A stretch of DNA of 64,000 bases from an uncultured Lachnospiraceae bacterium (GTDB lineage Bacteria > Bacillota > Clostridia > Lachnospirales > Lachnospiraceae). Numbering within the stretch: the first letter of the stretch is position 1; each line of letters opens with the position of its first letter. Under the pieces are notes generated by a model. The model searched no databases. It was not told the DNA's origin and worked only from the letters and a program-made list of their open reading frames with translations. The stretch spans positions 2,070 through 66,069 of the forward strand of contig CAJUNP010000013.1 of assembly GCA_910587935.1 (NCBI GenBank), written 5' to 3'. Made by a program: the position numbers and the translations under genes. Positions 1 through 64,000 of this stretch are shown here, in pieces.

Positions 1-2
1 GC

Positions 3-281
3 GTGGCAAACGCCTTTGAACAAATTTTGGAAGAAAAGATGCCCCGATTTCACCGATATGTTCGTCATTTTTATGATACCTATGGATTCCCCATTGCCAA
101 AAGGATCCACTCCCCCTGCCTGGCGGACATTATTTACGTTATCATGAAACCCTTGGAATGGCTTTTCCTGATGGCGCTCTATTTCACCGATGCCTGCCCC
201 GAAAACAGGATTGCCCTTCAATACATTCCCCCAAAAGAAGCCGCCCTTCTTCAAAAGAAAATCAAGGGCAAAAAAATCTAA
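3..281 (+). CDS. Hypothetical protein, C-terminal fragment (5' end lies upstream of the window)
   Basis: The frame is open from the window edge to TAA at 279-281. I cannot name any motif. Confidence 0.3.
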   Translation: MANAFEQILEEKMPRFHRYVRHFYDTYGFPIAKRIHSPCLADIIYVIMKPLEWLFLMALYFTDACPENRIALQYIPPKEAALLQKKIKGKKI

Positions 282-300
282 CAATAGAGAGGTACAACCT

Positions 301-783
301 ATGAATCAATCCAATCTTTCCAAATGTCTGAAAGGCGTCGTACTTGGCACAGCCGCTATCGGCGCGCTCGTTTACGGCTACATCCTTCCCGTATGCTGGC
401 GTATGGGTACGGCACAACATACCACGCTGGGAGGACAGACCTACTGGATCAGAATGATTTTCCTGTGGATTACGGCAGTTCCCTGCTATCTTGCCCTGAT
501 CGATGCATGGAAGCTGTTTACGGAAATCGGAAAAAACAATTCCTTCAGCTATGACAATGCAAAATACCTGAAAAACATTGCCAGACTGGCATTTCTTGAC
601 ACGGCCTACTACTTTGCAGGCAATTTGGCGCTGTTTTTGCTAGGCAGAAATCATCCCGCCGTTCTCCTGGCTTCGCTCCTGATTGACTTTGTGGGTATTG
701 CCGTGGGCGTTTTAAGCGCGGCTCTTTCCCACCTGGTGTATAAAGCCGCAGCCCTTAGAGAAGAAAATGAACTGACAATTTAA
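301..783 (+). CDS. DUF2975-like integral membrane protein
   Basis: ATG 301 lies 8 nt after AGAGAGG. The 160-aa product has about 4 hydrophobic helices (GVVLGTAAIGALVYGYILPV, IFLWITAVPCYLALI, YYFAGNLALFLL, LLASLLIDFVGIAVGVL). It sits directly upstream of a YozG-type HTH gene, which is the conserved DUF2975/YozG pairing. The 190-300 part of the tracked ORF overlaps the previous gene and is discounted. Confidence 0.55.
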   Translation: MNQSNLSKCLKGVVLGTAAIGALVYGYILPVCWRMGTAQHTTLGGQTYWIRMIFLWITAVPCYLALIDAWKLFTEIGKNNSFSYDNAKYLKNIARLAFLDTAYYFAGNLALFLLGRNHPAVLLASLLIDFVGIAVGVLSAALSHLVYKAAALREENELTI

Positions 784-808
784 AGAGAGCCATGCAGAGG
801 ATATAACC

Positions 809-1027
809 ATGATCATTATAAATATTGACGTCATGCTGGCCAAACGTAAGATGAGTGTGACAGAACTGTCGGAAAAAGTGGGAATTACCATGGCCAATGT
901 TTCCATTTTGAAAAACGGCAAGGCAAAAGCCATAAAACTGGATACCCTGAATAAAATCTGCGAAGCCCTGAACTGCCAGCCGGGTGATCTGTTAGAGTAC
1001 CGGACGGAACCGGAGACCTTCGAATAA
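809..1027 (+). CDS. XRE/Cro-C1 family helix-turn-helix transcriptional regulator (YozG-like)
   Basis: 72 aa with HTH MSVTELSEKVGITMANVSILKNGK and the typical ending LNKICEALNCQPGDLLEY. Confidence 0.8.
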   Translation: MIIINIDVMLAKRKMSVTELSEKVGITMANVSILKNGKAKAIKLDTLNKICEALNCQPGDLLEYRTEPETFE

Positions 1028-1111
1028 TCGGGGAAGTCTGTCCTTTTCATTGCGGAAATTGCCGGGCATGTGCTATACTGGAAAGCATCAAGCTAAAAGG
1101 ACGGGGTAACC

Positions 1112-4100
1112 ATGTTTACGAATTCGGATTTAAAGAATGAGTGCAGCCGCACTTTTTATCAGAGAGGAAACGATTTGTTCCGTATGGGATATGTGGATAG
1201 CCTGTCCATGCTCCCCCATGAGGATCTGGAGCAGCTTGTAACCGTCCGGGCCAAAGTGCGGGGCAGCAGCCGCAATCATTATGAGATAAAGCTGCAGATC
1301 GATGAAGAAATGGGTATTTTGGATGACTATACCTGCACCTGCCCTGCTTATTACAGCTATGATTCCATGTGCAAGCACTGCATTGCCGCAGCTCTTGCAT
1401 ACATTGCGAAACGCGGCCGGTTGGAAAAGTGTGACAAGAGTGTCATAAATGAGGTCGGATACACAGAATCCATGGAGACCGTGCCTGCCAGACAGGCGCT
1501 TTTTTCGGGAGGCGTTTTTGCTCAGGCAAAACACTCCCGGCTGATGCAGTATTACGATAAGCGGTCCAGACTGTCTCTGACACAGACCGCCTTAAAAGGA
1601 AAAGTGGAGCTGATTCCGGAGCTGACCGTGCGCTTTAACGAGATTCTTGTTTCCTTCCGGATCGGCGCAGACAAAAAATACGTATTAAAAAGTATTCCCG
1701 ATCTGGTCTGCGCCGCAGAAAATTCTACCGAAATTACGTACGGAAAACAATTATCTTTTGTTCCGGTTATGGAATGTTTTACTCCGGAAGCCCGCAGGCT
1801 CCTGCGTTTTCTGACGGCGGAAAAAGCACAGGAGACAAGCGGCGCGCGTTATGCCGGATATTATTCGTATTCAGCGGCCGCCGCCGACAAACGTTTTATT
1901 TCCCTGAAACAATCCAATATAGACGCGTTTATGGAGGCCCTGTGGGAGTCTCCCGTGCAGGTATGCTTTCAGGAACGGCAGACGGAGCCGTGGCTGCTGA
2001 AGGATTATGACGAGAACGAATGTAAAGAATCGCTTTCAGTCAAAGGATTTCCGGGAGGCGCCGTTTTAAAAGGGCAGCTTCCCTATGTTACCGCCGGCAT
2101 CCGTTTCTTTTACCTTTGGGCGGACGGCTGCATATACCGGGTAAACCGGGAAGAAAAAGAAGAACTCCTGGCTTTTTATCAGAATGTAGGAACCCTGGGG
2201 AATACACAACTGACAATTGTGTCGGAAGAACTGCCGACTTTCTGCAGAGAGGTTCTTCCTTTTCTGGAAGAAAACTTTCAAGTATCAAAAGAAAATTTTA
2301 ATGCCGAACTGTACCTGCCGCCCAAGCCGGAATTTGAAATTTATCTGGATTCTCCCGAAAAAGATATGATTACCTGCCGGCTGTTTGCCGTTTACGGAGA
2401 AAACAAATACAATGTTTACGCCAACATGAGCGGCAGGGCCATGCGGGATGAAGCGGCCGAGATCCGCATGGGACAGGCCGTGGCGGAGCATTTTCAAACA
2501 TATGATGCCGTAAACCACAGAATGATTCTGGACAAAACGGAAGACGGCCTGTACGAGTTCCTGACGGTCTCTATCGGAGAACTGCGGAATCTGGCCCAGA
2601 TTTATATTTCCGAGACCATTCGTGGGATGCAGGTATATGCGGCTCCGAAGGTAACGGTGGGAATCAGCCTTTCCGGGGATCTGCTGGAGTTTTCCGTGAA
2701 CGCGGAAGAAGAAAAACAAGGAAACGGGAACGGCGCTTCTTCCGGAATAACCTTCACCAGAGAACAGCTGGCGGAGATTTTGACCCGGTACGACAGAAAA
2801 CGCAAATATTTCCGGCTCAGAGACGGTATGTTCGTCAACATGGAGGGAAGCGGCCTGGAAACCCTTTCCCACATTCGGGAGACCCTGCAGCTTACGGAAA
2901 AGGAGTTAAAAAGCGGAAGCGTTCTCCTGCCCAAGTTCCGGGCCTTATACCTGGATAACGAACTAAGGCAGAATATCGGACTACATACGGTTAAAGATAA
3001 AAATTTCAAGTCACTGATCCGCAGCATGAAAACCATAGAAGACAATGATTTTGAAGTGCCGTCTTCCTTGGGGAATGTTCTCAGAGAATATCAGAAACAG
3101 GGATTTTTATGGATCAAAACCTTAGAGGCCAACGGATTCGGAGGAATCCTGGCGGATGAAATGGGACTTGGCAAAACGCTTCAGGTCATTGCCTTTTTGC
3201 TTTCCGGACAGGAGGAGGGAGAAGAGCGGGAAAGCCTCATTGTCTGTCCGGCTTCCCTGGTTTACAATTGGAAAACCGAGTTTGAACGTTTTGCGCCCGG
3301 TATACGGGCGGTAACGGTGACGGGAACGGCAAAGGAACGCGGAGAATTGATTGAGAAGGAAGAAAAAGCCAGAATTCTCATTACATCCTACGACCTGCTG
3401 AAAAGAGACAGCGAGGTTTACGAACATAAAAAATTTGCCTGTCAGATCATCGACGAAGCCCAGTACATTAAAAATCATGCCACCCATGCCGCAAAAGCAG
3501 TCAAAGCGGTGCAGGCAGGATTTAAGCTGGCGCTTACGGGGACGCCTATCGAAAACCGCCTCAGCGAATTGTGGAGTATCTTTGACTATCTGATGCCGGG
3601 ATTTTTGTATGGTTACCAGCGTTTCCGTGAAGAATGGGAGAGCCCCATTGTACAGCAGTCCGATGCGGACGTAACTGGCAGACTGCGCAAAATGGTCAGT
3701 CCCTTTATCCTGCGGAGACTGAAACGTGACGTTTTAAGAGATCTGCCGGATAAGTTGGAAGAAACGATGGTTGCCGGACTGACCGGAGAGCAGGAACAGC
3801 TTTATGCGGCCCATGTGCAGCGTATCCGTATGCTGCTGGAGGATAAGACGGAAGCCGAATTCAACAGCGGCAAACTGCAGATCTTAGCGGAACTCACCAA
3901 ACTGCGCCAGATCTGCTGTGATCCCGCGCTGCTGCTTGAGGGGTATGAGGGCGGATCAGCCAAGCTGGAGCTTTGTCTGGATATCCTTAAAAACGCTCTC
4001 GACGGCGGACACAAGGTATTGATTTTTTCCCAGTTTACCACTATGCTGCAAAGAATTCAGGAAAGACTGAAAGAAAACGGTATCCAATATTACAGCCTTA

Positions 4101-4468
4101 CGGGAGCCGTCCCCAAGGAAAGCAGGGCAAGAATGGTAGAAGCCTTTAATAAAGATAATGTTCCTGTTTTCTGCATATCCCTCAAGGCGGGAGGAACGGG
4201 ACTGAATCTGACGGCCGCCGACGTGGTGATCCACTACGATCCCTGGTGGAACATTTCCGTACAGAACCAGGCCACAGACCGGGCTCACCGGATTGGGCAG
4301 AAGCAGGCGGTTAATGTATATAAATTGATAGCGAAAGATACGATAGAAGAAAAGATCTTGAAGCTCCAGGAAAAAAAGAGCGCTTTGGCGGAGGAAATGC
4401 TGGGAGGAGAAGAGATCAAAGCGGCTTCCTTTAAAAAAGAAGATTTGCTGCAATTATTGGCCCGTTAA
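1112..4468 (+). CDS. SNF2-family DEAD/DEAH helicase with N-terminal SWIM zinc finger
   Basis: 1118 aa. SWIM motif CTCPAYYSYDSMCKHC. Helicase motifs ILADEMGLGKT (I), IIDEAQYIKN (II), LALTGTPIENRL (III) and QATDRAHRIGQ (VI). RBS AAAGGACGGGG lies before the ATG. Confidence 0.9.
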   Translation: MFTNSDLKNECSRTFYQRGNDLFRMGYVDSLSMLPHEDLEQLVTVRAKVRGSSRNHYEIKLQIDEEMGILDDYTCTCPAYYSYDSMCKHCIAAALAYIAKRGRLEKCDKSVINEVGYTESMETVPARQALFSGGVFAQAKHSRLMQYYDKRSRLSLTQTALKGKVELIPELTVRFNEILVSFRIGADKKYVLKSIPDLVCAAENSTEITYGKQLSFVPVMECFTPEARRLLRFLTAEKAQETSGARYAGYYSYSAAAADKRFISLKQSNIDAFMEALWESPVQVCFQERQTEPWLLKDYDENECKESLSVKGFPGGAVLKGQLPYVTAGIRFFYLWADGCIYRVNREEKEELLAFYQNVGTLGNTQLTIVSEELPTFCREVLPFLEENFQVSKENFNAELYLPPKPEFEIYLDSPEKDMITCRLFAVYGENKYNVYANMSGRAMRDEAAEIRMGQAVAEHFQTYDAVNHRMILDKTEDGLYEFLTVSIGELRNLAQIYISETIRGMQVYAAPKVTVGISLSGDLLEFSVNAEEEKQGNGNGASSGITFTREQLAEILTRYDRKRKYFRLRDGMFVNMEGSGLETLSHIRETLQLTEKELKSGSVLLPKFRALYLDNELRQNIGLHTVKDKNFKSLIRSMKTIEDNDFEVPSSLGNVLREYQKQGFLWIKTLEANGFGGILADEMGLGKTLQVIAFLLSGQEEGEERESLIVCPASLVYNWKTEFERFAPGIRAVTVTGTAKERGELIEKEEKARILITSYDLLKRDSEVYEHKKFACQIIDEAQYIKNHATHAAKAVKAVQAGFKLALTGTPIENRLSELWSIFDYLMPGFLYGYQRFREEWESPIVQQSDADVTGRLRKMVSPFILRRLKRDVLRDLPDKLEETMVAGLTGEQEQLYAAHVQRIRMLLEDKTEAEFNSGKLQILAELTKLRQICCDPALLLEGYEGGSAKLELCLDILKNALDGGHKVLIFSQFTTMLQRIQERLKENGIQYYSLTGAVPKESRARMVEAFNKDNVPVFCISLKAGGTGLNLTAADVVIHYDPWWNISVQNQATDRAHRIGQKQAVNVYKLIAKDTIEEKILKLQEKKSALAEEMLGGEEIKAASFKKEDLLQLLAR

Positions 4469-4989
4469 AGCGTTTTACACAGAATATTCCGGGGAAGGCC
4501 GCCGTATTTGAAAGTGGTCTTGACAATCTGATAGCCAAGCTTTCGGGCGTTTTGGAGACTGAACCGGTTTTCCGGATGAATTGTGCATAATAGATATGCA
4601 TAACCCTGCCTGATACAGTCCGCTTCGGCCTTCTCCATAAGCCTGGCCTGCAGTCCGTTTCCCCTGTAGTCCGGCAGGATTACCGCCGTATCCATATGAA
4701 CGCTTTTTAACAGGTCTTCTTCGGAAAATCCCAGATCGTGTCCCAGATTTTCTTCGGAAAGCCCCGGTACGGTAACCATAAAAATGCCGGCAAGGCGGCC
4801 GGTTTCGCTTTCTTTTGCCGTATAAACAAAAGCTGTTTTCTCCTGAAAACGTTTCATTATGACATCATCGTCATCCATGGCAAACCAGGTTTTATCCGGC
4901 ATATCCTGCCGGATTTTTTTAATAAATTCGATATAAGAATACATGGTATCTTTGGATAAAAGTTTATTTTTTTCTATATCAAACTGCAT
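4465..4989 (-). CDS. GNAT family N-acetyltransferase
   Basis: 174 aa. Acetyl-CoA pocket-type motif LPDYRGNGLQARLMEKAE followed by LLCTIHPENRFSLQNARKLGY. Its stop codon shares the TTAA at 4465-4468 with the convergent SNF2 gene. Confidence 0.75.
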   Translation of the reverse strand: MQFDIEKNKLLSKDTMYSYIEFIKKIRQDMPDKTWFAMDDDDVIMKRFQEKTAFVYTAKESETGRLAGIFMVTVPGLSEENLGHDLGFSEEDLLKSVHMDTAVILPDYRGNGLQARLMEKAEADCIRQGYAYLLCTIHPENRFSLQNARKLGYQIVKTTFKYGGLPRNILCKTL

Positions 4990-5047
4990 AAAAGAACAAT
5001 CCCGTCCCGTTTTATTTTAGATGCGGGCCCCGTTGCCGGATTTCGGA

Positions 5048-5638
5048 TCAGGGCTTTGTCTCTGGTAAAGCTTCTTCGGCAATTTTACGCTTTGTTTCCT
5101 TAACACATGCATCCTGCAGACATTCTAAAAAGGGAAGTCCCTGAACGCTCTTTGCGGCGTAGGTCTGCTGCAGTTCGTATTCCAGGGGCAGCCATGTGCC
5201 AATATCCGATTCATTGTGCTGAATCACCGCTTCCAGCTTATCAAGCGCTTTGTAAACGCGTGCTTCCTTTGTTTCAAGGGCGTCCATTTCCGCAAACATT
5301 GCGGAAAGTTCCCGGTAGAGTGAATCAGGCAGGATGCGCAGAAGTCCGTCGATTGCCTGCCTTTCCGCGGCTTCGTGCTCCCCGGTCTTTTCAAAAGTAG
5401 GAATATCGCCCGTAACGGCTTCTCCGATATCATGAATCAGACACATTTTAATGACTCTGTCCATATCCACGTCCGGGAATTCGTCACGGATCAGAAAAGC
5501 CGTCACAGCGGTCCGCCAGCTGTGCGCGGCGACGTTTTCCTGAATTCCGTCGGCGGTTACACAATGCCTGGGAACGGATTTCAGTTTCTCTATTTTATTC
5601 AAAAAGGATAATAATGTTTCCACAGATAAATCAGACAT
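5048..5638 (-). CDS. HD-domain phosphohydrolase (HD_3 / YfbR-like)
   Basis: 196 aa. Metal-ligand pattern AAHSWRTAV ... LIHDIGEAVTGDIP ... ALDKLEAVIQH. Confidence 0.75.
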   Translation of the reverse strand: MSDLSVETLLSFLNKIEKLKSVPRHCVTADGIQENVAAHSWRTAVTAFLIRDEFPDVDMDRVIKMCLIHDIGEAVTGDIPTFEKTGEHEAAERQAIDGLLRILPDSLYRELSAMFAEMDALETKEARVYKALDKLEAVIQHNESDIGTWLPLEYELQQTYAAKSVQGLPFLECLQDACVKETKRKIAEEALPETKP

Positions 5639-5667
5639 AAATCATACCCGGCGCTTTCTTTTCCTTA

Positions 5668-6204
5668 CTAAAATACTTCGATCTGACACATTTTCATGGT
5701 AGTAAGAGCCGCTTCATGGCTTTCCGGTGTAACGCCGGCACAGCAGGAGCCGTCTACCTTGACGTTAATTTCGGGCATAGCCGCCTTTACAAGCAGCGCA
5801 TTGGAAACGACGCATATGTCGGTACAGAGTCCGATTAACTCTACCGAAAAAGCTTCGCCGGCAGAATCCATAGAACGGTATTCTTTTGTCAAAAGCTCCA
5901 TAAGCGCAGTAGAACCAAAAGTGGGTTTATGTACTACGGTTGCTCCTGCAAGAGCCGCTTTCAGGTCTTCCTGTAACTCCCAGCCCCAGGTTCCTTCCAC
6001 ACAGTGTACGACGGGAAGGTGTCTTCCCTCATTGGTTTCCAGATAATTCGACTGATGGGTATCCATTGTGACATAAATGTCTTTTATATCATAAGTGTCA
6101 ATTTTGTCAAGTACTTTCGGAACAATCCGGACAGCTTCCTGCGTTCCCAGAGAACCGCTGATAAAATCATTCTGCATATCAACTACAACTAAAATTTTGC
6201 GCAT
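5668..6204 (-). CDS. Isochorismatase-family cysteine hydrolase, nicotinamidase (PncA)-like
   Basis: 178 aa. Catalytic triad context VVVDMQNDF (Asp), HKPTF (Lys), GLCTDICV (Cys). Nicotinamidase-like LPVVHCVEGTWGWE. Confidence 0.75.
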   Translation of the reverse strand: MRKILVVVDMQNDFISGSLGTQEAVRIVPKVLDKIDTYDIKDIYVTMDTHQSNYLETNEGRHLPVVHCVEGTWGWELQEDLKAALAGATVVHKPTFGSTALMELLTKEYRSMDSAGEAFSVELIGLCTDICVVSNALLVKAAMPEINVKVDGSCCAGVTPESHEAALTTMKMCQIEVF

Positions 6205-6215
6205 AAGTAAACTCC

Positions 6216-6446
6216 TTAAGAATTATCTTCCGATAGAATTTCCGATACTTTTTCCGTGGTCTTCCCTCCGTCAAGCTCATCACGAATAATATAACAGTCA
6301 TTGGCGCTGCTGCCGGCGCGTTTTTTGCCGAGAGCGGCAGTGCTGCATCCGGACAAAATTTCCATGGTCAGGATAAACAGAATAATAAATGCTGTAATAA
6401 TGAAAAAACGGCTGTTGTTCCAGATTTTGGTGCTGTCTTCTCTCAT
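6216..6446 (-). CDS. Small putative lipoprotein
   Basis: ATG at 6446 is preceded by GGAGGAT. Signal peptide FFIITAFIILFILTMEILSGC carries a lipobox (LSGC). No functional motif. Confidence 0.45.
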   Translation of the reverse strand: MREDSTKIWNNSRFFIITAFIILFILTMEILSGCSTAALGKKRAGSSANDCYIIRDELDGGKTTEKVSEILSEDNS

Positions 6447-6560
6447 TGCGATCCTCCAGAACACCCAAACGGTGAAAATATAGTTGCTATTATTTAAAGC
6501 ATATCACGAAGAGCCCCGGTTTACCACTTAATATTTTCTTAATATTTCTTCAAGAAAAGC

Positions 6561-6598
6561 AAAAAACGACGCATTTCTGCGTGAAAGCGTCGTTTTTT
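6561..6598. terminator. Rho-independent terminator (works on both strands)
   Basis: Stem ACGACGC (6566-6572) pairs with GCGTCGT (6587-6593). It is flanked by an A-run on one side and a T-run on the other, and lies just downstream of the minus-strand YbjQ gene. Confidence 0.65.
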
Positions 6599-6625
6599 GT
6601 TGTAATAATTTTTTCATATTCTGAC

Positions 6626-6946
6626 TTAAACAAACTTAACGGCCGTTCCGTAAGCCATAACCTCTGCAGCTCCCTGCATAACTGCAGCCGAACTGTACCG
6701 AAGGTTGACTACGGCGTCCGCTCCGAGCCCTTCCGCTTCCTCAACCATACGCTTGGTGGCAAGGGCTCTTGCGTCGTTCATCATCTCCGTGTAAGCTTTT
6801 AATTCGCCGCCCACAAGAGTTTTAAAGCCCTGCGTGATATCGCGGCCTACGTTTTTACTCTGAATCGTGCTTCCTTTTACAAGACCCAGCATTTCCAGAT
6901 TTTTACCTGAAATGTAATCAGTATTTACTAAGATCATCTTCTTCAC
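6626..6946 (-). CDS. YbjQ/UPF0145 family protein
   Basis: 106 aa. Family-typical sequence ILVNTDYISGKNLEMLGLVKGSTIQSKNVGRDITQGFKTLVGGELKAYTEMMNDARALATKRMVEEAEGLGADAVVNLRY. The start could instead be ATG 6937. Confidence 0.8.
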   Translation of the reverse strand: MKKMILVNTDYISGKNLEMLGLVKGSTIQSKNVGRDITQGFKTLVGGELKAYTEMMNDARALATKRMVEEAEGLGADAVVNLRYSSAAVMQGAAEVMAYGTAVKFV

Positions 6947-7148
6947 CGCTCCTTATTTCATGTATCCGTTCTATCAGAACGAAAATACACACGCCTGCGA
7001 GGAGAAGCGGAATCAGTCCGAACAACAGCTTTAAAATAAAGGGCATGGGCATCCATGCGCAGACAGCAAAAAATCCAACATAATACAGCACAAGGATTAC
7101 CGTGATAACCACGGGCGCAATCATTTTATTGCGGTGAGTCTGATTCAT
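6918..7148 (-). CDS. Small membrane protein (2 TM helices), unknown function
   Basis: ATG 7148 lies 6 nt after AGGAGG. Hydrophobic segments MIAPVVITVILVLYYVGFFAVCAW and LLFGLIPLLLAGVCIFVLI. Its 3' end overlaps the YbjQ start. Confidence 0.45.
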   Translation of the reverse strand: MNQTHRNKMIAPVVITVILVLYYVGFFAVCAWMPMPFILKLLFGLIPLLLAGVCIFVLIERIHEIRSGEEDDLSKY

Positions 7149-7263
7149 AAACATCCTCCTGACAAAAGCGTCGTCAACTGTTACCGTAATATTATAGCAC
7201 ATGCCGTATACTCCCGTAAAGTGTTGCTGCGGTTTGTCATATCGCGTATTTTCAGGACAATTT

Positions 7264-7509
7264 TCAGCGGTTATTTTCTTTTTCGCGGTACTTTTTTTGG
7301 CGCATGTCTTCTCTCAAAAGATCGTCCAACTCGGGTTCTTTTTGTCTGCGTGACTGAAACAGTCCGATCAGAATGCAAAATGCTGCCGGAACGGCGCTGA
7401 TCCAGAACGCCCATGACGGCGCTTCAGGATCGGCCATGGACCAGAATAAATACGGCATATAAAGTAACATTCCCACAAGAACCAGACGAAATCCTGTTAT
7501 ATTTTTCAT
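7264..7509 (-). CDS. Small membrane protein, unknown function
   Basis: ATG 7509 follows GGAAGGGA. Two hydrophobic helices (FRLVLVGMLLYMPYLF, AFWISAVPAAFCILIGLF) and a basic C-terminal tail. The start is uncertain; the ORF is open to 7542. Confidence 0.4.
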   Translation of the reverse strand: MKNITGFRLVLVGMLLYMPYLFWSMADPEAPSWAFWISAVPAAFCILIGLFQSRRQKEPELDDLLREDMRQKKYREKENNR

Positions 7510-7907
7510 ATTACTCATCCCTTCCGGGCATAAAGAGCCCATTATTGTCTGCGTATATGATTACCCTCAAAATCTTTAGTATACAAATCCATATACAGGG
7601 TCACTTCTTTTAAGTTTTTTTGCCGCCTATGGTATAAGGAATATAAACGACGCCATGCTGGTCAAAGCTGATAACCGATTCGCCCTCGTTTAGGGAGTTT
7701 GGCGTCACTCTTCGGTAGCGCCGTTGTAAACAGGATCTGCATGATAACATGAAATACGGGTAACCTGGCCGGTAGAAGGTATGGCCGTACGGATGCTTTG
7801 TATATGGACTCATTATTGCATGAAAAAAGAAATGCGTCAATGTTGCGAATGGGAATACACAGTGCTAAAATTAAAATATAAATTATGTATAACAGGAGGA
7901 CGCAGAA

Positions 7908-8750
7908 ATGGCACTGATTCAGGCAAATATTTTTTCGGAATGTCTTATGAGAACCATTCCCGTTCACGCCGTGATCCCTTCGGATAAGGTTGTGATGCCG
8001 GGGGAAGGACCAAAAAAGAAAAAGAACTTCAAAACCCTGTACCTGCTTAACGGACTGATGGGCAATGACACAGACTGGGTGACGGGCACACGTATCGAAC
8101 GGTGGGCAAAAGACAAAGATCTGGCTGTTATTATGCCGGGCGGAGAGAATCGTTTTTACATAGATCAGGATATTCCCGGTCAGAAGTACGGCGAATGGAT
8201 TGGCAGGGAACTGGTGGAGCTGACCAGGGCGCTTTTCCCTCTATCCGATAAAAAGGAGGATACCTTTATTGCAGGACTTTCCATGGGCGGTTACGGCGCG
8301 TTGGTGAACGGACTAAAATATTCCGATACCTACAGCCATATCGGAGCGCTTTCTTCGGCGCTGATTCTGGATACGGTTGAAGCGTCTTCCTATGACGCTC
8401 CATGGATTACCACGAACCGGTACTATTTTGAACATGTCTTTGGAGACATTGGTAAACTGAGGGGCAGCGATAAGGATTATGAAGCCTTAATCCTGCAACT
8501 GAAAAAGGAGAATCGTGAGATTCCGAAACTGTATATGGCTATCGGTACGGAAGACGAACTGCTCATTGAAGCAAACCGCCGTTACAGGGATTTTCTGGAG
8601 GAACAGAATGTGCCTGTAGAATATGTGGAAGCGCCTGGCGCCCATGAATGGGATTTCTGGGACTCTCAGATTAAGAAGGTACTGGATTGGCTGCCTTTGG
8701 GCGAGGTCTGTGAGGGACTTAGCAGCGGGCATGTTCAGGTGGATAAGTAA
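7908..8750 (+). CDS. Alpha/beta hydrolase, putative esterase family (EstA / S-formylglutathione-hydrolase-like)
   Basis: 280 aa. RBS AGGAGGA lies 7 nt upstream. Nucleophile elbow GLSMGGYGAL. C-terminal PGAHEWDFW is typical of the PF00756-type esterases. Confidence 0.75.
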   Translation: MALIQANIFSECLMRTIPVHAVIPSDKVVMPGEGPKKKKNFKTLYLLNGLMGNDTDWVTGTRIERWAKDKDLAVIMPGGENRFYIDQDIPGQKYGEWIGRELVELTRALFPLSDKKEDTFIAGLSMGGYGALVNGLKYSDTYSHIGALSSALILDTVEASSYDAPWITTNRYYFEHVFGDIGKLRGSDKDYEALILQLKKENREIPKLYMAIGTEDELLIEANRRYRDFLEEQNVPVEYVEAPGAHEWDFWDSQIKKVLDWLPLGEVCEGLSSGHVQVDK

Positions 8751-8813
8751 TAACAAACAACAGCCTCGCAGATCCCGGCAATACTCAGATTTCCGCGAGG
8801 CTGTTTCCGGCTT

Positions 8814-9776
8814 CTATTTTTTCGCCTTTGCCTTGGCGGCCGCGTCCTTTAAACTGACGGCATTTCCTTTCACCACAATTTCCGGCATACTGCGCAGGAA
8901 GCTGGAAATTCGGCTGTATCCATAGTCCTTCAGGTCAAAATCAGGATATTTCTTTTTCAGATAATCATAAATAACCGAGAGGTTATCGATAGTTCCGCCG
9001 TTTTTCTCAATCATTTTGATAATCTTGTCATGAAGCACTACTGCATTCGCTTCCAGGACACTGACGTTATAGCTGGAATTTTCTTTGGAGATTTCCAGCT
9101 TGGGGCACTTATCGCGGATAAAAGTCATAAGCTTTGTGTAACCGTAGTTACGCACGTCAAAATCTGTAAATCTGCTGTTTAAACGGCTGCCGATTTCGCC
9201 CATATAGGTGGGTTTTCCGTTGTTTTCATTTTCATTGACAATGGCAATGATCGCATCTTCAATTTCACTGATGGAGGTCATCGTGTTAGATTTGCTGGCG
9301 TCAGCAATATCGCCGGCAGCGGCGCTTGAGGCCTGCTCCGAAATCAGGTTAAGACGGATGAATTTATTACAGGCTTTCGTCAGAGCCGTAGGCGTTTTCG
9401 ATTCTCCCATGCCGATCACATACATATTGGCTTCCCGAAGCCGCATGGCAAGCCGCGTAAAATCGCTGTCGCTTGTAATCAGGCAGAAACCGTCAACATT
9501 GCCGGAATAGAGAATATCCATAGCGTCGATCACCATGGTCATATCGGTGGAATTTTTGCCGGTGGTATAATTAAACTGCTGAACCGGTGTAATGGAATTT
9601 TCCAGCAAAACCTCTTCGTTCCAGCCGTTATTTTTTGACCAGTTCCCATAGATCCGGCGGTAGGACGCAAAACCGTACGTTTCCAGTTCGTTAAATATAA
9701 TCGGTGCGTACCTGGAACTTACGTTGTCTGAATCGATCAGCACGGCAATCCGCATTTTTTTTTCTGTAATGTTCAT
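8814..9776 (-). CDS. NYN-domain (LabA/DUF88-like) protein with two OST-HTH/LOTUS domains
   Basis: ATG 9776 follows GGAGGTTGTT. NYN motifs RIAVLIDSDNV and FCLITSDSDFTRLAMRLRE. Two LOTUS-like repeats (YMGEIGSRLNSRFTDFDVRNYGYTKLMTFI and LSVIYDYLKKKYPDFDLKDYGYSRISSFL). The 9777-9896 extension in the ORF track has no RBS support. Confidence 0.75.
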   Translation of the reverse strand: MNITEKKMRIAVLIDSDNVSSRYAPIIFNELETYGFASYRRIYGNWSKNNGWNEEVLLENSITPVQQFNYTTGKNSTDMTMVIDAMDILYSGNVDGFCLITSDSDFTRLAMRLREANMYVIGMGESKTPTALTKACNKFIRLNLISEQASSAAAGDIADASKSNTMTSISEIEDAIIAIVNENENNGKPTYMGEIGSRLNSRFTDFDVRNYGYTKLMTFIRDKCPKLEISKENSSYNVSVLEANAVVLHDKIIKMIEKNGGTIDNLSVIYDYLKKKYPDFDLKDYGYSRISSFLRSMPEIVVKGNAVSLKDAAAKAKAKK

Positions 9777-9808
9777 AACAACCTCCATATTTATCAAAAG
9801 TAAAGAAA

Positions 9809-10291
9809 TCAGTCCAGACACATGACAATGATCCGTCTTGGCGTAGTCTGCGCCGGAATACTGCGGGTGGTGGTGGAGTAATACACTAAAAGCCAATTAT
9901 TTCCGGGGTTACAGCTGAACGTTTGTCCGTTGCAGGTTGTAACCATGGTGGAAGATGCAATGTTTAATTTTAAGGTATTGTCGCGGTTGACAAGATTCTC
10001 ATCAAAATACATTAAATCAACAAATTCCTGCGGTGATTTCTGAGAAATAACCAGAGCCCTGTATTGAGGCGGAAAAATCAGGGGAACCGGCGCGTCGGCA
10101 TCGTAGAAAGCAATGACAGACATTCCTTTTCGCAGACGAAGATTATTAACGACATAAGTGTCGGGTCCCAGTATCATATTTACGATTCCGTTTCTGGTAA
10201 CGATCGAAACCTCAAGGGTGCAGCACTGATCCGTGACATTGGTAACGTTCTGGACCAGGCCGGTGACAGAAGCATAATTCTGAACAGCCAT
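9809..10291 (-). CDS. Hypothetical protein (160 aa)
   Basis: Good RBS (GGAAAGGAG, 6 nt) before ATG 10291. Co-directional with and 32 nt upstream of the NYN gene. No recognisable motif. Confidence 0.5.
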   Translation of the reverse strand: MAVQNYASVTGLVQNVTNVTDQCCTLEVSIVTRNGIVNMILGPDTYVVNNLRLRKGMSVIAFYDADAPVPLIFPPQYRALVISQKSPQEFVDLMYFDENLVNRDNTLKLNIASSTMVTTCNGQTFSCNPGNNWLLVYYSTTTRSIPAQTTPRRIIVMCLD

Positions 10292-10342
10292 ATAAGGCTC
10301 CTTTCCTAATTCTTTTCTCTTATTTTATGATAAGAAAGCTTC

Positions 10343-10776
10343 TTAGTTCGTCAGTTCCCGCTTCATTTTCATAAATACAGGCACATACATCGCCATAGTA
10401 AAAAGCATCATAACAATGCACATACCACAGAATAAGTTTACAAAAAAATCCGACATATCCGTTACCGTGACAAAAATCAGAAGCGCTGCAAAAATCAGAG
10501 CGGCGCACACCTTTCCAAACCACATGGCTCCGTTTAACATTTTTCCCCGTCTTAAAAACAGAATACCCATAATGCCCATAAATCCTTCCTTTATAACGGT
10601 GAGCGCAACTAAAATCCAAAGCTGCGGATAGCGGGAGCAGAGACAGAGCATGACTGCAAAATGCGTCAGCTTATCTGCGACAGGATCTAAAGCTTTCCCG
10701 AGACGTGAAATCATATTAAATTTTCTTGCAATTTTTCCGTCCAGAAAATCGGTCTTGGTATTAAAACTCCTGTTCC
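10343..10776 (-). pseudogene. 5'-truncated CDP-alcohol phosphatidyltransferase (PgsA-like) gene
   Basis: The reading frame encodes the complete family motif DGKIARKFNMISRLGKALDPVADK (D-G-x2-A-R-x8-G-x3-D-x3-D). However, it is open for only 12 codons upstream of the DG before an in-frame TAA (10777-10779). That stretch has no ATG, GTG or TTG. The first ATG (10714) lies inside the motif, and the expected N-terminal TM helix is absent. Confidence 0.55.
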
Positions 10777-10937
10777 ATTACTGTGTCTGATTATAGCATA
10801 TTTTTAGTAAATATGGTGAATAAAGATATAAAAAAGTTAAATTTTAAAATGTTTTCTATGCAGCCTGATAAAAATGAGATATAATAGTGAAAATAACACT
10901 AAAATTTCGTTTTGTAGCAGGAAGGAGAATTAAATCT

Positions 10938-13900
10938 ATGTTAAAGCGATTGTTAACTGTTGTTTTAGCTGGCTGTCTGGCGTTTGATGCGGCCCCGATG
11001 ACGGCTTTTGCAACAGAAGCGCTGCCTGTCGTGACTGTGGAAGACAGCACGGAAGAGGCGGCGGAGTCAACGGAACAGGAAGAAGACGTTGAACCGGCGG
11101 ATATTTCCGGAAACGCCGCGCCGGAAGACGGCGGGGAGTCTGCCGGGGAAGCTTCCGGTGAGGAAGAGTCTTCGGAGGAAGAAAGTATTCAGGAAGAAAA
11201 TCCGGAGGAAACCGGGCCGGAAGAAAGCATACCGGCGGAGGACATCATTCCGGAACCGGATGCGGATATTCCCGCGGAAATCTCTGAAGAGAGCGGTATG
11301 GCGCCGGAAGACGCCGATGTCTTTCTGGAGCTGGCCGAAGATACGGGGAGTGATGTAACGCCCCTGAAATATGGCGAAACCAATTCTGTAACGGCGCCCT
11401 ATGACACGACGAATTGGTATTCTTTTACGGCTCCTGAGGACGGGTATTATGATTTCTATGCCAGTGCGGCGAAGTCTGAAATATCGTCTTATGCGTCTGC
11501 CTACTTAGATTTGTATGATGCTGTGGATGGCAGACAGTTAGCGTCTGAATATGTAACCTCTTCCGCGCCTGGCATATTGGCGGGTGATTCTTTAATGAAA
11601 GCGGGGGATACCCTGTATTTGAAGACATACCACTACAGCAGCGGCAGCGGCGATGTAGCCGTCAGCTTGGATGTCAGGAAACGAACCACATTTTTGACGG
11701 AACGGGAGGACGGAAGCTATTCTTATGAGACGGAAGATTATAAGCTTCTTATAGAACCGGAAGCAGGATATTACAATCTTCGTTTCCATATCAGCATGGC
11801 GCCTCCGGAAGGAAAAACACTGGGGAACTATTCATTGCAATGCAGTGCGGTTAGAATGGGCAGTGGGATAGAACGCAGTGCAGATTTCAGCGCACTTTAC
11901 CCTGACAGAATCATTGACATTCCGGTAGAGACAGGAACAGAATACAAAATACAGCTTATTCTGAAGGATTCTGAAGGAAATAGTCTGGTATTATCACCGG
12001 AAAACGGTAGTCTCGTAATGTGCACCCAGTGGACGGAAGAGCGGCTGGTTGTTGTTGACGAGAACACAAGATCCGAAATGAACCAAATCGTTTTTGATAT
12101 TGACACTTCCGACTATTTAAAGTGTTACTATGCTCCTGCGGACGGCTCCGAGGAAGAAAAGGAGAAGAGTTCGTATAAAATCGGGCGGTTTGAATGGTCC
12201 TTTTCAAATCTGCAGCCGGATACGGAATATTATTTTCAGTTTACCGATCAAAACGGTACGATGCTTCTGGAAAAAAGAGTATCCACCAGTGCGGGTACAA
12301 TGAAAACGGAATACCGTGCGGAGGCTTATTTAAATGATTCCGGGCAGACGGAATTATCTCTGGAGGCGGATGTATCCGGTTATGAGGGGAATACAGGGTT
12401 TGCGTATCTGTATTATGAATATACCGATGCATTAGGAAGAAAACAGTCGGGTTCACAGTATAAAGATCTCAGTGAGATTGCCGATGGCCGCTTTACAATA
12501 AATAAAAATATTACGGATGCGGTGTTAGAGGCGGATAAGCAGTATGATATTACCGTATGGATTAAGTTGGGAGATTTAACTTTCAAAAAGGAAATAAAGA
12601 CAATTACTGCTCCTGCCGCGGCCTTTGATCCGGCGAATCTGGGCTTTAGCGTGGAAGCCGATTCGGAACAAAATACCGCGGCCGGTTATACGGTACAGTT
12701 ACCGGCGGAGTCACGCGGCAGTATCGCAGGGAATATATTTTACAGACCGTGCGGCAGTCAGGAACCGTACCGCTCTAAGACAGTTACGCTGTCTTCGGCG
12801 GATACATATGTGTCAGGGACAATAAGTGGCTTGCAAGCCGGTGGTAAATATGAATTTATTCTCTTTTTGGGCGGTGTACGGAAGGAACAGACAGTAACGC
12901 TTAAGGACGGCAGCCTGAAGCTTACGCAGATTGGCGACGGGGAAACCAATGCGTTTGACCTTGTGCGTACCTGCAGGGTGGAAAGCGAGAATCCGGAAGA
13001 ACTGGCTGAAGAATATTATTTAAACCTTGCTTATTGGTCAGGCAGCTCTTACTCCGGTCTGGGCAGTCCTGTTGTTTTGAATGCGGAGAATCAATATCAG
13101 GCGGAGATAAAGACCACTTCCGGCAAAATGTTGGAGCCGGATACGGATTATCATTTGAGATGGACAGTCAGTACGACACAGTACGGATCGGCAGTATGTA
13201 CGCTGTATGAGACCGTGCATACAAAAAAAGCGGAACTCGTATGGGAGTCAGTAAAAAGTTTCTATAACGAACAACAGTACAAGATAAGTTTAAAAGAAGA
13301 AGATACGGTCAATTTCGGGGAATCTGCCGGTAAAAGCGTATATTTATACGCATATATGAGAAAAACCGGTGAAACCGGCTATCGGAATACGGGAAAAAGC
13401 GTATATTTGTCAGGAGATAATAAATATAGCGGTACGATCAGTTTCCAGGGACTGACGGAAGAAACTTCCTATGATATTTCTTTGCGCAGCAATTCCGGCA
13501 GGGAATATGACGCCGTGTCATTTACGACTCCGAAGGATACGAGAAATCTGTATGTGAAGAGCGAAAAGCCGGGAATTCATAAAACCGAAATTAATTATGC
13601 GATGGACGGTATTGACCAGGGAATGTCCGGCTATGTATCTATTTACATCCGTGAAAAGGGCGCGCAAATCTGGGAGAAATCCGACAGTAGTTATTTTAAT
13701 GGCCCGAGTACATATGAAAGGTATTTTAATATCACCCGCTACAATGAGGCGGAGTTAAAAGAGAATACGGTTTACGAATATCAGATGGGATTTGGCGGCA
13801 GTTACAATACGCCGTTGGCAGAGCTTGAAAGAATCGTTACCGGAGAATTTTTAACGGGAAAAGATACACGAAGCTTATCGGGTGCAGGTATATCGGCAGG

Positions 13901-16900
13901 TTACCGGAAAGCGGTCGTAAGCGCTCTCTTCAGCGGCGGAGATATACCGGACGTATATTCGTATATTTACTGTTTTTACAAAGAAAAAGGGAAAGCAGAC
14001 TGGAGCCGGGCCGGCAATTATGTATATGGGACAGGCTATGCTTCCCTCGACTGCAGTTGGAATTTGAATTCGTTAAAAAGCGGAACAGCTTATGATTATG
14101 CAATTGTAATTTCGGAGGACTGGAATTGTTATAGTCCCGATACGGTAGAGGAAGGAAACCGGAAGATTTCAGGCGGATTTAAGACGAAAGAGTGCGGGTA
14201 TACTCTGAGCTTTGCTGTGGATCAGAGTAAGACTACCAACAGCAGGGCGGTGGTTGGCGTTACCGCGGGCGGCAGCACGGAGGATTCAAGAATTGAAGTT
14301 TCTCTCACCTTAAGCGACGGCCAGCAGAAGAAAATTACTTTAAAGCAGGCGGAAGATTATAAGAAGGACGTTGTTTTTACAGACCTGCTCGGCGGAAGGG
14401 AATACACGATTGTCAGCGCGGCAGTCAGTGTAAAGGAAGACGGCAGTCTGGTAACGATCGGGGAACTGCCCTGCGATTATAAATTTACAACTCCGGAAGC
14501 ACAGATACCGGATACCGTTACCTTGTCTGAACAAAATATTACCCTAAATGCGGCAGGCGGTCAGAATTATCTGGAAGGATGTAATTGTATTACTCTGAAA
14601 GCAGACGTAATGCCAAAAACAGCCGCCGCGGATTTTGTATGGAGCAGCAGCGATGAAACAGTGGCCGAGGTATCAGCGGACGGAACGGTTTACGGCGTTG
14701 GAGTCGGCAATGCGGTGATTACGGCCGTGTCCGCTTATGATACGTCAATTAAGGCGTCCTGCGAAGTAACCGTTAAAAATTATGTAATCGGTTATCAGGA
14801 TGAGCCGGGAGCAGTTCAGACCCTGGAAAGCTTTACTTATAATTGGAAGCTCTATAAGGGTTCTTCCATAAAGGGAATCGGATATTATGAGCAGGCCGCT
14901 GACGGAAGCCTGACGCTTTTGCAGGATTATACGGTAAATCCCGTAAAAAGAAATATTGTTTCCTGGAAAGATGGAAATCTGTTTGCGGAGAACACCGGTT
15001 CAACAAGGATTATATTTGAAAAAGACGGCTGCCGGGCGGCATTTACGGTTACCGTAACCGCTGCCGGAAAAGGCTTTGGAATTATTGATTTTATAAGCGG
15101 CAATAATGCTTATCCTGCCGTAAAGACGGAAAACGGATATATTTTGGCGCTTGCGGACGGAATCGATTACCGGGCAACGGGAAAAATCAGTCCGGAGCAG
15201 AGTTTCCAGCCCTATGACTTTAACTGGAGCTCATCCGACCCGGAGACGGCTAAGGTAAGCGGTGCAGGAATTGTAACGCCCTTAAAGGCAGGCGCGGTAA
15301 CCATAACGGTAACGCCGAAAACGTTTCTTGCCGACGAACCGTACATACAGGAAAAAGTGGAAGTAAAACTGGATATTCGGGAGCTGCCCGCGGGAGCGGA
15401 TAACCTTAGCATGTATGCGCTGGCAAATGTAAGTAAAAAGCTTGGCGACGTAAAGTTCCCGAAGGATTGGGAAAGCGGCTGGAGCTGGAAATATCCGGAT
15501 ACGCCTCTCGTAACTAACGGCGTCAATAAGGAGTCCTACGCTTTTGAAGCGGTGTATGGCGGCGACAGGAATTATCCTGTGGAAAAAACGATTAATATAT
15601 ACATCGGGAAAATTACGGCGGTATCCGTAAGCGAAATAGGAAACGGCCATAATCAGGTGCTGGAAGCAGGCGGCAATGATTCGATAGAGCTTGCGGTCAG
15701 TCCCGTTTATCAGGGAAAAATTTCAAAAGACGAGTATACGGTAGAGTTTCCGGCGGTGCAGGGTCTTACCGTTACAAAGAATGATGAAAACGGAACCTGG
15801 CTTGTAACAGCGCAGAAAAAGGGAAATTATACACTGAATCCGGTTATTAAGTCGGGTGATACAGTGCTTGCAAAAACAAGTTATAAAATCAAGGCAGTGG
15901 AAGAAAAGCAGGTTGGTTCCATAACCTTTACGACCGATACGGAAGGTGTGACAATCGACGGAAATACGGTTATATTTGATGCTTCCGCAGACCGGAAGGA
16001 TTTCATCCTGCGTGCGGAGGTTAAGGACCGGTACGGAGAAGACATACAGACAGCGTTACAATGGAAGACCACGGATAAAGCGGTGGCAGCGGCAGCCCCT
16101 GAATCAAAAGACAATACGCATACGGCAAAGGTCAGTGTGAAAGAAGAAGGTCATGCCGTGATTATGGTGAATGCGAAGGATGCCGCCGGACTGCGTGCGG
16201 AACTGAACGTGGAAATCCGGAATCATATGCCAAGAATCGATACGGATAAGGCGGTTGTAAATATTGCTTATGATTATTCGTCCAATGAAGGAAAAGCTAA
16301 GGCGGTAACGGCAGGCGCAGTGGAAATTGTACCGGTATATGGAGAAGCGGTCAGCAGCGTAAGACTATATGATCAGAACGGGGACAATGAAGTAACCGAT
16401 TTGAAGATCGACCGTTACAACGGATATAAATATCTGATTGAACCGGCTGAGGCTGAGATCCGTACGGGGGTTTATGACTGTACTCTGCGTGTGCAGACGA
16501 CCAGGGGAACGGTTTATGATTATACATTGAAAGTAACCGTTGTGGACAATGCGCCCACCGTTTCCGCAAAGATGGGAAGCCAGGCCAACTTATTTTTCAC
16601 ATACACAACGGGCCAGATCGATCTTGCCGTATCCGGCAGCAACAGAGTCAGGGCGGTAAGCTGGGAAGATGCTTCCGCCGGAGCGGGCAATGGATTTACG
16701 ATGGCTCCGAGATATCGGTCAAGCGGCAAAATCAGGAATTATGTCCTTGTATCGCAGCAGAATATTAAAATGCAGCAGGGAAGTCTTGTCGATCCTCTGA
16801 TTGCCAAAGGAAAACTGACGGTCAGGCTGGAGGGTTACAGAAAAGAATATACATTTGATAACTTTGAAATCAAGTACCAATACAAGAAACCGGTTCTTGT

Positions 16901-18194
16901 TACAAAGAGCGCATCCAGTTCGATTGCGCCTGCGATCGGGTTGAACAGCGGCCGTTTCTATTTATTTGACAATACAAACAAAAGATATTTATATTATCAG
17001 GATTCAACTGCAAGTTACTGTTTTGACGAAATAGAGTGCGACAGTACAGATATGGAATTCAGAACATCCGTTGGCTCCAGTGAGGTAAATTACACCTATA
17101 GCGGTGAGGAAGGTACGAAAAAGCTTACGCTAACCGTGGATTCCGAATACTGGCGGGAACCTCTGAAGGCAGGCCATACTGTTAAAGCTGCGGCGCCGAA
17201 GGCTTATTTATCCACGGGACGTCTGACTTATAACACAGCGGTAAAAAGTACGGCATCCGTATATGTACACTTAAAAAATATGAATTCGATAGACTGTACG
17301 GATATTGTGATTGAAGGAGCCAATGCCAAATCGCAAAAGCTTCTGGATGACGATTTGTTTGTAATGACCGCGCAGGGCAATCGGATTGAGGTAAAGCAGA
17401 GTCAGGCGGATTTGATGAAATCTGCGGTTCCCAAGGGAAGCTATAGCTATAAAATAACGCCTTATTATGGCGAGACGGCATTAAATACCATGAAGCTTAC
17501 AATTAAGGTTGTGGATAAACCGGTTACCGCCAAAATAAGTCCGAAAGGAAGCCTGGATCTGGCAAACGGAACATTCTCTTCGTTGAATTCGCGGAAAAAT
17601 GTGGTAGTAGTCGATCCCAAGTTCAGTAATATGAGCGACGGATGTTATGTGTCCGATTATAAACTGACAGGAGAATACAGCGAATATTTTGATTTGGATT
17701 ATGATTATCAGAATACATCGCCGTACGGTTATCATTACTATATCAGCATCCGCTCGTCAGGAAAGCTGAAAGCTGGGCAGACCTATAAGCTGGCGGTGCA
17801 ATATACCGTTACGACAGGCAGCGGCGAACGGTTTACGGTAACCAGTAATACGTTTAAGATAAAGCCGAAGCAGTCGAAAGCAAAGGTTAAAATCGTGAAT
17901 AATAACCAGACCCTGTATGCGGCATCGGAAATGTCCAGAAGCTATTCGTTGTCTGTTCCGGCATATTATACGATAGAAAGCGCGTCAGGCAGTCTTGACT
18001 GCAACAAAGACGGAAAAGCAGATATTGTGGTAAGCGGAGGAAGAACTCTGACGGTGCGCATTACCGATCAGGACGCAGTAGGCGCTTCCGTAAAGGGAAA
18101 GGCTTACAGTATTCCGGTTACGGTCAGACTGCAGGGAAGAGACGGCATCAGTATGGATGTAAATATAAAAGTTAAGGTTAAGATTAAACGTTAA
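10938..18194 (+). CDS. Giant secreted/cell-surface repeat protein (acidic linker, PPC-like module, about 10 FN3-like modules, several Big_2 Ig-like domains)
   Basis: ATG 10938 lies 8 nt after GGAGAA, giving 2418 aa. Signal peptide MLKRLLTVVLAGCLAFDAAPMTAFA. A roughly 100-aa E/S/P-rich stretch follows. Repeated beta-sandwich signatures include TEYYFQF, GGKYEFILF, TDYHLRW, TSYDISL, TVYEYQM, TAYDYAIV and REYTIVS. Big_2-type segments include FVWSSSDETVAEVSADGTVYGVGVGNAVITAV, FNWSSSDPETAKVSGAGIVTPLKAGAVTITV and LQWKTTDKAVAAA. I see no LPXTG, SLH or choline-binding anchor. Confidence 0.85.
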   Translation: MLKRLLTVVLAGCLAFDAAPMTAFATEALPVVTVEDSTEEAAESTEQEEDVEPADISGNAAPEDGGESAGEASGEEESSEEESIQEENPEETGPEESIPAEDIIPEPDADIPAEISEESGMAPEDADVFLELAEDTGSDVTPLKYGETNSVTAPYDTTNWYSFTAPEDGYYDFYASAAKSEISSYASAYLDLYDAVDGRQLASEYVTSSAPGILAGDSLMKAGDTLYLKTYHYSSGSGDVAVSLDVRKRTTFLTEREDGSYSYETEDYKLLIEPEAGYYNLRFHISMAPPEGKTLGNYSLQCSAVRMGSGIERSADFSALYPDRIIDIPVETGTEYKIQLILKDSEGNSLVLSPENGSLVMCTQWTEERLVVVDENTRSEMNQIVFDIDTSDYLKCYYAPADGSEEEKEKSSYKIGRFEWSFSNLQPDTEYYFQFTDQNGTMLLEKRVSTSAGTMKTEYRAEAYLNDSGQTELSLEADVSGYEGNTGFAYLYYEYTDALGRKQSGSQYKDLSEIADGRFTINKNITDAVLEADKQYDITVWIKLGDLTFKKEIKTITAPAAAFDPANLGFSVEADSEQNTAAGYTVQLPAESRGSIAGNIFYRPCGSQEPYRSKTVTLSSADTYVSGTISGLQAGGKYEFILFLGGVRKEQTVTLKDGSLKLTQIGDGETNAFDLVRTCRVESENPEELAEEYYLNLAYWSGSSYSGLGSPVVLNAENQYQAEIKTTSGKMLEPDTDYHLRWTVSTTQYGSAVCTLYETVHTKKAELVWESVKSFYNEQQYKISLKEEDTVNFGESAGKSVYLYAYMRKTGETGYRNTGKSVYLSGDNKYSGTISFQGLTEETSYDISLRSNSGREYDAVSFTTPKDTRNLYVKSEKPGIHKTEINYAMDGIDQGMSGYVSIYIREKGAQIWEKSDSSYFNGPSTYERYFNITRYNEAELKENTVYEYQMGFGGSYNTPLAELERIVTGEFLTGKDTRSLSGAGISAGYRKAVVSALFSGGDIPDVYSYIYCFYKEKGKADWSRAGNYVYGTGYASLDCSWNLNSLKSGTAYDYAIVISEDWNCYSPDTVEEGNRKISGGFKTKECGYTLSFAVDQSKTTNSRAVVGVTAGGSTEDSRIEVSLTLSDGQQKKITLKQAEDYKKDVVFTDLLGGREYTIVSAAVSVKEDGSLVTIGELPCDYKFTTPEAQIPDTVTLSEQNITLNAAGGQNYLEGCNCITLKADVMPKTAAADFVWSSSDETVAEVSADGTVYGVGVGNAVITAVSAYDTSIKASCEVTVKNYVIGYQDEPGAVQTLESFTYNWKLYKGSSIKGIGYYEQAADGSLTLLQDYTVNPVKRNIVSWKDGNLFAENTGSTRIIFEKDGCRAAFTVTVTAAGKGFGIIDFISGNNAYPAVKTENGYILALADGIDYRATGKISPEQSFQPYDFNWSSSDPETAKVSGAGIVTPLKAGAVTITVTPKTFLADEPYIQEKVEVKLDIRELPAGADNLSMYALANVSKKLGDVKFPKDWESGWSWKYPDTPLVTNGVNKESYAFEAVYGGDRNYPVEKTINIYIGKITAVSVSEIGNGHNQVLEAGGNDSIELAVSPVYQGKISKDEYTVEFPAVQGLTVTKNDENGTWLVTAQKKGNYTLNPVIKSGDTVLAKTSYKIKAVEEKQVGSITFTTDTEGVTIDGNTVIFDASADRKDFILRAEVKDRYGEDIQTALQWKTTDKAVAAAAPESKDNTHTAKVSVKEEGHAVIMVNAKDAAGLRAELNVEIRNHMPRIDTDKAVVNIAYDYSSNEGKAKAVTAGAVEIVPVYGEAVSSVRLYDQNGDNEVTDLKIDRYNGYKYLIEPAEAEIRTGVYDCTLRVQTTRGTVYDYTLKVTVVDNAPTVSAKMGSQANLFFTYTTGQIDLAVSGSNRVRAVSWEDASAGAGNGFTMAPRYRSSGKIRNYVLVSQQNIKMQQGSLVDPLIAKGKLTVRLEGYRKEYTFDNFEIKYQYKKPVLVTKSASSSIAPAIGLNSGRFYLFDNTNKRYLYYQDSTASYCFDEIECDSTDMEFRTSVGSSEVNYTYSGEEGTKKLTLTVDSEYWREPLKAGHTVKAAAPKAYLSTGRLTYNTAVKSTASVYVHLKNMNSIDCTDIVIEGANAKSQKLLDDDLFVMTAQGNRIEVKQSQADLMKSAVPKGSYSYKITPYYGETALNTMKLTIKVVDKPVTAKISPKGSLDLANGTFSSLNSRKNVVVVDPKFSNMSDGCYVSDYKLTGEYSEYFDLDYDYQNTSPYGYHYYISIRSSGKLKAGQTYKLAVQYTVTTGSGERFTVTSNTFKIKPKQSKAKVKIVNNNQTLYAASEMSRSYSLSVPAYYTIESASGSLDCNKDGKADIVVSGGRTLTVRITDQDAVGASVKGKAYSIPVTVRLQGRDGISMDVNIKVKVKIKR

Positions 18195-18206
18195 TAGGCC
18201 ATAATT

Positions 18207-18248
18207 AAAAAGGAACCGTATTGTTACAGACAGTACGGTTCCTTTTTG
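18207..18248. terminator. Bidirectional rho-independent terminator between convergent genes
   Basis: AAAAGGAACCGTA (18207-18220) pairs with TACGGTTCCTTTT (18234-18246). Confidence 0.8.
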
Positions 18249-18258
18249 GCTAAAAATA

Positions 18259-19239
18259 TCAGCGTTTATCAAGCGGTAAATCATTATTAATAATTTCAAA
18301 TTCCTGAACGCCGATATAACCGGGCCCGATTTCATATTTGGGGAAAACAACAACCGGATTGCCGGCCGCGTTTATATAAAACTTTGTCGTTTCGTCCACG
18401 GTGGTGAATCCTTCCGTAAAACTGTCCCCGTCGTTTCTTCCCCAGTAGACATATTCGTTTTTTTCAATCCGTTCTTCAATCTGTTCATTAATGGCGGCGT
18501 TGGCAATCTGCACATAGTCGTCGCCCAGGATATCCTGCAGCGTGAGGCTGCGGTTATTTTTCAGATCCAGATTGTAATATACCCGTTCTTCGGAATAGGC
18601 CGCCCAGCTCTCGGAATTATAGAGAACCAGAGAAAGATAAGGACCGTATTGATACTTTACGTCATAGGTTACCGTAATATCTATAGGATGTTCGTTCCAC
18701 TCTTCTTCGGTTCCGCCCGTTTCCAGAAACGCTTGTTTATATTCTTCCACCTGTGTTTTGGCAGTTTCAATATAAGTATCTACAATCTTCTGAATTTCCG
18801 CGTTGATATCGGCGATAAAGTCTTCCGTTTCCTGACTGGGGGCGGAGGATTCTCCGTTTTGTATGGTTTCGTCTGTATTTTGCTGAATTTCCGGAACTTT
18901 TACCGTGATGTTGGCGATATCTTCCTTTTCCGTATAAGAGCGAACGGTCAGAACCCTGGAAAGGGCGCCAAGCACCGGAATATCCGAAAGCGCTTCCGCA
19001 AAAGCCTGGCTGGTATTCAGGCCGATGGTGGCTGCCGCAAGCAGAGCGGCGGCTATGCTGCCGGTATATTTAATAATTCGCATGGCCTTCTGTTGCCGGC
19101 TTCTTTTTAACAGCTTCCTTTTATTGACGGAACGGATGGATCGGCTGACCACGTCCGCTAACTCTTCAGGTATTTGAATCCGGTCGTAAATCTCTTTCCC
19201 GGAAGCCATGGTTTCAAGATCTGTAGTATATTTTTTCAT
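18259..19239 (-). CDS. Anti-sigma factor, RsiV-like (DUF4163/DUF3298 extracytoplasmic domain)
   Basis: 326 aa. Short cytoplasmic N-terminus and a single TM helix (YTGSIAAALLAAATIGL). The extracellular region carries family-typical DINAEIQKIVDTYIE ... YLSLVLYNSESWAAYSEERVYYNLDLKNNRSLTLQDILG ... FYINAAGNPVVVFPKYEIGPGYIGVQEFEI. Its start abuts the stop of the sigma gene. Confidence 0.75.
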   Translation of the reverse strand: MKKYTTDLETMASGKEIYDRIQIPEELADVVSRSIRSVNKRKLLKRSRQQKAMRIIKYTGSIAAALLAAATIGLNTSQAFAEALSDIPVLGALSRVLTVRSYTEKEDIANITVKVPEIQQNTDETIQNGESSAPSQETEDFIADINAEIQKIVDTYIETAKTQVEEYKQAFLETGGTEEEWNEHPIDITVTYDVKYQYGPYLSLVLYNSESWAAYSEERVYYNLDLKNNRSLTLQDILGDDYVQIANAAINEQIEERIEKNEYVYWGRNDGDSFTEGFTTVDETTKFYINAAGNPVVVFPKYEIGPGYIGVQEFEIINNDLPLDKR

Positions 19240-19788
19240 TTATGATGCCTCCCTGATTATTTTTTTAAGTTTGCGCAATGCGGAATATAAACGGGATTTA
19301 ACAGTATTCAGATTGACTCCGGTAACAGACGACACTTCCTTAAGCGTCAGTCCTTCAAAGAAATGCAGCAGAATTACCGTCTGCATTTCCTGTGGAAGCC
19401 TGTGAATTTCCGCGTACAGGGATAATCCTGTCTCATAAGCGGATTCGTAATAGACCTGTTCGTTTAAATCGGCGGGTTCACAGAGAATCTCACGTTTTTG
19501 TTTTCTCAAATAGGTAAGCGCTTCATTTACCACAATCCGATACATCCAGGTGTTCACCGCATCCGGGTTTTTCAGAGAACCGCAGTTTTCCAGGGCCTTT
19601 ACAATTGCATTCTGCACAATGTCCAGCGCCGGCTCTTTTTGGTTTACATAATAGTAAGCCAGCCGGTATAGTTTATTTTGATTTTCCAGAATATATGCAA
19701 CTATCCTGTCGTAAGTTTTCTCAGACAAAAGAGAACCCTCCTTTTGCGAAATATCTATAACGTTGTCATAAGTCTGAGTATAGCACAT
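19240..19788 (-). CDS. ECF-type RNA polymerase sigma-70 family factor
   Basis: ATG 19788 lies 6 nt after AGGAGG. Region 2: LYRLAYYYVNQKEPALDIVQNAIVKALEN ... WMYRIVVNEALTYLRK. Region 4: QTVILLHFFEGLTLKEVSSVTGVNLNTVKSRLYSALRKLK. Confidence 0.85.
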   Translation of the reverse strand: MCYTQTYDNVIDISQKEGSLLSEKTYDRIVAYILENQNKLYRLAYYYVNQKEPALDIVQNAIVKALENCGSLKNPDAVNTWMYRIVVNEALTYLRKQKREILCEPADLNEQVYYESAYETGLSLYAEIHRLPQEMQTVILLHFFEGLTLKEVSSVTGVNLNTVKSRLYSALRKLKKIIREAS

Positions 19789-19959
19789 GGGATACCTCCT
19801 ATCCATCTTCTTTCTGTTCACTTCATCAATGTGCGAGCTCTTCATCATTGCTTTCACTATATAGATGCCCGCAGAGGCAAAAAAGTTTGGAAAATATTTT
19901 CAGACATAAAATAATTGCTAAAATATCTGTCCCGTTATAAAATTGGAAAGAAACAGAAC

Positions 19960-20014
19960 GTAAGAAAATTGTAAGAAAAAGTCTGCTTTTTTTGTAAGAA
20001 AAGGCGTTTATAAT
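19960..20014 (+). promoter_or_regulatory. Three GTAAGAAAA direct repeats plus TATAAT -10 box upstream of the response-regulator gene
   Basis: GTAAGAAAA occurs at 19960-19968, 19971-19979 (11-bp phasing) and 19994-20002. TATAAT is at 20009-20014. Confidence 0.45.
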
Positions 20015-20060
20015 GAAAATCAGGAAAGGAACCGGTCTGACAGAGGTCTTGGGTACAATT

Positions 20061-20759
20061 ATGGAAAAAGAAAGAATTTTGGTAGTGGATGACGACAGGG
20101 ATATCGTACAGACCACCAAGCTTCAGCTGGAAAAAGAAGGATTTGAAGTGCTGTGTGCATACGACGGCATACAAGCGCTGGATGTGCTTACTGCGGAGAG
20201 TGTACAGCTTCTTCTGATCGATGTCATGATGCCGCGCCTGGACGGTTTTTCAGCAATTATGAAGGTACGTGAAAAAAAGAATATACCGATTATCATTATG
20301 TCGGCCAAGTCCGAAGACAGCGACAAAATACTGGGACTTTCCATCGGGGCGGACGATTATATCAGTAAACCCTTCAGCGCCAGGGAGCTGGCGGCGCGCG
20401 TGAAAAGCCAGCTCAGGCGTTATTTGAAACTGGGAGGAGTGTACGCCGCAAGCGACGAAGTCCGGAACGGAAGGCTATGCTATGATTTTACGGCGCACAT
20501 CCTGACGGTGGATGAAGAACCGGTGAAGCTGACCGGTACGGAAACAAAAATTATGGAACTGTTAATGCGTCATCCGGGACATATTTTCCCGGCTGAAGAG
20601 ATTTATTCCCGGGTCTGGGGAGAACCCATCGCCTATAACGGAGAAAGTACGGTTATGGTACATATCCGCAGGATACGGGAAAAAATCGAGATCAATCCGA
20701 GCGAACCGGAATATTTAAAGGTGGTGTGGGGCATTGGATACAAAATTGAAAAAAAATAA
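20061..20759 (+). CDS. OmpR/PhoB-family response regulator
   Basis: Receiver domain ILVVDDDRDIV ... LLLIDVMMPRLDG ... SAKSEDSDK ... YISKPF. Winged-helix output LTGTETKIMELLMRHPGHIFPAEEIYSRVWG ... LKVVWGIGYKI. I prefer ATG 20061 because ATG 20013 is embedded in the TATAAT box; 20013 remains possible. Confidence 0.85.
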   Translation: MEKERILVVDDDRDIVQTTKLQLEKEGFEVLCAYDGIQALDVLTAESVQLLLIDVMMPRLDGFSAIMKVREKKNIPIIIMSAKSEDSDKILGLSIGADDYISKPFSARELAARVKSQLRRYLKLGGVYAASDEVRNGRLCYDFTAHILTVDEEPVKLTGTETKIMELLMRHPGHIFPAEEIYSRVWGEPIAYNGESTVMVHIRRIREKIEINPSEPEYLKVVWGIGYKIEKK

Positions 20760-22893
20760 ACAAATCAGGGCAATGGTGTACCGGGCGGTTTCTTTTGGAC
20801 TGCTTATTATGACAATTATGTCGGCGACAACGGGATATAAGGCGATTTACGAACTTTTTGTAAATCAGAACGACCAGATCCTGTTAGGAGATATAACCGG
20901 TGTTACGGAATTTCAGGAATATATCTGTAAGGTTTATAACGACGGATTAATGGCGTTTGCGGGAGTCGGCGACGACAAGGGGTATCCGCTGCAGGACGGC
21001 GGCGGAATCAAAGACCAGGCGACCATTGATTTTTATGATGCGGTTGCACAGAATCAGGGAGACCTGCTGTATTATGTGTATGATCACAATTATGTGGAAT
21101 CAGAGAATGAATACAGCAGCCAGCTGCATACGAATTTTGAGACCCCTATATTTTCCGAATATGACGGGCACTTGCTTTTGCCGGATAATGTCAGATTATT
21201 ATTTTACAGAAGCGGTCCGGAACAGAAAATTACTTTCAGTACTTACCTGAATTTGGATCAATTCAATTATTCCTATAAACCTGACGAACGGAAAGCGCAG
21301 GATCTTGATTTTGTGCTTGCCATGAAGTCAGACGATATCCTGACAGGAAACGGCGTTTTGCGGGAGATGCAGAAAACGGCGGATACATACCGGGACCAGT
21401 TAGTCTTTCTTGCGGTCAGTGCGGGACTGCTTATCGTATCGTGGATTTTCTGCCTGGCTACATTGCGGACAGGGCGGGCAGCCAAAAAGAATATGGCAGA
21501 AGTATCCGTAAGAATTCTTTTCGAGATTAAGGCAGTGCTGTTTGCGGTTATTATAATTGCTGCCATTCCTTCCGTCGGTCATCCTTTTACCTACGTAGGA
21601 GAGAGGGACCTTGTCAGAGTGGGACTGCTGGGAGCATGCCTGTATCCGATTCTGGTTGACTTAAAGAGGAACGCGGTCCGGCTGTGGCAGTGTTGTATTC
21701 CTGTCTTGATCTGGCAGTATATAAAAGACTGGGGAGAAAGTCAGACATGGAAAAAGCGGTTGGGCGTTTATGCGGGGGTTACCGGTGCGGGAGCGTTGTT
21801 TTGCGGGACCGTCAGCGCGGCTCTTCTGTTCAGTCTGCTGGATTCATTAAAAAATATAACGGATGCCGGTATGTTTATTACCATGTTTCAGGCCGATACG
21901 GCGCCTAAAGGCGGAGCGTACATAAGACTGTGTGGGGCATTTTGGTTTGCACTGGCGGCCGTTTTACTCCTTGCATTCAGCATTTACCACCTTGCCCATT
22001 TCATGACGGAAGTTATGGCGGTGACCGATAAGTTATCAGACATCCGCAAAGGGAATTTGAAGGAGCCGCTTCCGGTGGTGCAGGGGACCTTCCTGGCGCA
22101 GACCGCAGAGGATGTAAATATGCTGGAAAGCGGTATTGAAACCGCGGTGGATCAAAAAAGCCGCGCAGACCGGATGAAGGTGGAATTGATTACCAATGTT
22201 TCCCATGATCTGAAAACGCCGCTGACGTCCATTATTAATTATGTAGATCTGCTGTGTGAAGAAGAAATGAGTCCGGCGGCAAAAGATTATGTGCTGGCGC
22301 TTAAGGATAAATCCTATAAACTTAAGTCCATGGTACAGGATGTATTTGAGGTTTCCAAGGCATCTTCCGGGAATATGAAGATGGAAATGGTGATTCTGGA
22401 TCTTGGAAAACTCATACGACAGACGCTGGCGGATATGGATGAACGGATTGCAGAAAGCAATCTCACTTTTAAGATCAACCTGCCGGCGGAGCCTGTTTAT
22501 ATTGAAGGAGACGGAGAAAAGCTGTACCGTATTTTTCAGAATCTTTTTGTCAACGCTATTCAGTACTCACTGGATTATTCCAGAGTGCACGTGGGACTTA
22601 CGGTGAAAGATCAAGCGGCCGTGGCAAGCGTAAAGAATACCTCAAGGGGAGAGTTGAATTTTGACACGGTAGAGATTATGGAGCGTTTTGTACGTGCGGA
22701 CGCATCGCGTACCGGCGAGGGAAGCGGTCTGGGACTGTCGATTGCGAAGAGCTTTGCGGAAGCCTGCGGCGGTGAATTTGAGATTGAGACTGATGCGGAT
22801 ATGTTCACGGCGATTCTTCGGTTTCCGATTGCGGAAAAACCGGCAGGGCCAGAAGAAGAACAAAAGACAGAAGAATCTGTGAAAGCTGAATAA
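20734..22893 (+). CDS. Sensor histidine kinase (multi-TM N-terminal sensor, HisKA + HATPase_c)
   Basis: 719 aa. H-box ELITNVSHDLKTPLTSIINY, N-box LYRIFQNLFVNAIQYS, G-boxes GSGLGLSIAKSFAEACGG. Several hydrophobic helices lie in the first 430 aa. The start overlaps the RR stop by 26 nt. Confidence 0.9.
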   Translation: MDTKLKKNKQIRAMVYRAVSFGLLIMTIMSATTGYKAIYELFVNQNDQILLGDITGVTEFQEYICKVYNDGLMAFAGVGDDKGYPLQDGGGIKDQATIDFYDAVAQNQGDLLYYVYDHNYVESENEYSSQLHTNFETPIFSEYDGHLLLPDNVRLLFYRSGPEQKITFSTYLNLDQFNYSYKPDERKAQDLDFVLAMKSDDILTGNGVLREMQKTADTYRDQLVFLAVSAGLLIVSWIFCLATLRTGRAAKKNMAEVSVRILFEIKAVLFAVIIIAAIPSVGHPFTYVGERDLVRVGLLGACLYPILVDLKRNAVRLWQCCIPVLIWQYIKDWGESQTWKKRLGVYAGVTGAGALFCGTVSAALLFSLLDSLKNITDAGMFITMFQADTAPKGGAYIRLCGAFWFALAAVLLLAFSIYHLAHFMTEVMAVTDKLSDIRKGNLKEPLPVVQGTFLAQTAEDVNMLESGIETAVDQKSRADRMKVELITNVSHDLKTPLTSIINYVDLLCEEEMSPAAKDYVLALKDKSYKLKSMVQDVFEVSKASSGNMKMEMVILDLGKLIRQTLADMDERIAESNLTFKINLPAEPVYIEGDGEKLYRIFQNLFVNAIQYSLDYSRVHVGLTVKDQAAVASVKNTSRGELNFDTVEIMERFVRADASRTGEGSGLGLSIAKSFAEACGGEFEIETDADMFTAILRFPIAEKPAGPEEEQKTEESVKAE

Positions 22894-22896
22894 TAA

Positions 22897-22937
22897 AAAT
22901 ATCCTGCCGGAATTAACGGCGGGATATTTTTAATTTT
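22897..22937 (+). terminator. Rho-independent terminator after the kinase gene
   Basis: AAATATCCTGCCG (22897-22909) pairs with CGGCGGGATATTT (22917-22929), followed by a T-rich tail. Confidence 0.75.
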
Positions 22938-22960
22938 AGACTATCGTTTTTCGGAAAAAA

Positions 22961-22969
22961 TGGTATAAT
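22961..22969 (+). promoter_or_regulatory. Extended -10 element (TGgTATAAT) upstream of the lipoprotein gene
   Basis: TG at 22961-22962 and TATAAT at 22964-22969, 44 nt before the GTG start. No clear -35. Confidence 0.35.
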
Positions 22970-23012
22970 ACAATAGAGACAGAATTTATTGACTTTCATA
23001 AGGAGGATCACC

Positions 23013-24113
23013 GTGGGATACAAAGGAATTTCTAAATATATAGCGGTATCTTTAGGTATGATGCTGTTTTTATCGGGGTGCCAGGATGCCGGAACAAAAG
23101 CGGACAATGAGAGCAAACTGGAAGAGTCGTCGGAAGACGTTACGGATGTTGAGGATTTTGATGCGGAAGAATATTTCAATTCGCTTTTAGAAAAAAATAA
23201 AGACAATTATGAAGATCAGACGGAATCGGCAGGCGATCCCGGCGATTCGGTGCAGCAGCCGGATGCTTCCTCAGAACCGGAACCGGATCAGGATACTGAT
23301 TCCGGTGTGATTCAGGTGGGGAATCTGAATAAAGACAACGGATACATGGAAGAGATCCCCATGGGCCAGAGCTGCAGTGTGGATTTGAATAATGACGGAA
23401 AGGTCGATACCGTTACGTATAATGCCGTATCATCGAGTGTGGCCGAATATGGTACGACTGTGGACCGTTTTGTTATTAATGACGGGGATTACCGCTATAC
23501 GCTTTATTTAAGTGATCAGGGGATTCATATACAGGATCCGGATTTGGCCCGGTATTTTATAACCGATATTAATACAAGGGATTCTTATAAGGAAATTGCT
23601 ATTTTAGACCATGGCGCTAACGGAATTCCCTACACATATTTTATACGTTTTGTGGGAAGCGGAACGTACTGTCTGGGGTATGTGCCATATTTCCCGGATG
23701 ATGAGAACTTTAAAATAAAAGGAGACGGAAGCATTGAGTCCTCGGTGAATCTGAACCTGCTGCAGAACTGGCGCGCTCCGGCTGTATGGCTGTCAGGTTC
23801 CGATCAGCTGCTGACCTCCAATCTCAAAATGCGCACGCCGGATGTTTATTATCCATACGAGGATCAAAACGATGAAGAAGTTACGCTTCTTAAAGATATT
23901 AAGCTTTATGAGAGACGTGATTTGAAATCAAAGACTGTGGATTTGAAAGCTTCCGACGATGCCATAACCTTTACCCAGACGGATAATGCACACTGGGTCA
24001 AGGTTAAGAGTGACGGCGGAAAAGAAGGCTGGATGTACATGGAAGATAAAGATACCATTGTGAGCGGGGGTAAAAAGTATAACCGCCGGGATGTGTTCAA
24101 AAATCTGTTGTAG
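23013..24113 (+). CDS. Putative lipoprotein, unknown function (acidic linker, C-terminal SH3-like segment)
   Basis: GTG 23013 lies 6 nt after AAGGAGG. Signal/lipobox IAVSLGMMLFLSGCQD. D/E/S-rich linker. C-terminus HWVKVKSDGGKEGWMYMED resembles bacterial SH3. Confidence 0.55.
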   Translation: MGYKGISKYIAVSLGMMLFLSGCQDAGTKADNESKLEESSEDVTDVEDFDAEEYFNSLLEKNKDNYEDQTESAGDPGDSVQQPDASSEPEPDQDTDSGVIQVGNLNKDNGYMEEIPMGQSCSVDLNNDGKVDTVTYNAVSSSVAEYGTTVDRFVINDGDYRYTLYLSDQGIHIQDPDLARYFITDINTRDSYKEIAILDHGANGIPYTYFIRFVGSGTYCLGYVPYFPDDENFKIKGDGSIESSVNLNLLQNWRAPAVWLSGSDQLLTSNLKMRTPDVYYPYEDQNDEEVTLLKDIKLYERRDLKSKTVDLKASDDAITFTQTDNAHWVKVKSDGGKEGWMYMEDKDTIVSGGKKYNRRDVFKNLL

Positions 24114-24149
24114 AATAACTTGTTTAATCGCAAGAAATAGGAAACCGGC

Positions 24150-25352
24150 CTATTTTTCCTCACACACCTGAAATATGTAGAACTTCAGATAATAAGATTC
24201 ATCCGCAGCCCACAGAATCGGATGGTCGCAGGCCTGTGTCCGGAATTCCGCCTGGCGCAGCCTGCGGCGCGCGCTCCTGGCCGCTTCCTGTATCGTTTTG
24301 GCAAAAAGAGCCGGGTCCATAAAATGAGAGCAGGAACAGGTTGCCAGAAAGCCTCCGTCTTTTACAAGCCGGATTCCCCGCAGATTTATTTCGCGGTAAC
24401 CCTTTACGGCGTTTTTAACGGAATTTCTTGACTTGGTAAAGGCCGGCGGATCTAAAATTACCACGTCGAAGGTTTCGCCCTTTGCCTCCAACTCCGGCAG
24501 CAATTCAAACACATCGGCGCATAAAAACTTAACACGGTCCTGAAGATTGTTTAAAGCGGAATTTTTCGAAGCCTGTCTGACGGCCGTTTCGGAAGCGTCC
24601 ACACCCAGCACTTCCGCCGCCCCCGCAATTCCTGCGTTTAACGCAAAGGAGCCTGTGTGCGTAAAGCAGTCCAATACCCTTTTTCCCCTGCAAAGCTTTT
24701 GGATGGCCGCACGGTTATTTTTCTGGTCGAGGAAAAAGCCGGTTTTCTGGCCGTCCATAACGTCCACCATATACCGGACGCCGTTTTCTGTAATTTCTAC
24801 ATTTGTATCGAAAGGATCGCCGATAAAACCCTTGAAGCGTTCCATCCCTTCCAGCAGACGTACTTTTGCGTCGCTTCGTTCGTAAATTCCGCGGATTAAA
24901 ATTCCGTCCGCAGCCAGAACTTCTTTCAGGCAGTCAAGAATCACAGGCTTGAGCCGATCGATTCCCAGAGCAAGAGATTCCACTACCAGCACGTCTGAAA
25001 ATTTATCGACGACGATACCCGGCAAATAGTCGGCTTCACCGAAAATCACCCGGCAGCAGGAGGTATCTATGGTCTGTTTCCGGTATTCCCAAGCATTTTT
25101 TACACGCGTCATAATAAAACCGCGGTCGATAACCGTGTCCTGTTTTCTGGAAAGAAGCCGGACGGTGATTTTGGAGCGAGTGTTAATAAATCCATACCCC
25201 AGAAAATATCCGTCAAAGTCACGAACCGTAACGATATCTCCGTTTTCAAAGCTTCCTGCAACAGAGTCAATTTCATTATCATAGACCCAGGCTCCTCCGT
25301 TTTTAAGGGTTCGGCCTTCGCCTTTTTTTAATGTTACAAATACATCGTACAT
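24150..25352 (-). CDS. Class I SAM-dependent rRNA methyltransferase, RlmI-like (PUA + MTase)
   Basis: ATG 25352. N-terminal PUA-like LKKGEGRTLKNGGAWVYDNEI. SAM motif VLDCFTHTGSFALNAG ... VLGVDASE. Motif IV ILDPPAF. The upstream 34 codons of the tracked ORF are unsupported. Confidence 0.8.
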   Translation of the reverse strand: MYDVFVTLKKGEGRTLKNGGAWVYDNEIDSVAGSFENGDIVTVRDFDGYFLGYGFINTRSKITVRLLSRKQDTVIDRGFIMTRVKNAWEYRKQTIDTSCCRVIFGEADYLPGIVVDKFSDVLVVESLALGIDRLKPVILDCLKEVLAADGILIRGIYERSDAKVRLLEGMERFKGFIGDPFDTNVEITENGVRYMVDVMDGQKTGFFLDQKNNRAAIQKLCRGKRVLDCFTHTGSFALNAGIAGAAEVLGVDASETAVRQASKNSALNNLQDRVKFLCADVFELLPELEAKGETFDVVILDPPAFTKSRNSVKNAVKGYREINLRGIRLVKDGGFLATCSCSHFMDPALFAKTIQEAARSARRRLRQAEFRTQACDHPILWAADESYYLKFYIFQVCEEK

Positions 25353-25487
25353 GGAGATTCCTTTCTTAAAGCAGATTAATACCCTTGTCAAGAGAGGGTA
25401 ACAAGACTTTATTAATTCTATTACAGGAATGTAAAATAGGCAATACATATTCACCTGTTATTTATCCGGACAATGAGCAGATAAACC

Positions 25488-25516
25488 TTGCAGTAATTTA
25501 ATAAAAAAACTATAAT
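25488..25516 (+). promoter_or_regulatory. Possible sigma-A promoter for the REC-SAS gene
   Basis: TTGCAG (25488-25493), 17-nt spacer, TATAAT (25511-25516). Confidence 0.35.
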
Positions 25517-25555
25517 TAAGAAGGAATATAAGAAATAGGGGCAGGGTTATCGGCT

Positions 25556-26626
25556 ATGCAAAAGATATTAGTAGTGGACGACATGGAAATAAACCGTGAG
25601 CTGCTGCGGGAGATACTGGAAGAAGATTACATTGTGGAAACAACGGAAGACGGAGAGAAAGCTCTCACAGTATTGCGGCAGCGCCATAACGAGACGGCGG
25701 CGCTTCTTCTGGACCTGAGGATGCCTAATAAAGACGGATTTGCGGTTCTTGAAGAGATGCGCGAGAATGGGTGGATCAACAAAATTCCCGTGCTTATCAT
25801 AAGCGGCGAACACGCCGTTGAAGTTGAGAATCAATGTTTTGAACTGGGGGTATCCGATTTTATTCACAAGCCTTTCGAGTTTTCCATTGTCAAAAACAGA
25901 GTGAGGAACGCCATCGAATTATCTGCCAGTAAAAAGCGCCTGCAGCAGACCGTGGAGGAACAGGCCCAGACCCTGAAGAAACAGTCCCAGATCATCCAGA
26001 TGCAGGCGGAAAGATTAAGCAAGGCCAAGCCTTTTAATAATCTGATGATGGAGTACCGCTCTGTGATTATGGAAGTGGAGACACGGCTTAAGGTGCTGAA
26101 TGCGGTATTTTCCGAAGAATATAACCGGAATCCCTTTGAATCCATTAAGAGCCGCTTAAAGACGCCGGAAAGTATATACAAAAAGCTGGAGAAAAAGGGT
26201 TATCCCGTTACCATGGAGAATATAAAAGAGCATGTGGAAGATGTAGCGGGTCTGCGGGTGATCTGTTCTTTTCCCGACGACATTTACCGACTGGCTGATT
26301 TGCTGGTGAAACAGGACGACAATATTTTGCTGCGGGAAAAGGATTATATTAAGACGCCTAAGGCAAACGGCTACCGCAGCCTGCATTTAATTTTGAATGT
26401 GCCGATTTTTCTGCCTCATGAGAAGAAATATATGAAAGCCGAAGTACAGTTCCGTACGATTGCCATGGATTTCTGGGCCAGCCTGGAACACAAATTGAAA
26501 TATAAAAAGGACATAAATGAGACCGACGAGATAGAACAGAGACTGAAGGCCTGCGCGGATTCCATAGAGGTACTGGATTACCAGATGCAGGATATACGGG
26601 ACAGAATATACAGTAACCCCCGATGA
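25556..26626 (+). CDS. Response-regulator receiver domain fused to a RelA/SpoT-type small alarmone ((p)ppGpp) synthetase domain
   Basis: 356 aa. REC: ILVVDDMEINRELL, LLLDLRMPNKDG (acceptor Asp), LIISGE, FIHKPF. A Q/E-rich coiled-coil linker follows. Synthetase domain: SIKSRLKTPESIYKKLEKKG ... DVAGLRVICSF ... KANGYRSLHLIL ... AEVQFRTIAMDFWASLEHKLKYKK. Confidence 0.85.
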   Translation: MQKILVVDDMEINRELLREILEEDYIVETTEDGEKALTVLRQRHNETAALLLDLRMPNKDGFAVLEEMRENGWINKIPVLIISGEHAVEVENQCFELGVSDFIHKPFEFSIVKNRVRNAIELSASKKRLQQTVEEQAQTLKKQSQIIQMQAERLSKAKPFNNLMMEYRSVIMEVETRLKVLNAVFSEEYNRNPFESIKSRLKTPESIYKKLEKKGYPVTMENIKEHVEDVAGLRVICSFPDDIYRLADLLVKQDDNILLREKDYIKTPKANGYRSLHLILNVPIFLPHEKKYMKAEVQFRTIAMDFWASLEHKLKYKKDINETDEIEQRLKACADSIEVLDYQMQDIRDRIYSNPR

Positions 26627-26654
26627 CCGGTTTGCATCCGGTACGAAGTCGGCA

Positions 26655-26697
26655 GAAACCGCCGCACGGATTTCCTGAATCCATGCGGCGGTTTTTG
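26655..26697. terminator. Bidirectional rho-independent terminator between convergent genes
   Basis: AAACCGCCGCA (26656-26666) pairs with TGCGGCGGTTT (26684-26694), followed by a T-run. Confidence 0.75.
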
Positions 26698-26698
26698 G

Positions 26699-28528
26699 TC
26701 AGGCGACAGGTATTTTAAGAACCTGGCCGATATTCAGCAGATCTCCGGTTAATCCATTCAATTTCTGAATTGCGCTTACCGTTGTTCCATATTGCCTGGA
26801 AAGCAGCCATAAGGTGTCTCCCGGCTGAACCACATGGGAAATATAGGAACCGCCGTTTTGCATGACGGGAACCTTTAACACCTGACCGATATTCAGCAAA
26901 TCGCTTGTTAATCCGTTTAATTTCTTCAGCGTATCCACCGTTGTCTGGTATTTTCTGGCGATAAGCCATAAACTGTCGCCGGCTTTCACCACATATTCCA
27001 TAATTCCGGAATCGCTTCCGGAGGGAGGAACGGTCTGTTCGATTCCCAAATACGTTTGATACAGTGTCCGCCAGGTAAGAGGGCCTACGATGCCGTCGGG
27101 ATTTAACTGCATAAGCTGCTGGAACGCGATGACCGCCTGCCGGGTCCCGCTGCCGAAAACGCCGTCCTGGGCGGGGGCGGGGATTCCGGGGTAATATTCC
27201 GAGATAACGTTAAGCAGATACTGCAGGGTAATGACGTCGGGGCCTCTTGAACCCTGCCGCAGAGTGCTTGACGGCGGCACGGTACCGATTCCGAGAGAGT
27301 TTCCTTCGCTGTCTAATTCCGCAAGACGGGTAACGGCAGTATACAGGCTGGATATTTTGTACCAGGTGGACTTGCCCACGATACCGTCAGAGGTCAGATT
27401 AAAAATACTCTGAAATCTGCGTACGGCGTTTAGAGTACTGTCGCCAAACCTTCCGGCTTCGTCCGTAATCACGGGAATGGCGGGATAATTACGCCGGATT
27501 CTGTTCAGATACGTCTGGATTGTCTGTACGTCCAGTCCCGTACTGCCGATTTTTAAAGGGGTTCCCGGATAAGAAGATAACACGTTGGTGATTGCGTTTG
27601 TCTCGGCAATTTCTATGTCGTCCGGGTAATAGGAACGCAGGATCTGTATGGGGGTAAGTCCCTGATTTGCCAGGGTAACGGTTCCCCACTGGGACATTCC
27701 CTGACAGGATACGGAAGTGCCGTTGCAAAAGGAAGTAAAATACGGAGCGTTTTGCCCACGCCTGCGGACATACTCGTTAAAAATCAAATCTACGATCCTG
27801 CTGATGGAATCGTAGATGGGACGGCCATACACAAAGTATTGGTCATAGGCGGTGCTGTTTGTAATATCAAAGTTATAACCGCGGCTTTTGTACCATTCCG
27901 TATAAACCCGGTTTAAGGCGAAGGTAATGATCGCGTAAATATTAGCGGTCAGAGCAGGAACCGGCCAGGTGGGATAAATCTCGCTGCTGGCAACATTTTT
28001 TACGTAATCAGGAAAAGAAACCTGAACATTTGAAGCGGAAGAGTTCGGAGCGCCCAGATGTACCGTGATGGGATTGGGAATTACTACCTGGCGCAGCACA
28101 TAAGGGGAATCAATCGTTCCCTGCTGGCTGCGGGGCGTTTCCATGGCCACCGCCGGTTCCCCAACGGAAATTTCGGCCTGCCCCGGACTGCGCTGTGCTT
28201 CCTGCATGGGAATAAGGGCCATCGGAAGCCGGGCCGTTTCACTTTCAAAAACAGGTATATCCGAAACATAAAGGGAATTAAAACCTGCCGCCTGAGCCAG
28301 TACATTATAGCTTGTATAAGGGGAGCCGGAAAAGTATGGATTTGTGGAAAAATTCCTGCTGACCGTTTCTAAAGGAACGGACGGCGTTTCGCCGTTTTCG
28401 TCGGTGGTCAGCCGATAGACGGTGTTACCGGAGGCATCTGTGATTTTAATCTGTGCGCCGCCAAGAGGCAGAGCGTCGTGGGCGGTTCGTGTCTGTATGC
28501 TTAAAAAACCAATAGCCATGAATTTCAT
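26699..28528 (-). CDS. Peptidoglycan-binding protein: N-terminal beta-sandwich, SleC-like central domain, 2x PG_binding_1, 2x LysM
   Basis: 609 aa. LysM repeats YVVKAGDSLWLIARKYQTTVDTLKKLNGLTSDLLNIGQVLKVP and HVVQPGDTLWLLSRQYGTTVSAIQKLNGLTGDLLNIGQVLKIP. PG_binding_1 repeats GSTGLDVQTIQTYLN...DGIVGKSTW and GSRGPDVITLQYLLN...DGIVGPLTW. The central block YVKNVASSEIYPTWPVPALTANIYAIITFALNRVYTEWYKSRGYNFDITNSTAYDQ resembles clostridial cortex-lytic SleC. That resemblance is from memory, not a search. Confidence 0.6.
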   Translation of the reverse strand: MKFMAIGFLSIQTRTAHDALPLGGAQIKITDASGNTVYRLTTDENGETPSVPLETVSRNFSTNPYFSGSPYTSYNVLAQAAGFNSLYVSDIPVFESETARLPMALIPMQEAQRSPGQAEISVGEPAVAMETPRSQQGTIDSPYVLRQVVIPNPITVHLGAPNSSASNVQVSFPDYVKNVASSEIYPTWPVPALTANIYAIITFALNRVYTEWYKSRGYNFDITNSTAYDQYFVYGRPIYDSISRIVDLIFNEYVRRRGQNAPYFTSFCNGTSVSCQGMSQWGTVTLANQGLTPIQILRSYYPDDIEIAETNAITNVLSSYPGTPLKIGSTGLDVQTIQTYLNRIRRNYPAIPVITDEAGRFGDSTLNAVRRFQSIFNLTSDGIVGKSTWYKISSLYTAVTRLAELDSEGNSLGIGTVPPSSTLRQGSRGPDVITLQYLLNVISEYYPGIPAPAQDGVFGSGTRQAVIAFQQLMQLNPDGIVGPLTWRTLYQTYLGIEQTVPPSGSDSGIMEYVVKAGDSLWLIARKYQTTVDTLKKLNGLTSDLLNIGQVLKVPVMQNGGSYISHVVQPGDTLWLLSRQYGTTVSAIQKLNGLTGDLLNIGQVLKIPVA

Positions 28529-28606
28529 CTGCTCCTGTTTTTATAGAATATAAGTATGTGTAAGATATAAAAATAGTTACAATTTATAAGATTTCCCAAC
28601 ATAAAG

Positions 28607-28635
28607 TTGAAAAAATCAGGTATATCCCTTATAAT
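28607..28635 (+). promoter_or_regulatory. Sigma-A type promoter of the Hpt / HD-GYP / hybrid kinase operon
   Basis: TTGAAA (28607-28612), 17-nt spacer, TATAAT (28630-28635), 51 nt upstream of the GTG start. Confidence 0.55.
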
Positions 28636-28686
28636 GAAAAAGACTGACGGATTTAATTTGCGATAGAATCGTAAGGAGGTAATATT

Positions 28687-29037
28687 GTGGCTCTTTTGGA
28701 TGAATTAAAGGAACTGCATGTGGATGTGGAGCAGGCGTTGAGCTCTCTGGGAGGAAACAGCCCTCTGTATGAAAAGCTGATTTTTAAGTTATCCGCTATG
28801 ATCAGGGATTATGAGGTTACGGATGGATTTGAAGATAACGATTACCAGGAAATAATGGAAAAGGCCCATGCCCTGAAAGGAGCGACCGGGAACCTGGCCG
28901 TTACGCCTCTTTACAACGGTTATTCGGATATTGTGCGCCTTTTAAGGGAAGAACGGCCAAAACAGGCGAAGGAAGTGATCAGGACGATGCTTCCGGTTCA
29001 GGAAGAAATAATTCGGTGCATAGAAAAATACAGGTAA
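28687..29037 (+). CDS. Hpt (histidine phosphotransfer) domain protein
   Basis: GTG 28687 lies 7 nt after AAGGAGG, giving 116 aa. Phospho-His motif AHALKGATGNLAV (H-x-x-K-G). Confidence 0.8.
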   Translation: MALLDELKELHVDVEQALSSLGGNSPLYEKLIFKLSAMIRDYEVTDGFEDNDYQEIMEKAHALKGATGNLAVTPLYNGYSDIVRLLREERPKQAKEVIRTMLPVQEEIIRCIEKYR

Positions 29038-29065
29038 CTTTTGGCAGTTTACATCGGAGGTTTGA

Positions 29066-30103
29066 ATGAATAATAAAAAGACAATCCTGATTGTTGACGA
29101 CATCGAGATCAATCGCATGATCCTGGCAGAGATTTTTGGCGACAGTTATCATATTGTTGAAGCGGACGGCGGCCGTAAAGCGATTGAACTGATTAACGCG
29201 CGTGAGGATATTTCGGCGGTTCTTTTAGACCTGCTGATGCCGGATATCAACGGTTTGGAGGTTTTAAAAGATATGAACCGGAGCGGCGCCATTAAGCGCA
29301 TACCGGTTTTTCTGATTACAGCGGCGGACAGCCGGGAAATGTTAATGGAAGGTTATAATCTCGGCGCTATCGACGTGATAATGAAGCCTTTTATGGCACA
29401 TTTCCTGAAATGCAGAATCAGCAGTGTGATCGAACTGTATGAATACAGAAAAGAACTGGAAAGTGTCGTACATAAGCAGACGAAGCGTCTTCATCAGATG
29501 ATGCGGTCCGTGATCGAAGTTCTGGCTACGGCCGTCGAGTTTCGGGACTGTGAATCGGGAGAACATGTAAAGCGGATCTGCGGACTGACCAGGACCTTAA
29601 TGACGGAAGTGAGCAATATGTACCCGGAGTACCGTCTTTCGGAGGAAGAGATCGATAAGATCGCCGCATCTGCGGCGCTTCACGACGTAGGTAAAATTTC
29701 CATTCCCGACAGTATTCTGAACAAACCCGGCAGGCTTACCGCGGAAGAATTTGACATTATGAAACAGCATACGGTTAAGGGATGTGAGCTATTATCCAGT
29801 ATCCCTGATATAATGGAACTCGGAGTTTACAGCTACGGATACGATATCTGCCGGCATCATCATGAACGCTGGGACGGAAAGGGATACCCGGACGGTCTAA
29901 GCGGAGACGACATTTCCATATGGGCGCAGGTGGTTGCGGTAGCGGATGTTTACGATGCGTTAACTTCTCCCAGGGTTTATAAAAAAGCGTTTTCCCATGA
30001 TACGGCTATGACCATGATATTCGGCGGCGAATGCGGGGTATTTAATCCCAAGATACTGAAGGCCATGGAGCGTGTCATGAATAATCAGAGTAAAGAAAAT
30101 TAA
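29066..30103 (+). CDS. Response regulator with HD-GYP output domain (c-di-GMP phosphodiesterase type, RpfG-like)
   Basis: REC: ILIVDDIEINRMIL, VLLDLLMPDINGLE, VIMKPF. HD-GYP: AAALHDVGKISIPDSILNKPGRLTAEEFDIMKQHT and HHERWDGKGYPDGL. Confidence 0.9.
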   Translation: MNNKKTILIVDDIEINRMILAEIFGDSYHIVEADGGRKAIELINAREDISAVLLDLLMPDINGLEVLKDMNRSGAIKRIPVFLITAADSREMLMEGYNLGAIDVIMKPFMAHFLKCRISSVIELYEYRKELESVVHKQTKRLHQMMRSVIEVLATAVEFRDCESGEHVKRICGLTRTLMTEVSNMYPEYRLSEEEIDKIAASAALHDVGKISIPDSILNKPGRLTAEEFDIMKQHTVKGCELLSSIPDIMELGVYSYGYDICRHHHERWDGKGYPDGLSGDDISIWAQVVAVADVYDALTSPRVYKKAFSHDTAMTMIFGGECGVFNPKILKAMERVMNNQSKEN

Positions 30104-30145
30104 CGGTGAATCCGGTATGCGCCGGATTTCAGGGAGCGGTGGAAG

Positions 30146-32698
30146 ATGAACAAAAACGGTATAAGATTTTTAATAAGCAGTTTCATAGTATTTGTTTGTA
30201 CCTGCATTCTTGTTTTTATTATGCTTGCCGTATTTATGACAGGCAGAACGGATCGGGCCATTCAGGATCTGAGTCAGATTTATCTGGCGGAAATCAACGA
30301 ACAGGTGCAGCAGAAATTTCGAACCACGATAGATCTTCGACTGGAACAGGTTGAAGGGACGATACAGAGAACGCCGCCCGATTCGGAATTAAGTGAAGAA
30401 GAAATTCGTAAAGAACTGCAGATCAGCGCCGAAGTAAGAGGTTTTGACTGGCTGGCTTTCTGTATGGGCGACGGCGCCGTGGATACAATTTGCGGCAAGG
30501 AGGTTGAGATTGAACGTGAAAAGCTGCAGGAAAATCTTGACCAAGGGGATTACATCATCGTTTGGGGAACACAGTCCCAGGATAAACGGATGCTTGTTTT
30601 CGGAATACATGCGCAGTACCGTCTGGAGAATGGAGAACAGAGCGCCGCGTTAATCGCTGCCATTCCGATGGAAGATATGGCGAAAGTCCTGTTTGAAAAC
30701 AAAGGAGATTCAAAAGTAACCTCACATCTGGTTGATTATAACGGTAATTTTATTATCCGTAACGGAGACGCTTTTCGGGAAAGCTATTTCGAACGTCTGC
30801 TGGCAATGGTCGATTCATCCCAGGGAAAAACTGCGGATGATTACATTCGGGAAATTCAGGCTTCCATGGACGCGGGAGAAGATTATATAGCCACCGTATC
30901 CACGGAAAATGAGAGCAGTTATCTGTCTTGTACAAAGCTTTCGCTGGATACGGACTGGTATTTGATTAATGTTATACCGGCTACCGTTTTTGGAGATGTG
31001 GTTAATGATTTGGACAAAATGCGGAGCATCGTAATGCTGGCTTCCGTTATTGTGATTTTGCTTATAATTTCGTATATTTTCTATAGATATTACGAGCAGA
31101 CGCGGGCGCAGGTTAAAATGCTGGAAGAGTCCAGGGAAGAGGCCAGAAGTGCCAGCGCGGCTAAGAGTGAATTTCTGGCAAGTATGAGCCACGATATCCG
31201 TACGCCTATGAACGCTATTATCGGAATGACAGAAATAGCCAGAAAAAATGTCGAGGATCGTGACCGGATAGAGGAATGTCTTGGAAAGATTATGTTATCC
31301 AGCAAGCATTTGCTGGGACTGATTAACGATGTTTTAGATATGTCCAAGATTGAGAGCGGTAAAATGACGCTGAATATGACGCCTGTTTCCCTGCGCGATA
31401 CGATGGATGACATCGTTAATATTATAAGGCCGCAGGTCAGATCCAGAGAAGAGCATTTTGACGTGTATATCCGGAATATTATTTCAGAGAACGTAATCTG
31501 CGACGGCGTACGTTTGAATCAGGTGCTGCTGAATCTGGTTTCCAACGCGGTAAAGTTTACGATGGAAGGCGGCAAAATAGATATTTATATGAATCAGGAG
31601 CCGTCCGAACGCGGGGATAACTATGTAAGAACACATTTTAAGGTAGAAGATAACGGAATAGGCATGTCCGAGGACTTCCTGAAGAGAATTTTTGATACGT
31701 TCGCGAGAGAAGAGACGGGAGCAGCGCGCAATATAGCAGGAACCGGTCTTGGAATGTCCATTACCAAAAGCATAATAGATATGATGGGCGGGACGATCGA
31801 GATACAAAGCGAGCTTGGAAAGGGGAGTTCCTTCCATGTGGTTCTGGATCTGGAAAAAGCTGATGAAGACGGCAGACATATGACGCTTCCGTCATGGAAA
31901 ATTCTGGTGGTGGACGATGATGAAATGCTGTGTCTGAGCGCCGTCTCCAATTTGGAAGAGATGGGGGTTACTGCGGAATGGACACTGTATGGAGATGATG
32001 CCATCCGAAGAGTAAAGGAGCAGTACGATAACGGCGCCGGTTACGATTTTGTTCTTGTAGACTGGAAGATGCCGAATATGAACGGAATTGAAATTGTCCG
32101 CGCAATCCGTAAGTCTCTGGATAAAAAAGTACCCATTTTTCTGATGTCTGCGTATGACTGGACGGATATAGAAGACGGACTCGCTCCCGAGGATGAAGTG
32201 GAAGGATTTATCAGTAAACCGTTGTTTAAATCTACCTTGTACGCAAAACTGAACCACTATATGGATAAAGAAGAGGGAGAAGCGGATGAGCAGGATGAGC
32301 CCGCGGTAGATTTTGGAGGAAAGCACATTTTAATGTCGGAAGATATCGACTTAAACTGGGAAGTGGCTTATGAAATTTTATCGGAATTCGGATTAATTAT
32401 AGATCGTGCGGTAAACGGAAAAGAATGTGTGGAAATGTTTGAAAAAACGGAACCCGGCTATTACGACGCGGTTCTTATGGATATCCGGATGCCGGTTATG
32501 AATGGCTATGACGCTACGATGGCAATCCGTGCGCTGGATCGTCCGGATAAAAATCTGCCGATTATAGCCATGACTGCCGACGCTTTTTCCGACGACGCAC
32601 AGCATTGTCTGGAGTGCGGCATGGACGCGCATGTTGCCAAGCCCATCGACATACAGGAATGTATACGGATTCTGAGTAAGTATCTGAATCGGGATTAA
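30146..32698 (+). CDS. Hybrid sensor histidine kinase (TM-flanked extracytoplasmic sensor, HisKA, HATPase_c, two receiver domains)
   Basis: 850 aa. TM1 FLISSFIVFVCTCILVFIMLAVF and TM2 IVMLASVIVILLIISYIF flank a roughly 260-aa sensor. H-box FLASMSHDIRTPMNAIIGM, N-box LNLVSNAVKFT, G-box GTGLGMSITKSIIDMMGG. REC1: ILVVDDDEM...VLVDWKMPNMNG...FISKPL. REC2: ILMSEDIDLN...VLMDIRMPVMNG...HVAKPI. Confidence 0.9.
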   Translation: MNKNGIRFLISSFIVFVCTCILVFIMLAVFMTGRTDRAIQDLSQIYLAEINEQVQQKFRTTIDLRLEQVEGTIQRTPPDSELSEEEIRKELQISAEVRGFDWLAFCMGDGAVDTICGKEVEIEREKLQENLDQGDYIIVWGTQSQDKRMLVFGIHAQYRLENGEQSAALIAAIPMEDMAKVLFENKGDSKVTSHLVDYNGNFIIRNGDAFRESYFERLLAMVDSSQGKTADDYIREIQASMDAGEDYIATVSTENESSYLSCTKLSLDTDWYLINVIPATVFGDVVNDLDKMRSIVMLASVIVILLIISYIFYRYYEQTRAQVKMLEESREEARSASAAKSEFLASMSHDIRTPMNAIIGMTEIARKNVEDRDRIEECLGKIMLSSKHLLGLINDVLDMSKIESGKMTLNMTPVSLRDTMDDIVNIIRPQVRSREEHFDVYIRNIISENVICDGVRLNQVLLNLVSNAVKFTMEGGKIDIYMNQEPSERGDNYVRTHFKVEDNGIGMSEDFLKRIFDTFAREETGAARNIAGTGLGMSITKSIIDMMGGTIEIQSELGKGSSFHVVLDLEKADEDGRHMTLPSWKILVVDDDEMLCLSAVSNLEEMGVTAEWTLYGDDAIRRVKEQYDNGAGYDFVLVDWKMPNMNGIEIVRAIRKSLDKKVPIFLMSAYDWTDIEDGLAPEDEVEGFISKPLFKSTLYAKLNHYMDKEEGEADEQDEPAVDFGGKHILMSEDIDLNWEVAYEILSEFGLIIDRAVNGKECVEMFEKTEPGYYDAVLMDIRMPVMNGYDATMAIRALDRPDKNLPIIAMTADAFSDDAQHCLECGMDAHVAKPIDIQECIRILSKYLNRD

Positions 32699-32724
32699 CC
32701 GCCGGGAAAGGTACGGGGATACAA

Positions 32725-33399
32725 ATGACGAAAAAGAAACTTGCACTCACCATTATTGATCGTTTAAAACAGGAATATCCCGACGCAGGGTGCTCCCTGG
32801 AATATAACCAGGCATGGAAGCTGCTTGTCAGTGTCAGGCTGGCTGCGCAGTGTACGGACGCGCGTGTGAATGTGGTAGTTCAGGATTTGTATGAAAAATT
32901 TCCAAGTGTGGAGACCCTTGCATCGGCGGACGTAAAAGAAATTGAAAAGATTGTCAGACCCTGCGGTCTGGGAAACAGCAAGGCCAGGGACATCAGCGCC
33001 TGCATGAAGGTTTTGCGTGATCAGTATCAGGGTAATGTTCCGGAGGATTTTGAGGCGCTTTTAAAGCTTCCGGGCGTGGGACGCAAGAGTGCGAACCTGA
33101 TTATGGGCGATGTGTTTGGCAAGCCGGCTATTGTAACGGATACCCATTGTATCCGACTGACAAACCGTATGGGGCTGGTGGATCATATAAAAGAGCCGGC
33201 AAAGGTGGAAAAAGAGCTTTGGAAGATTATCCCGCCGGAGGAAGGCAGCGATTTCTGCCATCGTCTGGTTTACCACGGAAGGGATATATGCACTGCCAGA
33301 ACGGCGCCGCACTGTGACCGCTGCTGTTTAAAGGATATATGCGCCAGGGAAGGTGTAGCATCGGATTTACCGGCAAACGGAAAGGGAAAAACAAAATAA
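32725..33399 (+). CDS. nth: Endonuclease III (DNA-(apurinic/apyrimidinic site) lyase)
   Basis: 224 aa. HhH-GPD motif LLKLPGVGRKSANLIMG ... VTDTHCIRL. C-terminal 4-Cys FeS loop CTARTAPHCDRCCLKDIC. Confidence 0.9.
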   Translation: MTKKKLALTIIDRLKQEYPDAGCSLEYNQAWKLLVSVRLAAQCTDARVNVVVQDLYEKFPSVETLASADVKEIEKIVRPCGLGNSKARDISACMKVLRDQYQGNVPEDFEALLKLPGVGRKSANLIMGDVFGKPAIVTDTHCIRLTNRMGLVDHIKEPAKVEKELWKIIPPEEGSDFCHRLVYHGRDICTARTAPHCDRCCLKDICAREGVASDLPANGKGKTK

Positions 33400-33600
33400 A
33401 TGGAAAAGACATATAAGCAACGGTATTTGGACGGAGAAATCGAATTTGAAACAATCGATGATTATAGCTTTACATGGGGGACGGGAGATGATCCCCGGAC
33501 ACTCTGCCAGTACCTGGGATTAAACGAAGAAGAAGAAGACGCGTGGATCAGTATCGGGGAAGATGCGCTGCGAGACCTTTTAGACAGGCAAAAAAAGTAA
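33400..33600 (+). CDS. Small acidic hypothetical protein (66 aa)
   Basis: The ATG immediately follows the nth stop (TAAATG), so the two may be translationally coupled. No motif. Confidence 0.4.
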   Translation: MEKTYKQRYLDGEIEFETIDDYSFTWGTGDDPRTLCQYLGLNEEEEDAWISIGEDALRDLLDRQKK

Positions 33601-33602
33601 TA

Positions 33603-33646
33603 AAAAAGGACTAAATCCTGATTTCCAATGGATTTAGTCTTTTTTT
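33603..33646. terminator. Bidirectional rho-independent terminator
   Basis: AAAAAGGACTAAATCC (33603-33618) pairs with GGATTTAGTCTTTTTTT (33630-33646). Confidence 0.8.
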
Positions 33647-33676
33647 CGGCGTGAAGCCTTAGAAAATCTCTTCACG

Positions 33677-35128
33677 CTAACTTTCACAGGTCACATGCAT
33701 CCCCAGCCGTTTAAATGTATTTTCATCTACCGAAGAGAGCAGAACCGTAGAATGTACTTCACAGCTTTTCAGTTTGGGAAGCTGATTCAGGGCCTTTAAC
33801 GCTTCAGGATCGTTGGCGGCGCTCATGGAAAGCGCAATTAGAATTTCATCCGTGTGAAGTCTCGGATTTTTGCTGCCAAGATACTGTGTTTTTAATGTCT
33901 GGATCGGCTCAATGGCGGAAGGTGCTACCATATGAAGATCGGGATCGATCTGCGCTTCATATTTCAGGGCGTTTAACAGCGCGGCGGCCGAAGAACCCAG
34001 CAAATCCGAGGTTTTTCCTGTAATTAAGGTTCCGTCGTTCATTTGGATTGCAACTGCCGGGAGTCCCGTTTCCTCAGCGCGTTTTTTTGCGGCGGCAATT
34101 ACCTTGCGGTTTTCAATGGTGATATCGGCCTGCTGCATAAGCAGTTCCAGTTTATAAATAATGTCCTTTGTGCCAAGCCCCCGTTTAAAATCGCTCAGCG
34201 CATGATAATAGCGCCGGATAATTTCCTGCTTGGATGCCTCACGGCAGACTTCATCGTCAACAATACAATTTCCGGCCATGTTAACGCCCATATCCGTAGG
34301 AGATTTATAGGGACTTTTGCCGGCGATCCGTTCAAACATAGCGTTTAAAACAGGAAAAATCTCAACGTCCCGGTTATAATTTACGGTAGTTTCTCCATAA
34401 GCTTCCAGATGGAAGGGATCAATCATATTGATATCGTTTAAGTCGGCCGTAGCCGCCTCATATGCAAGGTTTACAGGGTGTTTTAAAGGCAGATTCCAGA
34501 TGGGGAAGGTTTCAAATTTGGCATAGCCGGCTTTAACGCCTCTTTTGTGTTCATGATACAGCTGAGAAAGGCAGGTAGCCATTTTGCCGCTTCCGGGTCC
34601 CGGCGCCGTAATTACGACAAGCGGTCTGGAAGTTTCCACATATTCGTTTTTGCCGTAACCCTCGTCGCTGACGATTAAAGGCACGTTGCCCGGATAACCT
34701 TCTATAGGATAGTGAAGGTAAGAACGGATATGCAGGTTTTTTAATCGGTTGCGGTATTTGTCGGCGGCAGGCTGACCGGCATACTTTGTAATGACGACGC
34801 CGCCCACTTCAAATCCCATTTTTTTGAATACGTCTATCAAACGGAGCAGATCTTCGTCATATGTAATTCCCAGGTCGCCGCGAACCTTATTCTGCTCGAT
34901 GGATTCCGCGCTGATAACCAGAATGATTTCGGTCTGGTCACGCAGTTCCAGCAACATTTTCAGCTTACTGTCGGGCTCAAAACCGGGAAGGACTCTGGAC
35001 GCATGAAAATCATCAAAAAGCTTGCCTCCAAATTCCAGATAAAGCTTATTGTCAAACTGTTCAATTCGCTCCCGGATGTGCTGAGACTGCATTTTCAGAT
35101 ATCGACTGTTGCTAAAACCGGTTTTCAT
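33677..35128 (-). CDS. DUF1846 (UPF0371) family protein
   Basis: ATG 35128 follows AAGGGGGA. The N-terminus MKTGFSNSRYLKMQSQHIRERIEQFDNKLYLEFGGKLFDDFHASRVLPGFEPDSK is characteristic of the family. 483 aa. Confidence 0.75.
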   Translation of the reverse strand: MKTGFSNSRYLKMQSQHIRERIEQFDNKLYLEFGGKLFDDFHASRVLPGFEPDSKLKMLLELRDQTEIILVISAESIEQNKVRGDLGITYDEDLLRLIDVFKKMGFEVGGVVITKYAGQPAADKYRNRLKNLHIRSYLHYPIEGYPGNVPLIVSDEGYGKNEYVETSRPLVVITAPGPGSGKMATCLSQLYHEHKRGVKAGYAKFETFPIWNLPLKHPVNLAYEAATADLNDINMIDPFHLEAYGETTVNYNRDVEIFPVLNAMFERIAGKSPYKSPTDMGVNMAGNCIVDDEVCREASKQEIIRRYYHALSDFKRGLGTKDIIYKLELLMQQADITIENRKVIAAAKKRAEETGLPAVAIQMNDGTLITGKTSDLLGSSAAALLNALKYEAQIDPDLHMVAPSAIEPIQTLKTQYLGSKNPRLHTDEILIALSMSAANDPEALKALNQLPKLKSCEVHSTVLLSSVDENTFKRLGMHVTCES

Positions 35129-35344
35129 ACGTAAGTCCCCCTTGAGGTCAAAATTTAACATTCCCCTATTATACAATGGATATTATAGAAAAATCTACTG
35201 TTTGCGCCAAAAAATTTAGAAATCTTTTATATATTTGAAAAAGTTTTATAATTAAGTTATTGATTTTATAATTTACAGTCTCTATAATGAAAGAAACGTG
35301 CAAAAGCGCGCTTTATGAAAAGAATATCTGGAAATGGAGCATGT

Positions 35345-37468
35345 ATGGATAACAATAATCTGAATGAATATGATAATGGGAACGGATATAACGGCGGCCA
35401 GAATGGCCCCGGCAAAGGCGGACCGGGCCAGGGCGGTCCCGGCGGCCAGAACAGAAAGCCGAGCTTAATGTTTATTCTGCTTGTAGCGCTGTTTACCCTG
35501 ATGATGGTAAGCTTTTTATTGCGCTTTTTTTCCTCCGGCAATAATGCCAGTGAGATTACCTGGTCTGAGTTTCTTGCAATGGTGGAAGAAGAAAAAATAG
35601 AAAGCGTGGAGATTTCTTCCGATTTAACCCGGATTACCATTTACACGAAAGAATCAAAGAAGGAAGATTCGAATCTTCCCGACTGGTACATTTACGGCAA
35701 TCTTATGTCGGATTCCCGCGACGTATTTTATACGGGATATGTGGATGATGAAGAACTGATTCCTTACCTGAAGGAGCAGGGCGTAGAGGTATCCAGAGAA
35801 ATACCGGATAATTCAGGGATGCTGCTTTCCATCCTTCTGACTTATGTACTGCCGGTTATTCTCGTACTGGTATTTTTCAATTTCATATTCCGGAAAATGT
35901 CCGGCAGCGGCGGACCTATGGGAGTCGGGAAAAATACGGCCAAAGTATATGTGCAGAAAGAAACAGGCGTTACCTTTAAGGATGTGGCGGGCGTTGATGA
36001 AGCAAAGGAATCGCTGGTCGAAGTGGTGGATTTTCTTCATAATCCCGGCAGATATACCAAGATCGGGGCAAAGCTCCCCAAGGGCGCATTGCTGGTGGGA
36101 CCTCCCGGAACCGGTAAAACGTTACTGGCGAAAGCCGTCGCAGGAGAAGCGGGCGTTCCCTTCTTTTCCCTGACCGGTTCGGATTTTATAGAGATGTACG
36201 TGGGCGTCGGAGCATCCCGTGTCAGGGATTTGTTTAAGGAAGCTAACAAAAACGCTCCCTGTATCGTATTTATAGACGAAATCGACGCCATCGGGCGAAG
36301 CCGAGATTCCCGGTACGGCGGCGGTAACGAAGAAAGAGAACAGACCTTGAATCAGCTGCTGTCTGAAATGGACGGTTTCGACAGCTCCAAGGGCGTTTTG
36401 ATTCTGGGGGCTACGAACCGTCCCGAGATTCTGGATAAGGCCCTTTTGCGTCCCGGACGGTTTGACCGGAGAATCATTGTGGAAAGTCCGGACCTGAAAG
36501 GACGTGTTGAGATCTTAAAGGTACATTCCAAAGACGTGAAGATGGATGAAACCGTAGATTTGAATGCGATAGCCCTTGCTACCAGCGGCGCCGTAGGTTC
36601 GGATCTTGCCAACATGATTAACGAGGCTGCCATCATCGCGGTTAAAGATAAAAGAGACTTTGTAAGCCAGAAGGATCTTTTTGAAGCCGTAGAACAGGTT
36701 CTTATGGGCAAGGAGAAAAAAGACCGTGTTATGAGCCAGGAGGAGCGTAAGGTGGTGGCTTATCACGAAGTTGGCCATGCTCTGATCAGCGCATTGCAAA
36801 AGAATACCGAGCCGGTACAGAAAATTACCATTATTCCCCGAATGAAGGGCGCGCTGGGATACGTTATGCACGTGCCGGAAGAAGAAAAATTCCTGGAGAC
36901 GAAGATTCAATTGGAAGAGAGACTGGTTTCGCTTGTAGGCGGCCGTGCCGCGGAAGAGATAGTCTTTCATATGGTTTCCAGCGGCGCGGCTAACGATATT
37001 GAGCAGGCTACTAATATTGCGCGGACTATGGTTACCCGTCTTGGTATGAGTGAGAAATTTGGACTGATGGGACTGGCTCACGTAGAAAGCCAGTATCTGG
37101 AGAAAAGAGCCGTTTTAGACTGCAGCGAGGCAACCTCCGCGGAAGTCGATGAAGAGGTTAAGCGGATTCTGAAAGAAAGTTATGATACGGCGCTTGCCTT
37201 ACTCCGCGAAAATATACCGCTTATGGAAAAACTGGCAGAACACCTTCTTGAAAAAGAGACGATTACCGGCAAGGAATTTATGGAAATATACCGCCGTGAA
37301 AAAGGCCTTCCCGATCCGGAAAAAGAATCCGGGGACAACAGCCCCGAGCCGGAAGAGACAAAAGAGCAGCCGGAGGAATCTCCATCTGAGCAGAGCGAAT
37401 CCCCTTCCTCACAACAACAGCCGGGAATTTTCTCCAATACTGTCATAACCGATCAGGACAACCGATAA
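35345..37468 (+). CDS. ftsH: ATP-dependent zinc metalloprotease FtsH
   Basis: Walker A GPPGTGKTLLAKA, Walker B IVFIDEIDA, SRH GATNRPEILDKALLRPGRFDR, zinc site AYHEVGHAL. The start is ATG 35345 (GGAG, 5 nt) or ATG 35315. Confidence 0.95.
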   Translation: MDNNNLNEYDNGNGYNGGQNGPGKGGPGQGGPGGQNRKPSLMFILLVALFTLMMVSFLLRFFSSGNNASEITWSEFLAMVEEEKIESVEISSDLTRITIYTKESKKEDSNLPDWYIYGNLMSDSRDVFYTGYVDDEELIPYLKEQGVEVSREIPDNSGMLLSILLTYVLPVILVLVFFNFIFRKMSGSGGPMGVGKNTAKVYVQKETGVTFKDVAGVDEAKESLVEVVDFLHNPGRYTKIGAKLPKGALLVGPPGTGKTLLAKAVAGEAGVPFFSLTGSDFIEMYVGVGASRVRDLFKEANKNAPCIVFIDEIDAIGRSRDSRYGGGNEEREQTLNQLLSEMDGFDSSKGVLILGATNRPEILDKALLRPGRFDRRIIVESPDLKGRVEILKVHSKDVKMDETVDLNAIALATSGAVGSDLANMINEAAIIAVKDKRDFVSQKDLFEAVEQVLMGKEKKDRVMSQEERKVVAYHEVGHALISALQKNTEPVQKITIIPRMKGALGYVMHVPEEEKFLETKIQLEERLVSLVGGRAAEEIVFHMVSSGAANDIEQATNIARTMVTRLGMSEKFGLMGLAHVESQYLEKRAVLDCSEATSAEVDEEVKRILKESYDTALALLRENIPLMEKLAEHLLEKETITGKEFMEIYRREKGLPDPEKESGDNSPEPEETKEQPEESPSEQSESPSSQQQPGIFSNTVITDQDNR

Positions 37469-37539
37469 TATCATAATAAAGGAGCGGTCAATATCCATAA
37501 GGTACAAAGAGGATATTGGCCGCCTTTACAGGTGCGGAT

Positions 37540-39435
37540 ATGTTTAACGTGGAAGACGAATTAAAAAAATTACCCCATAATCCCGGCGTCTACTTAATGC
37601 ATGACAAAAACGACGCCATTATTTATGTGGGAAAAGCTATCGATTTGTTTAACCGGGTTCACTCTTATTTTCGGGCGGGAACAAAAAAAAGTCCGAAAAT
37701 TCAGAAGATGGTGACCCAGATTGTACGTTTTGAATATATCATTACGGATTCGGAGCTGGAAGCGCTGGTGCTGGAAAACAATCTGATCAAAGAGCACGCG
37801 CCGAAATACAACACCATGCTCAAGGATGATAAAACCTATCCGTATATTAAAGTGACAATGGGAGAGGACTATCCGAGAGTCCTTTTTTCGCGCGTCATGA
37901 AAAAAGATAAATCCCGGTACTTTGGGCCTTATACCAGCGCGGGCGCCGTAAAAGACACGATTGAACTGCTGAATAAGCTCTTTATGCTCAGGACCTGCAG
38001 CCGGAATTTGCCGAAGGAAATCGGCGCAGACAGGCCCTGCCTGAATTATCATATCAAACAGTGCCTTGCGCCCTGCCAGGGTACGGTTAGCAGGGAAGAA
38101 TACAGGGAGCGCGTTTCACAGGCTCTGGATTTTTTAAACGGGAATTACAATATACTGTTAAAGGATCTGGAAATTAAAATGAAAGACGCTTCCGCCGCTA
38201 TGGAATTTGAGGAAGCCATCCGATACCGGGACCTGTACAACAGCGTGAAACAAGTGGCCCAGAAGCAGAAAATAACCGACAGCAACGGAGAAGATAAAGA
38301 CATTCTCGCGTTGGCCAAGGACGAAGAAGATGCGGTGGTGCAGGTATTTTTTGTGCGCGACGGGAAACTGATCGGGAGAGAGCATTTTTATATGACCCAC
38401 GTTGCGGATACGGAAGAAGAGCAGATTCTTCTCGATTTTGTGAAACAGTTTTATGCGGGAACTCCGTATATTCCCAGGGAACTTATGCTTCAGATGCAGA
38501 TTGAAGAACAGGAAATTCTGGAAAAGTGGCTTTCCGCCCGCAAAGGAAGCCGGGTATATATCCGGATTCCCAAAAAAGGAAGCAAGGAAAAACTGGTGGA
38601 ACTGGCACGGAACAACGCGCATCTGGTATTGAGCCAGGATCGGGAAAAGCTGAAACGGGAAGAGGGACGCACCATCGGCGCGGTCAAAGAGATCGCCTCG
38701 CTGCTTTCCCTGGAAAATATCAGCCGGATGGAAGCTTTCGACATTTCCAATATTAACGGATTTGAAAACGTGGGTTCCATGGTGGTTTATGAAAAAGGAA
38801 AACCCAAACGCAGCGATTACCGCAAATTCAGAATCCGTACGGTTTCTGGTCCCGATGATTACGCCTGCATGAAGGAAGTGCTGACAAGGCGTTTTCTGCA
38901 CGGCATGGAGGAAGCAAAGAAATTAAAGGATAAAGAGATCGACCAGGAATTCGGAAGCTTTACCAGATTCCCGGATCTTCTTCTGATGGACGGAGGAAAA
39001 GGACAGATTAATATAGCGTTGGAGGTATTGCAGGAGCTTCACATTACGATTCCTGTCTGCGGAATGGTTAAGGATGATAATCACAGAACCAGGGGACTAT
39101 ATTATCAGAACAGGGAAATACCTATGGATACCCGTTCCGAGGGCTTTAAGCTGATTACCCGAATCCAGGACGAGGCACACCGTTTTGCCATCGAATACCA
39201 TCGCTCCCTGCGCAGTAAAGGACAGGTAAAATCCGTATTGGACGATATACCGGGAGTAGGGCCGGCAAGAAGGAAGGCGTTAATGAAAAGCTTCCCTTCC
39301 ATTGATGCCATTAAGGCTGCGGGCGTGGAAGAACTTTTGCAGATCCCGGAGATTACCCAGGCGGCAGCGGAAGAAATATATCGCTTTTTTCATAAAGAAC
39401 CCACTTGTTCACAGGATGCGGGTGTGATACAATAA
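37540..39435 (+). CDS. uvrC: Excinuclease ABC subunit C
   Basis: [25 protein letters not shown]...RVHSYF. UVR domain [28 protein letters not shown]-terminal HhH2 [17 protein letters not shown] take ATG 37540 as the start. Confidence 0.95.
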
Positions 39436-39484
39436 ATAATCGGCAGAAGTGTGCATATTTCCATAAAGAAGGAGAAGAGTTATT

Positions 39485-40429
39485 ATGGCAAGTGTCAGTT
39501 TGATGAGAATTATCGACAAAATGAAACTGGAAAACCTGACGCCCGAAATAGACATCACGGGAATCAAAATTACACAGCCGGACATTAACCGCCCGGCGCT
39601 GCAGATGGCCGGATATTTCGAACATTTTGAGGCTACGCGTCTCCAGATTATCGGGTTTGTGGAGTACACTTACATGGCGTCTATGGAGGAGGAACGCAAA
39701 AGCTTTATCTATGAGAAGCTTCTTTCCAACGATATCCCCGGAATTGTATTTTGCCGGGAACTGAAGCCGGATCCCAAGTTTATGGAAATTGCCGTTAAAA
39801 ATAAAGTTCCCGTGTTAACGACCAAAAAAGCAACGTCCGCATTTATGGCTGAGATTATCAGATGGCTGAACGTTAAGCTGGCGCCCTGTATTTCCGTACA
39901 CGGCGTATTGGTAGATGTATACGGGGAAGGCGTACTGATTACCGGCGAGAGCGGAATCGGTAAGTCGGAAGCGGCGCTGGAGCTTATCAAGAGAGGACAC
40001 CGCCTGGTTACGGACGACGTAGTGGAGATCCGCAAAGTCAGCGACGATACCCTGATCGGAACGGCTCCTGATATTACCAAGCATTTTATAGAATTACGAG
40101 GTATCGGTATTGTTGACGTAAAGACACTGTTCGGTGTTTCCAGCGTAAAAGACACACAGAATATCGATCTTGTTATCCGGCTGGAGGACTGGGATAAGGA
40201 TAAAGAGTACGACCGGCTGGGGTTAGAAGAAGAATATACGGAATATCTTGGCAATAAAGTGGTATGCCATAACATTCCCATCCGTCCCGGACGGAATCTT
40301 GCGATTATCTGCGAGTCTGCCGCCGTTAACCACAGGCAGAAAAAGATGGGTTATAACGCGGCCCAGGAGCTTTATACCAGGGTGCAGAATTCGCTGGCGA
40401 GACGACGCGATGAAGAAGATGAAAGATAA
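39485..40429 (+). CDS. hprK: HPr kinase/phosphorylase
   Basis: 314 aa. P-loop GESGIGKSEAALELIKRGHRLVTDD. Signature ELRGIGIVDV. Confidence 0.95.
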   Translation: MASVSLMRIIDKMKLENLTPEIDITGIKITQPDINRPALQMAGYFEHFEATRLQIIGFVEYTYMASMEEERKSFIYEKLLSNDIPGIVFCRELKPDPKFMEIAVKNKVPVLTTKKATSAFMAEIIRWLNVKLAPCISVHGVLVDVYGEGVLITGESGIGKSEAALELIKRGHRLVTDDVVEIRKVSDDTLIGTAPDITKHFIELRGIGIVDVKTLFGVSSVKDTQNIDLVIRLEDWDKDKEYDRLGLEEEYTEYLGNKVVCHNIPIRPGRNLAIICESAAVNHRQKKMGYNAAQELYTRVQNSLARRRDEEDER

Positions 40430-40460
40430 ATCAGTTAAAAACGGAAGGAAGGGTAAAAAT

Positions 40461-41399
40461 ATGGGCAAATATGTATTTGGTGTAGATGTCGGCGGTACAA
40501 GCGTGAAGCTGGGGTTGTTTGACGTAGAAGGAGAGCTTTTGGATAAATGGGAGATACCCACCCGTACCGAAAACGGCGGAAGTGCGATTCTGCCGGATGT
40601 GGCGAAAAGCGTTAAGGCAAAAATTGCGGAAAAAGGAATTGCTGTGGCGGACGTGGCCGGCGTGGGCCTTGGCGCTCCCGGACCGATCGATGCACAAGGC
40701 GTTGTTTATAATGCCGTGAATCTTGGCTGGGGCGTTTTCAGTATTAAGGACACCCTATCGGAATTGCTCGGACTTCCGGTTATGGCCGGTAACGATGCGA
40801 ATGTGGCGGCCCTCGGAGAAATGTGGAAGGGCGGCGGACAGGGTTATAAAAATGTCGTTGCGGTCACTCTCGGCACCGGAGTGGGCGGCGGAATTATCGT
40901 AGAAGGAAAGATTCTTACGGGTTCTACGGGAGCCGGGGGAGAGATCGGCCATATTCATGTGGAGGACCGGGAGGAAGAAGCATGTAACTGCAAGAACTTC
41001 GGATGTCTTGAACAATACACGTCTGCAACCGGTATTGTAAGACTGGCAAAAAGGCGTCTTGCAATGGACGACAAACCCAGCGCCATAAGAAGGGATAAAA
41101 TCAGCGCCAAGACCGTCTTTGACGCAGTGAAGGCGGGCGATGAAGTTGCAATGGAAGTGGCGAAACAGTTTGGCGAATATCTGGGAAAAGGACTTGCAGC
41201 GATTGCGGGCGTTTTGAATCCTGAAATTTTTGTAATCGGCGGCGGCGTATCCAAGGCAGGGGAAGTGTTATTTGATTACATAGTGCCTCCGTTTAAAAGA
41301 ACCGTATTCCAGGGCTGCCGGAAGGTAGAGTTTGCATTGGCGACCTTAGGGAACGACGCCGGTATTTACGGCGCTGCAAAGCTGGTTCTCGGAGAATAA
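40461..41399 (+). CDS. glcK: ROK-family glucokinase
   Basis: ATG 40461 follows GGAAGGAAGGG. ATP motif FGVDVGGTSVKLGLFD. ROK zinc motif GEIGHIHV...CNCKNFGCLEQY. The 40248-40460 extension in the track overlaps hprK and is discounted. Confidence 0.9.
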   Translation: MGKYVFGVDVGGTSVKLGLFDVEGELLDKWEIPTRTENGGSAILPDVAKSVKAKIAEKGIAVADVAGVGLGAPGPIDAQGVVYNAVNLGWGVFSIKDTLSELLGLPVMAGNDANVAALGEMWKGGGQGYKNVVAVTLGTGVGGGIIVEGKILTGSTGAGGEIGHIHVEDREEEACNCKNFGCLEQYTSATGIVRLAKRRLAMDDKPSAIRRDKISAKTVFDAVKAGDEVAMEVAKQFGEYLGKGLAAIAGVLNPEIFVIGGGVSKAGEVLFDYIVPPFKRTVFQGCRKVEFALATLGNDAGIYGAAKLVLGE

Positions 41400-41463
41400 G
41401 CGGTAAAGTTCCGGACCGTCCGGAATAGAATAAATTAATAACAGGAGAACCGGGGTTAAAAAA

Positions 41464-42378
41464 ATGATTAGTACGACCGTACAGGGAATTTTGGCAGGCT
41501 TTGTACCCGAAGAACATATTTTAATACAGGAACCCTTAAGCAGACACACTACCTTTCAGGTGGGAGGCGAGGCGGACTGCGTGATTCTGATCGAAACGGA
41601 GGAAGAGCTGAGCGCGTTGAACAGGTATCTGAATCAAATCGGCCTGCCTTATTTTGTGTTGGGAAACGGAAGTAATCTTCTGGTCAGTGATCAGGGATTT
41701 CACGGTATCGTTTTGAAAACAAAAGGAAATTTTGAAAAAATCAGTACAAATGGCAATAAAATAACGGCCCAGGCAGGTGCGCTGCTTTCCCAGATAGCGA
41801 AAGAAGCATGTGAACAGGGACTGACGGGAATGGAATTTGCAGCCGGGATTCCCGGAACCGCAGGAGGCGCCGTAATTATGAACGCGGGCGCTTACGGCGG
41901 AGAAATGGCGCAGGTGGTAGAACAGGTAAGACTTATAGGCCAAAGCGGCGAAGTTTTTACCATGACTAATGCGGCCTTGGAATTCGGATACCGCAAAAGC
42001 GCCATTAAGAATCTGCCTTTTATCGTAACAGAGGTTACTTTTGCGCTGCAAAAAGGAGAACCGGAACAAATCAGGGCTAAAATGAACGAGCTGGCGGCGG
42101 CGAGACGTGAAAAACAACCGCTTCAATACCCAAGCGCCGGAAGCACATTTAAAAGACCGGAGGGATATTTTGCCGGCAAATTAATAATGGACGCAGGTTT
42201 CAGAGGATACAGTCTGGGCGGGGCGCAGGTGTCCGAAAAACATTGCGGTTTCATTATAAATAAGGGTAATGCAACGGCGCAGGATATTTCGGATCTGATC
42301 CAGGAGGTTTCGGAAGGCGTATATGAGAAATTCAGGGTAAGACTGGAACCGGAAGTGATCAGAATAGGAAGTTTTTAG
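41464..42378 (+). CDS. murB: UDP-N-acetylenolpyruvoylglucosamine reductase
   Basis: 304 aa. FAD-binding FVLGNGSNLLVSD, GIPGTAGGAVIMNAGAYGGE, SAGSTFKRP. Confidence 0.95.
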   Translation: MISTTVQGILAGFVPEEHILIQEPLSRHTTFQVGGEADCVILIETEEELSALNRYLNQIGLPYFVLGNGSNLLVSDQGFHGIVLKTKGNFEKISTNGNKITAQAGALLSQIAKEACEQGLTGMEFAAGIPGTAGGAVIMNAGAYGGEMAQVVEQVRLIGQSGEVFTMTNAALEFGYRKSAIKNLPFIVTEVTFALQKGEPEQIRAKMNELAAARREKQPLQYPSAGSTFKRPEGYFAGKLIMDAGFRGYSLGGAQVSEKHCGFIINKGNATAQDISDLIQEVSEGVYEKFRVRLEPEVIRIGSF

Positions 42379-42394
42379 CAGGACAGGAAGACAT

Positions 42395-43249
42395 ATGAGA
42401 TTCGTTATTGTAACCGGAATGAGCGGCGGCGGTAAGAGTACCGCGTTAAAAATGTTGGAAGATGCGGGATTTTATTGTGTGGATAATCTGCCGGTATCTC
42501 TGATCAATAAGTTTGTTGAACTGATTGCCACTCCCGACAGTGAAATCAGCAAAGTGGCCCTGGGGCTGGATGTCCGCACGGCGCAGTCTTTTTCGAAAGT
42601 AGAAGAAGTTTTAACGCATTTAAAAGAAAGTGGTTATGTATTCGAAATTCTATTTATGGAAGCGTCGGAAAGTACGCTGATTAAAAGGTATAAAGAGAGC
42701 AGACGTGTTCATCCCCTGAATCTTGACGGCAGGGTGGAGGACGGTGTCAGAAGAGAACGCAAAATACTGGAGGGAATTCGCAAAAAGTCGGATTATGTCA
42801 TTGATACGACAAGGCTTTTAACCAGAGAACTGAAAGAAGAACTGGACCGTATATTCATTAAAAATGAAGAATATAATAGCCTCATAATTACAATCCTGTC
42901 CTTCGGCTTCAAAAATGGAATTCCGGGAGATGCGGATCTTGTTTTTGACGTAAGGTTTCTTCCGAATCCATACTATATTGATGAATTAAAACATAAAACG
43001 GGGAATGACCAGGAGGTCCGGGATTATGTTATGCGTTTTCCGGAAGCGGGAGAATTTCTGGACAGACTTACGGATATGATGAATTTTCTGATACCTGCGT
43101 ATGTTAAGGAAGGAAAGTATCAGCTTGTGGTAGCCATTGGCTGTACGGGGGGCAAGCACAGAAGCGTTACGCTGGCGAGAGAATTATACGGCAGACTGAA
43201 GGATAAAGGTAATTATGGGTTAAGGCTTTCTCACAGGGATGAAAGCTGA
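42395..43249 (+). CDS. rapZ: RNase adapter protein RapZ (YvcJ)
   Basis: 284 aa. P-loop VIVTGMSGGGKSTALKMLED. C-terminal FDVRFLPNPYY ... AIGCTGGKHRSV. Confidence 0.95.
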   Translation: MRFVIVTGMSGGGKSTALKMLEDAGFYCVDNLPVSLINKFVELIATPDSEISKVALGLDVRTAQSFSKVEEVLTHLKESGYVFEILFMEASESTLIKRYKESRRVHPLNLDGRVEDGVRRERKILEGIRKKSDYVIDTTRLLTRELKEELDRIFIKNEEYNSLIITILSFGFKNGIPGDADLVFDVRFLPNPYYIDELKHKTGNDQEVRDYVMRFPEAGEFLDRLTDMMNFLIPAYVKEGKYQLVVAIGCTGGKHRSVTLARELYGRLKDKGNYGLRLSHRDES

Positions 43250-43272
43250 CAGGTACATGAAGAGGTGTGGAC

Positions 43273-44139
43273 ATGTCTTTTTCTTCGGATGTAAAAGAAG
43301 AACTGACCAGACATATGGGCTCGGCAAGGCATTGCCAGATCGCAGAATTAGCCGCGGTCCTGCATTATGGGGGTCAATTCGGACAGACAGAAGATAACGG
43401 GCTGATCATTGGTTTTCAGACGGAAAATCCTGCAGTTTTAAGAAAAGGCTTTACATTATTGAAAAAAACATATAATATAGAAAATGTTATGGCGATTTAT
43501 GGTGACGAAAAGCAGAGCATTTTAGCGAAGTTCGGTGATTTGGCGGGACCGGTGAATCCGTTACTGCTCAAAAGCGCATGTTGTAAACGAGCATTTTTAA
43601 GAGGCGCTTTTCTGTGTATAGGTTCCATGAGCGATCCCAGTAAGAGTTATCATCTTGAATTCGTATGTGTAAAGCTTGCACAGGCCATGCAGCTGCAGGA
43701 GATTTTGACCGGCTTTTCCATAGAAGCCAAAATTGTCCGCAGGAAAAAGTATTATGTGGTATATGTAAAGGAAGGGTCCGCGATTGTAGAGCTTTTGGGG
43801 ATTATGGAAGCGCATGTTTCTCTTATGAGTTTTGAGAATCTTCGTATTTTAAAGGAGATGCGTAATTCCATAAACCGCCGGGTCAATTGTGAAGCGGCGA
43901 ATATTTCAAAAACGGTGAATGCATCCACAAAACAGGTGGAAGATATTATTTTGATTCGTGATACCTGCGGATTTGGCCGTCTGCCGGAGCATTTGAGACA
44001 GATGGCGGAAGTGCGGCTGGAACATCCGGATGCGACGCTGAAAGAACTGGGCGAATTTCTAAATCCCCCGGTCGGCAAATCAGGAGTGAACCATAGACTC
44101 CGCAAGCTAAGTGAATTTGCGGATGAAATAAGAGCGTAA
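43273..44139 (+). CDS. whiA: DNA-binding protein WhiA (YvcL)
   Basis: ATG 43273 follows GAGGTGTGG; GTG 43267 is an alternative. Degenerate LAGLIDADG-type core KRAFLRGAFLCIGSMSDPSKSYHLEF. C-terminal HTH LGEFLNPPVGKSGVNHRLRKL. Confidence 0.9.
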   Translation: MSFSSDVKEELTRHMGSARHCQIAELAAVLHYGGQFGQTEDNGLIIGFQTENPAVLRKGFTLLKKTYNIENVMAIYGDEKQSILAKFGDLAGPVNPLLLKSACCKRAFLRGAFLCIGSMSDPSKSYHLEFVCVKLAQAMQLQEILTGFSIEAKIVRRKKYYVVYVKEGSAIVELLGIMEAHVSLMSFENLRILKEMRNSINRRVNCEAANISKTVNASTKQVEDIILIRDTCGFGRLPEHLRQMAEVRLEHPDATLKELGEFLNPPVGKSGVNHRLRKLSEFADEIRA

Positions 44140-44158
44140 AGCCTGAAGGAGGAAAATT

Positions 44159-44419
44159 ATGATCAAAAAGTCTGTAACCATCAATTTGGAAAGCGGTCTG
44201 GAAGCGAGGCCCATTGCTTTGCTGGTGCAAAAGGCCAGCCAGCACGAAAGCAGTGTGTACATTGAAACCGGCGACAAAAGAGTGAACGCGAAGAGCATTA
44301 TGGGTATGATGAGTCTGGGATTGAACAGCGGCGAAATTCTTACGGTTATTGCTGAAGGAGAAGATGAAGATGTAGCGGTAACCGATATTGAGAAATTTTT
44401 AAGCGGTGCAAGCGCATAG
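44159..44419 (+). CDS. crh: HPr-family protein of the Crh type (Glu instead of His at position 15, Ser46 retained)
   Basis: 86 aa. LESGLEARPIALLVQ corresponds to the HPr GxHARPA box, with E at residue 15. RVNAKSIMGMMSLG has Ser46. Its position directly after whiA matches the B. subtilis yvcJ-yvcK-yvcL-crh order. Confidence 0.85.
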   Translation: MIKKSVTINLESGLEARPIALLVQKASQHESSVYIETGDKRVNAKSIMGMMSLGLNSGEILTVIAEGEDEDVAVTDIEKFLSGASA

Positions 44420-44450
44420 AAAATTACAGAAGTTTTTATACAAAAGAATC

Positions 44451-44475
44451 GGGGCATCGCAGGATGTCCCTTTTT
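44451..44475 (+). terminator. Rho-independent terminator after crh
   Basis: GGGGCATC, loop GCAG, GATGTCCC (one G-U pair), then TTTTT. Confidence 0.7.
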
Positions 44476-44509
44476 GATTCATAGTCAGAGCGTAAACGGA
44501 GCGTTATAT

Positions 44510-45415
44510 ATGGAGAAGAAGTTATTGTTTATATATAATCCGAAGTCCGGAAAGGCACAGATCAAAAACAGACTTTCCGATATTCTGGATTTATTTGTGA
44601 AGAAGGGATACCTGGTTACGGTGTATCCTACCCAAAGAAGAAAAGATGCCGTGAAAGCCGCTATGGAACTGGGAGGCGTTTATGACCGGATCGTATGCAG
44701 CGGCGGTGACGGAACACTGGACGAGGTAATTTCGGGACTCATGCAGGGAGGGCACCAGGTTCCGGTAGGGTATATTCCGGCGGGAAGTACGAATGATTTC
44801 GGGAACAGTCTGGGAATTCCCAAGGATATGCTGCAGGCGGCGGGGACCGCCGTGACGGGAAAGGAATTTGCATGCGATATGGGAACCTTTAACGACAGCA
44901 TTTTTGTTTATATTGCAGCGTTCGGAATTTTTACGGATGTTTCTTATGAGACGAAGCAGGAGATGAAAAATGTGCTTGGACATGTGGCGTACCTGCTGGA
45001 AGGGATGAAAAGGATTCCGGCGATCAAAACGTATGAGATGGCTTTTTCTTACGACGATATCCGTATAGAAGGGGAGTTCCTTTTTGGAATGATTACCAAT
45101 TCCGTATCGGTAGGGGGATTTAAGAGGATTACCGGTAAAAATGTGGTGCTGGATGACGGCGTTTTTGAGGTGACCTTAATTAAAAAACCTTCCAATGCCA
45201 TAGAACTGAACCGGATTATTACGGCGCTAATGAATAAGGATATCGATTCGGAGTGTATGTATTGTTTCCGGACAGGACACCTTAGCATTGAGACCGATCA
45301 GGATGTACCATGGACGCTGGACGGAGAATACGGGGGCAACCCGAAAAAAATAGAAATTTGTAATTTGAGAAGGGCGCAGGTTATTATGGTGCCGCCGCGG
45401 GATAAGGAAGTTTAA
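44510..45415 (+). CDS. Diacylglycerol/lipid kinase family protein (YegS/DagK-like)
   Basis: ATG 44510. Motifs LLFIYNPKSGK, RIVCSGGDGTLDEV, PAGSTNDF. Confidence 0.85.
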   Translation: MEKKLLFIYNPKSGKAQIKNRLSDILDLFVKKGYLVTVYPTQRRKDAVKAAMELGGVYDRIVCSGGDGTLDEVISGLMQGGHQVPVGYIPAGSTNDFGNSLGIPKDMLQAAGTAVTGKEFACDMGTFNDSIFVYIAAFGIFTDVSYETKQEMKNVLGHVAYLLEGMKRIPAIKTYEMAFSYDDIRIEGEFLFGMITNSVSVGGFKRITGKNVVLDDGVFEVTLIKKPSNAIELNRIITALMNKDIDSECMYCFRTGHLSIETDQDVPWTLDGEYGGNPKKIEICNLRRAQVIMVPPRDKEV

Positions 45416-45530
45416 CAGGAACTTTGAAACTTCATGAAAGTTTTACCAAATACTTATTTCTTTTTTTTTCTTAATGAGTTATAATATTGCTCAGAAAAAG
45501 CAATTCTAATTACAACTGGAGGTAATGAAT

Positions 45531-46394
45531 ATGTTAGTATCAGCAACTGAAATGCTTAAAAAAGCAAAAGCTGGCCACTATGCGGTAGGTCAGTTCAACA
45601 TTAATAACTTAGAGTGGACAAAGGCAATCCTTTTAACTGCTCAGGAGAACAATTCTCCCGTTATCCTTGGCGTATCCGAAGGTGCAGGCAAGTATATGGG
45701 CGGTTATGACGCGGTCGTAGGCATGGTTAACGGTCTGATCAAGGATCAGAATATTACCGTTCCCGTAGCGCTTCATCTGGACCACGGCAGCTATGAGCAC
45801 TGCTACAAATGTATTGAAGCAGGCTTCTCATCGGTTATGTTTGACGGTTCCCATTATCCCATCGACGAGAATGTAGCCAAGACTACCGAGCTTGTTAAGG
45901 CAGCGCATGACAAAGGAATCTCTATCGAAGCGGAAGTTGGTTCTATCGGCGGTGAAGAAGACGGCGTAATCGGTATGGGCGAATGTGCAGATCCTAACGA
46001 ATGTAAGGCAATCGCAGATCTGGGCGTAGATTTTCTGGCAGCAGGTATCGGTAATATCCATGGCAAATATCCTGAGAACTGGAAAGGTTTAAGCTTCGAG
46101 ACGCTGGATGCGGTTCAGCAGCTTACAGGGGAACTTCCTCTGGTTCTTCACGGCGGTACGGGTATTCCTACCGACATGATCCAGAAAGCAATCTCTTTAG
46201 GCGTAGCGAAGATTAACGTAAATACCGAGTGCCAGCTTGCATTTGCAGCTGCTACCCGTAAATATATCGAAGAAGGCAAGGATCAGCAGGGTAAAGGTTT
46301 TGATCCCCGTAAGCTTCTTGCACCCGGTTTTGAAGCAATCAAAGCAACCGTAAAAGAGAAAATGGAGATTTTCGGATCTGTTGGAAAAGCTTGA
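45531..46394 (+). CDS. fba: Class II fructose-1,6-bisphosphate aldolase
   Basis: ATG 45531 lies 8 nt after GGAGG; ATG 45525 is too close to the RBS. Motifs VALHLDHG, MFDGSH, NIHGKY, LVLHGGTG. Confidence 0.95.
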   Translation: MLVSATEMLKKAKAGHYAVGQFNINNLEWTKAILLTAQENNSPVILGVSEGAGKYMGGYDAVVGMVNGLIKDQNITVPVALHLDHGSYEHCYKCIEAGFSSVMFDGSHYPIDENVAKTTELVKAAHDKGISIEAEVGSIGGEEDGVIGMGECADPNECKAIADLGVDFLAAGIGNIHGKYPENWKGLSFETLDAVQQLTGELPLVLHGGTGIPTDMIQKAISLGVAKINVNTECQLAFAAATRKYIEEGKDQQGKGFDPRKLLAPGFEAIKATVKEKMEIFGSVGKA

Positions 46395-46486
46395 GACAGG
46401 TTAGAGAACAGATTGTTTCCTGGTTAAGAGACAGTAACCCCTGCAGAGATTATGGTTTGGGGCGATAAGGAAGCAATTTCAGATTA

Positions 46487-46552
46487 GGCGGTATAGCCCC
46501 AATTATAAGGGCTGTACCGTCTTTTCTTGCGCTCTGTGAGCGCAATTTTTTT
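46487..46552 (+). terminator. Two tandem rho-independent terminators after fba
   Basis: Hairpin 1: GGCGGTATAGCCC (46487-46499) pairs with GGGCTGTACCGTC (46509-46521), then TTTT. Hairpin 2: TTGCGCTC (46527-46534) pairs with GAGCGCAA (46538-46545), then TTTTTTT. Confidence 0.7.
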
Positions 46553-46609
46553 CAAATCTACACAATAGATTCAAATTTCTCTGTTACAATTACGATTAGG
46601 AGGTGCGCT

Positions 46610-46702
46610 ATGAGTAAAATCTTAATTGTTGAGGACGATTTATCGATACAGGCATTACTGCATGACTTTATACAGGAAGCCGGATATAGTGTTGCTTTAT
46701 AA
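46610..46702 (+). pseudogene. Response regulator gene fragment (first 30 codons only)
   Basis: RBS AGGAGGTG, then ATG, encoding MSKILIVEDDLSIQALLHDFIQEAGYSVAL followed by TAA. This is a canonical OmpR-family receiver N-terminus that stops before the acceptor Asp. Confidence 0.8.
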
Positions 46703-46779
46703 CATATAGATTTATTTTACAGGCAGCGCCTGAAAATTATCAATATGACATAGAAGATGCTGAATGGTGGATTTGCTTT

Positions 46780-47312
46780 TTGCCCAGCGATTTATCGAGA
46801 GAAAATAAGGAATACGCTTATATTTGGCTTGAAAGTACGGATAATGAAATACGGAATAGCTATGAAAATGAGTTTGAACTGCACTTCTTTCAGTCTGACG
46901 GACAGGAAGTAAGTTTACATGATATTAACCAGCCGATCGACGGGCATATCACCGATTTTGATAAAATTGAAAAAACCAAAGCCTATACGGTTACATTTGC
47001 CGACAGTGATTCGCTCTATACTCTATTGTTGACAAGAAATCCTGCTAAACATACGCAGACAGAGGAAGCTATACAAAAAACACTTCCGGCGCTCGGTATT
47101 GTCGTTTTAGCAGGCTCGATCATTTCAGCTTTCTTCTATTCATGGTATATGACTGCACCCATTAAGAAAGTGAGCAAACTTTCAAAGCAAATGGCAGATT
47201 TGGATTTTACCGGATGGGATTGTATATTGTGAAAACGATCCTTAATTTGCATGGTGCAAAAATTGAAATTGCCAATACTGTTCCAGGTGTTATCGTTGAC
47301 CTGCAGTTTTAG
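46780..47312 (+). pseudogene. Sensor histidine kinase remnant with internal deletion (sensor + TM + HAMP start joined out of frame to the extreme C-terminus of HATPase_c)
   Basis: The frame 46780-47232 encodes an extracytoplasmic segment, TM helix ALGIVVLAGSIISAFFYSWYM and HAMP-like TAPIKKVSKLSKQMADLDF, then stops. A +1 frame from about 47211 reads RMGLYIVKTILNLHGAKIEIANTVPGVIVDLQF (G2 box and C-terminus). The H-box, N-box and G1 box are absent, and TM1 and a start codon are also missing. Confidence 0.75.
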
Positions 47313-47425
47313 CGCTTATATTAAAAAACATATTCAATTCAAAGTAGATTCAAGTTAGGACGGTATTCTTTAACTGTACCCGGAAAAAGTAACAAAACCG
47401 TTGTTCACAGAAAGGAGATTCTACT

Positions 47426-47744
47426 ATGAAAAAATGTTTACGCATCATCTTTGCCACCTTCTTAACGGTAAGTGCGCTAACAGGGTGCGCAAGCCAAAGT
47501 AATTTGGCTTTGCGAAATTCTTCGCCCGAACAAAGCAATGCTGCCGTGCAGAGTAGCGAATCCAATGCAAAATTACTTGAATGGTCTAAGTGAAGAAGAA
47601 ATCGTGGATGGCGATATCAAAAAAATGCTTATAGACAAGTCGGATGAACTTGCAAATAGCTTGTCTACCGAAAATATGAAGCTATCGCCTTGCGAAGTTT
47701 ATTTGATTGAAATCCACAATGCAGGAACAGAAATCACCAAATAA
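47426..47744 (+). pseudogene. Putative lipoprotein gene interrupted by a frameshift
   Basis: RBS AAAGGAGA, then ATG 47426, encoding MKKCLRIIFATFLTVSALTGCAS (lipobox). That frame stops at 47593. An overlapping frame (47538-47744) continues for 68 codons to a strong terminator. Confidence 0.4.
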
Positions 47745-47778
47745 AAAGCAATCGCCAAATTATCCCTGAAAAGGGAGG

Positions 47779-47812
47779 ATGCCAGGTAAATAGAATTTAC
47801 CTGGCATTTATT
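47779..47812 (+). terminator. Rho-independent terminator
   Basis: 12-bp stem ATGCCAGGTAAA (47779-47790) pairs with TTTACCTGGCAT (47796-47807), followed by TTATT. Confidence 0.65.
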
Positions 47813-48217
47813 ATGAAAAAGTTATTTATATCAATAGCTTGATAATGTCGTTTGAAATGAAGTGGTTTTATTTGATATATTTAGTATAGGAGATATTTTT
47901 GACAAAAGAATGGAAAGGGATTGAAGTTTTATTGAATGATTTGTAAATAAAATGTGAACAGGGAACAAGATGCAATGTATATTTTTTGCAAGTAAGTTGA
48001 ATTAAAAAAATGAAAAAGTGCAGTTGAATTTGATTTTATATCAGTATAAAATTAAATTGATATGAGTTATCTTCACTGTAATTCCATTGTAATAGAAAGG
48101 TGGAATGAAGTATGGAAGCCAAAAACAGCAATAGCATATACCGGTTGCAGCCTAAGTTTCTGGTCAAGGAAGAGCAAAAAGCGCAGGAAGAAAATAGAGA
48201 ACCCATTATCATCCCTC

Positions 48218-48304
48218 ACTTCAGTAATTCAGGAGATAATGGGTCATGCAAACACCTCCATAGCGATGGATATATGTGCCAAAGCTACGGAGGAAACTGC
48301 TTAA
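48218..48304 (+). pseudogene. Tyrosine integrase C-terminal stub
   Basis: TSVIQEIMGHANTSIAMDICAKATEETA matches the conserved integrase tail (.iQe.mGH..i.tTmdiYa.). The catalytic Tyr position reads Cys. Upstream codons show no integrase similarity. The stop overlaps the ppiB stop. Confidence 0.55.
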
Positions 48305-48822
48305 AGCTTCTCCGGTTCAGGATATTCCACTCCGAAAGTCTCGACGGTAACCGTCTGCATTACTTGATTTTCAAGAGGTCTGTCGGAATAATCGGTAGGC
48401 GTTTCAGCAATACGGTTCACCACTTCCATACCTTCTATTACCTTCCCGAAAGCGGCATACTGGCCGTCTAAGTGCGGACTGGTTTTGTGCATAATAAAAA
48501 ACTGGGAACCGGCGGAGTCCGGCATCATGCTGCGGGCCATGGAAAGAACGCCCTCCGTGTGTTTCAGATCGTTGTCCACGCCGTTTGCGGAAAATTCTCC
48601 CTTAATACTGTAACCGGGGCCGCCCATGCCGTTTCCTTCCGGGTCGCCGCCCTGAATCATGAAGCCGCGGATAACACGGTGGAAAATCAGACCGTCATAA
48701 AAATATTTTTGAATCAGGCTGATAAAATTATTGACGGAAACGGGTGCAATTTCGGGATACAGTTCCGCTTTGATTACATCCCCGTTTTCCATAGTAAAAG
48801 TTACAACAGGATTTTGTGCCAT
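48301..48822 (-). CDS. ppiB: Peptidyl-prolyl cis-trans isomerase, cyclophilin type
   Basis: 173 aa. Motifs FHRVIRGFMIQGGDP, GPGYSIKGEF, LSMARS...DSAGSQFFI. Confidence 0.95.
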   Translation of the reverse strand: MAQNPVVTFTMENGDVIKAELYPEIAPVSVNNFISLIQKYFYDGLIFHRVIRGFMIQGGDPEGNGMGGPGYSIKGEFSANGVDNDLKHTEGVLSMARSMMPDSAGSQFFIMHKTSPHLDGQYAAFGKVIEGMEVVNRIAETPTDYSDRPLENQVMQTVTVETFGVEYPEPEKL

Positions 48823-48920
48823 ATTATTTCTTCCCTTCTGTTTGGTTATATAATACTCATAATAACCATTGTAACGGAAAATAGCGGGAACGTAAAGCTA
48901 AAGTATACAAAAGGAGCGCC

Positions 48921-49781
48921 ATGTTACGAAACGTTATAATTATTTTTGATAAATGTTATATGTCTGGTTTCAATACAAAGTATGAGTCTGGTCTGGAGCA
49001 AATCAGACAGGAAATGCAGCAACAGGGAATTTCTCTGCAGTGGCAGGCTGCCGCAGCGGGGGAAGATCTGGCAAAGGAAAGCCAGGGGTGCCTGTATATA
49101 ACCGACAGCCCTGAAATTTTTGAAGCGCTTAAATTAAAAGGCTTTTATGCAGCGGCATTAATGCATGACGGGAACGGCGGCGTGTCGTTTCAGGGAAATT
49201 GTTATATTCTGCAGGGATTGGAAGGAATGGAGTATGCCTATCTGGAGGATGTTTACCGAAGGCTGGCGGGACAGCCATGGGATATTTTGGAGACAGGGAG
49301 GCTTAAGGTAAGGGAGAGCACAGTGGAAGACGTGGACGAATTTTACAGGATTTACAGGGAACCGTCCATTACTTATTACATGGAAAATTTGTTTGAACAG
49401 CCGGACATGGAAAAGGCTTATATAAAAAATTATATCCGGCAGGTCTACGGATTTTACGGTTACGGTCTCTGGACCGTGCTTTTAAAAGAAACAGGGCAGG
49501 TGATTGGACGCGCCGGATTAAGCGTAAGGGACGGCTATGAATTGCCGGAGCTTGGATTTGTAATCGAAACGTCGCAGCAGAGAAAAGGATATGCATACGA
49601 AGTGTGCAAAGCCATTCTTAATTATACTAAAGAAGAACTACAGTTTGGCGCAGTGCAGGCACTGGTTCAGGAAGAAAATAAAGCGTCGGTCAGTCTTTTG
49701 AACAGGCTGGGATTTACGTATCGGGAGAAAGTGTATGAGGAGGGAACGGATTATCTTTTATATGTGAAGACACTGGACTAA
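48921..49781 (+). CDS. GNAT N-acetyltransferase (RimJ/RimL-like C-terminal domain) with uncharacterised N-terminal domain
   Basis: 286 aa. C-terminal half LKVRESTVEDVDEFYRIY ... GYGLWTVLLKETGQVIGRAGL ... ELGFVIETSQQRKGYAYEVCKAILNY. The N-terminal roughly 130 aa have no motif I recognise. The start is uncertain. Confidence 0.7.
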   Translation: MLRNVIIIFDKCYMSGFNTKYESGLEQIRQEMQQQGISLQWQAAAAGEDLAKESQGCLYITDSPEIFEALKLKGFYAAALMHDGNGGVSFQGNCYILQGLEGMEYAYLEDVYRRLAGQPWDILETGRLKVRESTVEDVDEFYRIYREPSITYYMENLFEQPDMEKAYIKNYIRQVYGFYGYGLWTVLLKETGQVIGRAGLSVRDGYELPELGFVIETSQQRKGYAYEVCKAILNYTKEELQFGAVQALVQEENKASVSLLNRLGFTYREKVYEEGTDYLLYVKTLD

Positions 49782-49823
49782 GTAAAAAATTGCAACATAA
49801 AAAATTGCATGTTGAAAATAGTA

Positions 49824-49852
49824 TTGACATTTCCTGTTTATTACGGTAAAGT
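49824..49852 (+). promoter_or_regulatory. Possible sigma-A promoter
   Basis: TTGACA (49824-49829), 17-nt spacer, TAAAGT (49847-49852). It lies about 180 nt upstream of the next gene. Confidence 0.3.
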
Positions 49853-50032
49853 AAAGCTACCGTGATAGCAGGACGCTGCTATATATCAGTAATATTTCTT
49901 ATATTTATCAATTTATTAATTCTGAGTTCTATGGAATTCCGGCTGTATCAGCCTAGTTTCAGTATTTTGTGCCGTTATATAATTAAGAGCATGTAGACAA
50001 CAAATGGGTAATTTTATTTGGGAGGATTACTA

Positions 50033-50431
50033 TTGAGGGGAAAATTAACAAAGCATTGGAGGCAGGAGTTGAGATGCCTGCTTGAAGACCAGCGAAAGAC
50101 CGAATACTTTGTGAAAAAATTATTACGCCGTATTTTTGAAGAAGATGTTATTTTATGCGGCCTGCGTACAAGTACACCCGAAAAAGAGAAAAAATTGGCC
50201 GATACCGACGCGGTGGTTCTGAAGCTGACTGTTTTAACGGGCCGGCAGGAAAGAGATATACTATTAAGAATCTGTGAAGAGACGGCGGACAGGGAATCCG
50301 CGACAGCTGTTATCCTGCATTATTACTGCGTGGAAGCGCCGGCGATTCTGGTTGACAGCGGTACGGCGGAGATCCGTGTAACCGTTGATTCCGAATTGGA
50401 AGACCTGATTTGGCAGACCGCAGATCATTAA
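50033..50431 (+). CDS. Hypothetical protein
   Basis: TTG 50033 lies 7 nt after GGGAGG; the track starts at TTG 50018. About 132 aa with no recognised motif. Lies upstream of CotF-like genes. Confidence 0.4.
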   Translation: MRGKLTKHWRQELRCLLEDQRKTEYFVKKLLRRIFEEDVILCGLRTSTPEKEKKLADTDAVVLKLTVLTGRQERDILLRICEETADRESATAVILHYYCVEAPAILVDSGTAEIRVTVDSELEDLIWQTADH

Positions 50432-50512
50432 TAAAAATTAATATTTTCAATATGAATAAAAGCCATGCTTCTGCACACAATAAGTTTGTATAAACTTCAA
50501 GGAGGCATGGAA

Positions 50513-50698
50513 ATGACAAACATCTCAGAATTAGAACTTCAGAATTTACGTCATCTGATCGGCGGTTTTGACACCACCCACTGTAAGATGAAAGAGTATG
50601 CATCCTGTGCGCAGGACGCAAAAGTAAAACAGTTTTTTGAAAAAGGCGCACAGTCGGCACAGGAAAACAAACAGACGCTCATGAAATTTTTGCAGTAA
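50513..50698 (+). CDS. Small spore-coat-associated (CotF-neighbour) protein
   Basis: ATG 50513 lies 7 nt after GGAGG, giving 61 aa. Helical and Cys-containing (THCKMKEYASCAQDAKVKQFFEKGAQSAQENKQ). Paired with a Coat-F-like gene, as commonly seen in Clostridia. Confidence 0.45.
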   Translation: MTNISELELQNLRHLIGGFDTTHCKMKEYASCAQDAKVKQFFEKGAQSAQENKQTLMKFLQ

Positions 50699-50713
50699 AG
50701 GAAGGTGTAAAGT

Positions 50714-50974
50714 ATGGAAATGCAGGAAAAGACAATGGTAGCCGATACCCTGACCGGTATCAACGGAGAATTGGTACGTTACGCAGAGATGATCCCCCAG
50801 ACGGAGAATAAAGAATTGAAACAGACATTGAAACAGTTCCGCATGGCCTGCGAGCAGTCACAGGAAGAACTGTATCAGATCGCAAGGGACAAATCATACT
50901 ACGTTCCGGCGCAGAAAGCGACCACAGAAGAAGTAGAACACGTAAAAGGACTTTTTACTTCTAAGACTCTTTAA
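50714..50974 (+). CDS. Spore coat protein, Coat F (CotF)-like
   Basis: 86 aa. RBS AAGGAAGGTG. MVADTLTGINGELVRYAEMIPQTENKELKQTLKQFRMACEQSQEELYQIARDKSYY matches the Coat_F helical pattern. Confidence 0.6.
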   Translation: MEMQEKTMVADTLTGINGELVRYAEMIPQTENKELKQTLKQFRMACEQSQEELYQIARDKSYYVPAQKATTEEVEHVKGLFTSKTL

Positions 50975-51183
50975 AAATGAATGCGTAATATAGAGTAAGA
51001 CGAAAGAAAAAGGCAGGGCTCATTTTCGACAGGAAGGTGGGCTTTGTCAGATACATAACTACAAGTAGCCAATTATTGTCTTTTTTTGGTTTTTTTGGTT
51101 TATTTTTAAACAACCTCTTGTTTCGTGGGAAAACCTTTGCTACTATAAAGTCAGAACCTTTAACCGGTTAGTAAATAAAGATA

Positions 51184-51930
51184 ATGGAGGGACGAATTTT
51201 GAGAATTTATAAGGCGAAAGATTATGATGAGATGAGCAGAAAGGCTGCTAATATTATTTCGGCACAGGTTATTTTAAAGCCGGACTGTGTTTTGGGACTG
51301 GCAACCGGATCTACGCCGATTGGCACCTATAAAAAGCTGATCGAATGGTACGAAAAGGGAGATCTTGATTTTTCCGAAGTGACCAGCGTGAATCTTGACG
51401 AATACAAAGGACTGGATAAAGAAAACGATCAAAGCTACTATTATTTTATGCATACGAATTTCTTTAATTACGTTAATATCAGTCCGGACAGCATTAACCT
51501 TCCTAACGGTATGGAACCGGACAGTGATAAAGAGTGTGCAAGATACGATGAAGTGATTCGTTCCGTTGGCGGCGTGGATCTGCAGCTTTTAGGACTTGGC
51601 CATAACGGACATATCGGTTTTAACGAGCCGGCGGAAGAGTTCAAAAAAGGAACGCACTGCGTTGACCTGCAGGCAAGCACGATCGAAGCTAACGCAAGAT
51701 TTTTCGCAAGCATGGATGAAGTTCCCAAACAGGCGTATACTATGGGAATCAGAACCATTATGTCTGCAAAGAAGATTCTTGTAGTTGTAAGCGGCGCAGA
51801 CAAAGCGGGCATTGTTAAAAAAGCGTTTACCGGCCCTGTTACTCCTCATGTGCCGGCGTCTCTCTTACAGATGCACTCGGATGTAACCGTTGTCGGTGAT
51901 GCGGCGGCATTGTCAGAATTGGATATCTGA
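51184..51930 (+). CDS. nagB: Glucosamine-6-phosphate deaminase
   Basis: Motifs LGLATGSTP and LLGLGHNGHIGFNEP. The true start may be TTG 51199 (8 nt after GGAGGG), which gives MRIYKAKDY. Confidence 0.95.
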   Translation: MEGRILRIYKAKDYDEMSRKAANIISAQVILKPDCVLGLATGSTPIGTYKKLIEWYEKGDLDFSEVTSVNLDEYKGLDKENDQSYYYFMHTNFFNYVNISPDSINLPNGMEPDSDKECARYDEVIRSVGGVDLQLLGLGHNGHIGFNEPAEEFKKGTHCVDLQASTIEANARFFASMDEVPKQAYTMGIRTIMSAKKILVVVSGADKAGIVKKAFTGPVTPHVPASLLQMHSDVTVVGDAAALSELDI

Positions 51931-51944
51931 GGAAAGGATATTTT

Positions 51945-53069
51945 ATGATAATCAAAAATGTTAAAGTATTTCAGGATAACGGAGTTTTCGTGCCGGGAGA
52001 GATTTATATTGAAGGTGACAAATTTACCGATTCATCTGACGGCGCGGGGCAGGAAGTTATTGACGGGAACGGCTGCTATGCAATTCCGGGTCTGACGGAT
52101 GTTCATTTTCATGGATGTGTGGGTTATGACTTTTGCGACGGCACAGTGGAAGCCATTAAGGCAATGGCCGAATATGAACTGGATAACGGCGTGACCGCGA
52201 TTGCTCCCGCAACTATGACTCTTTCCGAAGAAATGCTGACGGAGGTTGCCCGCGCGGCAGCGGCTTATGACGGCAGGACAGGAGCCGACCTGGTGGGAAT
52301 TAATATGGAAGGCCCTTTCATTTCCATGGAAAAGAAAGGCGCACAGAATCCCGCGTATATTCATAAACCGGATGCGGCAATGTTCAGGCGTCTGCAGGAA
52401 GAATCGGGCAATAAATTTAAGCTCTGTGCCATTGCTCCGGAGGTAGAGGGCGCAATTGATTTTATCCGTGAACTGAAGGACGAGGTAGTGCTTTCCGTTG
52501 CCCATACCACTGCGGATTATGATACGGCTAAGGCAGCGTTTGGCGCAGGTGCAAGACAAGTAACGCATTTGTTTAACGCCATGCCTCCGTTTACACATCG
52601 TGCGCCGGGCGTTGTTGGGGCGGCTTGTGATAATGAGGAAGTAAAGGTAGAGATGATCTGCGATGGTGTGCATATGCATCCATCCGTAATACGTACGGCC
52701 TTTAAGATGTTTGGCGACGACAGGATTATTATGATCAGCGACAGTATGATGGCCACCGGCAAACCGGATGGAACCTATGCCCTTGGCGGACAGGATGTAA
52801 CGGTTAAGGGCAACGTGGCGACGCTTACGGAAGGCGGCGCAATTGCAGGGAGCGTTACAAACCTGATGAACTGTGTCCGTTATGCTGTAAAGGAGGCCGG
52901 AATTCCTCTGGAAAGCGCGGTTAAGTGCGCCGCTGTTAATCCGGCGAAAGCGATAGGCATTTTTGACAGATATGGAAGCATTGCCGCAGGAAAGTATGCG
53001 AATGTCGTACTACTGGATCAAGATTTGAATATTGAGCATATCATTAAGAGTGGAACAGTTGTGAAATAA
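51945..53069 (+). CDS. nagA: N-acetylglucosamine-6-phosphate deacetylase
   Basis: 374 aa. Motifs PGLTDVHFHG, NMEGPF, VAHTTA, THLFNAM, ISDSM. Confidence 0.95.
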   Translation: MIIKNVKVFQDNGVFVPGEIYIEGDKFTDSSDGAGQEVIDGNGCYAIPGLTDVHFHGCVGYDFCDGTVEAIKAMAEYELDNGVTAIAPATMTLSEEMLTEVARAAAAYDGRTGADLVGINMEGPFISMEKKGAQNPAYIHKPDAAMFRRLQEESGNKFKLCAIAPEVEGAIDFIRELKDEVVLSVAHTTADYDTAKAAFGAGARQVTHLFNAMPPFTHRAPGVVGAACDNEEVKVEMICDGVHMHPSVIRTAFKMFGDDRIIMISDSMMATGKPDGTYALGGQDVTVKGNVATLTEGGAIAGSVTNLMNCVRYAVKEAGIPLESAVKCAAVNPAKAIGIFDRYGSIAAGKYANVVLLDQDLNIEHIIKSGTVVK

Positions 53070-53098
53070 ATTTGACTGATATCTCCAAGAATATAATA

Positions 53099-53134
53099 CA
53101 AAAACTGCGTCTGGTTTTGCCAGGCGCAGTTTTT
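53099..53134. terminator. Bidirectional rho-independent terminator
   Basis: AAAACTGCGTCTGG (53101-53114) pairs with CCAGGCGCAGTTTT (53120-53133). Confidence 0.8.
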
Positions 53135-53149
53135 GTGTAATGATATCGG

Positions 53150-53461
53150 CTATTTGCGATGTAATCCTTTTGAGACTGCCAGTACTGTATGAAGCTGCGT
53201 ATCATCCAAGTATTTTAGTTCTTCCAGAATTTCGTTAATTAAAGGCGGGTTTGTAACATCCGTGTCAAAAAAATCTTTTGGTGTAATATCCAGATATTCA
53301 CAGATATAGAAAAAGGCAGCCATGGAGGGAAAGGCAAGTTTGTTTTCAATACGGTTAATATAACTGCAGTTTTGTCCGATAGCCAGGCTCATTTCTCTTG
53401 CAGAAACATTTTTCTGCATACGTAAAAAGGCGATTCTGTCAGCAAAAAAATCTTCATACAT
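53150..53461 (-). CDS. XRE-family helix-turn-helix transcriptional regulator
   Basis: About 103 aa from ATG 53461. HTH VSAREMSLAIGQNCSYINRIENKLAFPSMAAFFYICEYLDITPKDFF. Confidence 0.8.
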   Translation of the reverse strand: MYEDFFADRIAFLRMQKNVSAREMSLAIGQNCSYINRIENKLAFPSMAAFFYICEYLDITPKDFFDTDVTNPPLINEILEELKYLDDTQLHTVLAVSKGLHRK

Positions 53462-53670
53462 AAATATCACCCTCCTATAAGTTATTATATGCTATAACTC
53501 TTTTGAAATCAGATATTGAAAATAGTAAAATAGACGAAACAAGATATAGTATGACCTGAAGTGCACAATTTAAGATATCAAATCATTAAAATAACATATT
53601 CCGGAAGATGGTACTGCATGACATCATATAAATTAGAAAATTTACTATGTGGGCAGAAGGGGGTATTGTT

Positions 53671-54369
53671 ATGTTAAATTATATTTGGGCATTTATGATT
53701 TTGGTGGGAGTTCTTTTCGGAGCGGTCACGGGAAAAATGGAGGCTGTTACAAACGCGGCAATTGATTCGGCAGGAGAAGCCGTTTCCTTATGCGTCACCA
53801 TGCTTGGTGTTATGGCTTTATGGGTAGGACTTATGGAAATTGCCAGGAATTCCGGCCTGATTGCTAAGATGACCCGGGGGATACAGCCTTTTATTTCTTT
53901 TATGTTTCCGAAAATTCCCCAGGGTCATGCGGCAAGAGAATACATTTCGACGAATATTATTGCGAATGTTATGGGATTAGGCTGGGCCTGTACGCCGGCA
54001 GGATTGAAGGCCATGGAGGAGCTGGCGAAGCTGGAGGAGGAGAGGGGGACGCCGGGATATGTGTCGGCAGGGGAAGGCATTTTTGCAGACGGAAAGAAAA
54101 AGGGGAACAAGACAGGTAAGAGCGGCGTTGAGTTGCCCGTGGTGGCAAATGGAAAGAGCGGCAGGGTTGCCAGCAATGAGATGTGCACGTTTTTGATTTT
54201 GAATATTTCTTCTTTGCAATTAATACCCGTGAATATGATCGCGTACAGAAGCCAGTATGGGAGCGTGAATCCGGCGGGGATTATTGCGCCGGCGATTGTG
54301 GCGACGTTTGTCAGTACGGCGGTAGCGGTGGTATATTGTAAGGTGAAGGATGGGAGGCGGAGAGTTTGA
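53671..54369 (+). CDS. spmA: Spore maturation protein A / nucleoside-recognition (Gate) domain membrane protein
   Basis: ATG 53671 follows GAAGGGGG. MLNYIWAFMILVGVLFGAVTG ... ANVMGLGWACTPAGLKAMEEL ... MCTFLILNISSLQLIPVNMIAYRSQYGS.NPAGIIAPAIVATFVSTAVAVVYCKV. It contains an unusually long G/K-rich loop (GYVSAGEGIFADGKKKGNKTGKSGVELPVVANGKSG). Confidence 0.85.
   Translation: MLNYIWAFMILVGVLFGAVTGKMEAVTNAAIDSAGEAVSLCVTMLGVMALWVGLMEIARNSGLIAKMTRGIQPFISFMFPKIPQGHAAREYISTNIIANVMGLGWACTPAGLKAMEELAKLEEERGTPGYVSAGEGIFADGKKKGNKTGKSGVELPVVANGKSGRVASNEMCTFLILNISSLQLIPVNMIAYRSQYGSVNPAGIIAPAIVATFVSTAVAVVYCKVKDGRRRV
54001..54369 (+). repeat. Direct repeat copy A: 3' end of spmA (in frame, part of the intact gene)
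   Basis: Homologous to 56641-56941. Shares the block GLKAMEELAKLE and the last roughly 70 codons. The identical 15-mer CTGGCGAAGCTGGAG is at 54022-54036. Confidence 0.85.
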
Positions 54370-54492
54370 GGACTTTCCGCTTTATTCATTAGTTATATCC
54401 CAATGTTTTATCGGATACATATAAGAAAATATATGAGAAAAACAAGGTATAGCATATATAAAATTATGATATTATTGGATTATATATTGCCA

Positions 54493-54521
54493 TTGACATA
54501 TAAAAATTAGAAATGTATAAT
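54493..54521 (+). promoter_or_regulatory. Perfect-consensus sigma-A promoter of the cassette
   Basis: TTGACA (54493-54498), exactly 17 nt, TATAAT (54516-54521). It lies 29 nt upstream of ATG 54551. Confidence 0.65.
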
Positions 54522-54550
54522 AGCATAAAATATTGGAAAGGACTAATTGG

Positions 54551-55531
54551 ATGAATTATCAAAATATTATTGATGACTTTATAACAGAATATCCAGATTA
54601 TAAAAGTGATGTAATGAATTTTACCGAATATCTGGAAATACATTGGGGAAATTCTTTGTCGGGAGAACCACTCCGTATTTTACTTAAGGGTATAGACGTT
54701 GAATTTATATTACAGAGCCTGATTTATAATGTGGAAGATATACAGCGATATAAGAGCAAGACAAAGGCTAAACGGTATGCCACCGTGGTAGGATTGCTTT
54801 TTAACTACATCCGAAAGACTACAGATATTGCAAACCCTGAATTATATGATGCAATTTCGTTTAACCGCCTGCGGGAAAATTCATATATGAAACGAATGAT
54901 GGCATATATTGAGAAATGTGATTTGCTTGCGGGTATAGTTGAGCAGGAACCGTTGACGTTTATGCAAGCCGAAGAACTTTTGGCATGGTCAAATGAACAG
55001 CTTGAAGATACAGAATGGGGAGGGGCTACGGATCTTAAGAAGGCAATGGCGGCTATCGGAATAAAGATGATGATGCTTTATGGGATCACATATCGTGAAT
55101 TGAGAAAAATCAAATGGGAGAATTTCGATGAATATTATGGTTTTATTACAGTAAATGGTTTTGAACTTCGTTTGCCGCCCAAATTGTCAAGGCAGTTACA
55201 GCAAGTGCAGAAATTTGTTTTTCAGAATCATGTAAAGAGCAATGAGGACTTGCTTTTTACGGATGGGAATGGAGAACCGTGGGGGGAGATAACATCTTCT
55301 TCTGGAATTCCCGACTATTTAGGGACTTTGATAGAAGTTACAAGTGTAACCAGCATTGTCAAGTATGGAATAGGACAACTTCTCAAGGCTGGGTTAAGTG
55401 ATTCTGTTATTAAAAAAATAACAGGTGCAAGTGATAAACTGATTCAAGGGTGTCTCTTGACAGAGGATGATGAACTCAAAAAGACTATAAATAATAAAAT
55501 TGTTATGGCAGAGTTATATTATGAGTTTTGA
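54551..55531 (+). CDS. Tyrosine-recombinase-like protein lacking most catalytic residues
   Basis: ATG 54551 lies 8 nt after AAAGGA, giving 326 aa. An N-terminal SAM-like/core-binding-like region is followed by LYGITYRELRKIKWENFD (Arg-I box retained), LLFTDGNGEPW, SVTSIVKYGIGQLLKAGL in place of H-x-L-R-H, ITGASD in place of LGHS, and LIQGCLLT in place of the Tyr box. Confidence 0.6.
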   Translation: MNYQNIIDDFITEYPDYKSDVMNFTEYLEIHWGNSLSGEPLRILLKGIDVEFILQSLIYNVEDIQRYKSKTKAKRYATVVGLLFNYIRKTTDIANPELYDAISFNRLRENSYMKRMMAYIEKCDLLAGIVEQEPLTFMQAEELLAWSNEQLEDTEWGGATDLKKAMAAIGIKMMMLYGITYRELRKIKWENFDEYYGFITVNGFELRLPPKLSRQLQQVQKFVFQNHVKSNEDLLFTDGNGEPWGEITSSSGIPDYLGTLIEVTSVTSIVKYGIGQLLKAGLSDSVIKKITGASDKLIQGCLLTEDDELKKTINNKIVMAELYYEF

Positions 55532-55563
55532 AGAAGATAGAGCAGACAGGGAGAGATAAATCT

Positions 55564-56598
55564 GTGGATGAAAATAAAGGTGAAGTTTTAATCTATCAGT
55601 CAGAAGACGGATTAACCAATGTCGAAGTAACTGTACGGGATGAAACGGTTTGGCTTTCCCAACAACAAATGGCAGAGCTGTTTCAAACGTCGAGAACAAA
55701 TGTTGTAGAACACATAAAACATATTTTTGCAGAAGGAGAATTAGACGAAGCCTCAACCTGTCGGAATTTCCGACAGGTTCGGCAGGAGGGAACAAGGCAG
55801 GTTACAAGAGAGATACCATATTATAATCTGGATATGATTATATCTTTGGGATATAGAATAAAGTCTCTTATAGCAACGAGATTCAGGAAATGGGCAACAG
55901 AACGTTTAAAGGAATACATGGTTAAGGGCTTTACGATGGATGACGAACGCCTTAAAGGCAATGGTGGAGGGAATTATTGGAAAGAGCTTTTAGACCGTAT
56001 TCGTGATATTCGTTCTTCGGAAAAAGTGCTTTATCGTCAGGTTTTGGATTTATATGCCACAAGTGTAGATTATGACCCCCATAGTGAGGAGTCGATTCGT
56101 TTTTTTAAAATAGTACAAAATAAGCTTCATTTTGCGGCACATGGACATACTGCGGCAGAAATAGTTTTTGAGCGTGCTGATGCACAAAAACCTTTTATGG
56201 GATTGACATCCTTTTCAGGAGAGTTACCTGCTCTTAAAGATATTGGAATTGCAAAGAATTATTTAAAGGAAGATGAACTAAAGATACTAAATAATTTGGT
56301 ATCTGGTTATTTTGATTTGGCGGAAATTAATGCGATTGAACATCGCCCAATGTACATGAATGATTATGTTGAACAGCTTGATTCGGTATTATCGTCAGGA
56401 AATAGAAAAATACTCAGTGATGGTGGCAGAGTAAGCCATGCTCAGGCAATGAAAAAAGCAAAAGAAGAATACCAAAAGTATCAGGCAGCCACAATTTCTC
56501 CGGTTGAGGACGCTTACCTAAAAACAGTAAAAATGGCAGCTAAAGCAGCAAAACAGCAAAACAGGCTGGTAGAAAAAACAAATACTGATGGACGATAA
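55564..56598 (+). CDS. RhuM-family protein (PF13310-like)
   Basis: VLIYQSEDGLTNVEVTVRDETVWLSQQQMAELFQTSRTNVVEHIKHIFAEGEL ... YNLDMIISLGYRIKS..ATRFRKWATERLKEYMVKGF ... WKELLDRIRDIRSSEK is the hallmark RhuM N-terminal pattern. GTG 55564 (7 nt after GGGAGAG) is preferred. TTG 55528, which overlaps the upstream stop, is the alternative. Confidence 0.7.
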   Translation: MDENKGEVLIYQSEDGLTNVEVTVRDETVWLSQQQMAELFQTSRTNVVEHIKHIFAEGELDEASTCRNFRQVRQEGTRQVTREIPYYNLDMIISLGYRIKSLIATRFRKWATERLKEYMVKGFTMDDERLKGNGGGNYWKELLDRIRDIRSSEKVLYRQVLDLYATSVDYDPHSEESIRFFKIVQNKLHFAAHGHTAAEIVFERADAQKPFMGLTSFSGELPALKDIGIAKNYLKEDELKILNNLVSGYFDLAEINAIEHRPMYMNDYVEQLDSVLSSGNRKILSDGGRVSHAQAMKKAKEEYQKYQAATISPVEDAYLKTVKMAAKAAKQQNRLVEKTNTDGR

Positions 56599-56640
56599 TG
56601 ATGTTATTTTTAAAGTTCGTGTCATTAACTTGACACAAGG

Positions 56641-56941
56641 GGGGCTGAAGGCGATGGAGGAACTGGCGAAGCTGGAGCAAGATAGAGGGAATCCGGCGTA
56701 TTTGAGTGATAGTAAGAGAACGGGTGGAAAGCAGGAGCGTATTGCAAGTAATGAAATGTGTACATTTTTGATATTAAACATTTCATCGTTACAGCTGATC
56801 CCCGTTAATATGATTGCTTACAGGCAGCAGTACGGGAGCGTGAACCCGGCGGGAATCATTGCCCCGGCAATTATGGCGACATTTGTGAGTACGGCGGTGG
56901 CAGTAGTATACTGCAAAGTGAAAAATAGGAAAAAAATCTAA
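56641..56941 (+). pseudogene. Direct repeat copy B: headless 3' fragment of an spmA gene
   Basis: Encodes GLKAMEELAKLEQDRGNPAYLSDSKRTGGKQERIASNEMCTFLILNISSLQLIPVNMIAYRQQYGSVNPAGIIAPAIMATFVSTAVAVVYCKVKNRKKI. The roughly 110 N-terminal residues of SpmA are absent, and the upstream 17 codons of the tracked ORF are unrelated. Confidence 0.8.
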
Positions 56942-56959
56942 ATAACTTATAAAAATCCA

Positions 56960-56987
56960 TTGATGTTGCAAAAAAATATGATACAAT
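56960..56987 (+). promoter_or_regulatory. Putative promoter of the cas operon (extended -10)
   Basis: TTGATG (56960-56965), 16-nt spacer ending in TG, then TACAAT (56982-56987). It lies 71 nt upstream of cas3. Confidence 0.45.
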
Positions 56988-57058
56988 ATTACTAATAAAA
57001 ATTATTTATTTGCATTTTCCACAAACGAAAAATCAGGAGATAATTTATTGTAATTAAT

Positions 57059-59500
57059 ATGATTGCACACATTTCAGAAGACGGACTTAAAAGAGAAGAA
57101 TCTGTAGCGGAACACACCGAAAAGACCAGATTGTTATGCGATCAAAAAGGGAAGCGGTGCGGTATTTCCCAGCTTATGTCATTATGCGCAATTTTGCATG
57201 ATATGGGAAAAAACAAGCGCAAATTTGACGAATACCTGCGTGCGGATGAAAAAGTAAGACAAAAGTTAAAAGGCAGCATTGCCCATGCTTCTACAGGGGC
57301 AAAGTATGTCTATGACCTGCTCCGTGACGATACCGCCAACATGCGGTTGATGACAGAGATGATTTCTTATGCGTCAGCTGCGCATCACGGGTTATTTGAC
57401 TGTGTGGATCCGGAATATACCGATAGATTTTCAAAAAAATTAAGTGCGGTTGACGATTATGATGAAGCTTGCCGCAATGCAAAGCGGGATTATCTGGATG
57501 CGTATGATCAGGATCAATTATTTGCGGAGTCGTTTTGTGAATTTCAAGCTGTTTTGGAAAAAATTAAAATCATATATAACGAACTTAAGCCTGCGCTGTT
57601 ATCTAAGGGCAATCGAGATATAAAAGAACGATTATCCGGCTGCAGGCTCTTTTTGTTTTCCTGTTTGCAGCGCCTGATTTTATCCATATTAATTGATTCG
57701 GACTGGGAGGCAACCTCCGATTTTATGGAGAATGTGGACACAATGTCAAAAAAGCCGCGTTTTCCTGTAAAAGAGCGCTTTAAAAAAGCTGGGGAAAATT
57801 TTGCGTCATATATGCGGAAAAAACAGCAGTCCATAAATATTTCCGGACTGACGGATAAAGAAAAAATCATTTTTGAAGCAAGAAATGCGCTGCAGGAGGA
57901 ATGTAGACAGTTTGCAAAATATCCTGCCGGGATATACTGTCTGCCTGTCCCTACCGGCGGCGGAAAGACGCTCGGCAGCCTTGCGTATGCATTGGAATAC
58001 TGCAGGCTTCACCCCGAAACGGAACGCGTTATCTATGTGTCTCCATATATCAGCGTTACGGAGCAGAATGCGCAGGTATTCCGCGAAGCCATAGGCAATG
58101 ACGACTGGATATTGGAACATCATTCTTCCGTTGTCAGAAATGAAAGGACAGAAGATGAGGATTACAAAACCGAAAAGCTGTCGAGGTATGACATAAACTG
58201 GGAAGAACCGTTTATCTGTACAACATTCGTTCAGTTTATGAATACGCTTTTTTCGGATAAAAGCGAGTCCGTACGGCGTATGCACAGGCTTGTCAACGCG
58301 GTTGTCATTATCGATGAAGTGCAGTCGATGCCGTTAAAATGCGTACATACTTTTAACTATATGATTAACTTCCTGAATAAAGTATGCAATACGGATATTG
58401 TTCTGTGTACCGCGACGCAGCCGGCTTTAGCGGAAACCGAGTGCCCTGTCTGTTACGGAAAACCGCAGTACATGATTAAAAATGTTGCCGACTGGTTTTA
58501 TAAGTTTGAACGGGTCAGGATACATACGCCCGGAATAGACGAAAAGTATACCTTTAAGAGCCTCGGGGACGAAATTCTGGAAAGGACAGAGCGGTTCAAA
58601 TCAATTCTTGTGGTGCTGAATACGAAGTCGGCGGTGAGAAAGCTGTATGATATATTAAAAGCGCGGGGGATTCCTGCGGAGTATCTTACCACAAACTTAT
58701 GCGCCGAGCACAGAAGCGATAAGATTAAGTCCATAAAAGAAATACTGGAGAAAAAGCAGAAGCCGATTGTTGTAGTCAGTACGAATCTGATCGAGGCGGG
58801 CGTGGATATTTCCTTTGAATGTGTATACCGTTCTATGGCGGGGCTGGACAGTCTGGCACAGACGGCGGGACGGTGCAACCGAAACGGCGAACTGGATTAT
58901 GGGACAATCCGCCTGATTCAGCTTGAGGATGAAAAAACCGGAAATATGGAAGAATTACAGCAGAATATCAGGGCGGCGGAAAACGTTCTATACCAGTTTG
59001 AGAACAGCGATAAGCGGGAAAGCCTTCTGATGCCCGGATGGATGGAAACATATTATCGGAATGTGTACTGTAATATGTCGGACACAATGAATTTTCCGAT
59101 CAAAAAACTGGATACAAATATACTGGAACTCCTGTCGGCCGGATTTGGTACGCCGGGAACCATGGGAGACAGGAAAAACCAGATGAATCAGGCGTATAAG
59201 ACCGCGGGCCGGGAGTACCGGGTGATAGACGACGATTCATTTGGCGTAATTGTGCCATATAAGAAAGGGGCGGAGATTATTGAAGCCATTCAGACGGCGG
59301 CGGATACGGCGCAGATAAAAACACATATAAGAAATGCCCAGAGGTATACGGTAAACGTCAGGGGAAGCCAGTTGAAAAAATTCAGCGGACTGATACAGGC
59401 GGTAAGCGATTCCGTACCGGGCCTTTATATGGCGGCCGCGCCGGGATCGTACAGCCTGGAATATGGGATTACGCCGGAGTGGGAGACCCTTATATTTTAA
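57059..59500 (+). CDS. cas3: CRISPR-associated helicase/endonuclease Cas3 (HD nuclease + SF2 helicase), type I-C context
   Basis: 813 aa. HD domain VAEHTEKT...AILHDMGKNKRKF...AAHHGLFD. Helicase motif I LPVPTGGGKTLGSL, motif II VVIIDEVQSM, motif III CTATQP, motif VI AQTAGRCNRNG. Confidence 0.9.
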   Translation: MIAHISEDGLKREESVAEHTEKTRLLCDQKGKRCGISQLMSLCAILHDMGKNKRKFDEYLRADEKVRQKLKGSIAHASTGAKYVYDLLRDDTANMRLMTEMISYASAAHHGLFDCVDPEYTDRFSKKLSAVDDYDEACRNAKRDYLDAYDQDQLFAESFCEFQAVLEKIKIIYNELKPALLSKGNRDIKERLSGCRLFLFSCLQRLILSILIDSDWEATSDFMENVDTMSKKPRFPVKERFKKAGENFASYMRKKQQSINISGLTDKEKIIFEARNALQEECRQFAKYPAGIYCLPVPTGGGKTLGSLAYALEYCRLHPETERVIYVSPYISVTEQNAQVFREAIGNDDWILEHHSSVVRNERTEDEDYKTEKLSRYDINWEEPFICTTFVQFMNTLFSDKSESVRRMHRLVNAVVIIDEVQSMPLKCVHTFNYMINFLNKVCNTDIVLCTATQPALAETECPVCYGKPQYMIKNVADWFYKFERVRIHTPGIDEKYTFKSLGDEILERTERFKSILVVLNTKSAVRKLYDILKARGIPAEYLTTNLCAEHRSDKIKSIKEILEKKQKPIVVVSTNLIEAGVDISFECVYRSMAGLDSLAQTAGRCNRNGELDYGTIRLIQLEDEKTGNMEELQQNIRAAENVLYQFENSDKRESLLMPGWMETYYRNVYCNMSDTMNFPIKKLDTNILELLSAGFGTPGTMGDRKNQMNQAYKTAGREYRVIDDDSFGVIVPYKKGAEIIEAIQTAADTAQIKTHIRNAQRYTVNVRGSQLKKFSGLIQAVSDSVPGLYMAAAPGSYSLEYGITPEWETLIF

Positions 59501-59525
59501 CATAAAGAGAAAGGACGGGTGAAGC

Positions 59526-60272
59526 ATGGACAAGCCTAATATCATTGAATACAGCGTATTCGGGAGATATGCATTATTTACGGACCCTGTGTCTAAGACA
59601 GGCGGAGAAAAGTGCAGCTACCAGATACCTACTTATCAGGCGCTGAAAGGAATAACGGAATCCATATATTGGAAACCTACCATAACGTGGATTATTGATG
59701 AGTGCCGTATTATGAGTCAGATCCGGACGGAATCGAAAGGAATGAGACCGATAAAATACGGCGGCGGCAACGATTTAGCCTATTATACCTATCTGCACAA
59801 CGTGGAATATCAGGTAAGGGCGCACTTTGAATGGAATGAAAGCCGGGAAGATCTGGCACAGGACCGCAATGAAAATAAACACTACGACATTGCCAGAAGA
59901 ATGGTTGAGAGAGGAGGACGGAGGGATATTTTCCTGGGCGCGAGAGAATGTCAGGGATATGTGGAGGCCTGTTCTTTTGGGGAAGGAAAAGGAGCGTATG
60001 ACGGGATGGATATGTCCTACGGCATCATGGTGCATGGCATCACATATCCGGACGAGGCTGTCAGAGAAGAGGAAAAAGGAAAAATGACGGTGCGGCTTTG
60101 GAACGCACAGATGAAAAACGGAGTTCTGCATTTTCCGCGTCCGGAGGAATGTACGATCCGCAAGGTTCTGCGTGATGCAAAAGAAAAGCGGTTTGTGCCG
60201 GGGCAGAACTTCAGGGGATTACAGGAATTTGAAGGAGGTGAGTTATTTGGCTTTGCTAAAGACTTTGGCTGA
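59526..60272 (+). CDS. cas5: Cas5d (Cas5c) pre-crRNA endoribonuclease subunit, type I-C
   Basis: 248 aa. [42 protein letters not shown] ... [16 protein letters not shown] is closely similar to characterised Cas5d proteins. Confidence 0.9.
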
Positions 60273-62169
60273 TACCTATGATGTCTTTGCCGACCAGGCG
60301 GGAGCCGATAAGAACGGGCAGCCGGTGTTGCTGCCGATTTCCCATTCGACCTTTAATGCCCAGATAGAGGTGGCGATCGATCAGGATGGTAATTTTCAGG
60401 GAGCCAAAAAGCTTGAAAAGGGCAGGGATGTGGTGACAATTATCCCGGTCACAGAAGATTCGGCGGCCAGGAGCAGCGGCATTGCGCCGCATCCACTGTG
60501 TGATAAGCTCTGTTATGCGGCGGGAGATTATACCCTGTATACGGGCGATGATAAGGAAGCGTATTTTGAGGCCTACATTGAGTTGCTGCGGGATTGGGCG
60601 GAATCTGAGTTTACACATCCCATGGTAAAGGCGGTATACCAATATGTAAATAAGAAATTGCTGATACAGGATCTGGTAATGAGTAAAGCGTTGGAATTGG
60701 ACGAAGACGGTAAGCTCACGGATCACGTTAAAATACACGGACAGGGACAAACGGGAGCTAATGTACGGTTTGTAGTCCGAGGAAACAGTATGCCGCAGGA
60801 AGTGTGGAAGAATCAGGAGCTATATAATAGGTACTGTGAATATTATAAACAAAAATCAGAGGGAAAGCAGCTGTGTTATATATCCGGCGATATTGTATCC
60901 TGCTCTGACAAGCATCCGTCCAAGATCCGTAACAGCGGCGATAAGGCAAAGCTGTTATCGGGAAATGATGAATCCGGTTTTACATACCGCGGAAGGTTTA
61001 CTTCAAAAGAACAGGCGGTTACGGTCGGATATGACACGTCCCAGAAGGCGCATAACGCGCTTCGGTGGCTGATTCAAAAGCAAGGGTATACGCGTGATGA
61101 ATCGGCGATTGTCTGGTGGATGACAAACCGGGATATGCAGCTTCCGGATATGATGAAGGACTCCGTCAACGCATGGCAGGCGGTAGACGACTTTGACTTT
61201 GACAATATTGCTTCCGATGAGACTGTAAAGCGTGATACGGGTAAATATTTTGCGGAGCAGTTTAACAATGCGGTAAACGGTTATGCCGGAAAGGTCAGGG
61301 TGGATGACCGGGTTGCCGTTGCCGCTCTGGATGCGGCGACAACGGGGCGCCTTTCGGCCGTGTACTATGATGAAATGGGCGGAAAGCAGTATATCGATGC
61401 AATACTGAACTGGCAGCAGCATTGTAAGTGGCGCCGTACCATTAAATTGGGAAGGACGGAAGAAAGTATAAAAAGAATTACCTGCGAGTGTACGCCGTCC
61501 CCCAGGGATATGGCGCTTGCAGCCTTTGGTGTACAGAGATCGGAATGGCTGGAGGCGGATGGGAAGCTGCTTCGCGCAACGGTTAAACGGCTGCTCCCAT
61601 GCATCACGAAAAAGGGAACGCCGATTCCCGAAGATATGATTAAAGCGGCGGTGCGGCGGGCGTCCATGCCGCAGACAATGAGCGAATTTGTCTGGTATAA
61701 CGACGTGCTGTGCGTTGTATGCGCAATGATACGGTATAAATATGAGCAGAGAGGTAAAGCAATGGAAAATTTTTTGAATGACAACGAAAACGATCGAAGC
61801 GTTCTTTTCGGGCGGCTGCTGGCAGTGTATGATTTTATGGAACAGCAGGCAATGTTTGAATATGACGAAAACGGCAAGGTGAAGGAACAGCGGACAACCA
61901 ATGCAAAGCGTTACTGGAATGCGTATAGCAGCAGGCCGGCAAGAACGTTAAAGGCAATCAGACAAAATCTGGTTCCTTATGAAAAAAAGCTGAAGGACTA
62001 CAATCGGAAAAGGTTTGAGGATTGGGCAGGCGGCATTATGATGCGCATGGACAGAAATATCTATGATAACACGCCCCTGTCGGAACTGTATTTACCCGCA
62101 TATTATCAACAAATGGAATGGATGAAAAACGAGTATTGGAAAAAAGGCGAACAGGAGTCTGCGGACTGA
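60247..62169 (+). CDS. cas8c: Cas8c (Csd1) large subunit, type I-C
   Basis: TTG 60247 lies 6 nt after GGAGGTG, giving 640 aa. Size and position between cas5d and cas7/csd2 fit, as does the N-terminus [12 protein letters not shown]. The 60172 start in the track would overlap cas5 by 100 nt. Confidence 0.8.
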
Positions 62170-62198
62170 CAAACGAAAAGAAAGGCGAGGATAAAAGT

Positions 62199-63050
62199 AT
62201 GAGCGAATTTACAAACAAAATTGATTTTGAAGTTTTGGCAATGGTTAAAAATGCGAATCCCAACGGCGATCCGTTAAATGGTAACAGGCCGCGCGAGACC
62301 TACGACGGATATGGAGAAATTTCAGACGTATGTATTAAACGAAAAATCAGAAACCGACTGCAGGATATGGGTGAAAAGATTTTTGTTCAGAGTGACGAAC
62401 GGTCTGACGACGGGTGTAAGAGTCTTGCGGACCGGGCCAAGAGCAACGAACTGATGCAGAAAGCGTTAAAGGAAAAAGATAAAGAGACTTATGCAAAGGC
62501 GGCCTGTGAGACATGGATCGATGTGCGCAGCTTTGGTCAGGTGTTTGCATTTAAAGACGACAGTGTATCCGTCGGCGTAAGAGGTCCCGTATCGGTTCAT
62601 TCTGCGTTCAGCGTATTGCCGGTGTCCATTGACAGTATGCAGATTACCAAAAGCGTTAACAGCGAAACGGAAAAAAGCGGAAAGAAATCCTCCGACACCA
62701 TGGGAATGAAACACAAAATATACTCGGCTTTATACGTTATAAAGGGAAGTATCAACTGCCAGCTTGCCGAAAAGACAGGGTTTGGGGATGAAGACGCGGA
62801 GAAAATCAAAGAGGCGCTTCGTACTTTGTTCGTAAACGACAGTTCGTCCGCAAGGCCGGACGGAAGCATGGAAGTTTGCAAGGTATACTGGTGGAAGCAT
62901 AATTGTCCTGCAGGACAGTACTCATCGGCAAAGGTCCATAAGCTTGTAAGGATTGAGGCAAAAACGGATGATCCCAAGGAGTTTGAAGATTACGAAATAA
63001 AAGTAGATTCTCTGCCGGATCTGGCTTTGGAAGAAATAGAAGGTATTTAA
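62199..63050 (+). CDS. cas7: Cas7 (Csd2) backbone subunit, type I-C
   Basis: ATG 62199 follows AAAGGCGAGGA, giving 283 aa. FEVLAMVKNANPNGDPLNGNRPRETYDGYGEISDVCIKRKIRNRL is the canonical Csd2 N-terminus. Confidence 0.9.
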   Translation: MSEFTNKIDFEVLAMVKNANPNGDPLNGNRPRETYDGYGEISDVCIKRKIRNRLQDMGEKIFVQSDERSDDGCKSLADRAKSNELMQKALKEKDKETYAKAACETWIDVRSFGQVFAFKDDSVSVGVRGPVSVHSAFSVLPVSIDSMQITKSVNSETEKSGKKSSDTMGMKHKIYSALYVIKGSINCQLAEKTGFGDEDAEKIKEALRTLFVNDSSSARPDGSMEVCKVYWWKHNCPAGQYSSAKVHKLVRIEAKTDDPKEFEDYEIKVDSLPDLALEEIEGI

Positions 63051-63052
63051 TT

Positions 63053-63712
63053 ATGTATTTTGAAGAAGACTATCTGATGCTTTCCGGGATACAGCATTTT
63101 GCTTTTTGCAGAAGGCAGTGGGCGCTGATACATATCGAACAGCAGTGGACTGATAATTACAGGACAACCGCTGGTGAACTGATGCACAAAAAAGCCCATG
63201 ACGCGGGTTCCTTTGAGAAGAGGGGAAATTTACTGATCGTCAGAGGAATGAGAATTACATCCCGCGAACTGGGCCTGAGCGGACAGTGCGATGTTGTCGA
63301 ATTTCGTCAGAATGAGAAGGGTATCGATTTATTCGGGTATGATGGGAAATGGAGTCCGAAGCCTGTAGAATACAAGCATGGTGTACCCAAAGAAAATAAT
63401 GCAGATGAACTACAGCTGTGCGCACAGGCAATATGCCTTGAGGAAATGTTTCAGACACAGATACCGGACGGAGATTTGTATTACGGTGAAAACAGACGCC
63501 GCAGTCATGTGGAATTTACGGACAGTTTGCGGGAAGAAGTAAAAAGGGCGGTAAAGGAAATGCACGATTTATTTCAAAGAGGTTATACGCCCAATGTTAA
63601 GCCTGCTAAGAAATGCAAGGCGTGTTCCCTGGAAAATCTGTGTGTTCCAAAGCTGCAAAAGGCAATAAGGGTCAGGGAATATATCAGACAGGGTATTAAG
63701 TCAGATGATTAA
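63053..63712 (+). CDS. cas4: Cas4 (RecB-like exonuclease with 4-Cys cluster)
   Basis: 219 aa. N-terminal Cys FAFCRRQW, nuclease motif CDVVEF...PVEYKHG, QLCAQAICLEE, C-terminal CKACSLENLC. Confidence 0.9.
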   Translation: MYFEEDYLMLSGIQHFAFCRRQWALIHIEQQWTDNYRTTAGELMHKKAHDAGSFEKRGNLLIVRGMRITSRELGLSGQCDVVEFRQNEKGIDLFGYDGKWSPKPVEYKHGVPKENNADELQLCAQAICLEEMFQTQIPDGDLYYGENRRRSHVEFTDSLREEVKRAVKEMHDLFQRGYTPNVKPAKKCKACSLENLCVPKLQKAIRVREYIRQGIKSDD

Positions 63713-63756
63713 ATGTCAAAAAGCGTTTTCAGACAGAATATACAGGGAGTGTTAAT

Positions 63757-64000
63757 GTGCGGAAATTACTGAATACTTTATATGTTATGACAGAGAATTG
63801 TTATTTGACTCTTGAAGGCGAAAATATCGTGATACTGGATGGTGAGAAAACACTGGGGAGATTCCCGCTTCACACACTGGAGAATATCATATGTTTTACT
63901 TACAAGGGGACAAGTCCGGCGTTAATGGGGGCCTGCGTGGAACGGAACACAGGAATCAGTTTTTTCTCTCCGAGAGGAGCGTTTCTGGCGAGGGCTGTCG
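63757..64000 (+). CDS. cas1: Cas1 integrase, N-terminal part (continues beyond the window)
   Basis: GTG 63757 follows GGGAGTG. RKLLNTLYVMTENCYLTLEGENIVILDGEKTLGRFPLHTLENIICF is the typical type I-C Cas1 N-terminus. The frame is open to the window edge. Confidence 0.85.
   Translation, partial: MRKLLNTLYVMTENCYLTLEGENIVILDGEKTLGRFPLHTLENIICFTYKGTSPALMGACVERNTGISFFSPRGAFLARAV

Follow-up and report, generated by a model that had tools for sequence, protein, structure and literature searches.

A probable integrative cassette carrying a substitute 3' end in an spmA-like gene of Lachnospiraceae, and the arrays to which it apparently belongs

How one gene came to have two endings is the question raised by the window studied here, a stretch of 64,000 nucleotides from an uncultured Lachnospiraceae bacterium (contig CAJUNP010000013.1). 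A sequence-only reading had proposed that an element integrated into the 3' end of spmA and supplied a substitute end, leaving the displaced native end at its far border. We followed up this proposal, and the whole is best explained, probably, by a site-specific integrative cassette of 2641 bp (54001-56641) lying in codon ~118 of an spmA-like membrane-protein gene.

The duplicated gene end and its empty-site alleles

The name spmA was a label given by the sequence-only reading. The gene is of the Gate-domain, "nucleoside recognition" type, though its Pfam Gate match, at 21.8 bits, fell below the cut-off of 29.6. No NCBIfam match to the gene and no spmB next to it were found. A canonical spmA-spmB pair considered at the window ORFs 5048-6204 was rejected, as these ORFs encode an HD-domain protein and an isochorismatase. 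The native 5' part of the spmA-like gene occupies 53671-54000 (~110 codons; forward strand, as for every feature below). It is continued in frame by copy A of the gene end (54001-54369, 123 codons and a stop), and the headless copy B follows at 56642-56941 (99 codons and a stop, in an open frame). ORFs, BLASTP and DNA alignment all bore out this twofold presence. The intact ORF, 53647-54369, encodes 240 aa; 53647 is a mechanical ORF start, and the start used in relatives, ATG at 53671, gives 232 aa, the length of the homologues. A second listed ORF, 56588-56941, reads from the element end into copy B, which forms its ~100 last codons.

We then compared the two copies. Their proteins aligned with E=8e-55 and were identical at 82 of 123 positions with a single gap, a loop of 22 residues, and the DNA homology began at 54001 and 56642. 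The longest run identical in both was the 15-mer CTGGCGAAGCTGGAG at 54022 and 56663, as had been stated before. In the gap-free blocks, nucleotide identity was 77%, with pS 0.78 and pN 0.07, and in the transmembrane core pS reached 0.85 and pN 0.03. The earlier remark on many synonymous differences was thus right (pS 0.78-0.85), and since the copies differ at nearly all synonymous sites and at few amino-acid sites, they are not a recent local duplication. GC content was 0.528 in copy A and 0.46 in copy B, the latter like the gene's 5' part (0.455). Copy B was identical to the end of an empty-site allele (P0113) at 98 of 100 residues. Ends of the copy A type, with a near-identical long loop, were found joined to 5' parts that are 53-100% identical to that of the window. 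The question of which copy is native was answered by GC content and by A-type ends on 5' parts only 53-89% identical: the native end is copy B, and copy A is of foreign origin.

The earlier reading had suggested a search for empty-site alleles, and these were found in two contigs of the same species (L001 and L002, from two runs), which have 98% identical flanks and lack the inserted block. The 5' part of the window's gene is 98.4% identical to both up to ~54000. The left flank of L001 corresponds to window positions 48166-54063 (98.4%) and its right flank to 56642-64000 (97.7%), so that the DNA of copy B is covered from its first nucleotide. Gene order is the same as in the window (nagB, nagA, HTH, spmA-like, cas3), and the gene consists of a window-type 5' part (108/109 aa) and a copy-B-type 3' end (98/100 aa), followed directly by cas3. 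The alleles P0087 and P0113 likewise join the window's 5' part to a copy-B end. A third state of the same species (L004) carries another cassette-type 3' end and the same intergenic region; INT, the integrase-fold gene described below, is deleted, a remnant of RhuM is left, and the right end is followed by a damaged copy B.

The block also recurs elsewhere. In a contig of another species (L005), positions 6487-9146 match window positions 54001-56704 at 95.6% with the same borders, and the genome flanks do not align. In 15 species-representative genomes INT shows 94% identity or more, and complete cassettes of 2554-2662 bp with a window-type INT gene, and with RhuM where scored, recur in other arrays. 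Empty sites, a foreign copy A, a native copy B and the recurrence in L005 support integration with a substitute 3' end. Two full-length tandem paralogues, the arrangement named earlier as refuting it, were found in no relative.

Borders and interior of the inserted block

We located the borders by aligning three sequences, the empty site and the two junctions. At the left junction (attL crossover, 53999-54003), the sequence is native up to ...CCGGC and of the cassette type from GGATTGAAGGCC on; the similarity to L005 starts exactly at 54001. The right junction (attR crossover) lies at ~56641-56643, preceded by a 30-nt right-end motif, AAAGTTCGTGTCATTAACTTGACACAAGGG (56612-56641), which contains the inverted repeat GTGTCA-N6-TGACAC at 56619-56636. 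The motif matched once in the window, with 0 matches expected by chance. Across 45 genome loci and at least 120 metagenome contigs, each headless copy was directly preceded by it, always in the same orientation, and full-length genes had no such motif in front. A search for a shared att core at the two boundaries had been suggested: no long identical repeat was found there, and ~2-3 nt (NGG) are shared at the crossover. This NGG is the 5' edge of an imperfect 63-nt homology and lies beside the conserved 30-nt element end. A crossover so close (2-3 nt) to the 5' edge of the homology points to site-specific recombination and not to a homologous exchange, and an att core of ~2-3 identical nucleotides is unusual for tyrosine recombinases.

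Assembled Logan contigs of public runs yielded no excised circle or attP junction specific to the window's cassette, and no small circular contigs were found. A joint in one metagenome that goes back 2641 nt was rejected as a sign of excision, because it has 16 mismatches and fits a tandem array of another species. Higher depth of the element was rejected as well, since related arrays of other species account for it. The "metatranscriptomic" runs in which the element occurs, considered as a sign of its transcription, include contigs >100 kb and hence contain DNA.

The cassette is made up of four parts: the substitute 3' end, the integrase-fold gene, a RhuM-family gene and the 30-nt right-end motif. 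Because it starts with its own diverged version of the last 123 codons, insertion leaves a complete chromosomal gene, a chimaera whose 5' part is native and whose 3' end comes from the cassette; the native 3' end is pushed, headless, to the far border before cas3. Copy A is followed by an AT-rich intergenic region (54370-54550) that is conserved with the cassette in L004 and L005 and contains a perfect TTGACA-17-TATAAT promoter-like site (54493-54521) just upstream of INT. The description of the DNA between the copies as AT-rich was accurate, with GC 0.24 in the intergenic region and 0.37 and 0.38 in the first and second genes, compared with 0.45 in the surrounding genome. INT (54551-55531, 326 aa; mechanical ORF start TTG at 54533) precedes the RhuM-family cargo gene (55528-56598), whose start overlaps the INT stop by 4 nt. 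The cargo matched Pfam PF13310 (E=1.7e-108; 362 bits against a cut-off of 33.7) and the PADLOC candidate PDC-S05 (E=3e-156), and on these matches it is a candidate anti-phage gene.

The integrase-fold protein and the cassette arrays

The first gene after copy A had been taken for an integrase-fold gene, and structure prediction and Foldseek agreed. The AF2 model (pLDDT 85.5) gave XerA (E=4.9e-6), XerH, Tn1549 Int, Cre and lambda Int as top Foldseek matches, and all 28 matches at E<=1e-3 were tyrosine recombinases. By sequence, INT had no match in Pfam (PF00589 included), NCBIfam, PDB sequences or PADLOC, and its best PHROG integrase match reached only E=0.003. We found no conserved Tyr across the 109 sequences of the INT superfamily. 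Its near-invariant residues are Lys172, Lys271, Thr291 and Cys301, the last of these lying beside the nucleophile position in 105 of 109 sequences. An alignment of 34 INT sequences found nothing in hhalign against XerD and Cre, and only the 109-sequence alignment gave a collinear match to XerD. That match is weak (probability 37%, with a provisional XerD reference sequence), and it places XerD R148 at T/K, K172 in a gap, H244 at G/S, R247 at K271, H270 at a variable position and Y279 at L302, so that by this mapping INT lacks the canonical set of Arg-Lys-His-Arg-His/Trp and nucleophilic Tyr. In the sister branch INT2, a Tyr-Tyr is conserved where the XerD nucleophile aligns. The superfamily comprises about 282 clusters at 50% identity, and a full-text literature search returned no report of a tyrosine-less integrase family. 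That it forms a new recombinase class, with the tyrosine-recombinase fold but not the Arg-His-Arg-Tyr set, and drives an integron-like stacking of self-contained anti-phage cassettes at a protein gene's 3' end in gut Firmicutes, appears unlikely to us; one possibility for the nucleophile in INT is the invariant Cys beside the old nucleophile position. INT relatives also lie just after gltD in three species. As neither a duplicated gltD end nor a direct repeat was found in those species, gltD was rejected as a second target.

The window's cassette belongs to what is apparently a widespread, undescribed family of small anti-phage cassettes. Tandem arrays occur at the spmA-like gene in many Lachnospiraceae (for example L023, L026, L035, L084, L111 and L121), each with a native 5' part, repeats of 3' end, optional INT, cargo and right end, and a last native 3' end. 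We identified 37 complete cassettes of 1344-8133 bp. An INT-family gene is present in 19 of them; the other 18, some of them in first position, lack one and keep the same ends as the INT-bearing cassettes. INT or INT2 is the only gene common to autonomous cassettes. Its place is always that of first gene behind the carried 3' end, with orientation unchanged; at nearly all 45 loci, the superfamily gene is found ~200 bp downstream of a 3' end copy. INT identity rose with that of the 3' end upstream (Spearman 0.42) and showed no such correlation with the 3' end downstream (-0.13). Cargo was varied and either defence-like or of the toxin-antitoxin kind, and the cassettes examined showed no further recombinase gene. 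The cassette 3' ends are mosaic and have a hypervariable loop.

The sequence-only reading had also placed the site immediately upstream of a CRISPR-Cas locus. This is true of the window, where cas3, part of a type I-C operon, has its start at 57059, and did not extend to the family, as only this species and one other (L013) show such proximity. A phage or satellite origin was rejected, with the right-end motif absent from IMG/VR and no tblastn match to INT in the phage collection. Plasmid carriage was rejected as well, since plasmid collections gave only distant RhuM genes. No report of the spmA-like gene as an attachment site was found in the full-text literature.

Origin of the insertion and comparison with known systems

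In the mechanism that we propose, a circular cassette would recombine through its attP with attB in the spmA-like gene. In attP, the right-end motif would adjoin the carried 3' end at its 5' edge, with the exchange taking place inside the 2-3 nt NGG. INT or INT2 would provide site recognition and, probably, catalysis. INT-less cassettes would be mobilised in trans or be decayed copies, and successive insertions would move older 3' ends downstream. As most displaced ends are still intact, we infer that excision of upstream cassettes restores a working gene.

The alternatives differ in how much of this they change. The strongest, which we consider possible and clearly less probable, accepts the same structure and history and assigns strand exchange to a recombinase encoded elsewhere (a host Xer-like enzyme, or the integrase or serine recombinase of another element). 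On this view INT would be a pseudo-enzyme, or would only assist by binding DNA, by targeting or by regulation, and the cassettes would behave like Xer-dependent modules or cis-mobilisable elements. The INT superfamily does lack the conserved Tyr and the Arg-His-Arg set, half of the complete cassettes have no INT-family gene and yet unchanged ends, and a crossover of apparently 2-3 nt is reminiscent of serine recombinases, which cross over within 2 bp. Against this stand the position of the sole common gene, INT or INT2, at the classical integrase place beside attP, the lack of any other recombinase gene in the cassettes examined and the Tyr-Tyr of INT2; the cassette site does not resemble dif sites.

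Two further explanations dispense with site-specific recombination. A Campbell-type homologous insertion of circular DNA bearing an spmA 3' fragment would use the ~77% identical homology of 370 nt; these segments are long enough for some homologous recombination, and the mosaic 3' ends with their loop indicate that recombination within the repeats occurs. However, the left copy is of the cassette type and the right copy of the native type from the first 2-3 nt of the homology, which puts the exchange at its very edge, with one side lacking homology. Every array uses this same edge beside the conserved motif, and the longest identical run is only 15 nt. We rejected homologous insertion on the position of the crossover and regard it as very improbable. 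Hardly any weight is left for an ancient tandem duplication of the whole gene, with a 5' deletion in the second copy and foreign genes arriving later between them. The copies do share one orientation and open frames, but two 5' parts were found in none of 45 genome loci and none of 120 metagenome loci, conspecifics have the empty site, copy A moves between species with the cassette, and synonymous sites have reached saturation against flanks of 98% identity. The empty site and the lack of any locus with two 5' parts refute a tandem-paralogue origin.

We further compared the site-specific cassette with known systems. Elements that target and restore the 3' end of a protein gene include SGI1 at trmE and the ICESt1/ICESt3 family at fda of Streptococcus thermophilus (compare PMC8409611, PMC2297512). 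The cassette shares with them site-specific insertion inside the 3' end of a conserved gene, a diverged substitute end with the native end at the far border, and tandem insertions. Unlike them, it has a new target gene, measures a mere 2.6 kb with two genes, among which we recognised neither relaxase nor excisionase and beside which no oriT, has an identical att core of only ~2-3 nt and encodes an integrase-like protein that falls outside the tyrosine recombinases by sequence and catalytic residues.

Composite islands are also known, with SCC/SCCmec islands sitting at rlmH (orfX) and ICEs accreting with cis-mobilisable elements (CIMEs; compare PMC10581047). The spmA-like arrays are composite in the same SCC-like or ICE/CIME sense: they lie at the 3' end of one gene, are split by repeated integration-site sequences, include cassettes with and without a recombinase, and carry varied cargo with defence genes. 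SCC uses Ccr serine recombinases and ~15-bp repeats, whereas here the candidate recombinase has a tyrosine-recombinase fold and each repeat is a whole gene end of 300-370 nt plus the 30-nt motif. Like integron cassettes and Xer-dependent pdif modules, the cassettes are small, mostly of single function, inserted in one orientation at one site, and about half lack their own recombinase. The arrays are not integrons, which pair a platform integrase and attI with attC-ended cassettes: no fixed platform integrase lies beside an attI, INT is carried by the cassettes themselves, at times more than once in an array, a 6-bp inverted repeat is all that stands in place of an attC-type folded site, and the cassettes have their own promoters and a functional gene fragment. 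INT itself resembles Xer, Cre, lambda Int and Tn1549 Int in its two-domain fold and its gene beside the attachment site, and differs from them in its absent PF00589 match, unconserved Tyr and replaced catalytic set.

These results reveal a hotspot where mouse-gut Lachnospiraceae gather and swap small anti-phage and toxin-antitoxin modules, and show how a membrane-protein gene is kept functional while used as a landing pad. The gene end and the 30-nt motif together offer a simple anchor for mining new defence genes in gut Firmicutes. The analysis also uncovers a sizeable protein family that lacks annotation and has an integrase fold but no catalytic Tyr, placed exactly where an integrase is expected. 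If INT is active, it would be a compact recombinase of 326 aa with a defined site pair of ~60 nt and a chemistry of mechanistic interest; if it is not, the cassettes would be a clear case of mobilisation in trans by another enzyme.

Two 3' ends of one gene and the empty site

The spmA-like gene was intact at 53647-54369 (relatives begin at the ATG at 53671, with a length of 232 aa), and its last ~100 codons recurred as a headless second copy in the same orientation. A sequence-only reading had given it the label 'spmA'; its homologues carry the public name 'nucleoside recognition protein', the Pfam Gate domain produced a below-threshold match only, and no spmB adjoins it in the gene neighbourhood of the window. 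The doubled 3' end described in that reading was found at 54001-54369 (copy A) and 56642-56941 (copy B, headless), with homology beginning at 54001 and 56642 in the DNA alignment. BLASTP aligned the two encoded ends with E=8e-55 and a single 22-residue loop gap. The 15-mer picked out earlier was indeed the longest identical run, and the reported synonymous divergence amounted to a pS of 0.78 over gap-free blocks (0.85 in the transmembrane core), with a pN of 0.07 (0.03 in the core). Copies A and B are thus old versions of one gene end, each independently constrained, and do not stem from a recent local duplication. The DNA between them was AT-rich, as had been noticed (GC 0.24-0.38 vs 0.45 in the neighbourhood). 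The loop between the conserved blocks (54062-54154, and its equivalents in loci L005-L013) was hypervariable in length and sequence, even where other cassette DNA was 91-96% identical. This variability is unexplained, the candidate causes being Gly/Lys-rich slippage, recombination between copies, or selection.

We compared 120 homologues with the 5' part of the gene and with each 3' copy. Two homologous alleles, P0087 and P0113, combined the window's 5' part (108/109 aa) with a copy-B-type end (98/100 aa). Copy-A-type ends, including the near-identical 41-residue loop, occurred on 5' parts 53-89% identical to the window's, a pattern that only horizontal movement of the copy-A end would be expected to produce. 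The GC content was 0.46 in copy B, 0.455 in the 5' part of the gene and 0.53 in copy A. By these alleles and by GC, copy B is native-type, in line with the earlier suggestion that the far copy is the displaced native end.

An empty-site allele, also anticipated, was found in the same species. P0113 is encoded on L001 and L002, contigs of two sequencing runs whose gene order is that of the window (nagB, nagA, HTH gene, spmA-like gene, cas3, cas5, cas8c, cas7, cas4, cas1); in both, the spmA-like gene directly abuts cas3 with nothing inserted. L001 aligned with the window at 48166-54063 (98.4%) and 56642-64000 (97.7%), the segments overlapping by 63 nt where copies A and B resemble each other, and the inserted block is therefore 54001-56641, or 2641 bp. 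At the boundary of two BLAST segments, ~109 bp of the window (48057-48165) were absent from the 98% identical L001 and L002, which may reflect a small indel or a miniature insertion.

A third state was observed in L004, a contig of the same species whose right flank was 99.7% identical to the window. L004 shared the window's intergenic region but had a different 3' end, again of cassette type; the integrase-like gene was deleted, RhuM was reduced to a frameshifted remnant, and copy B was internally deleted. The L004 cassette is decaying. Two neighbouring fragments with Phage_integrase (PF00589) matches also lay at L004 1718-2195, upstream of a peptidyl-prolyl isomerase gene (PF00160); they resemble the remains of a canonical integrase, which the window lacks, or has in another form, at the equivalent place.

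The exchange point and the right-end motif

A three-way alignment of the empty site and both junctions mapped the exchange point. At the left junction the sequence was native through ...ACGCCGGC and cassette-type starting at GGATTGAAGGCC, and at the right junction it was native-type starting at GGGCTGAAGGCG. The exchange was thus confined to ~2-3 nt (NGG) at the extreme 5' edge of the homology; of the shared att core expected earlier at the two borders, only these nucleotides were recovered. Homologous recombination cannot cross over where homology is missing on one side, so the insertion event was site-specific.

Next to the right junction, within the cassette, we found a conserved 30-nt right-end motif, AAAGTTCGTGTCATTAACTTGACACAAGGG (56612-56641), containing the inverted repeat GTGTCA-N6-TGACAC and matching once in the window vs 0 expected by chance. 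Across 45 genome loci it immediately preceded every headless copy, always in the same orientation; full-length spmA-like genes had ordinary coding sequence at its position. An independent, motif-only scan of metagenome contigs returned at least 120 matches, and among the matches listed a headless 3' end again followed within ~25 nt. These results demonstrate that a cassette with fixed borders has inserted site-specifically in the spmA-like gene, providing a functional replacement end and displacing the native one.

Spread, arrays and cargo

The cassette recurred across species. L005, from another species, matched the window at 54001-56704 with 95.6% identity, starting exactly at the left border, and no alignment between the two was found outside this block. 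A scan with the integrase-like protein INT, taking one genome per species, gave the 45 loci. In 15 of them INT identity was 94% or higher, and in nearly all 45 the integrase-like gene lay ~200 bp downstream of a spmA-like 3' end copy, either headless or the end of a full-length gene. Carriers available in culture include Lachnospiraceae bacterium 28-4, A4 and IMSAGC_002, bacterium 0.1xD8-71 and Parablautia intestinalis (loci L026, L023, L005, L009 and L028). Identity of the integrase-like gene was compared with that of the flanking 3' ends in the 13 cassettes with both neighbours readable, whose pairs are not independent. It correlated with identity of the 3' end upstream (Spearman 0.42) and not with that of the 3' end downstream (-0.13), so that each 3' end is part of the cassette lying to its right.

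Cassettes also build up in arrays. At many loci the cassettes stood in tandem: after a native 5' part, the unit of 3' end, genes and right end was repeated. There were four 3' ends in L023 and three each in L026, L111 and L121. The complete cassettes (n=37) spanned 1344-8133 bp (median 2662 bp), and a gene of the integrase-like superfamily was present in 19 and absent in 18. An intact reading frame was kept in 76 of 125 headless 3' ends.

The cargo is typical of defence islands. It comprised the RhuM family (PADLOC candidate PDC-S05; 55528-56598 in the window), a HipA-like kinase with a HIRAN/Couple_hipA partner (PDC-M03A/B), toxin-antitoxin pairs (PIN and nucleotidyltransferase/HEPN-like), STAND NTPases, a radical-SAM protein weakly matching prokaryotic viperins (PADLOC pVip), an AriA/Gabija-like ATPase, a type IIG restriction-modification enzyme, and RecQ-like and DprA-like proteins. 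A protein of ~530-550 aa with AAA-ATPase_like and PDDEXK_9 domains was a recurrent cassette gene, found behind copies of the 3' end in several arrays (L017 10976-12631, L029 10615-12213, L049 8332-9525), sometimes degraded to remnants (L005 9957-10796). In the window, the INT stop codon and the start of the RhuM-family ORF, a TTG, overlap by 4 nt (55528-55531), and in one run both genes lay on a single 1991-nt contig. This is consistent with one operon, but the run contains DNA, so the contig does not establish transcription.

The proximity to CRISPR-Cas pointed out in the sequence-only reading held for this species and L013, the only places where CRISPR-Cas followed the array, and not as a trait of the cassette family. 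A complete-looking type I-C set (cas3, cas5d, cas8c/csd1, cas7, cas4, with cas1 running off the end) occupied 57059-64000, starting 117 bp past the displaced gene end, and the same cas operon lay directly 3' of the spmA-like gene in the empty-site contigs. The window also carried a very long ORF of 2435 aa at 10887-18194 on the + strand.

The logic of the cassette is that of known elements that target and restore gene 3' ends, such as SGI1 (trmE) and ICESt (fda), and its arrays, which mix autonomous with non-autonomous units, recall SCC composite islands (rlmH) or ICE/CIME accretion. It differs from known 3'-end elements in its target gene, which full-text literature searches did not find reported as such, in its very small, integron-cassette-like size, in the near-absence of an identical core and in its non-canonical integrase-like family.

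INT, its superfamily and the proposed mechanism

INT (54551-55531, 326 aa) had no match in Pfam, NCBIfam, PADLOC or PDB sequences, and its sole profile match was a PHROG integrase (E=0.003). Its predicted structure (pLDDT 85.5) best matched XerA (E=4.9e-6), followed by XerH, Tn1549 Int, Cre and lambda Int, and nothing convincingly except tyrosine recombinases. The earlier 'integrase-fold gene' label is upheld by this model, and the catalytic signature of tyrosine recombinases was absent. An exhaustive profile search gave a superfamily of 282 clusters (50% identity). When 108 of these clusters were aligned together with INT, K172, G178, P209, F236, K271, I287, T291 and C301 were near-invariant (Cys at the C301 position in 105 of 109 sequences), and no tyrosine was conserved. 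The hhalign match of the superfamily to E. coli XerD was collinear but weak (E=3.5e-4, probability 37%); in this weak mapping T/K took the place of Arg I, K271 that of Arg II, and a variable position that of the second His, while the nucleophilic Tyr aligned with L302, beside C301. INT2 (360 aa), a sister branch within the superfamily (E=3e-31), was seen in L003, L009, L029 and many metagenome contigs, where it follows 3' ends just as INT does, and has a conserved Tyr-Tyr at the position aligned with the XerD nucleophile.

The superfamily is not restricted to the spmA-like site, as distant members beside serine recombinase genes or fragments (L041 2241-5114, 51% identical; L047 6525-10430, 35%) lay in contexts unrelated to that gene. 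In three species, INT relatives 71-73% identical came immediately after gltD, the gene for the small subunit of glutamate synthase (L016 6824-7813, L024 7106-7975, L034 6607-7596), with defence-like cargo behind them. Neither a duplicated gltD end nor a flanking repeat was found at these three loci; gltD may mark another insertion site, differently organised.

We propose that a circular cassette would recombine with attB in the gene (L001 6290-6400) by way of a predicted attP, formed where the right-end motif meets the beginning of the carried 3' end (about window 56580-56641 joined to 54001-54080). Site recognition, and probably catalysis of the exchange, would fall to INT or INT2, because it is the only shared gene and occupies the classical integrase position; the INT gene is preceded by a perfect TTGACA-17-TATAAT promoter-like site. 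Cassettes without INT may be decayed or mobilised in trans. No excised circle was found in assembled metagenome contigs, and no phage or plasmid carrier in phage, IMG/VR and plasmid collections.

The same structure and history would also result if an unlinked recombinase catalysed the exchange and INT were an accessory protein. The tyrosine missing from INT, the many cassettes without INT, and a 2-3 nt crossover that recalls serine recombinases all speak for this arrangement, the main rival reading, which we consider rather unlikely while giving it real weight beside catalysis by INT or INT2. From its predicted model, we file INT as a putative tyrosine recombinase fold without the sequence or catalytic hallmarks of that family. 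That INT represents a recombinase class working on this fold without a tyrosine nucleophile seems improbable to us; if true, such a tyrosine-free class would be highly interesting.

Follow-up and report, generated by a model that had tools for sequence, protein, structure and literature searches.

The question raised by this locus is what purpose could be served by a gene that appears to encode a tyrosine recombinase stripped of its catalytic residues. Such a gene, here called int326, lies in the window, i.e., the whole 64,000-nt stretch of Lachnospiraceae DNA that was analysed. The original prediction saw in it a recombinase fold kept by selection for a non-catalytic role and not a decaying integrase. 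The features discussed below are listed in Table 1.

Table 1. Features of the int326 locus (window positions) and int326 residues aligned with the recombinase active site
Feature	Position	Strand	Remarks
Intact spmA-like membrane protein gene, 240 aa, Gate/nucleoside-recognition domain	53647–54369	+	PF07670 E=2.7e-4
Cassette headed by int326, carrying RhuM	54001–56645		2.65 kb
Left copy of 32-nt core TGAAGGCCATGGAGGAGCTGGCGAAGCTGGAG	54005–54036	+	spmA codons ~120–130
Intrinsic-terminator-like hairpin and U-tract	54354–54390	+	directly 3′ of spmA stop codon
Sigma-A-type cassette-head promoter TTGACA-17-TATAAT	54493–54521	+	12/12 consensus match
Ribosome-binding site GGAAAGGA	54535–54542	+	8 nt upstream of int326 ATG, read directly
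int326, 326-aa protein with predicted tyrosine-recombinase fold, without catalytic residues	54551–55531	+	ATG start
int326 Arg-I equivalent	T180		both profile alignments
int326 beta-hairpin Lys	about F204		removed by 5-residue deletion; both profile alignments
int326 His-II equivalent	T267		both profile alignments
int326 Arg-II equivalent	V270		both profile alignments
int326 His-III equivalent	A293		both profile alignments
int326 nucleophilic Tyr equivalent	L302		both profile alignments
RhuM-family gene, cassette cargo	55528–56598	+	PF13310 1.7e-108; PADLOC PDC-S05 3e-156
35-nt cassette-junction motif AAAGTTCGTGTCATTAACTTGACACAAGGGGGGC, right cassette end	56611–56645	+	
spmC′, displaced copy of spmA 3′ half	56646–56941	+	core 56646–56677, frame intact to stop
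Type I-C CRISPR-Cas genes cas3, cas5c, cas8c, cas7, cas4	57059–64000	+	after array, locus runs past window

Fold, active site and conservation of int326

The predicted fold was borne out by structure search and by profile alignment. An AF2 model of int326 (mean pLDDT 84.5, pTM 0.66) was compared with the PDB using Foldseek, and the top 39 matches were all tyrosine recombinases covering both domains with probability 1.0. XerA (5hxy; E=4e-6, probability 1.0), XerH, Tn1549 Int, Cre and lambda Int are among the matches, and the named BFVD structure matches are nearly all integrases. As modelled, int326 has the two-domain fold, core-binding (CB) plus catalytic (CAT), of this superfamily. At the sequence level the link is weak. 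The int326 sequence had no match in Pfam, NCBIfam, PADLOC or the PDB (phmmer), PF00589 gave none even at E≤1, and only PHROG_1 matched (E=3e-3); 19 of 92 relatives match PF00589, weakly, the best at E=6e-6. A profile of the int326 family matched Pyrococcus abyssi XerA (4a8e) at E=3e-6 and, in hhalign, a genuine phage integrase with a probability of 93%.

The active site was mapped by these two profile alignments, which agree with each other (Table 1). As aligned, none of the R-K-H-R-H/W-Y catalytic set is kept in int326, and the acidic E183 is the sole catalytic-site residue left. The predicted loss of catalysis thus holds and goes further than proposed: the first arginine had been thought to survive, but that residue, R182, was misaligned by two positions. 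Both alignments place it at +2, on the Ser position of the G-L-R-x-S-E-L motif, and it was rejected as Arg-I. The C-terminal tyrosines Y322/Y323, raised earlier as a possible hidden nucleophile, were rejected as well, as they lie ~20 residues beyond the aligned Tyr position, are not conserved family-wide and lack the accompanying arginines; alignment recovered no other Arg/His/Arg/Tyr equivalents. The R/HxxR/H/Y set is absent throughout the family, as judged from 92 representatives down to 20% identity.

The int326 family comprises at least 167 cluster representatives (clusters at 50% identity), and no model for it exists in Pfam or NCBIfam. The length of 326 aa is kept across at least 120 clusters and conserved motifs persist in relatives as low as 20% identity. 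Residues K172, G178, P209, F236, K271, T291 and C301 are conserved family-wide. Four of them (K172 in 91, C301 in 90, T291 in 88 and K271 in 82 of the 92 representatives) map around the former active-site pocket, where C301 directly precedes the Tyr position. The median dN/dS among 37 distinct coding sequences was 0.06–0.08 in every dS bin. Frameshifts or truncations affect a few copies (L043, L056, L058, L062, L065), as expected for mobile DNA, and most homologues are intact; the pattern of frameshifts and stops that would mark pseudogenes was not seen. Thus, int326 is under strong purifying selection and is not decaying, as had been proposed.

The gene itself is intact, with the ribosome-binding site that had been noted in front of it, and is predicted to be strongly expressed. 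The site is kept in close homologues, and an upstream in-frame TTG at 54533 is unused as a start, the homologues all starting with MNYQ or MDYQ. The promoter consists of TTGACA (54493–54498), a 17-nt spacer and TATAAT (54516–54521), and is the sole 12/12 match among 16 promoter-like sites scanned in 53000–57500. Most of the diverged homologues keep an upstream TTGAC(A/T) −35 box and a near-consensus −10 box. The observation of a perfect promoter was therefore correct, but its weight as a peculiarity of int326 was not, since a consensus promoter is a common trait of cassette-head promoters in the spmA system described below. AT-rich direct repeats, ATTATTGGA (54472–54480) and ATATTGGAA (54530–54538), flank the promoter and are at most candidate operators.

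Cassette context and relatives

The int326 cassette is part of a tandem array whose framework is a duplication of the 3′ half of the spmA-like gene; homologues of that gene occupy the equivalent position in L004, L014 and L020 among other loci. The left repeat is the spmA 3′ half from 54001, and homology between the left and right repeats starts sharply at the left core. The spmC′ DNA is 77–81% identical to 54005–54355. The hairpin behind spmA has a dG of −20.6 kcal/mol (z=−4.4; 0 of 200 shuffles fold equally well), and equivalent hairpins come after spmC′ copies, ahead of leaders of a second family, int360. Every partial spmC′ copy is preceded by the junction motif, within which lies the inverted repeat GTGTCA-N6-TGACAC. 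The window has a single occurrence of the motif, where chance would give 0, and the motif was seen in 94 metagenome stretches, in nearly all of which spmC′ follows directly. Structured RNA was rejected as an explanation of the motif (fold z=−0.1 against shuffles, no Rfam match), and so was coding sequence, as many copies have in-frame stops upstream.

The same unit, made up of core, spmC′, promoter, int326, cargo and motif, is found at L019, which shares 54001–56704 of the window at 96% identity; the similarity starts exactly at the core boundary and the left context is different. Arrays contain up to four repeats, and 25 of 31 displaced spmC′ copies have an intact frame. Within these arrays int326 lies ~180–210 nt downstream of spmA or a spmC′ copy, in the first, second or third cassette, or is absent altogether; 10 of the 15 complete first cassettes are led by int326 or int360. 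Across species int326 is 94–99% identical, whereas the spmA 5′ half of the same species reaches only 52–82% identity, a sign of horizontal transfer into one and the same site. Carriage of the element by phages or plasmids was considered and rejected: neither PLSDB (which gave RhuM matches only) nor INPHARED yielded int326, and IMG/VR does not contain the motif. No catalytic recombinase emerged when 165 cargo ORFs were clustered, and an hmmsearch of the cargo with the family profile returned the int360 family only. Operons led by int326 also occur outside the spmA array (L048/L030, L029, L047); no flanking repeats were found there, nor target duplications at L048, L029 and L047.

The cargo ORFs in related arrays are defence genes, 162 of 165 being co-oriented. 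The types that follow int326 are RhuM/PDC-S05, HipA_C plus HIRAN (a complete two-gene candidate PDC-M03), a type IIG R-M enzyme, a PDC-M28-like protein and I-C CRISPR-Cas, the last of which begins 55 nt downstream. RhuM is the partner in ~16 of 48 genome loci (L019–L066), and RhuM-type cargo was assigned to 13 loci by cargo clustering. In the window, the RhuM gene could start at TTG 55528, overlapping the int326 stop codon, or at GTG 55564 behind the Shine-Dalgarno sequence AGGGAGAG; we consider the GTG more likely, and the overlap is uncertain because of it. Replacement of cargo starts at varying points past the int326 stop codon, and 5′ remnants of RhuM persist in L022 and L034. This looks like the swapping of self-contained cargo behind a fixed leader, and not like co-adapted pairs. 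The sole constant context of int326 is that it is the first gene, behind a strong TTGACA promoter, followed by co-oriented defence genes.

Two further groups of genes bear on its role. The int360 family is a second, very divergent family of dead recombinases in the same leader position (~15% identity, hhalign probability 98.6%). It has its own promoter, TTGACA-17-TAGAAT, has Thr at the position of C301, and is nearly always paired with one and the same 532-aa protein. Distant relatives of int326 are found in prophages and mobile elements that have real recombinases of their own, e.g., L070, L166 and L167. The relatives at L069–71 lie one or two genes upstream of terS, the one at L068 comes after an Xre-type HTH gene, and the one at L057 adjoins a large serine integrase. 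A place beside a large serine integrase, as at L057, is where lysogeny modules sit. Bro-N or KilA-N proteins follow the relatives at L068, L057 and L044, and the N-terminus of RhuM has weak Bro-N/Rha matches. L064, which holds a distant homologue, was uninformative, as the contig begins at the gene.

Possible roles of int326

The array, the junction motif and the defence cargo narrow the function of int326. Our preferred reading, to which we give slightly less than an even chance of being right, is that int326 is a sequence-specific DNA-binding repressor or regulator. It would keep a two-domain DNA clamp without catalysis, and its gene, at the head of a defence cassette that moves horizontally, would be expressed constitutively from a consensus promoter. 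The protein might bind a cognate DNA site in the operator region of its own cassette promoter, and so gate int326 together with the co-oriented defence cargo downstream. Alternatively, the matching operators could lie on incoming phages that encode relatives, which would amount to repressor-type immunity. Several lines of evidence lead us to infer that int326 binds DNA at one of these sites and represses transcription: the fold has stayed intact although the chemistry was lost superfamily-wide, at a dN/dS of 0.06–0.08; the leader context is constant with varied defence cargo, much as in the distribution of BrxR/CapW regulators, also outside the spmA array where no repeats were found to flank the operon; int360 holds the equal position with its own TTGACA promoter at ~15% identity; distant relatives sit in mobile elements carrying real recombinases; and an experimental precedent exists in SPbeta MrpR. 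The choice among binding or bending, regulatory and sensor roles, all of which had been suggested, is a matter of interpretation. No operator was identified at the locus, nor was a repeated SPBRE-like element or suppressed synonymous variation inside int326. A 15-nt perfect inverted repeat (54589–54603/55821–55835) and related TCCAGAT sites were rejected as operators and are probably due to chance; synonymous variation around 54589–54603 is not reduced in 20 diverged homologues. A regulatory role leaves the near-invariant cluster of C301, T291, K271 and K172 unexplained, and the constant position right after the spmA repeat fits a recombination role as well.

There is a minor but real chance that int326 is instead a non-catalytic accessory of recombination. 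It would bind and bend or synapse the cassette attachment region (junction motif and spmA core) and recruit, or partner with, an unlinked catalytic recombinase, a host Xer-type or other tyrosine recombinase, for integration and excision of cassettes. The protein would then resemble the target selector TnsF, which sets a precedent for an inactivated tyrosine-recombinase domain in targeting (PMC10293859), or the inactive partner in a hetero-tetramer. The distance of int326 from spmA and spmC′ is the classic att-proximal position of an integrase, and the exact boundaries of the unit shared with L019, the transfer to the same site, the repeated and largely intact spmC′ copies, which suggest ongoing rearrangement, and a cargo devoid of canonical recombinases would all be accounted for. 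But the junction motif is the same whether the leader is int326, int360 or neither, so that int326 and int360 are unlikely to be its readers, and a third of the complete first cassettes have neither leader. In addition, int326-led operons occur at other loci that have no flanking repeats, relatives in phages and mobile elements are found away from att sites alongside real integrases, and integration functions do not typically have a constitutive consensus promoter.

A wider version of this proposal makes the spmA locus an undescribed integron-like cassette system of gut Lachnospiraceae, with int326 and int360 as its DNA-recognition or synapsis subunits, which we think doubtful. Defence cassettes that carry a replacement spmA 3′ half and end in the 35-nt motif would be taken up, accumulated and passed from species to species through site-specific recombination; int326 and int360 would either cooperate with a catalytic partner that is unlinked or use a non-canonical active site of K/K/T/C type.

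It seems quite unlikely that int326 is a component of the defence system itself, either as a sensor or specificity subunit of the adjacent effector RhuM, e.g., for phage DNA structures or a phage protein, in a modular two-gene anti-phage system, or as a dominant-negative decoy of a phage homologue. Pairs of int326 (51–63% identity) and RhuM (43–51%) do recur and co-diverge in L050, L052, L053, L059 and L063. The Bro-N/KilA-N neighbours of distant relatives, the near-constant partner of int360 and the place of int326 in a defence island adjoining CRISPR-Cas point the same way. However, the other partners (PDC-M03 A+B, type IIG R-M and I-C CRISPR-Cas) are complete and should need no extra subunit, PADLOC has no model for int326, and both the cargo swapping at variable points, with its RhuM remnants, and the uncertain int326/rhuM overlap count against a fixed pair.

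We find it very improbable that int326 is an active recombinase, the integrase of the spmA cassettes, with a non-canonical site formed by K172, K271, T291 and C301. These residues are near-invariant around the former pocket, the gene is placed like that of an integrase and no other recombinase is seen in the arrays; yet the protein lacks both transition-state arginines, the general-acid Lys hairpin and the nucleophile, C301 is replaced by Thr in int360, and genuine integrases co-occur with int326 relatives. To our knowledge, no DNA transesterase with a Cys or Thr nucleophile exists in the tyrosine-recombinase fold. Finally, a functionless relic, i.e., a dead integrase gene that rides along passively beside a hotspot of homologous recombination, is effectively refuted by the selection analysis together with the conserved length, motifs, promoter and ribosome-binding site, in spite of the few broken copies and although RecA and the 350-bp repeats might in principle suffice for cassette exchange.

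Catalysis-free DNA-binding factors with a recombinase fold are known in a few cases only, with MrpR and TnsF as examples. The analysis adds a large, unnamed and strongly conserved family with a concrete setting as the leader of mobile anti-phage cassettes. Should its members prove to be regulators, gut Firmicutes would have a new class of gatekeepers for their defence islands, and the leader genes could usefully serve as a marker in searches for new defence genes. Should they act in cassette movement, the spmA array would represent a new mechanism of cassette capture. In practice, annotating genes of this type as integrases, or calling a mobile element self-mobile on their account, is to be avoided.

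Comparison with known systems

The best structural matches over both domains are Xer-type and phage recombinases (XerA 5hxy/4a8e, XerH 5jk0, Tn1549 Int, Cre). Like these canonical enzymes, int326 retains the GxxxxEL helix and the beta-hairpin-LP motif; it differs in that R-K-H-R-H/W-Y are all absent, as aligned, and in that the PF00589 threshold is not reached.

The spmA array can be compared with the cassette arrays of integrons and with the tandem accretion, SCC-type or ICE/CIME, that takes place at host-gene 3′ ends. The spmA array shares with them co-oriented tandem cassettes, a conserved boundary site, some cassettes without a recombinase-like gene, adaptive (here defence) cargo and an intact target gene. 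Its repeat unit consists of a coding 3′ half of 350 bp and a 35-nt motif, and not of an attC hairpin or short direct repeat. Its recombinase-like gene is dead, lies inside cassettes instead of on a fixed platform and is missing from one cassette in three, so int326 does not correspond to an integron platform with an active IntI, a fixed position and attC recombination.

In Tn6022-like Tn7 transposons, the inactivated tyrosine-recombinase-derived domain of TnsF serves for sequence-specific recognition of DNA, and TnsF directs the element into comM, a conserved gene of the host (PMC10293859). TnsF, which has 498 aa and acts together with TniQ/TnsABC, combines zinc fingers at the N-terminus with two CB-like domains and a partial CAT domain; int326 lacks zinc fingers, has one complete CB+CAT pair and thus does not share the TnsF architecture. 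There are no Tn7 genes near int326, the neighbours being spmA, RhuM and cas genes.

The WYL regulators BrxR and CapW are conserved DNA-binding proteins whose genes come first, upstream of many unrelated defence systems and islands, and repression and ligand sensing have been demonstrated for them (PMC9122601, PMC9122588). What int326 shares with them is the genomic distribution only; their wHTH-WYL-WCX fold is not that of int326, and for int326 repression and ligand sensing are proposals only.

MrpR (YopR) of the Bacillus subtilis prophage SPbeta, with 325 aa (PDB 8A0A), has a tyrosine-recombinase fold that has lost recombinase function, and was shown experimentally to be the master repressor of SPbeta, binding SPBRE elements (PMC10516654). 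No homology between MrpR and int326 could be detected: hhalign against the int326 family gave a probability of 0.2%, blastp gave no significant match and 8A0A is absent from the PDB profile matches. The precedent is therefore a functional one. MrpR keeps the Lys and Tyr positions, both of which int326 has lost, and acts in a phage lysogeny module with repeated SPBRE sites, whereas int326 heads a chromosomal defence cassette in which no repeated operator was found. In other respects the two are alike: MrpR, too, has ~325 aa, CB and CAT domains and replaced catalytic Arg/His residues, and it is a sequence-specific DNA-binding repressor encoded by a Firmicutes mobile element that has a separate (serine) integrase.

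Fold, lost active site and selection

Sequence searches with int326, the 326-aa protein under study, gave no match in Pfam, NCBIfam, PADLOC or the PDB, and a weak one to PHROG_1 'integrase' (E=3e-3). Its AF2 model, built with 31 homologues as input, was confident (pLDDT 84.5, pTM 0.66). The top 39 PDB matches of this model in Foldseek are exclusively tyrosine recombinases, including XerA, XerH, Tn1549 Int, Cre, lambda Int and IntI, which confirms the fold named in the original prediction; the named BFVD matches are almost all integrases.

The catalytic positions were placed by two independent alignments, which agree: one set a profile of 92 family members against XerA of P. abyssi (E=3e-6), the other used hhalign with a genuine phage integrase (probability 93%). 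Arg-I is T180, His-II is T267, Arg-II is V270, His-III is A293 and the Tyr nucleophile is L302, and the Lys of the beta-hairpin has been removed by a 5-residue deletion. Thus, the catalytic set is erased as had been proposed, but the first Arg was wrongly thought to survive. R182 was rejected as Arg-I, as it lies two residues out of register in both alignments.

A search of 5.8 billion proteins found 166 clusters for int326, almost all of exactly 326 aa and from Lachnospiraceae, and an exhaustive representative search yielded 167 clusters at 50% identity, reaching down to about 20% identity. The R/HxxR/H/Y set was present in 0 of the 92 clusters examined. Near-invariant across these clusters are K172, G178, P209, F236, K271, T291 and C301, the last immediately preceding the former Tyr. 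The median pairwise dN/dS was 0.06–0.08 in each dS bin (37 distinct CDS), and broken copies are few (L043, L056, L058, L062, L065). These results bear out the view that int326 is a protein under selection and not a decaying integrase.

Promoter and cassette

The perfect promoter reported ahead of int326 was located and is the sole 12/12 match within 53000-57500. Since the spmA-like gene is separated from this promoter by a stable hairpin resembling a terminator, int326 opens a new transcription unit.

Features of the int326 region and of related loci
Feature	Position	Strand	Remarks
XRE-family HTH gene	53150-53470	-	upstream of spmA, opposite orientation
Imperfect 28-nt inverted repeat	53477-53504 / 54440-54467		flanks spmA; right arm just 5' of int326 promoter
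spmA array	54001-56941		also L004, L037, L040, L041, L056, L091, L095, L113, L120, L153
Cassette	54001-56645		spmA 3' half, terminator, promoter, int326, rhuM, motif
spmA-like 3' half	54005-54355		recurs at 56646-56930
Terminator-like hairpin	54354-54383		dG -20.6, z -4.4
Promoter TTGACA-17-TATAAT	54493-54521 (-35 54493-54498, -10 54516-54521)	+	ahead of int326
RBS GGAAAGGA	54535-54542	+	upstream of int326 ATG
int326 ORF	54551-55531	+	326 aa, ATG start
Perfect 15-nt inverted repeat ATATCCAGATTATAA	54589-54603 / 55821-55835		5' end of int326 / rhuM
TCCAGAT-containing sites	53286-53299, 54626-54639		two, besides the 15-nt repeat
rhuM start region	55528-55566		TTG 55528 or GTG 55564
Junction motif AAAGTTCGTGTCAYTAACTTGACACAAGGGGG	56611-56645		single occurrence in window
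Type I-C CRISPR-Cas operon	57059-64000		cas3, cas5c, cas8c, cas7, cas4 and others; directly after array; distal end beyond the window
int360 examples	L056:11220-12302, L043:12500-13582, L023:7079-8092		and nine further loci
Variant spmA-int326 interval	L001-L003:3349-7763		JLR.KK008
IS200-type Y1 transposase	L014-L016, about 7120-7660		between spmA and int326 homologue
XerC-like integrase, 282 aa	L070:11851-12699		between terS and terL

The 15-nt inverted repeat shared by int326 and rhuM is unusually long; it is probably due to chance, and int326 homologues show no synonymous-site constraint there. The start of rhuM is ambiguous: the TTG overlaps the int326 stop, whereas the GTG has a good SD (AGGGAGAG) and is equivalent to the start of the L029 homologue. 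The choice bears on any claim of translational coupling.

The two copies of the spmA-like 3' half are 77–81% identical and the repeat has a sharp left edge. Other genomes show the same layout of spmA, int326, variable cargo and a copy of spmA residues ~116–240, with up to four such copies per array (L037, L040, L041, L056); the reading frame is intact in 25 of 31 displaced copies. The 5' side of every displaced copy is abutted by a conserved non-coding motif of ~35 nt, which the intact spmA-like gene lacks. The motif contains the inverted repeat GTGTCA-N6-TGACAC, forms no stable RNA hairpin and has no Rfam match. A metagenome scan for it returned 94 stretches, with the spmA 3' half next in nearly all. 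Besides these stretches, 48 loci from a genome collection with one genome per species show the array; stretches and loci are almost all from Lachnospiraceae.

One genome (L019) carries the window cassette at 96% identity behind a different left neighbour, and identity begins exactly at the core, the 32-nt start of the repeat. Between genomes whose spmA 5' half shares only 52–82%, int326 is 93–99% identical. The unit therefore moves horizontally.

The cargo genes are known or candidate defence genes: RhuM (PADLOC PDC-S05), HipA_C + HIRAN (PDC-M03 A/B), NsnA/NsnB, HEC-02A, a PDC-M28-like protein, HEPN-MNT, a type IIG R-M enzyme and type I-C CRISPR-Cas. Of 165 cargo ORFs in the arrays, 162 share one orientation, and no canonical recombinase was found among the 165. 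In the Lachnospiraceae bacterium JLR.KK008 (L001-L003) a RelA_SpoT-domain gene, an HD-domain gene and three small ORFs lie between spmA and the int326 homologue. This interval lacks the junction motif and is a variant island architecture; the homologue is 55 nt upstream of cas3, without an intervening RhuM. The IS200-type insertion in L014-L016 is incidental and shows that the spmA-int326 intergenic region tolerates insertions.

Other leaders and distant relatives

A second cassette leader, int360 (337–360 aa), usually has a 532-aa protein encoded after it. Profile comparisons place int360 in one dead-recombinase superfamily with int326 (hhalign probability 98.6%, E=6e-16; hmmsearch E 1e-24 to 1e-31 for full-length members) at only about 15% identity, and its gene is preceded by an spmA-copy terminator and a TTGACA-17-TAGAAT promoter. 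A partial junction-motif copy (CCGTGTCACTG) lies upstream of this promoter. PADLOC has no model for int360 or its 532-aa partner. The PF09820 AAA-ATPase-like annotation in L005/L008 falls on a 125-aa ORF, an apparent fragment of the 532-aa family. Some int360 genes are instead followed by a 443–450-aa protein, judged AlbA_2-like by eye only.

Operons led by int326 also occur away from spmA, after a gltD-like gene (L048/L030) and in L029 and L047, with no flanking repeats at these sites. Distant relatives occur in prophages and other mobile elements encoding genuine recombinases: one or two genes 5' of terS/terL (L069-71), adjoining a large serine integrase (L057, L068) or inside elements that also encode real tyrosine integrases (L166, L167). 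In the L070 phage contig, a genuine XerC-like integrase lies between terS and terL, an odd position for an integrase; it comes one gene after the dead-recombinase homologue.

Possible role and precedents

What stays constant is the promoter-proximal leader position in defence operons and mobile-element modules, not the spmA site, and with it an intact DNA-clamp fold. Because of these two features and the precedents of MrpR and BrxR/CapW, we tentatively favour int326 as a sequence-specific repressor or regulator, its DNA binding, target and repression being putative. It would gate the promoter and cargo of its own cassette or, alternatively, protect from phages that carry relatives as an orphan immunity repressor.

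A non-catalytic accessory role in recombination is unlikely. Genuine recombinases accompany the distant relatives. The first gene of 15 complete first cassettes is int326 in five, int360 in five and neither in five, and all three kinds share the same junction motif; int326 and int360, being so different, are therefore unlikely readers of it. We consider it slightly more doubtful still that int326 is a defence partner or sensor. Non-canonical catalysis is very improbable, the acidic E183 being the sole catalytic-site residue left in both alignments. With the dN/dS values found, int326 is hardly a relic.

Dead DNA-binding proteins of tyrosine-recombinase fold are a known kind. Literature searches returned nothing on the int326 family, on its place as leader of defence cassettes or on the spmA array and the motif at its junctions, and all of these appear undescribed. 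For int326 as a repressor or regulator, the direct functional precedent is SPbeta MrpR/YopR, a tyrosine-recombinase fold without recombinase activity that serves as master repressor binding SPBRE elements (PMC10516654). No homology between MrpR and the int326 family is detectable, so the comparison concerns a possible mode of action and not family membership. The authors of the MrpR study suggest that recruitment of this kind may be commoner than had been assumed (PMC10516654). TnsF represents a second route for such proteins, targeting for a transposon (PMC10293859). BrxR/CapW differ from int326 in fold but share its distribution, as regulators ahead of many defence systems.

Follow-up and report, generated by a model that had tools for sequence, protein, structure and literature searches.

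A tyrosine-recombinase homolog without catalytic residues precedes RhuM and other interchangeable defense cargo at spmA in Lachnospiraceae

WYL-domain regulators (BrxR/CapW) lie upstream of many defense systems, and tandem accretion of ICEs and CIMEs is known from the Streptococcus thermophilus literature. In RADS, a small serine recombinase that marks diverse defense systems is co-transcribed with an antiphage gene and is dispensable for defense (Andersen et al., PLoS Biol 2026, PMC13552941). In Tn6022-like Tn7 transposons, targets are selected by TnsF, an inactivated tyrosine recombinase (Faure et al. 2023, PMC10293859), and large serine integrases that occur as triplets insert at specific sites inside genes (Ambroset et al. 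2016, PMC4701971). RhuM genes are enriched beside type I restriction-modification (R-M) systems and programmed inversions (odds ratio 14; PMC9881135). PADLOC classes RhuM as the single-gene candidate PDC-S05; in E. coli, a lone PDC-S05 gene protected ∼1000-fold against T7 and T5, and one family member was protective in E. coli B against phages T7, T5, and T4 (preprint, bioRxiv 10.1101/2024.09.26.614923).

Here we analyze a locus from an uncultured Lachnospiraceae bacterium in which a gene with a predicted tyrosine-recombinase fold (gene 1) and a RhuM-family gene share one promoter between two copies of spmA sequence. Positions refer to the window, the whole stretch of 64,000 nucleotides that was analyzed. 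We consider it probable that 54001–56640 forms one unit of a serially built defense array at spmA, with RhuM as the effector and gene 1 as a generic leader. Such arrays of phage-defense cassettes would occupy the spmA 3′ end (the spmA-spmB hotspot) in mouse-gut Lachnospiraceae, each unit comprising a replacement spmA 3′ end, a strong promoter, a gene 1 leader, one interchangeable cargo, and a conserved right end. RhuM would act alone, while gene 1 would be non-catalytic and co-transcribed with any cargo that follows it, with no specific partnership with RhuM.

As in RADS, a recombinase-family gene is combined here with a variable defense gene in a short operon, gene 1 being found with ∼12 cargo classes. 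It differs in having a tyrosine- rather than a serine-recombinase fold from which all catalytic residues are missing, in also leading CRISPR-Cas, which RADS rarely found, and in being so far restricted to Lachnospiraceae and relatives. The position of one conserved, putatively DNA-binding gene before many unrelated defense systems recalls the WYL-domain regulators, but the fold of gene 1 is unrelated to theirs, no ligand-binding domain is evident, and regulation by gene 1 is presumptive. With TnsF, gene 1 shares derivation from tyrosine recombinases and the loss of catalysis, TnsF having been kept for DNA recognition in a mobile element. Unlike TnsF, gene 1 has no N-terminal zinc fingers and keeps a complete catalytic-domain fold, and a targeting role for it is putative; the cassette has no genes besides gene 1 and rhuM, and no TnsA/B/C or TniQ genes were found in the Pfam-annotated neighborhoods.

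Boundaries and layout of the cassette

The intact spmA copy (53647–54369, + strand; 240 aa, from the ORF list, with a weak match to PF07670 Gate) is a hybrid, with a resident 5′ part up to ∼54000 and a 3′ part from 54001 that moves with the cassette. The 95.6% nucleotide identity between the window (54001–56704) and locus L013 (9487–12146) begins exactly at 54001, and upstream of the equivalent point L013 contains the end of another cassette, not spmA 5′ sequence. The left junction or “core” (53999–54063, + strand; GGATTGAAGGCCATGGAGGAGCTGGCGAAGCTGGAGG...), which resembles attB or attL, lies at spmA codons ∼113–116, where all of ∼45 junctions from 30 loci begin. An attR-like, displaced spmA 3′ fragment (56641–56941, + strand; residues ∼116–240) marks the cassette end. 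The two spmA copies are 77–81% identical in nucleotide sequence, with similarity beginning at 53999–54005 and 56640–56646, respectively, and they contain a direct repeat, D2 (54005–54063 versus 56646–56704, 81% identical). The fragment differs from the intact copy with a dN of 0.10 and saturated dS, indicating that the copies stem from spmA genes that had diverged. Up to four displaced fragments are present per locus, each with an exact 24-nt motif in front of it.

The conserved right end of ∼35 nt (56605–56640, + strand) holds an exact 24-nt motif, TCGTGTCATTAACTTGACACAAGG (56617–56640), which is an imperfect 9-6-9 palindrome and occurs once in the window, against a chance expectation of 0. 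Of 85 loci, 34 contain exact copies, every one of them in + orientation and immediately 5′ of an spmA 3′ fragment. It matches no Rfam family, and its hairpin is no more stable than those of shuffled sequences (−4.7 kcal/mol, z = −0.6). Arrays of motif plus fragment also exist without gene 1 (leaderless cassettes), gene 1 with cargo also exists without the motif, and distant leader paralogs (∼25% identical) carry the identical 24 nt. No motif-like palindrome was found near gene 1 in loci away from spmA, and self-BLAST found no repeats around gene 1 (L023, L024, L032, L041, L042, L049, and L055). In other cassettes (L031, L035, and L043), small toxin-antitoxin-like pairs adjoin the motif.

Within these limits lies a sigma-70 promoter (54493–54521, + strand) that agrees with TTGACA-17-TATAAT at 12 of 12 positions, the sole perfect match between 54300 and 57100; similar strong promoters precede most gene 1 homologs. 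The gene 1 reading frame (54533/54551–55531) has two candidate starts, of which ATG 54551 is almost certainly the true one, because all homologs are 324–335 aa long and begin with MNY or MDY. The resulting leader (54551–55531, + strand) is 326 aa long. Its TGA stop (55529–55531) overlaps a possible TTG start of rhuM at 55528, and GTG 55564 lies 32 nt away. GTG 55564 is the supported start, giving a 344-aa product (55564–56598, + strand), since a GGGAGAG ribosome-binding site precedes it, an ATG occupies this position in L023, and the PADLOC profiles begin there. No terminator-like site was found 3′ of rhuM. The next element of the array, outside the cassette, is cas3 (57059–59500, + strand), which has its own promoter-like site at 56960–56987 and is followed by cas5, cas8c, cas7, and cas4; cas homologs in L001 match Pfam Cas_Cas5d, Cas_Csd1, Cas_Cas7, and Cas_Cas4. 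The first-pass annotation had described a promoter-driven, two-gene insertion bounded by spmA and neighboring a type I-C CRISPR-Cas operon, with GTG 55564 as the better rhuM start, and the layout found here agrees with it on each of these points.

Two TTATYGG boxes (54408–54414 and 54472–54478, + strand), at −143 and −79 relative to the gene 1 start, may form an operator or binding site, a tentative reading given the weak evidence. The boxes are found at these distances in L014, L016, L022, and L028, and the one at −143 recurs in loci not at spmA (L023 and L042). The sequence TGTTTTAT is found in 11 of 27 upstream regions, with a maximum of 9 among shuffles.

Gene 1 and its interchangeable cargo

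The AF2 model of gene 1 (pLDDT 84.6) contains both the core-binding and the catalytic domain, and its top 39 Foldseek matches in the PDB are all tyrosine recombinases, led by XerA (E = 2e-6, probability 1.00) and followed by XerH, Tn1549 Int, Cre, lambda Int, and IntI. The model thus identifies gene 1 as a recombinase homolog with a predicted tyrosine-recombinase fold. Gene 1 has no match in Pfam (at E≤0.1), NCBIfam, or PADLOC and falls below the Pfam gathering threshold for PF00589 Phage_integrase; this profile weakly matches 16 of 37 distant relatives (best E = 2.3e-6), and a weak match to the phrog_1 integrase was also obtained (E = 0.0033). The gene 1 profile matched no recombinase among PDB sequences; only the fold comparison worked. 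The family, which comprises 281 representative clusters at 50% identity, is strongly conserved and unannotated, having no Pfam, NCBIfam, or PADLOC model.

No family member keeps the canonical R-K-H-R-H/W-Y catalytic set. In family alignment A3, Lys172, Gly178, Pro209, and Thr291 are invariant and Lys271 and Cys301 are near-invariant. By manual motif spacing, the β-hairpin Lys corresponds to the variable Glu205, His II to Ser268, Arg II to Lys271, His/Trp III to Ala293, and the nucleophilic Tyr to Cys301/Leu302; Cys301, at about the nucleophile position by this spacing, is near-invariant down to 18% identity. An hhalign comparison with E. coli XerD (low probability, 2.2%), spanning residues 13–203 only, places Thr180 at Arg I. 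The first-pass annotation had called gene 1 recombinase-like and dead; fold and missing residues agree, with “dead” holding for catalysis only, as dN/dS values of 0.03–0.10 point to strong purifying selection on the gene itself.

Homologs of gene 1 occur in ∼45 Lachnospiraceae species. Copies are 96–98% identical across species whose spmA genes are only 55–78% identical, which rules out gene 1 as a vertically inherited core neighbor of spmA. A scan of IMG/VR with family alignment A2 found no close relatives, and tblastn found none in phage and plasmid collections; the close family is therefore chromosomal. A metagenome scan with clade A4 yielded only four loci, in prophage-like contexts.

Behind gene 1 the cargo is exchanged. 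It starts ∼20–260 nt after the gene 1 stop (∼20–110 nt in most loci), and identity to the window stops at 55549–55574, varying by locus. The ∼12 cargo classes, whose frequencies are biased because loci were collected via gene 1 or the spmA fragment, include known and candidate defense systems: RhuM, a HipA-like kinase with HIRAN (PDC-M03), type IIG R-M, a type I-C cas operon, Wadjet, KilA-N (PDC-S22), nuclease/ATPase genes, and unknowns. Copies of gene 1 at 96–97% identity lead an unknown 602-aa protein or AAA-ATPase_like+PDDEXK_9, and more distant ones lead PDC-M03, type IIG R-M, a type I-C cas operon, Wadjet, KilA-N/PDC-S22, and a STAND-like NTPase. In L001–L004, a gene 1 homolog lies 55 nt upstream of cas3, with no RhuM; the idea drawn from these loci, that gene 1 is specifically cas-associated, was ruled out by the other cargos.

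RhuM and its association with gene 1

The second gene matches Pfam PF13310 Virulence_RhuM (E = 1.7e-108, 362 bits against a cut-off of 33.7, profile positions 1–247 of 252) and, like the protective gene of the preprint, PADLOC PDC-S05 (E = 3e-156, 517.7 bits, positions 3–328 of 330), in both cases over the full length. It contains the peptide VWLSQQQMAELFQTSRTNVVEHIKHIF that the first-pass annotation had quoted as a DNA-binding-like N-terminal region, and the earlier RhuM-family assignment is confirmed; the proposal that the unit belongs to phage defense is likewise supported. More than 8000 RhuM homologs were found, the top 120 all at least 75% identical. No solved structure of a homolog was found, and the structure predicted from a shallow alignment (pLDDT 39.6) was unusable.

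Whether the two genes form a module can be judged from their company elsewhere. Gene 1 followed by RhuM recurs outside the source genome in 13 further species-level loci, at identities down to 52% for gene 1 and 43–50% for RhuM, and in L044, L046, L047, and L051 the two genes have diverged in parallel. This recurrence, together with adjacency at 32 nt behind one promoter, would suit an obligate two-component defense or abortive-infection system. We regard such a system as improbable, however: near-identical gene 1 copies carry other cargo; in three other contexts RhuM at 81–85% identity has no gene 1 in its vicinity; its PADLOC class is a single-gene candidate of which one member protects alone; and gene 1 also leads R-M, CRISPR-Cas, and Wadjet, none of which needs such a partner. 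RhuM contexts free of any partner gene are consistent with single-gene antiphage activity. Of the two-gene module originally proposed, the recurrent pairing is supported and a dedicated partnership is not. Even less probable is an addiction (toxin-antitoxin-like) module stabilizing the island; the tight two-gene layout and the toxin-antitoxin-like pairs beside the motif in L031, L035, and L043 speak for it, but each gene occurs without the other and neither resembles known toxin-antitoxin families in Pfam or PADLOC.

The remaining early proposal was that the pair had been left stranded when a phase-variable type I R-M locus decayed and its hsdS-shuffling recombinase died. The enrichment of RhuM beside type I R-M and programmed inversions speaks for it, and one RhuM homolog context holds HsdR with GmrSD. 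We consider the proposal effectively refuted. No hsd gene was seen beside gene 1 in the gene-1 loci with annotated genes, and a search of all ORFs in the window and the first 70 loci for a canonical tyrosine recombinase (HxLRH...GH...Y regular expression) found none. The catalytic residues are missing from all 281 clusters, so their loss is ancient rather than local decay. The purifying selection on gene 1, the precise and recurrent cassette boundaries, and cargo genes that are different and share one strand also argue against a remnant.

Array building and the role of gene 1

The cassette moves as a unit. Besides the match of the window to L013, L034 (9444–12752) matches L035 (1152–4460) at 99.4%, at different array positions. 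The left limits of shared blocks in L034 vary (9444, 9579, and 9799), a pattern that fits homologous rather than site-specific exchange. In L013 and L016, three large serine recombinases and a PDDEXK_2 gene, 99.6–100% identical, lie directly 5′ of the motif, fragment, and gene 1; in L083 and L085, three large serine recombinases lie directly 5′ of motif and fragment. This element, known without its left end, finishes in the same right end at the same spmA site, and a decayed remnant of it is present in L080 and L084. There is no serine recombinase within the 64-kb window, no conjugation genes were seen in the 10 kb examined, and a literature search on spmA with integrase or serine recombinase returned nothing relevant. 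The serine recombinases probably build the arrays, judging from these shared ends: they would catalyze the recombination in trans, and cargo and cassettes would additionally be swapped by homologous recombination between spmA fragments and between gene 1 copies.

The arrays resemble triplet-serine-integrase ICEs and ICE/CIME accretion in several respects: insertion is site-specific and within a gene, units stand in tandem between repeated att-like sites at one fixed target, and recombinase-less units lie beside a recombinase-bearing element with a common end. They differ in that the element provides a replacement 3′ end and leaves spmA intact, whereas serine-integrase ICEs usually disrupt their target, and in that the units are tiny (2.6 kb), single-cargo defense cassettes. 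Integrons offer another parallel, with a platform beside a fixed site, promoter-less cargo driven from a promoter at the recombinase-gene end, and cassettes ending in a conserved imperfect palindrome. Here, however, the recombinase homolog is catalytically dead and lies inside the cassette in the same orientation as the cargo, no stable hairpin is formed by the 24-nt motif, and the cassettes carry a gene fragment. Integrons are defined by an active IntI-type integrase outside the cassettes and by attC sites that fold as hairpins; gene 1 and the motif do not fit this definition, and identity with integrons was rejected.

Gene 1 is most likely a non-catalytic DNA-binding leader of defense operons. 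For its job we tentatively put forward sequence-specific DNA binding that would control or maintain the cassette operon, a DNA-binding and regulatory role suggested by fold, position, and conservation; service as an accessory or targeting factor in cassette recombination is less likely. The earlier suggestion of an island regulator survives in modified form, as the possibility that gene 1 leads or regulates defense operons in general. A mobility role fits as well as a regulatory one to the extent that gene 1 sits directly after the replaced spmA 3′ end, as the integrase does in a classical island, and that neighboring cassettes each have their own leader paralog.

A rival reading, which we think rather unlikely, would make gene 1 the cassette's own recombination protein and the arrays an integron-like capture platform. 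Gene 1 would then be either an unconventional recombinase using the invariant Lys172/Lys271/Cys301 in place of the Arg/His/Tyr site or a protein without catalysis of its own on which a recombinase acting in trans depends for target selection or directionality. The full two-domain fold, the integrase-like position, the sharp junctions at one spmA codon with a 9-6-9 palindrome like a core site, the same cassette at different array positions, the paralogous leaders of adjacent cassettes, a near-invariant Cys301 at about the nucleophile position by manual spacing, and the precedent of TnsF (PMC10293859) all favor it. On the other side, the canonical residues are absent family-wide, the motif and gene 1 each occur without the other, leaders of only ∼25% identity come with one and the same motif, an integrase would not usually have a consensus constitutive-type promoter or be co-transcribed with cargo, and putatively competent serine recombinases are present at the same site with the same end. 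The most far-reaching form holds gene 1 to be a new “KKC” (invariant Lys/Lys/Cys) class of pseudo-recombinase that makes defense genes portable, either through unconventional chemistry of the invariant Cys at the nucleophile position or because the large serine recombinases that have its att end in common require it for targeting or directionality. The recombination factor of a Gram-positive, integron-like platform for defense capture at spmA would then be gene 1, borne on the cassette itself; we judge this reading as a whole distinctly unlikely.

With gene 1 read as a leader, the family parallels the small serine recombinases recently reported as defense markers and extends that observation from active enzymes to a catalytically dead tyrosine-recombinase lineage, which argues that the conserved function is not strand exchange itself. 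RhuM is a known kind of stand-alone defense gene, and gene 1 is best seen as a generic part of the cassette. The spmA array, which ends in the same 24 nt as the triple-serine-recombinase element, offers a tractable case of cassette capture, stacking, and inter-species swapping. In gut Lachnospiraceae, where defense systems are poorly charted, the gene 1 family flags defense cargo, and the cargo-slot proteins without a known domain (602, 512, 282, and 274 aa) are candidates for new defense genes.

The Gene Pair and the Recombinase-Like Fold of Its First Gene

Reanalysis confirmed the coordinates, promoter, two genes and spmA flanks described in the first-pass annotation. A perfect TTGACA-17-TATAAT promoter (54493–54521, + strand, 12/12 positions) precedes two co-directional genes. 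The start of the first, gene 1 (326 aa, ATG 54551 to TGA 55531, +), was chosen by homologue lengths and N-termini, since all homologues are 324–335 aa long and begin with MNY or MDY. The second, gene 2, encodes a RhuM-family protein (344 aa, GTG 55564 to 56598, +), with an ATG at the same place in comparison locus L023. The pair is flanked upstream by intact spmA (53647–54369, +) and downstream by a duplicate spmA 3' end (about 56641–56941, +), beyond which a type I-C cas operon runs from 57059 (+), served by a promoter-like site (56960–56987) placed after the displaced spmA fragment. The two spmA copies share 77–81% nucleotide identity and, because dN is 0.10 with saturated dS, derive from diverged genes.

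Gene 1 has no match in Pfam, NCBIfam or PADLOC, and its profile matched none of the PDB sequences. We built an AlphaFold2 model on 35 homologues (pLDDT 84.6), for which all of the top 39 PDB matches in Foldseek were tyrosine recombinases, led by XerA (E = 2e-6) and followed by XerH, Tn1549 Int, Cre, lambda Int and IntI. Recombinase homology is backed by weak matches to PF00589 in 16 of 37 distant relatives and by a match of gene 1 to the phrog_1 integrase (E = 0.0033). When 1.84 billion representatives were searched with the profile, 281 clusters fell in the family at E ≤ 1e-3. Across an alignment spanning 18–71% identity to gene 1, only K172, G178, P209 and T291 are invariant, with K271 and C301 near-invariant.

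A low-probability profile alignment to E. coli XerD, covering residues 13–203 only and using a hand-entered XerD sequence, sets “YGITYREL” of gene 1 against “TGLRVSEL” of XerD and thereby T180 at Arg I, in line with motif logic. Positions beyond residue 203 were mapped by hand from motif spacing, which places the variable E205 at the canonical β-hairpin Lys, S268 at His II, K271 at Arg II, A293 at His/Trp III, and C301/L302 at the Tyr nucleophile. Judged from sequence, the entire family lacks canonical recombinase chemistry. Despite the absent catalytic residues, gene 1 appears to encode a functional protein and to be no pseudogene, because its dN/dS against 11 homologues is 0.03–0.10.

A distant clade of the family, 38–44% identical to P0165 (the first sequence of the clade's alignment, A4), occurs in prophage-like regions (L068 8001–9002, L067 7971–8993, L070 7823–8824). 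By eye, the L068 member lies between a ParB-like gene and terminase/portal-like ORFs, and the L067 member adjoins an ORF of TIR-like look, with a 595-aa serine-recombinase-like ORF (by eye and weak tblastn) ∼3.7 kb downstream.

Cargo Behind Gene 1 and RhuM in Other Contexts

We compared a biased sample of 45 species-level gene 1 loci from GTDB genomes, together with metagenome contexts. In every case gene 1 comes first, preceded by a strong promoter, and is followed on the same strand by defence cargo of varied kinds, which starts about 20–260 nt past the gene 1 stop (about 20–110 nt in most loci). The identity of the cargo differs among loci. RhuM occupies this position in 13 loci and in the window; the other cargos are a HipA_C kinase with a HIRAN protein (PADLOC PDC-M03A/B), a 973-aa type IIG restriction-methylase with a 222-aa protein, a complete I-C cas operon 55 nt past gene 1, Wadjet (JetABCD), a KilA-N protein (PDC-S22), AAA-ATPase_like+PDDEXK_9, a 151-aa protein with an 888-aa STAND-like NTPase, a small two-gene pair of toxin-antitoxin-like look, and proteins of 602, 512, 282 and 274 aa without database matches. 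A 602-aa or AAA-ATPase cargo replaces RhuM behind gene 1 copies 96–97% identical to that of the window, and nucleotide identity to the window ends at 55549–55574, 18–43 nt past the gene 1 stop depending on the locus. Conversely, RhuM proteins 81–85% identical to the window's occupy three contexts that lack gene 1: next to HsdR and GmrSD, alone amid arginine-biosynthesis genes, and in a RepA_N/ORF6N element.

The protein encoded by gene 2 is a full-length RhuM (PF13310, E = 1.7e-108) that matches the PADLOC single-gene candidate PDC-S05 (E = 3e-156), and RhuM/PDC-S05 is already known as a defence candidate. RhuM is enriched near type I R-M systems (PMC9881135), and, according to a preprint (10.1101/2024.09.26.614923), one PDC-S05 (RhuM-domain) gene by itself lowered plating on E. 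coli B about 1000-fold for T7 and T5 and about 10-fold for T4. The proposal that the dead recombinase and RhuM form a two-gene module thus stands as regards defence and falls as regards a dedicated system, since near-identical gene 1 heads other cargo and closely similar RhuM occurs without gene 1; a remnant of an R-M locus, also proposed, was not borne out. On the most parsimonious reading, RhuM acts as an effector on its own, with gene 1 as a generic leader. We expect no interface between the two proteins.

Several individual loci deserve description. In Lachnospiraceae bacterium JLR.KK008 (L001–L004, e.g., L001 10001–19103), a gene 1 homologue of 71% identity heads the cas operon, 55 nt upstream of cas3; the type I-C operon is complete and RhuM is absent. 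L005 and L006 have spmA and a gene 1/type IIG R-M cassette in common (7178–13278, 96.7% identity), with likeness beginning at the spmA start codon and unlike sequences upstream; either all of spmA may be carried along with the block, or its surroundings may be rearranged. One lineage carries a Y1 transposase gene (IS200/IS605-type, PF01797) between spmA and gene 1 (L058 9144–9650, L059 8814–9269, L060 9195–9650). Within RhuM, 10 of the 11 residues of an HFAAHGHTAAE motif (residues 189–199, window 56128–56160) are near-invariant down to 39% identity in the RhuM alignment A5; no structure or family annotation accounts for this stretch, which could be a metal-binding or catalytic site.

The spmA Array, Its 24-nt End and a Triple Serine-Recombinase Element

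Displaced spmA fragments all start at spmA residue about 116 (“GLKAMEELAKLE”), and directly 5' of every one stands the conserved AAAGTTCGTGTCAYTAACTTGACACAAGG, an imperfect 9-6-9 palindrome. The exact 24-mer motif, the right end of the cassette (54001–56640), occurs once in the window (56617–56640; 0 expected) and is present in 34 of 85 loci, each time oriented like gene 1. Up to four successive spmA fragments stand in one locus (L031, L034, L035); tandem accretion at att sites is a known phenomenon. Window 54001–56704 corresponds to L013 9487–12146 at 95.6% identity, where the end of another unit and no spmA 5' sequence lies upstream, and L034 9444–12752 corresponds to L035 1152–4460 at 99.4% identity in a different array position; the cassette unit moves as one block. 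It also spreads horizontally, because gene 1 is 96–98% identical among species whose spmA proteins are only 55–78% identical. The left limits of shared blocks differ (9444, 9579, 9799), and homologous recombination in the repeated fragments and gene 1 seems to shuffle cassette content as well. Cassettes often decay, as shown by truncated RhuM genes in L019, L021 and L040, by frameshifts within gene 1 in L037, L050 and L056, and by leaderless cassettes in which the 3' half of a gene found elsewhere behind gene 1 is left.

At the junction with the core, the spmA position where the repeats start, L014 (12075–12150) has the motif joined straight to the core (…TTGACACAAGGCGATGGAGG…) and lacks the GGGGNYTGAAGG that is usual there. 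The G count at this junction differs among cassettes (e.g., AAGGGGGGGGCTG in L034 near 20235) and likely marks the crossover region. Small two-gene pairs (85–89 aa and 89–134 aa, the second gene PIN-like by eye) lie directly before the motif in three species with different upstream cargo (L031 11004–11539, L035 9282–9952, L043 4752–5410), and may be a stabilising toxin-antitoxin module of cassettes. In a diverged lineage (L044 97–2718), gene 1 and RhuM lie directly 5' of spmB with no spmA duplicate and no motif; the spmA-spmB gap therefore acts as a hotspot also where the repeat architecture is missing.

Motif and gene 1 each occur without the other. A search independent of gene 1, with the displaced-fragment ORF of spmA as query, returned about 100 clusters of fragment-length ORFs (about 95–185 aa) among the best 120 matches. 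Motif and fragment form arrays without gene 1 in, for example, L080–L082 and L084, with AAA_15/21+RloB and DUF2971 as cargos, and gene 1 with cargo stands away from spmA, with neither motif nor flanking repeats, in L023, L024, L032, L041, L042, L049 and L055, preceded by gltBD in L024, L032 and L042 and adjoined by a large serine recombinase in L049. Distantly related leader paralogues head adjacent cassettes that end in the identical motif (L037 12500–13582, L017 7079–8092).

A larger element ends directly before motif and fragment in L083 and L085. Its genes encode three tandem large serine recombinases of 564, 560 and 542 aa (Resolvase+Recombinase+Zn_ribbon_recom) and a PDDEXK_2 protein, with sigma70_r4_2 and HTH_16 genes preceding the recombinases. 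L013 and L016 encode the same four proteins at 99.6–100% identity, directly before motif, fragment and gene 1; the three recombinase genes span 3487–8486 in L013, and the PDDEXK_2 gene is also found at the L035 contig edge. Across the four genomes (L013 3487–9317, L016 3486–9316, L083 4133–9966, L085 1757–7590), the 24-nt motif next to the spmA fragment is always the end of the element. The element decays in place, since about 480 nt of the third recombinase gene, together with the right end, survive in L080 and L084. Serine integrase triplets are known from ICEs, which they insert site-specifically within genes (PMC4701971). The three serine recombinases would have the spmA core and the motif as their substrates, and the small cassettes would be mobilised in trans by serine recombinases or be reduced derivatives of such elements. 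We infer this step, because the 64-kb window contains no serine recombinase, the sequence covered does not reach the left end of the element, and no conjugation genes lie in the 10 kb examined.

Role of Gene 1 and Relation to Known Systems

On our reading, gene 1 would bind DNA sequence-specifically without cutting. Control or maintenance of the cassette operon is the role that we tentatively favor, because the association of gene 1 tracks the cargo and not the att motif, because the promoter is a consensus one of constitutive type and, as weak evidence, because a pair of TTATYGG boxes (−143 and −79) is found repeatedly, also in loci outside spmA. The integrase-like position of gene 1 and the precedent of TnsF (PMC10293859) speak for a recombination accessory or target selector, which we consider somewhat less likely, and true catalysis through the invariant Cys is most improbable.

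The closest analogue of gene 1 is a recently reported group of small serine recombinase genes, which are transcribed together with antiphage genes, are not needed for protection and serve as markers of diverse defence systems (PMC13552941). In the literature searched, we found no description of the “KKC” pseudo-recombinase family, of this family at the head of at least 12 defence cargos, or of an spmA-3'-end array with a 24-nt end. One leaderless cassette (L034 13207–16425) carries a 326-aa ORF of radical-SAM look (by eye), partnered by 534-aa and 206-aa proteins. This ORF with its two partners, together with the 602-, 512-, 282- and 274-aa cargos, are candidate new defence genes.
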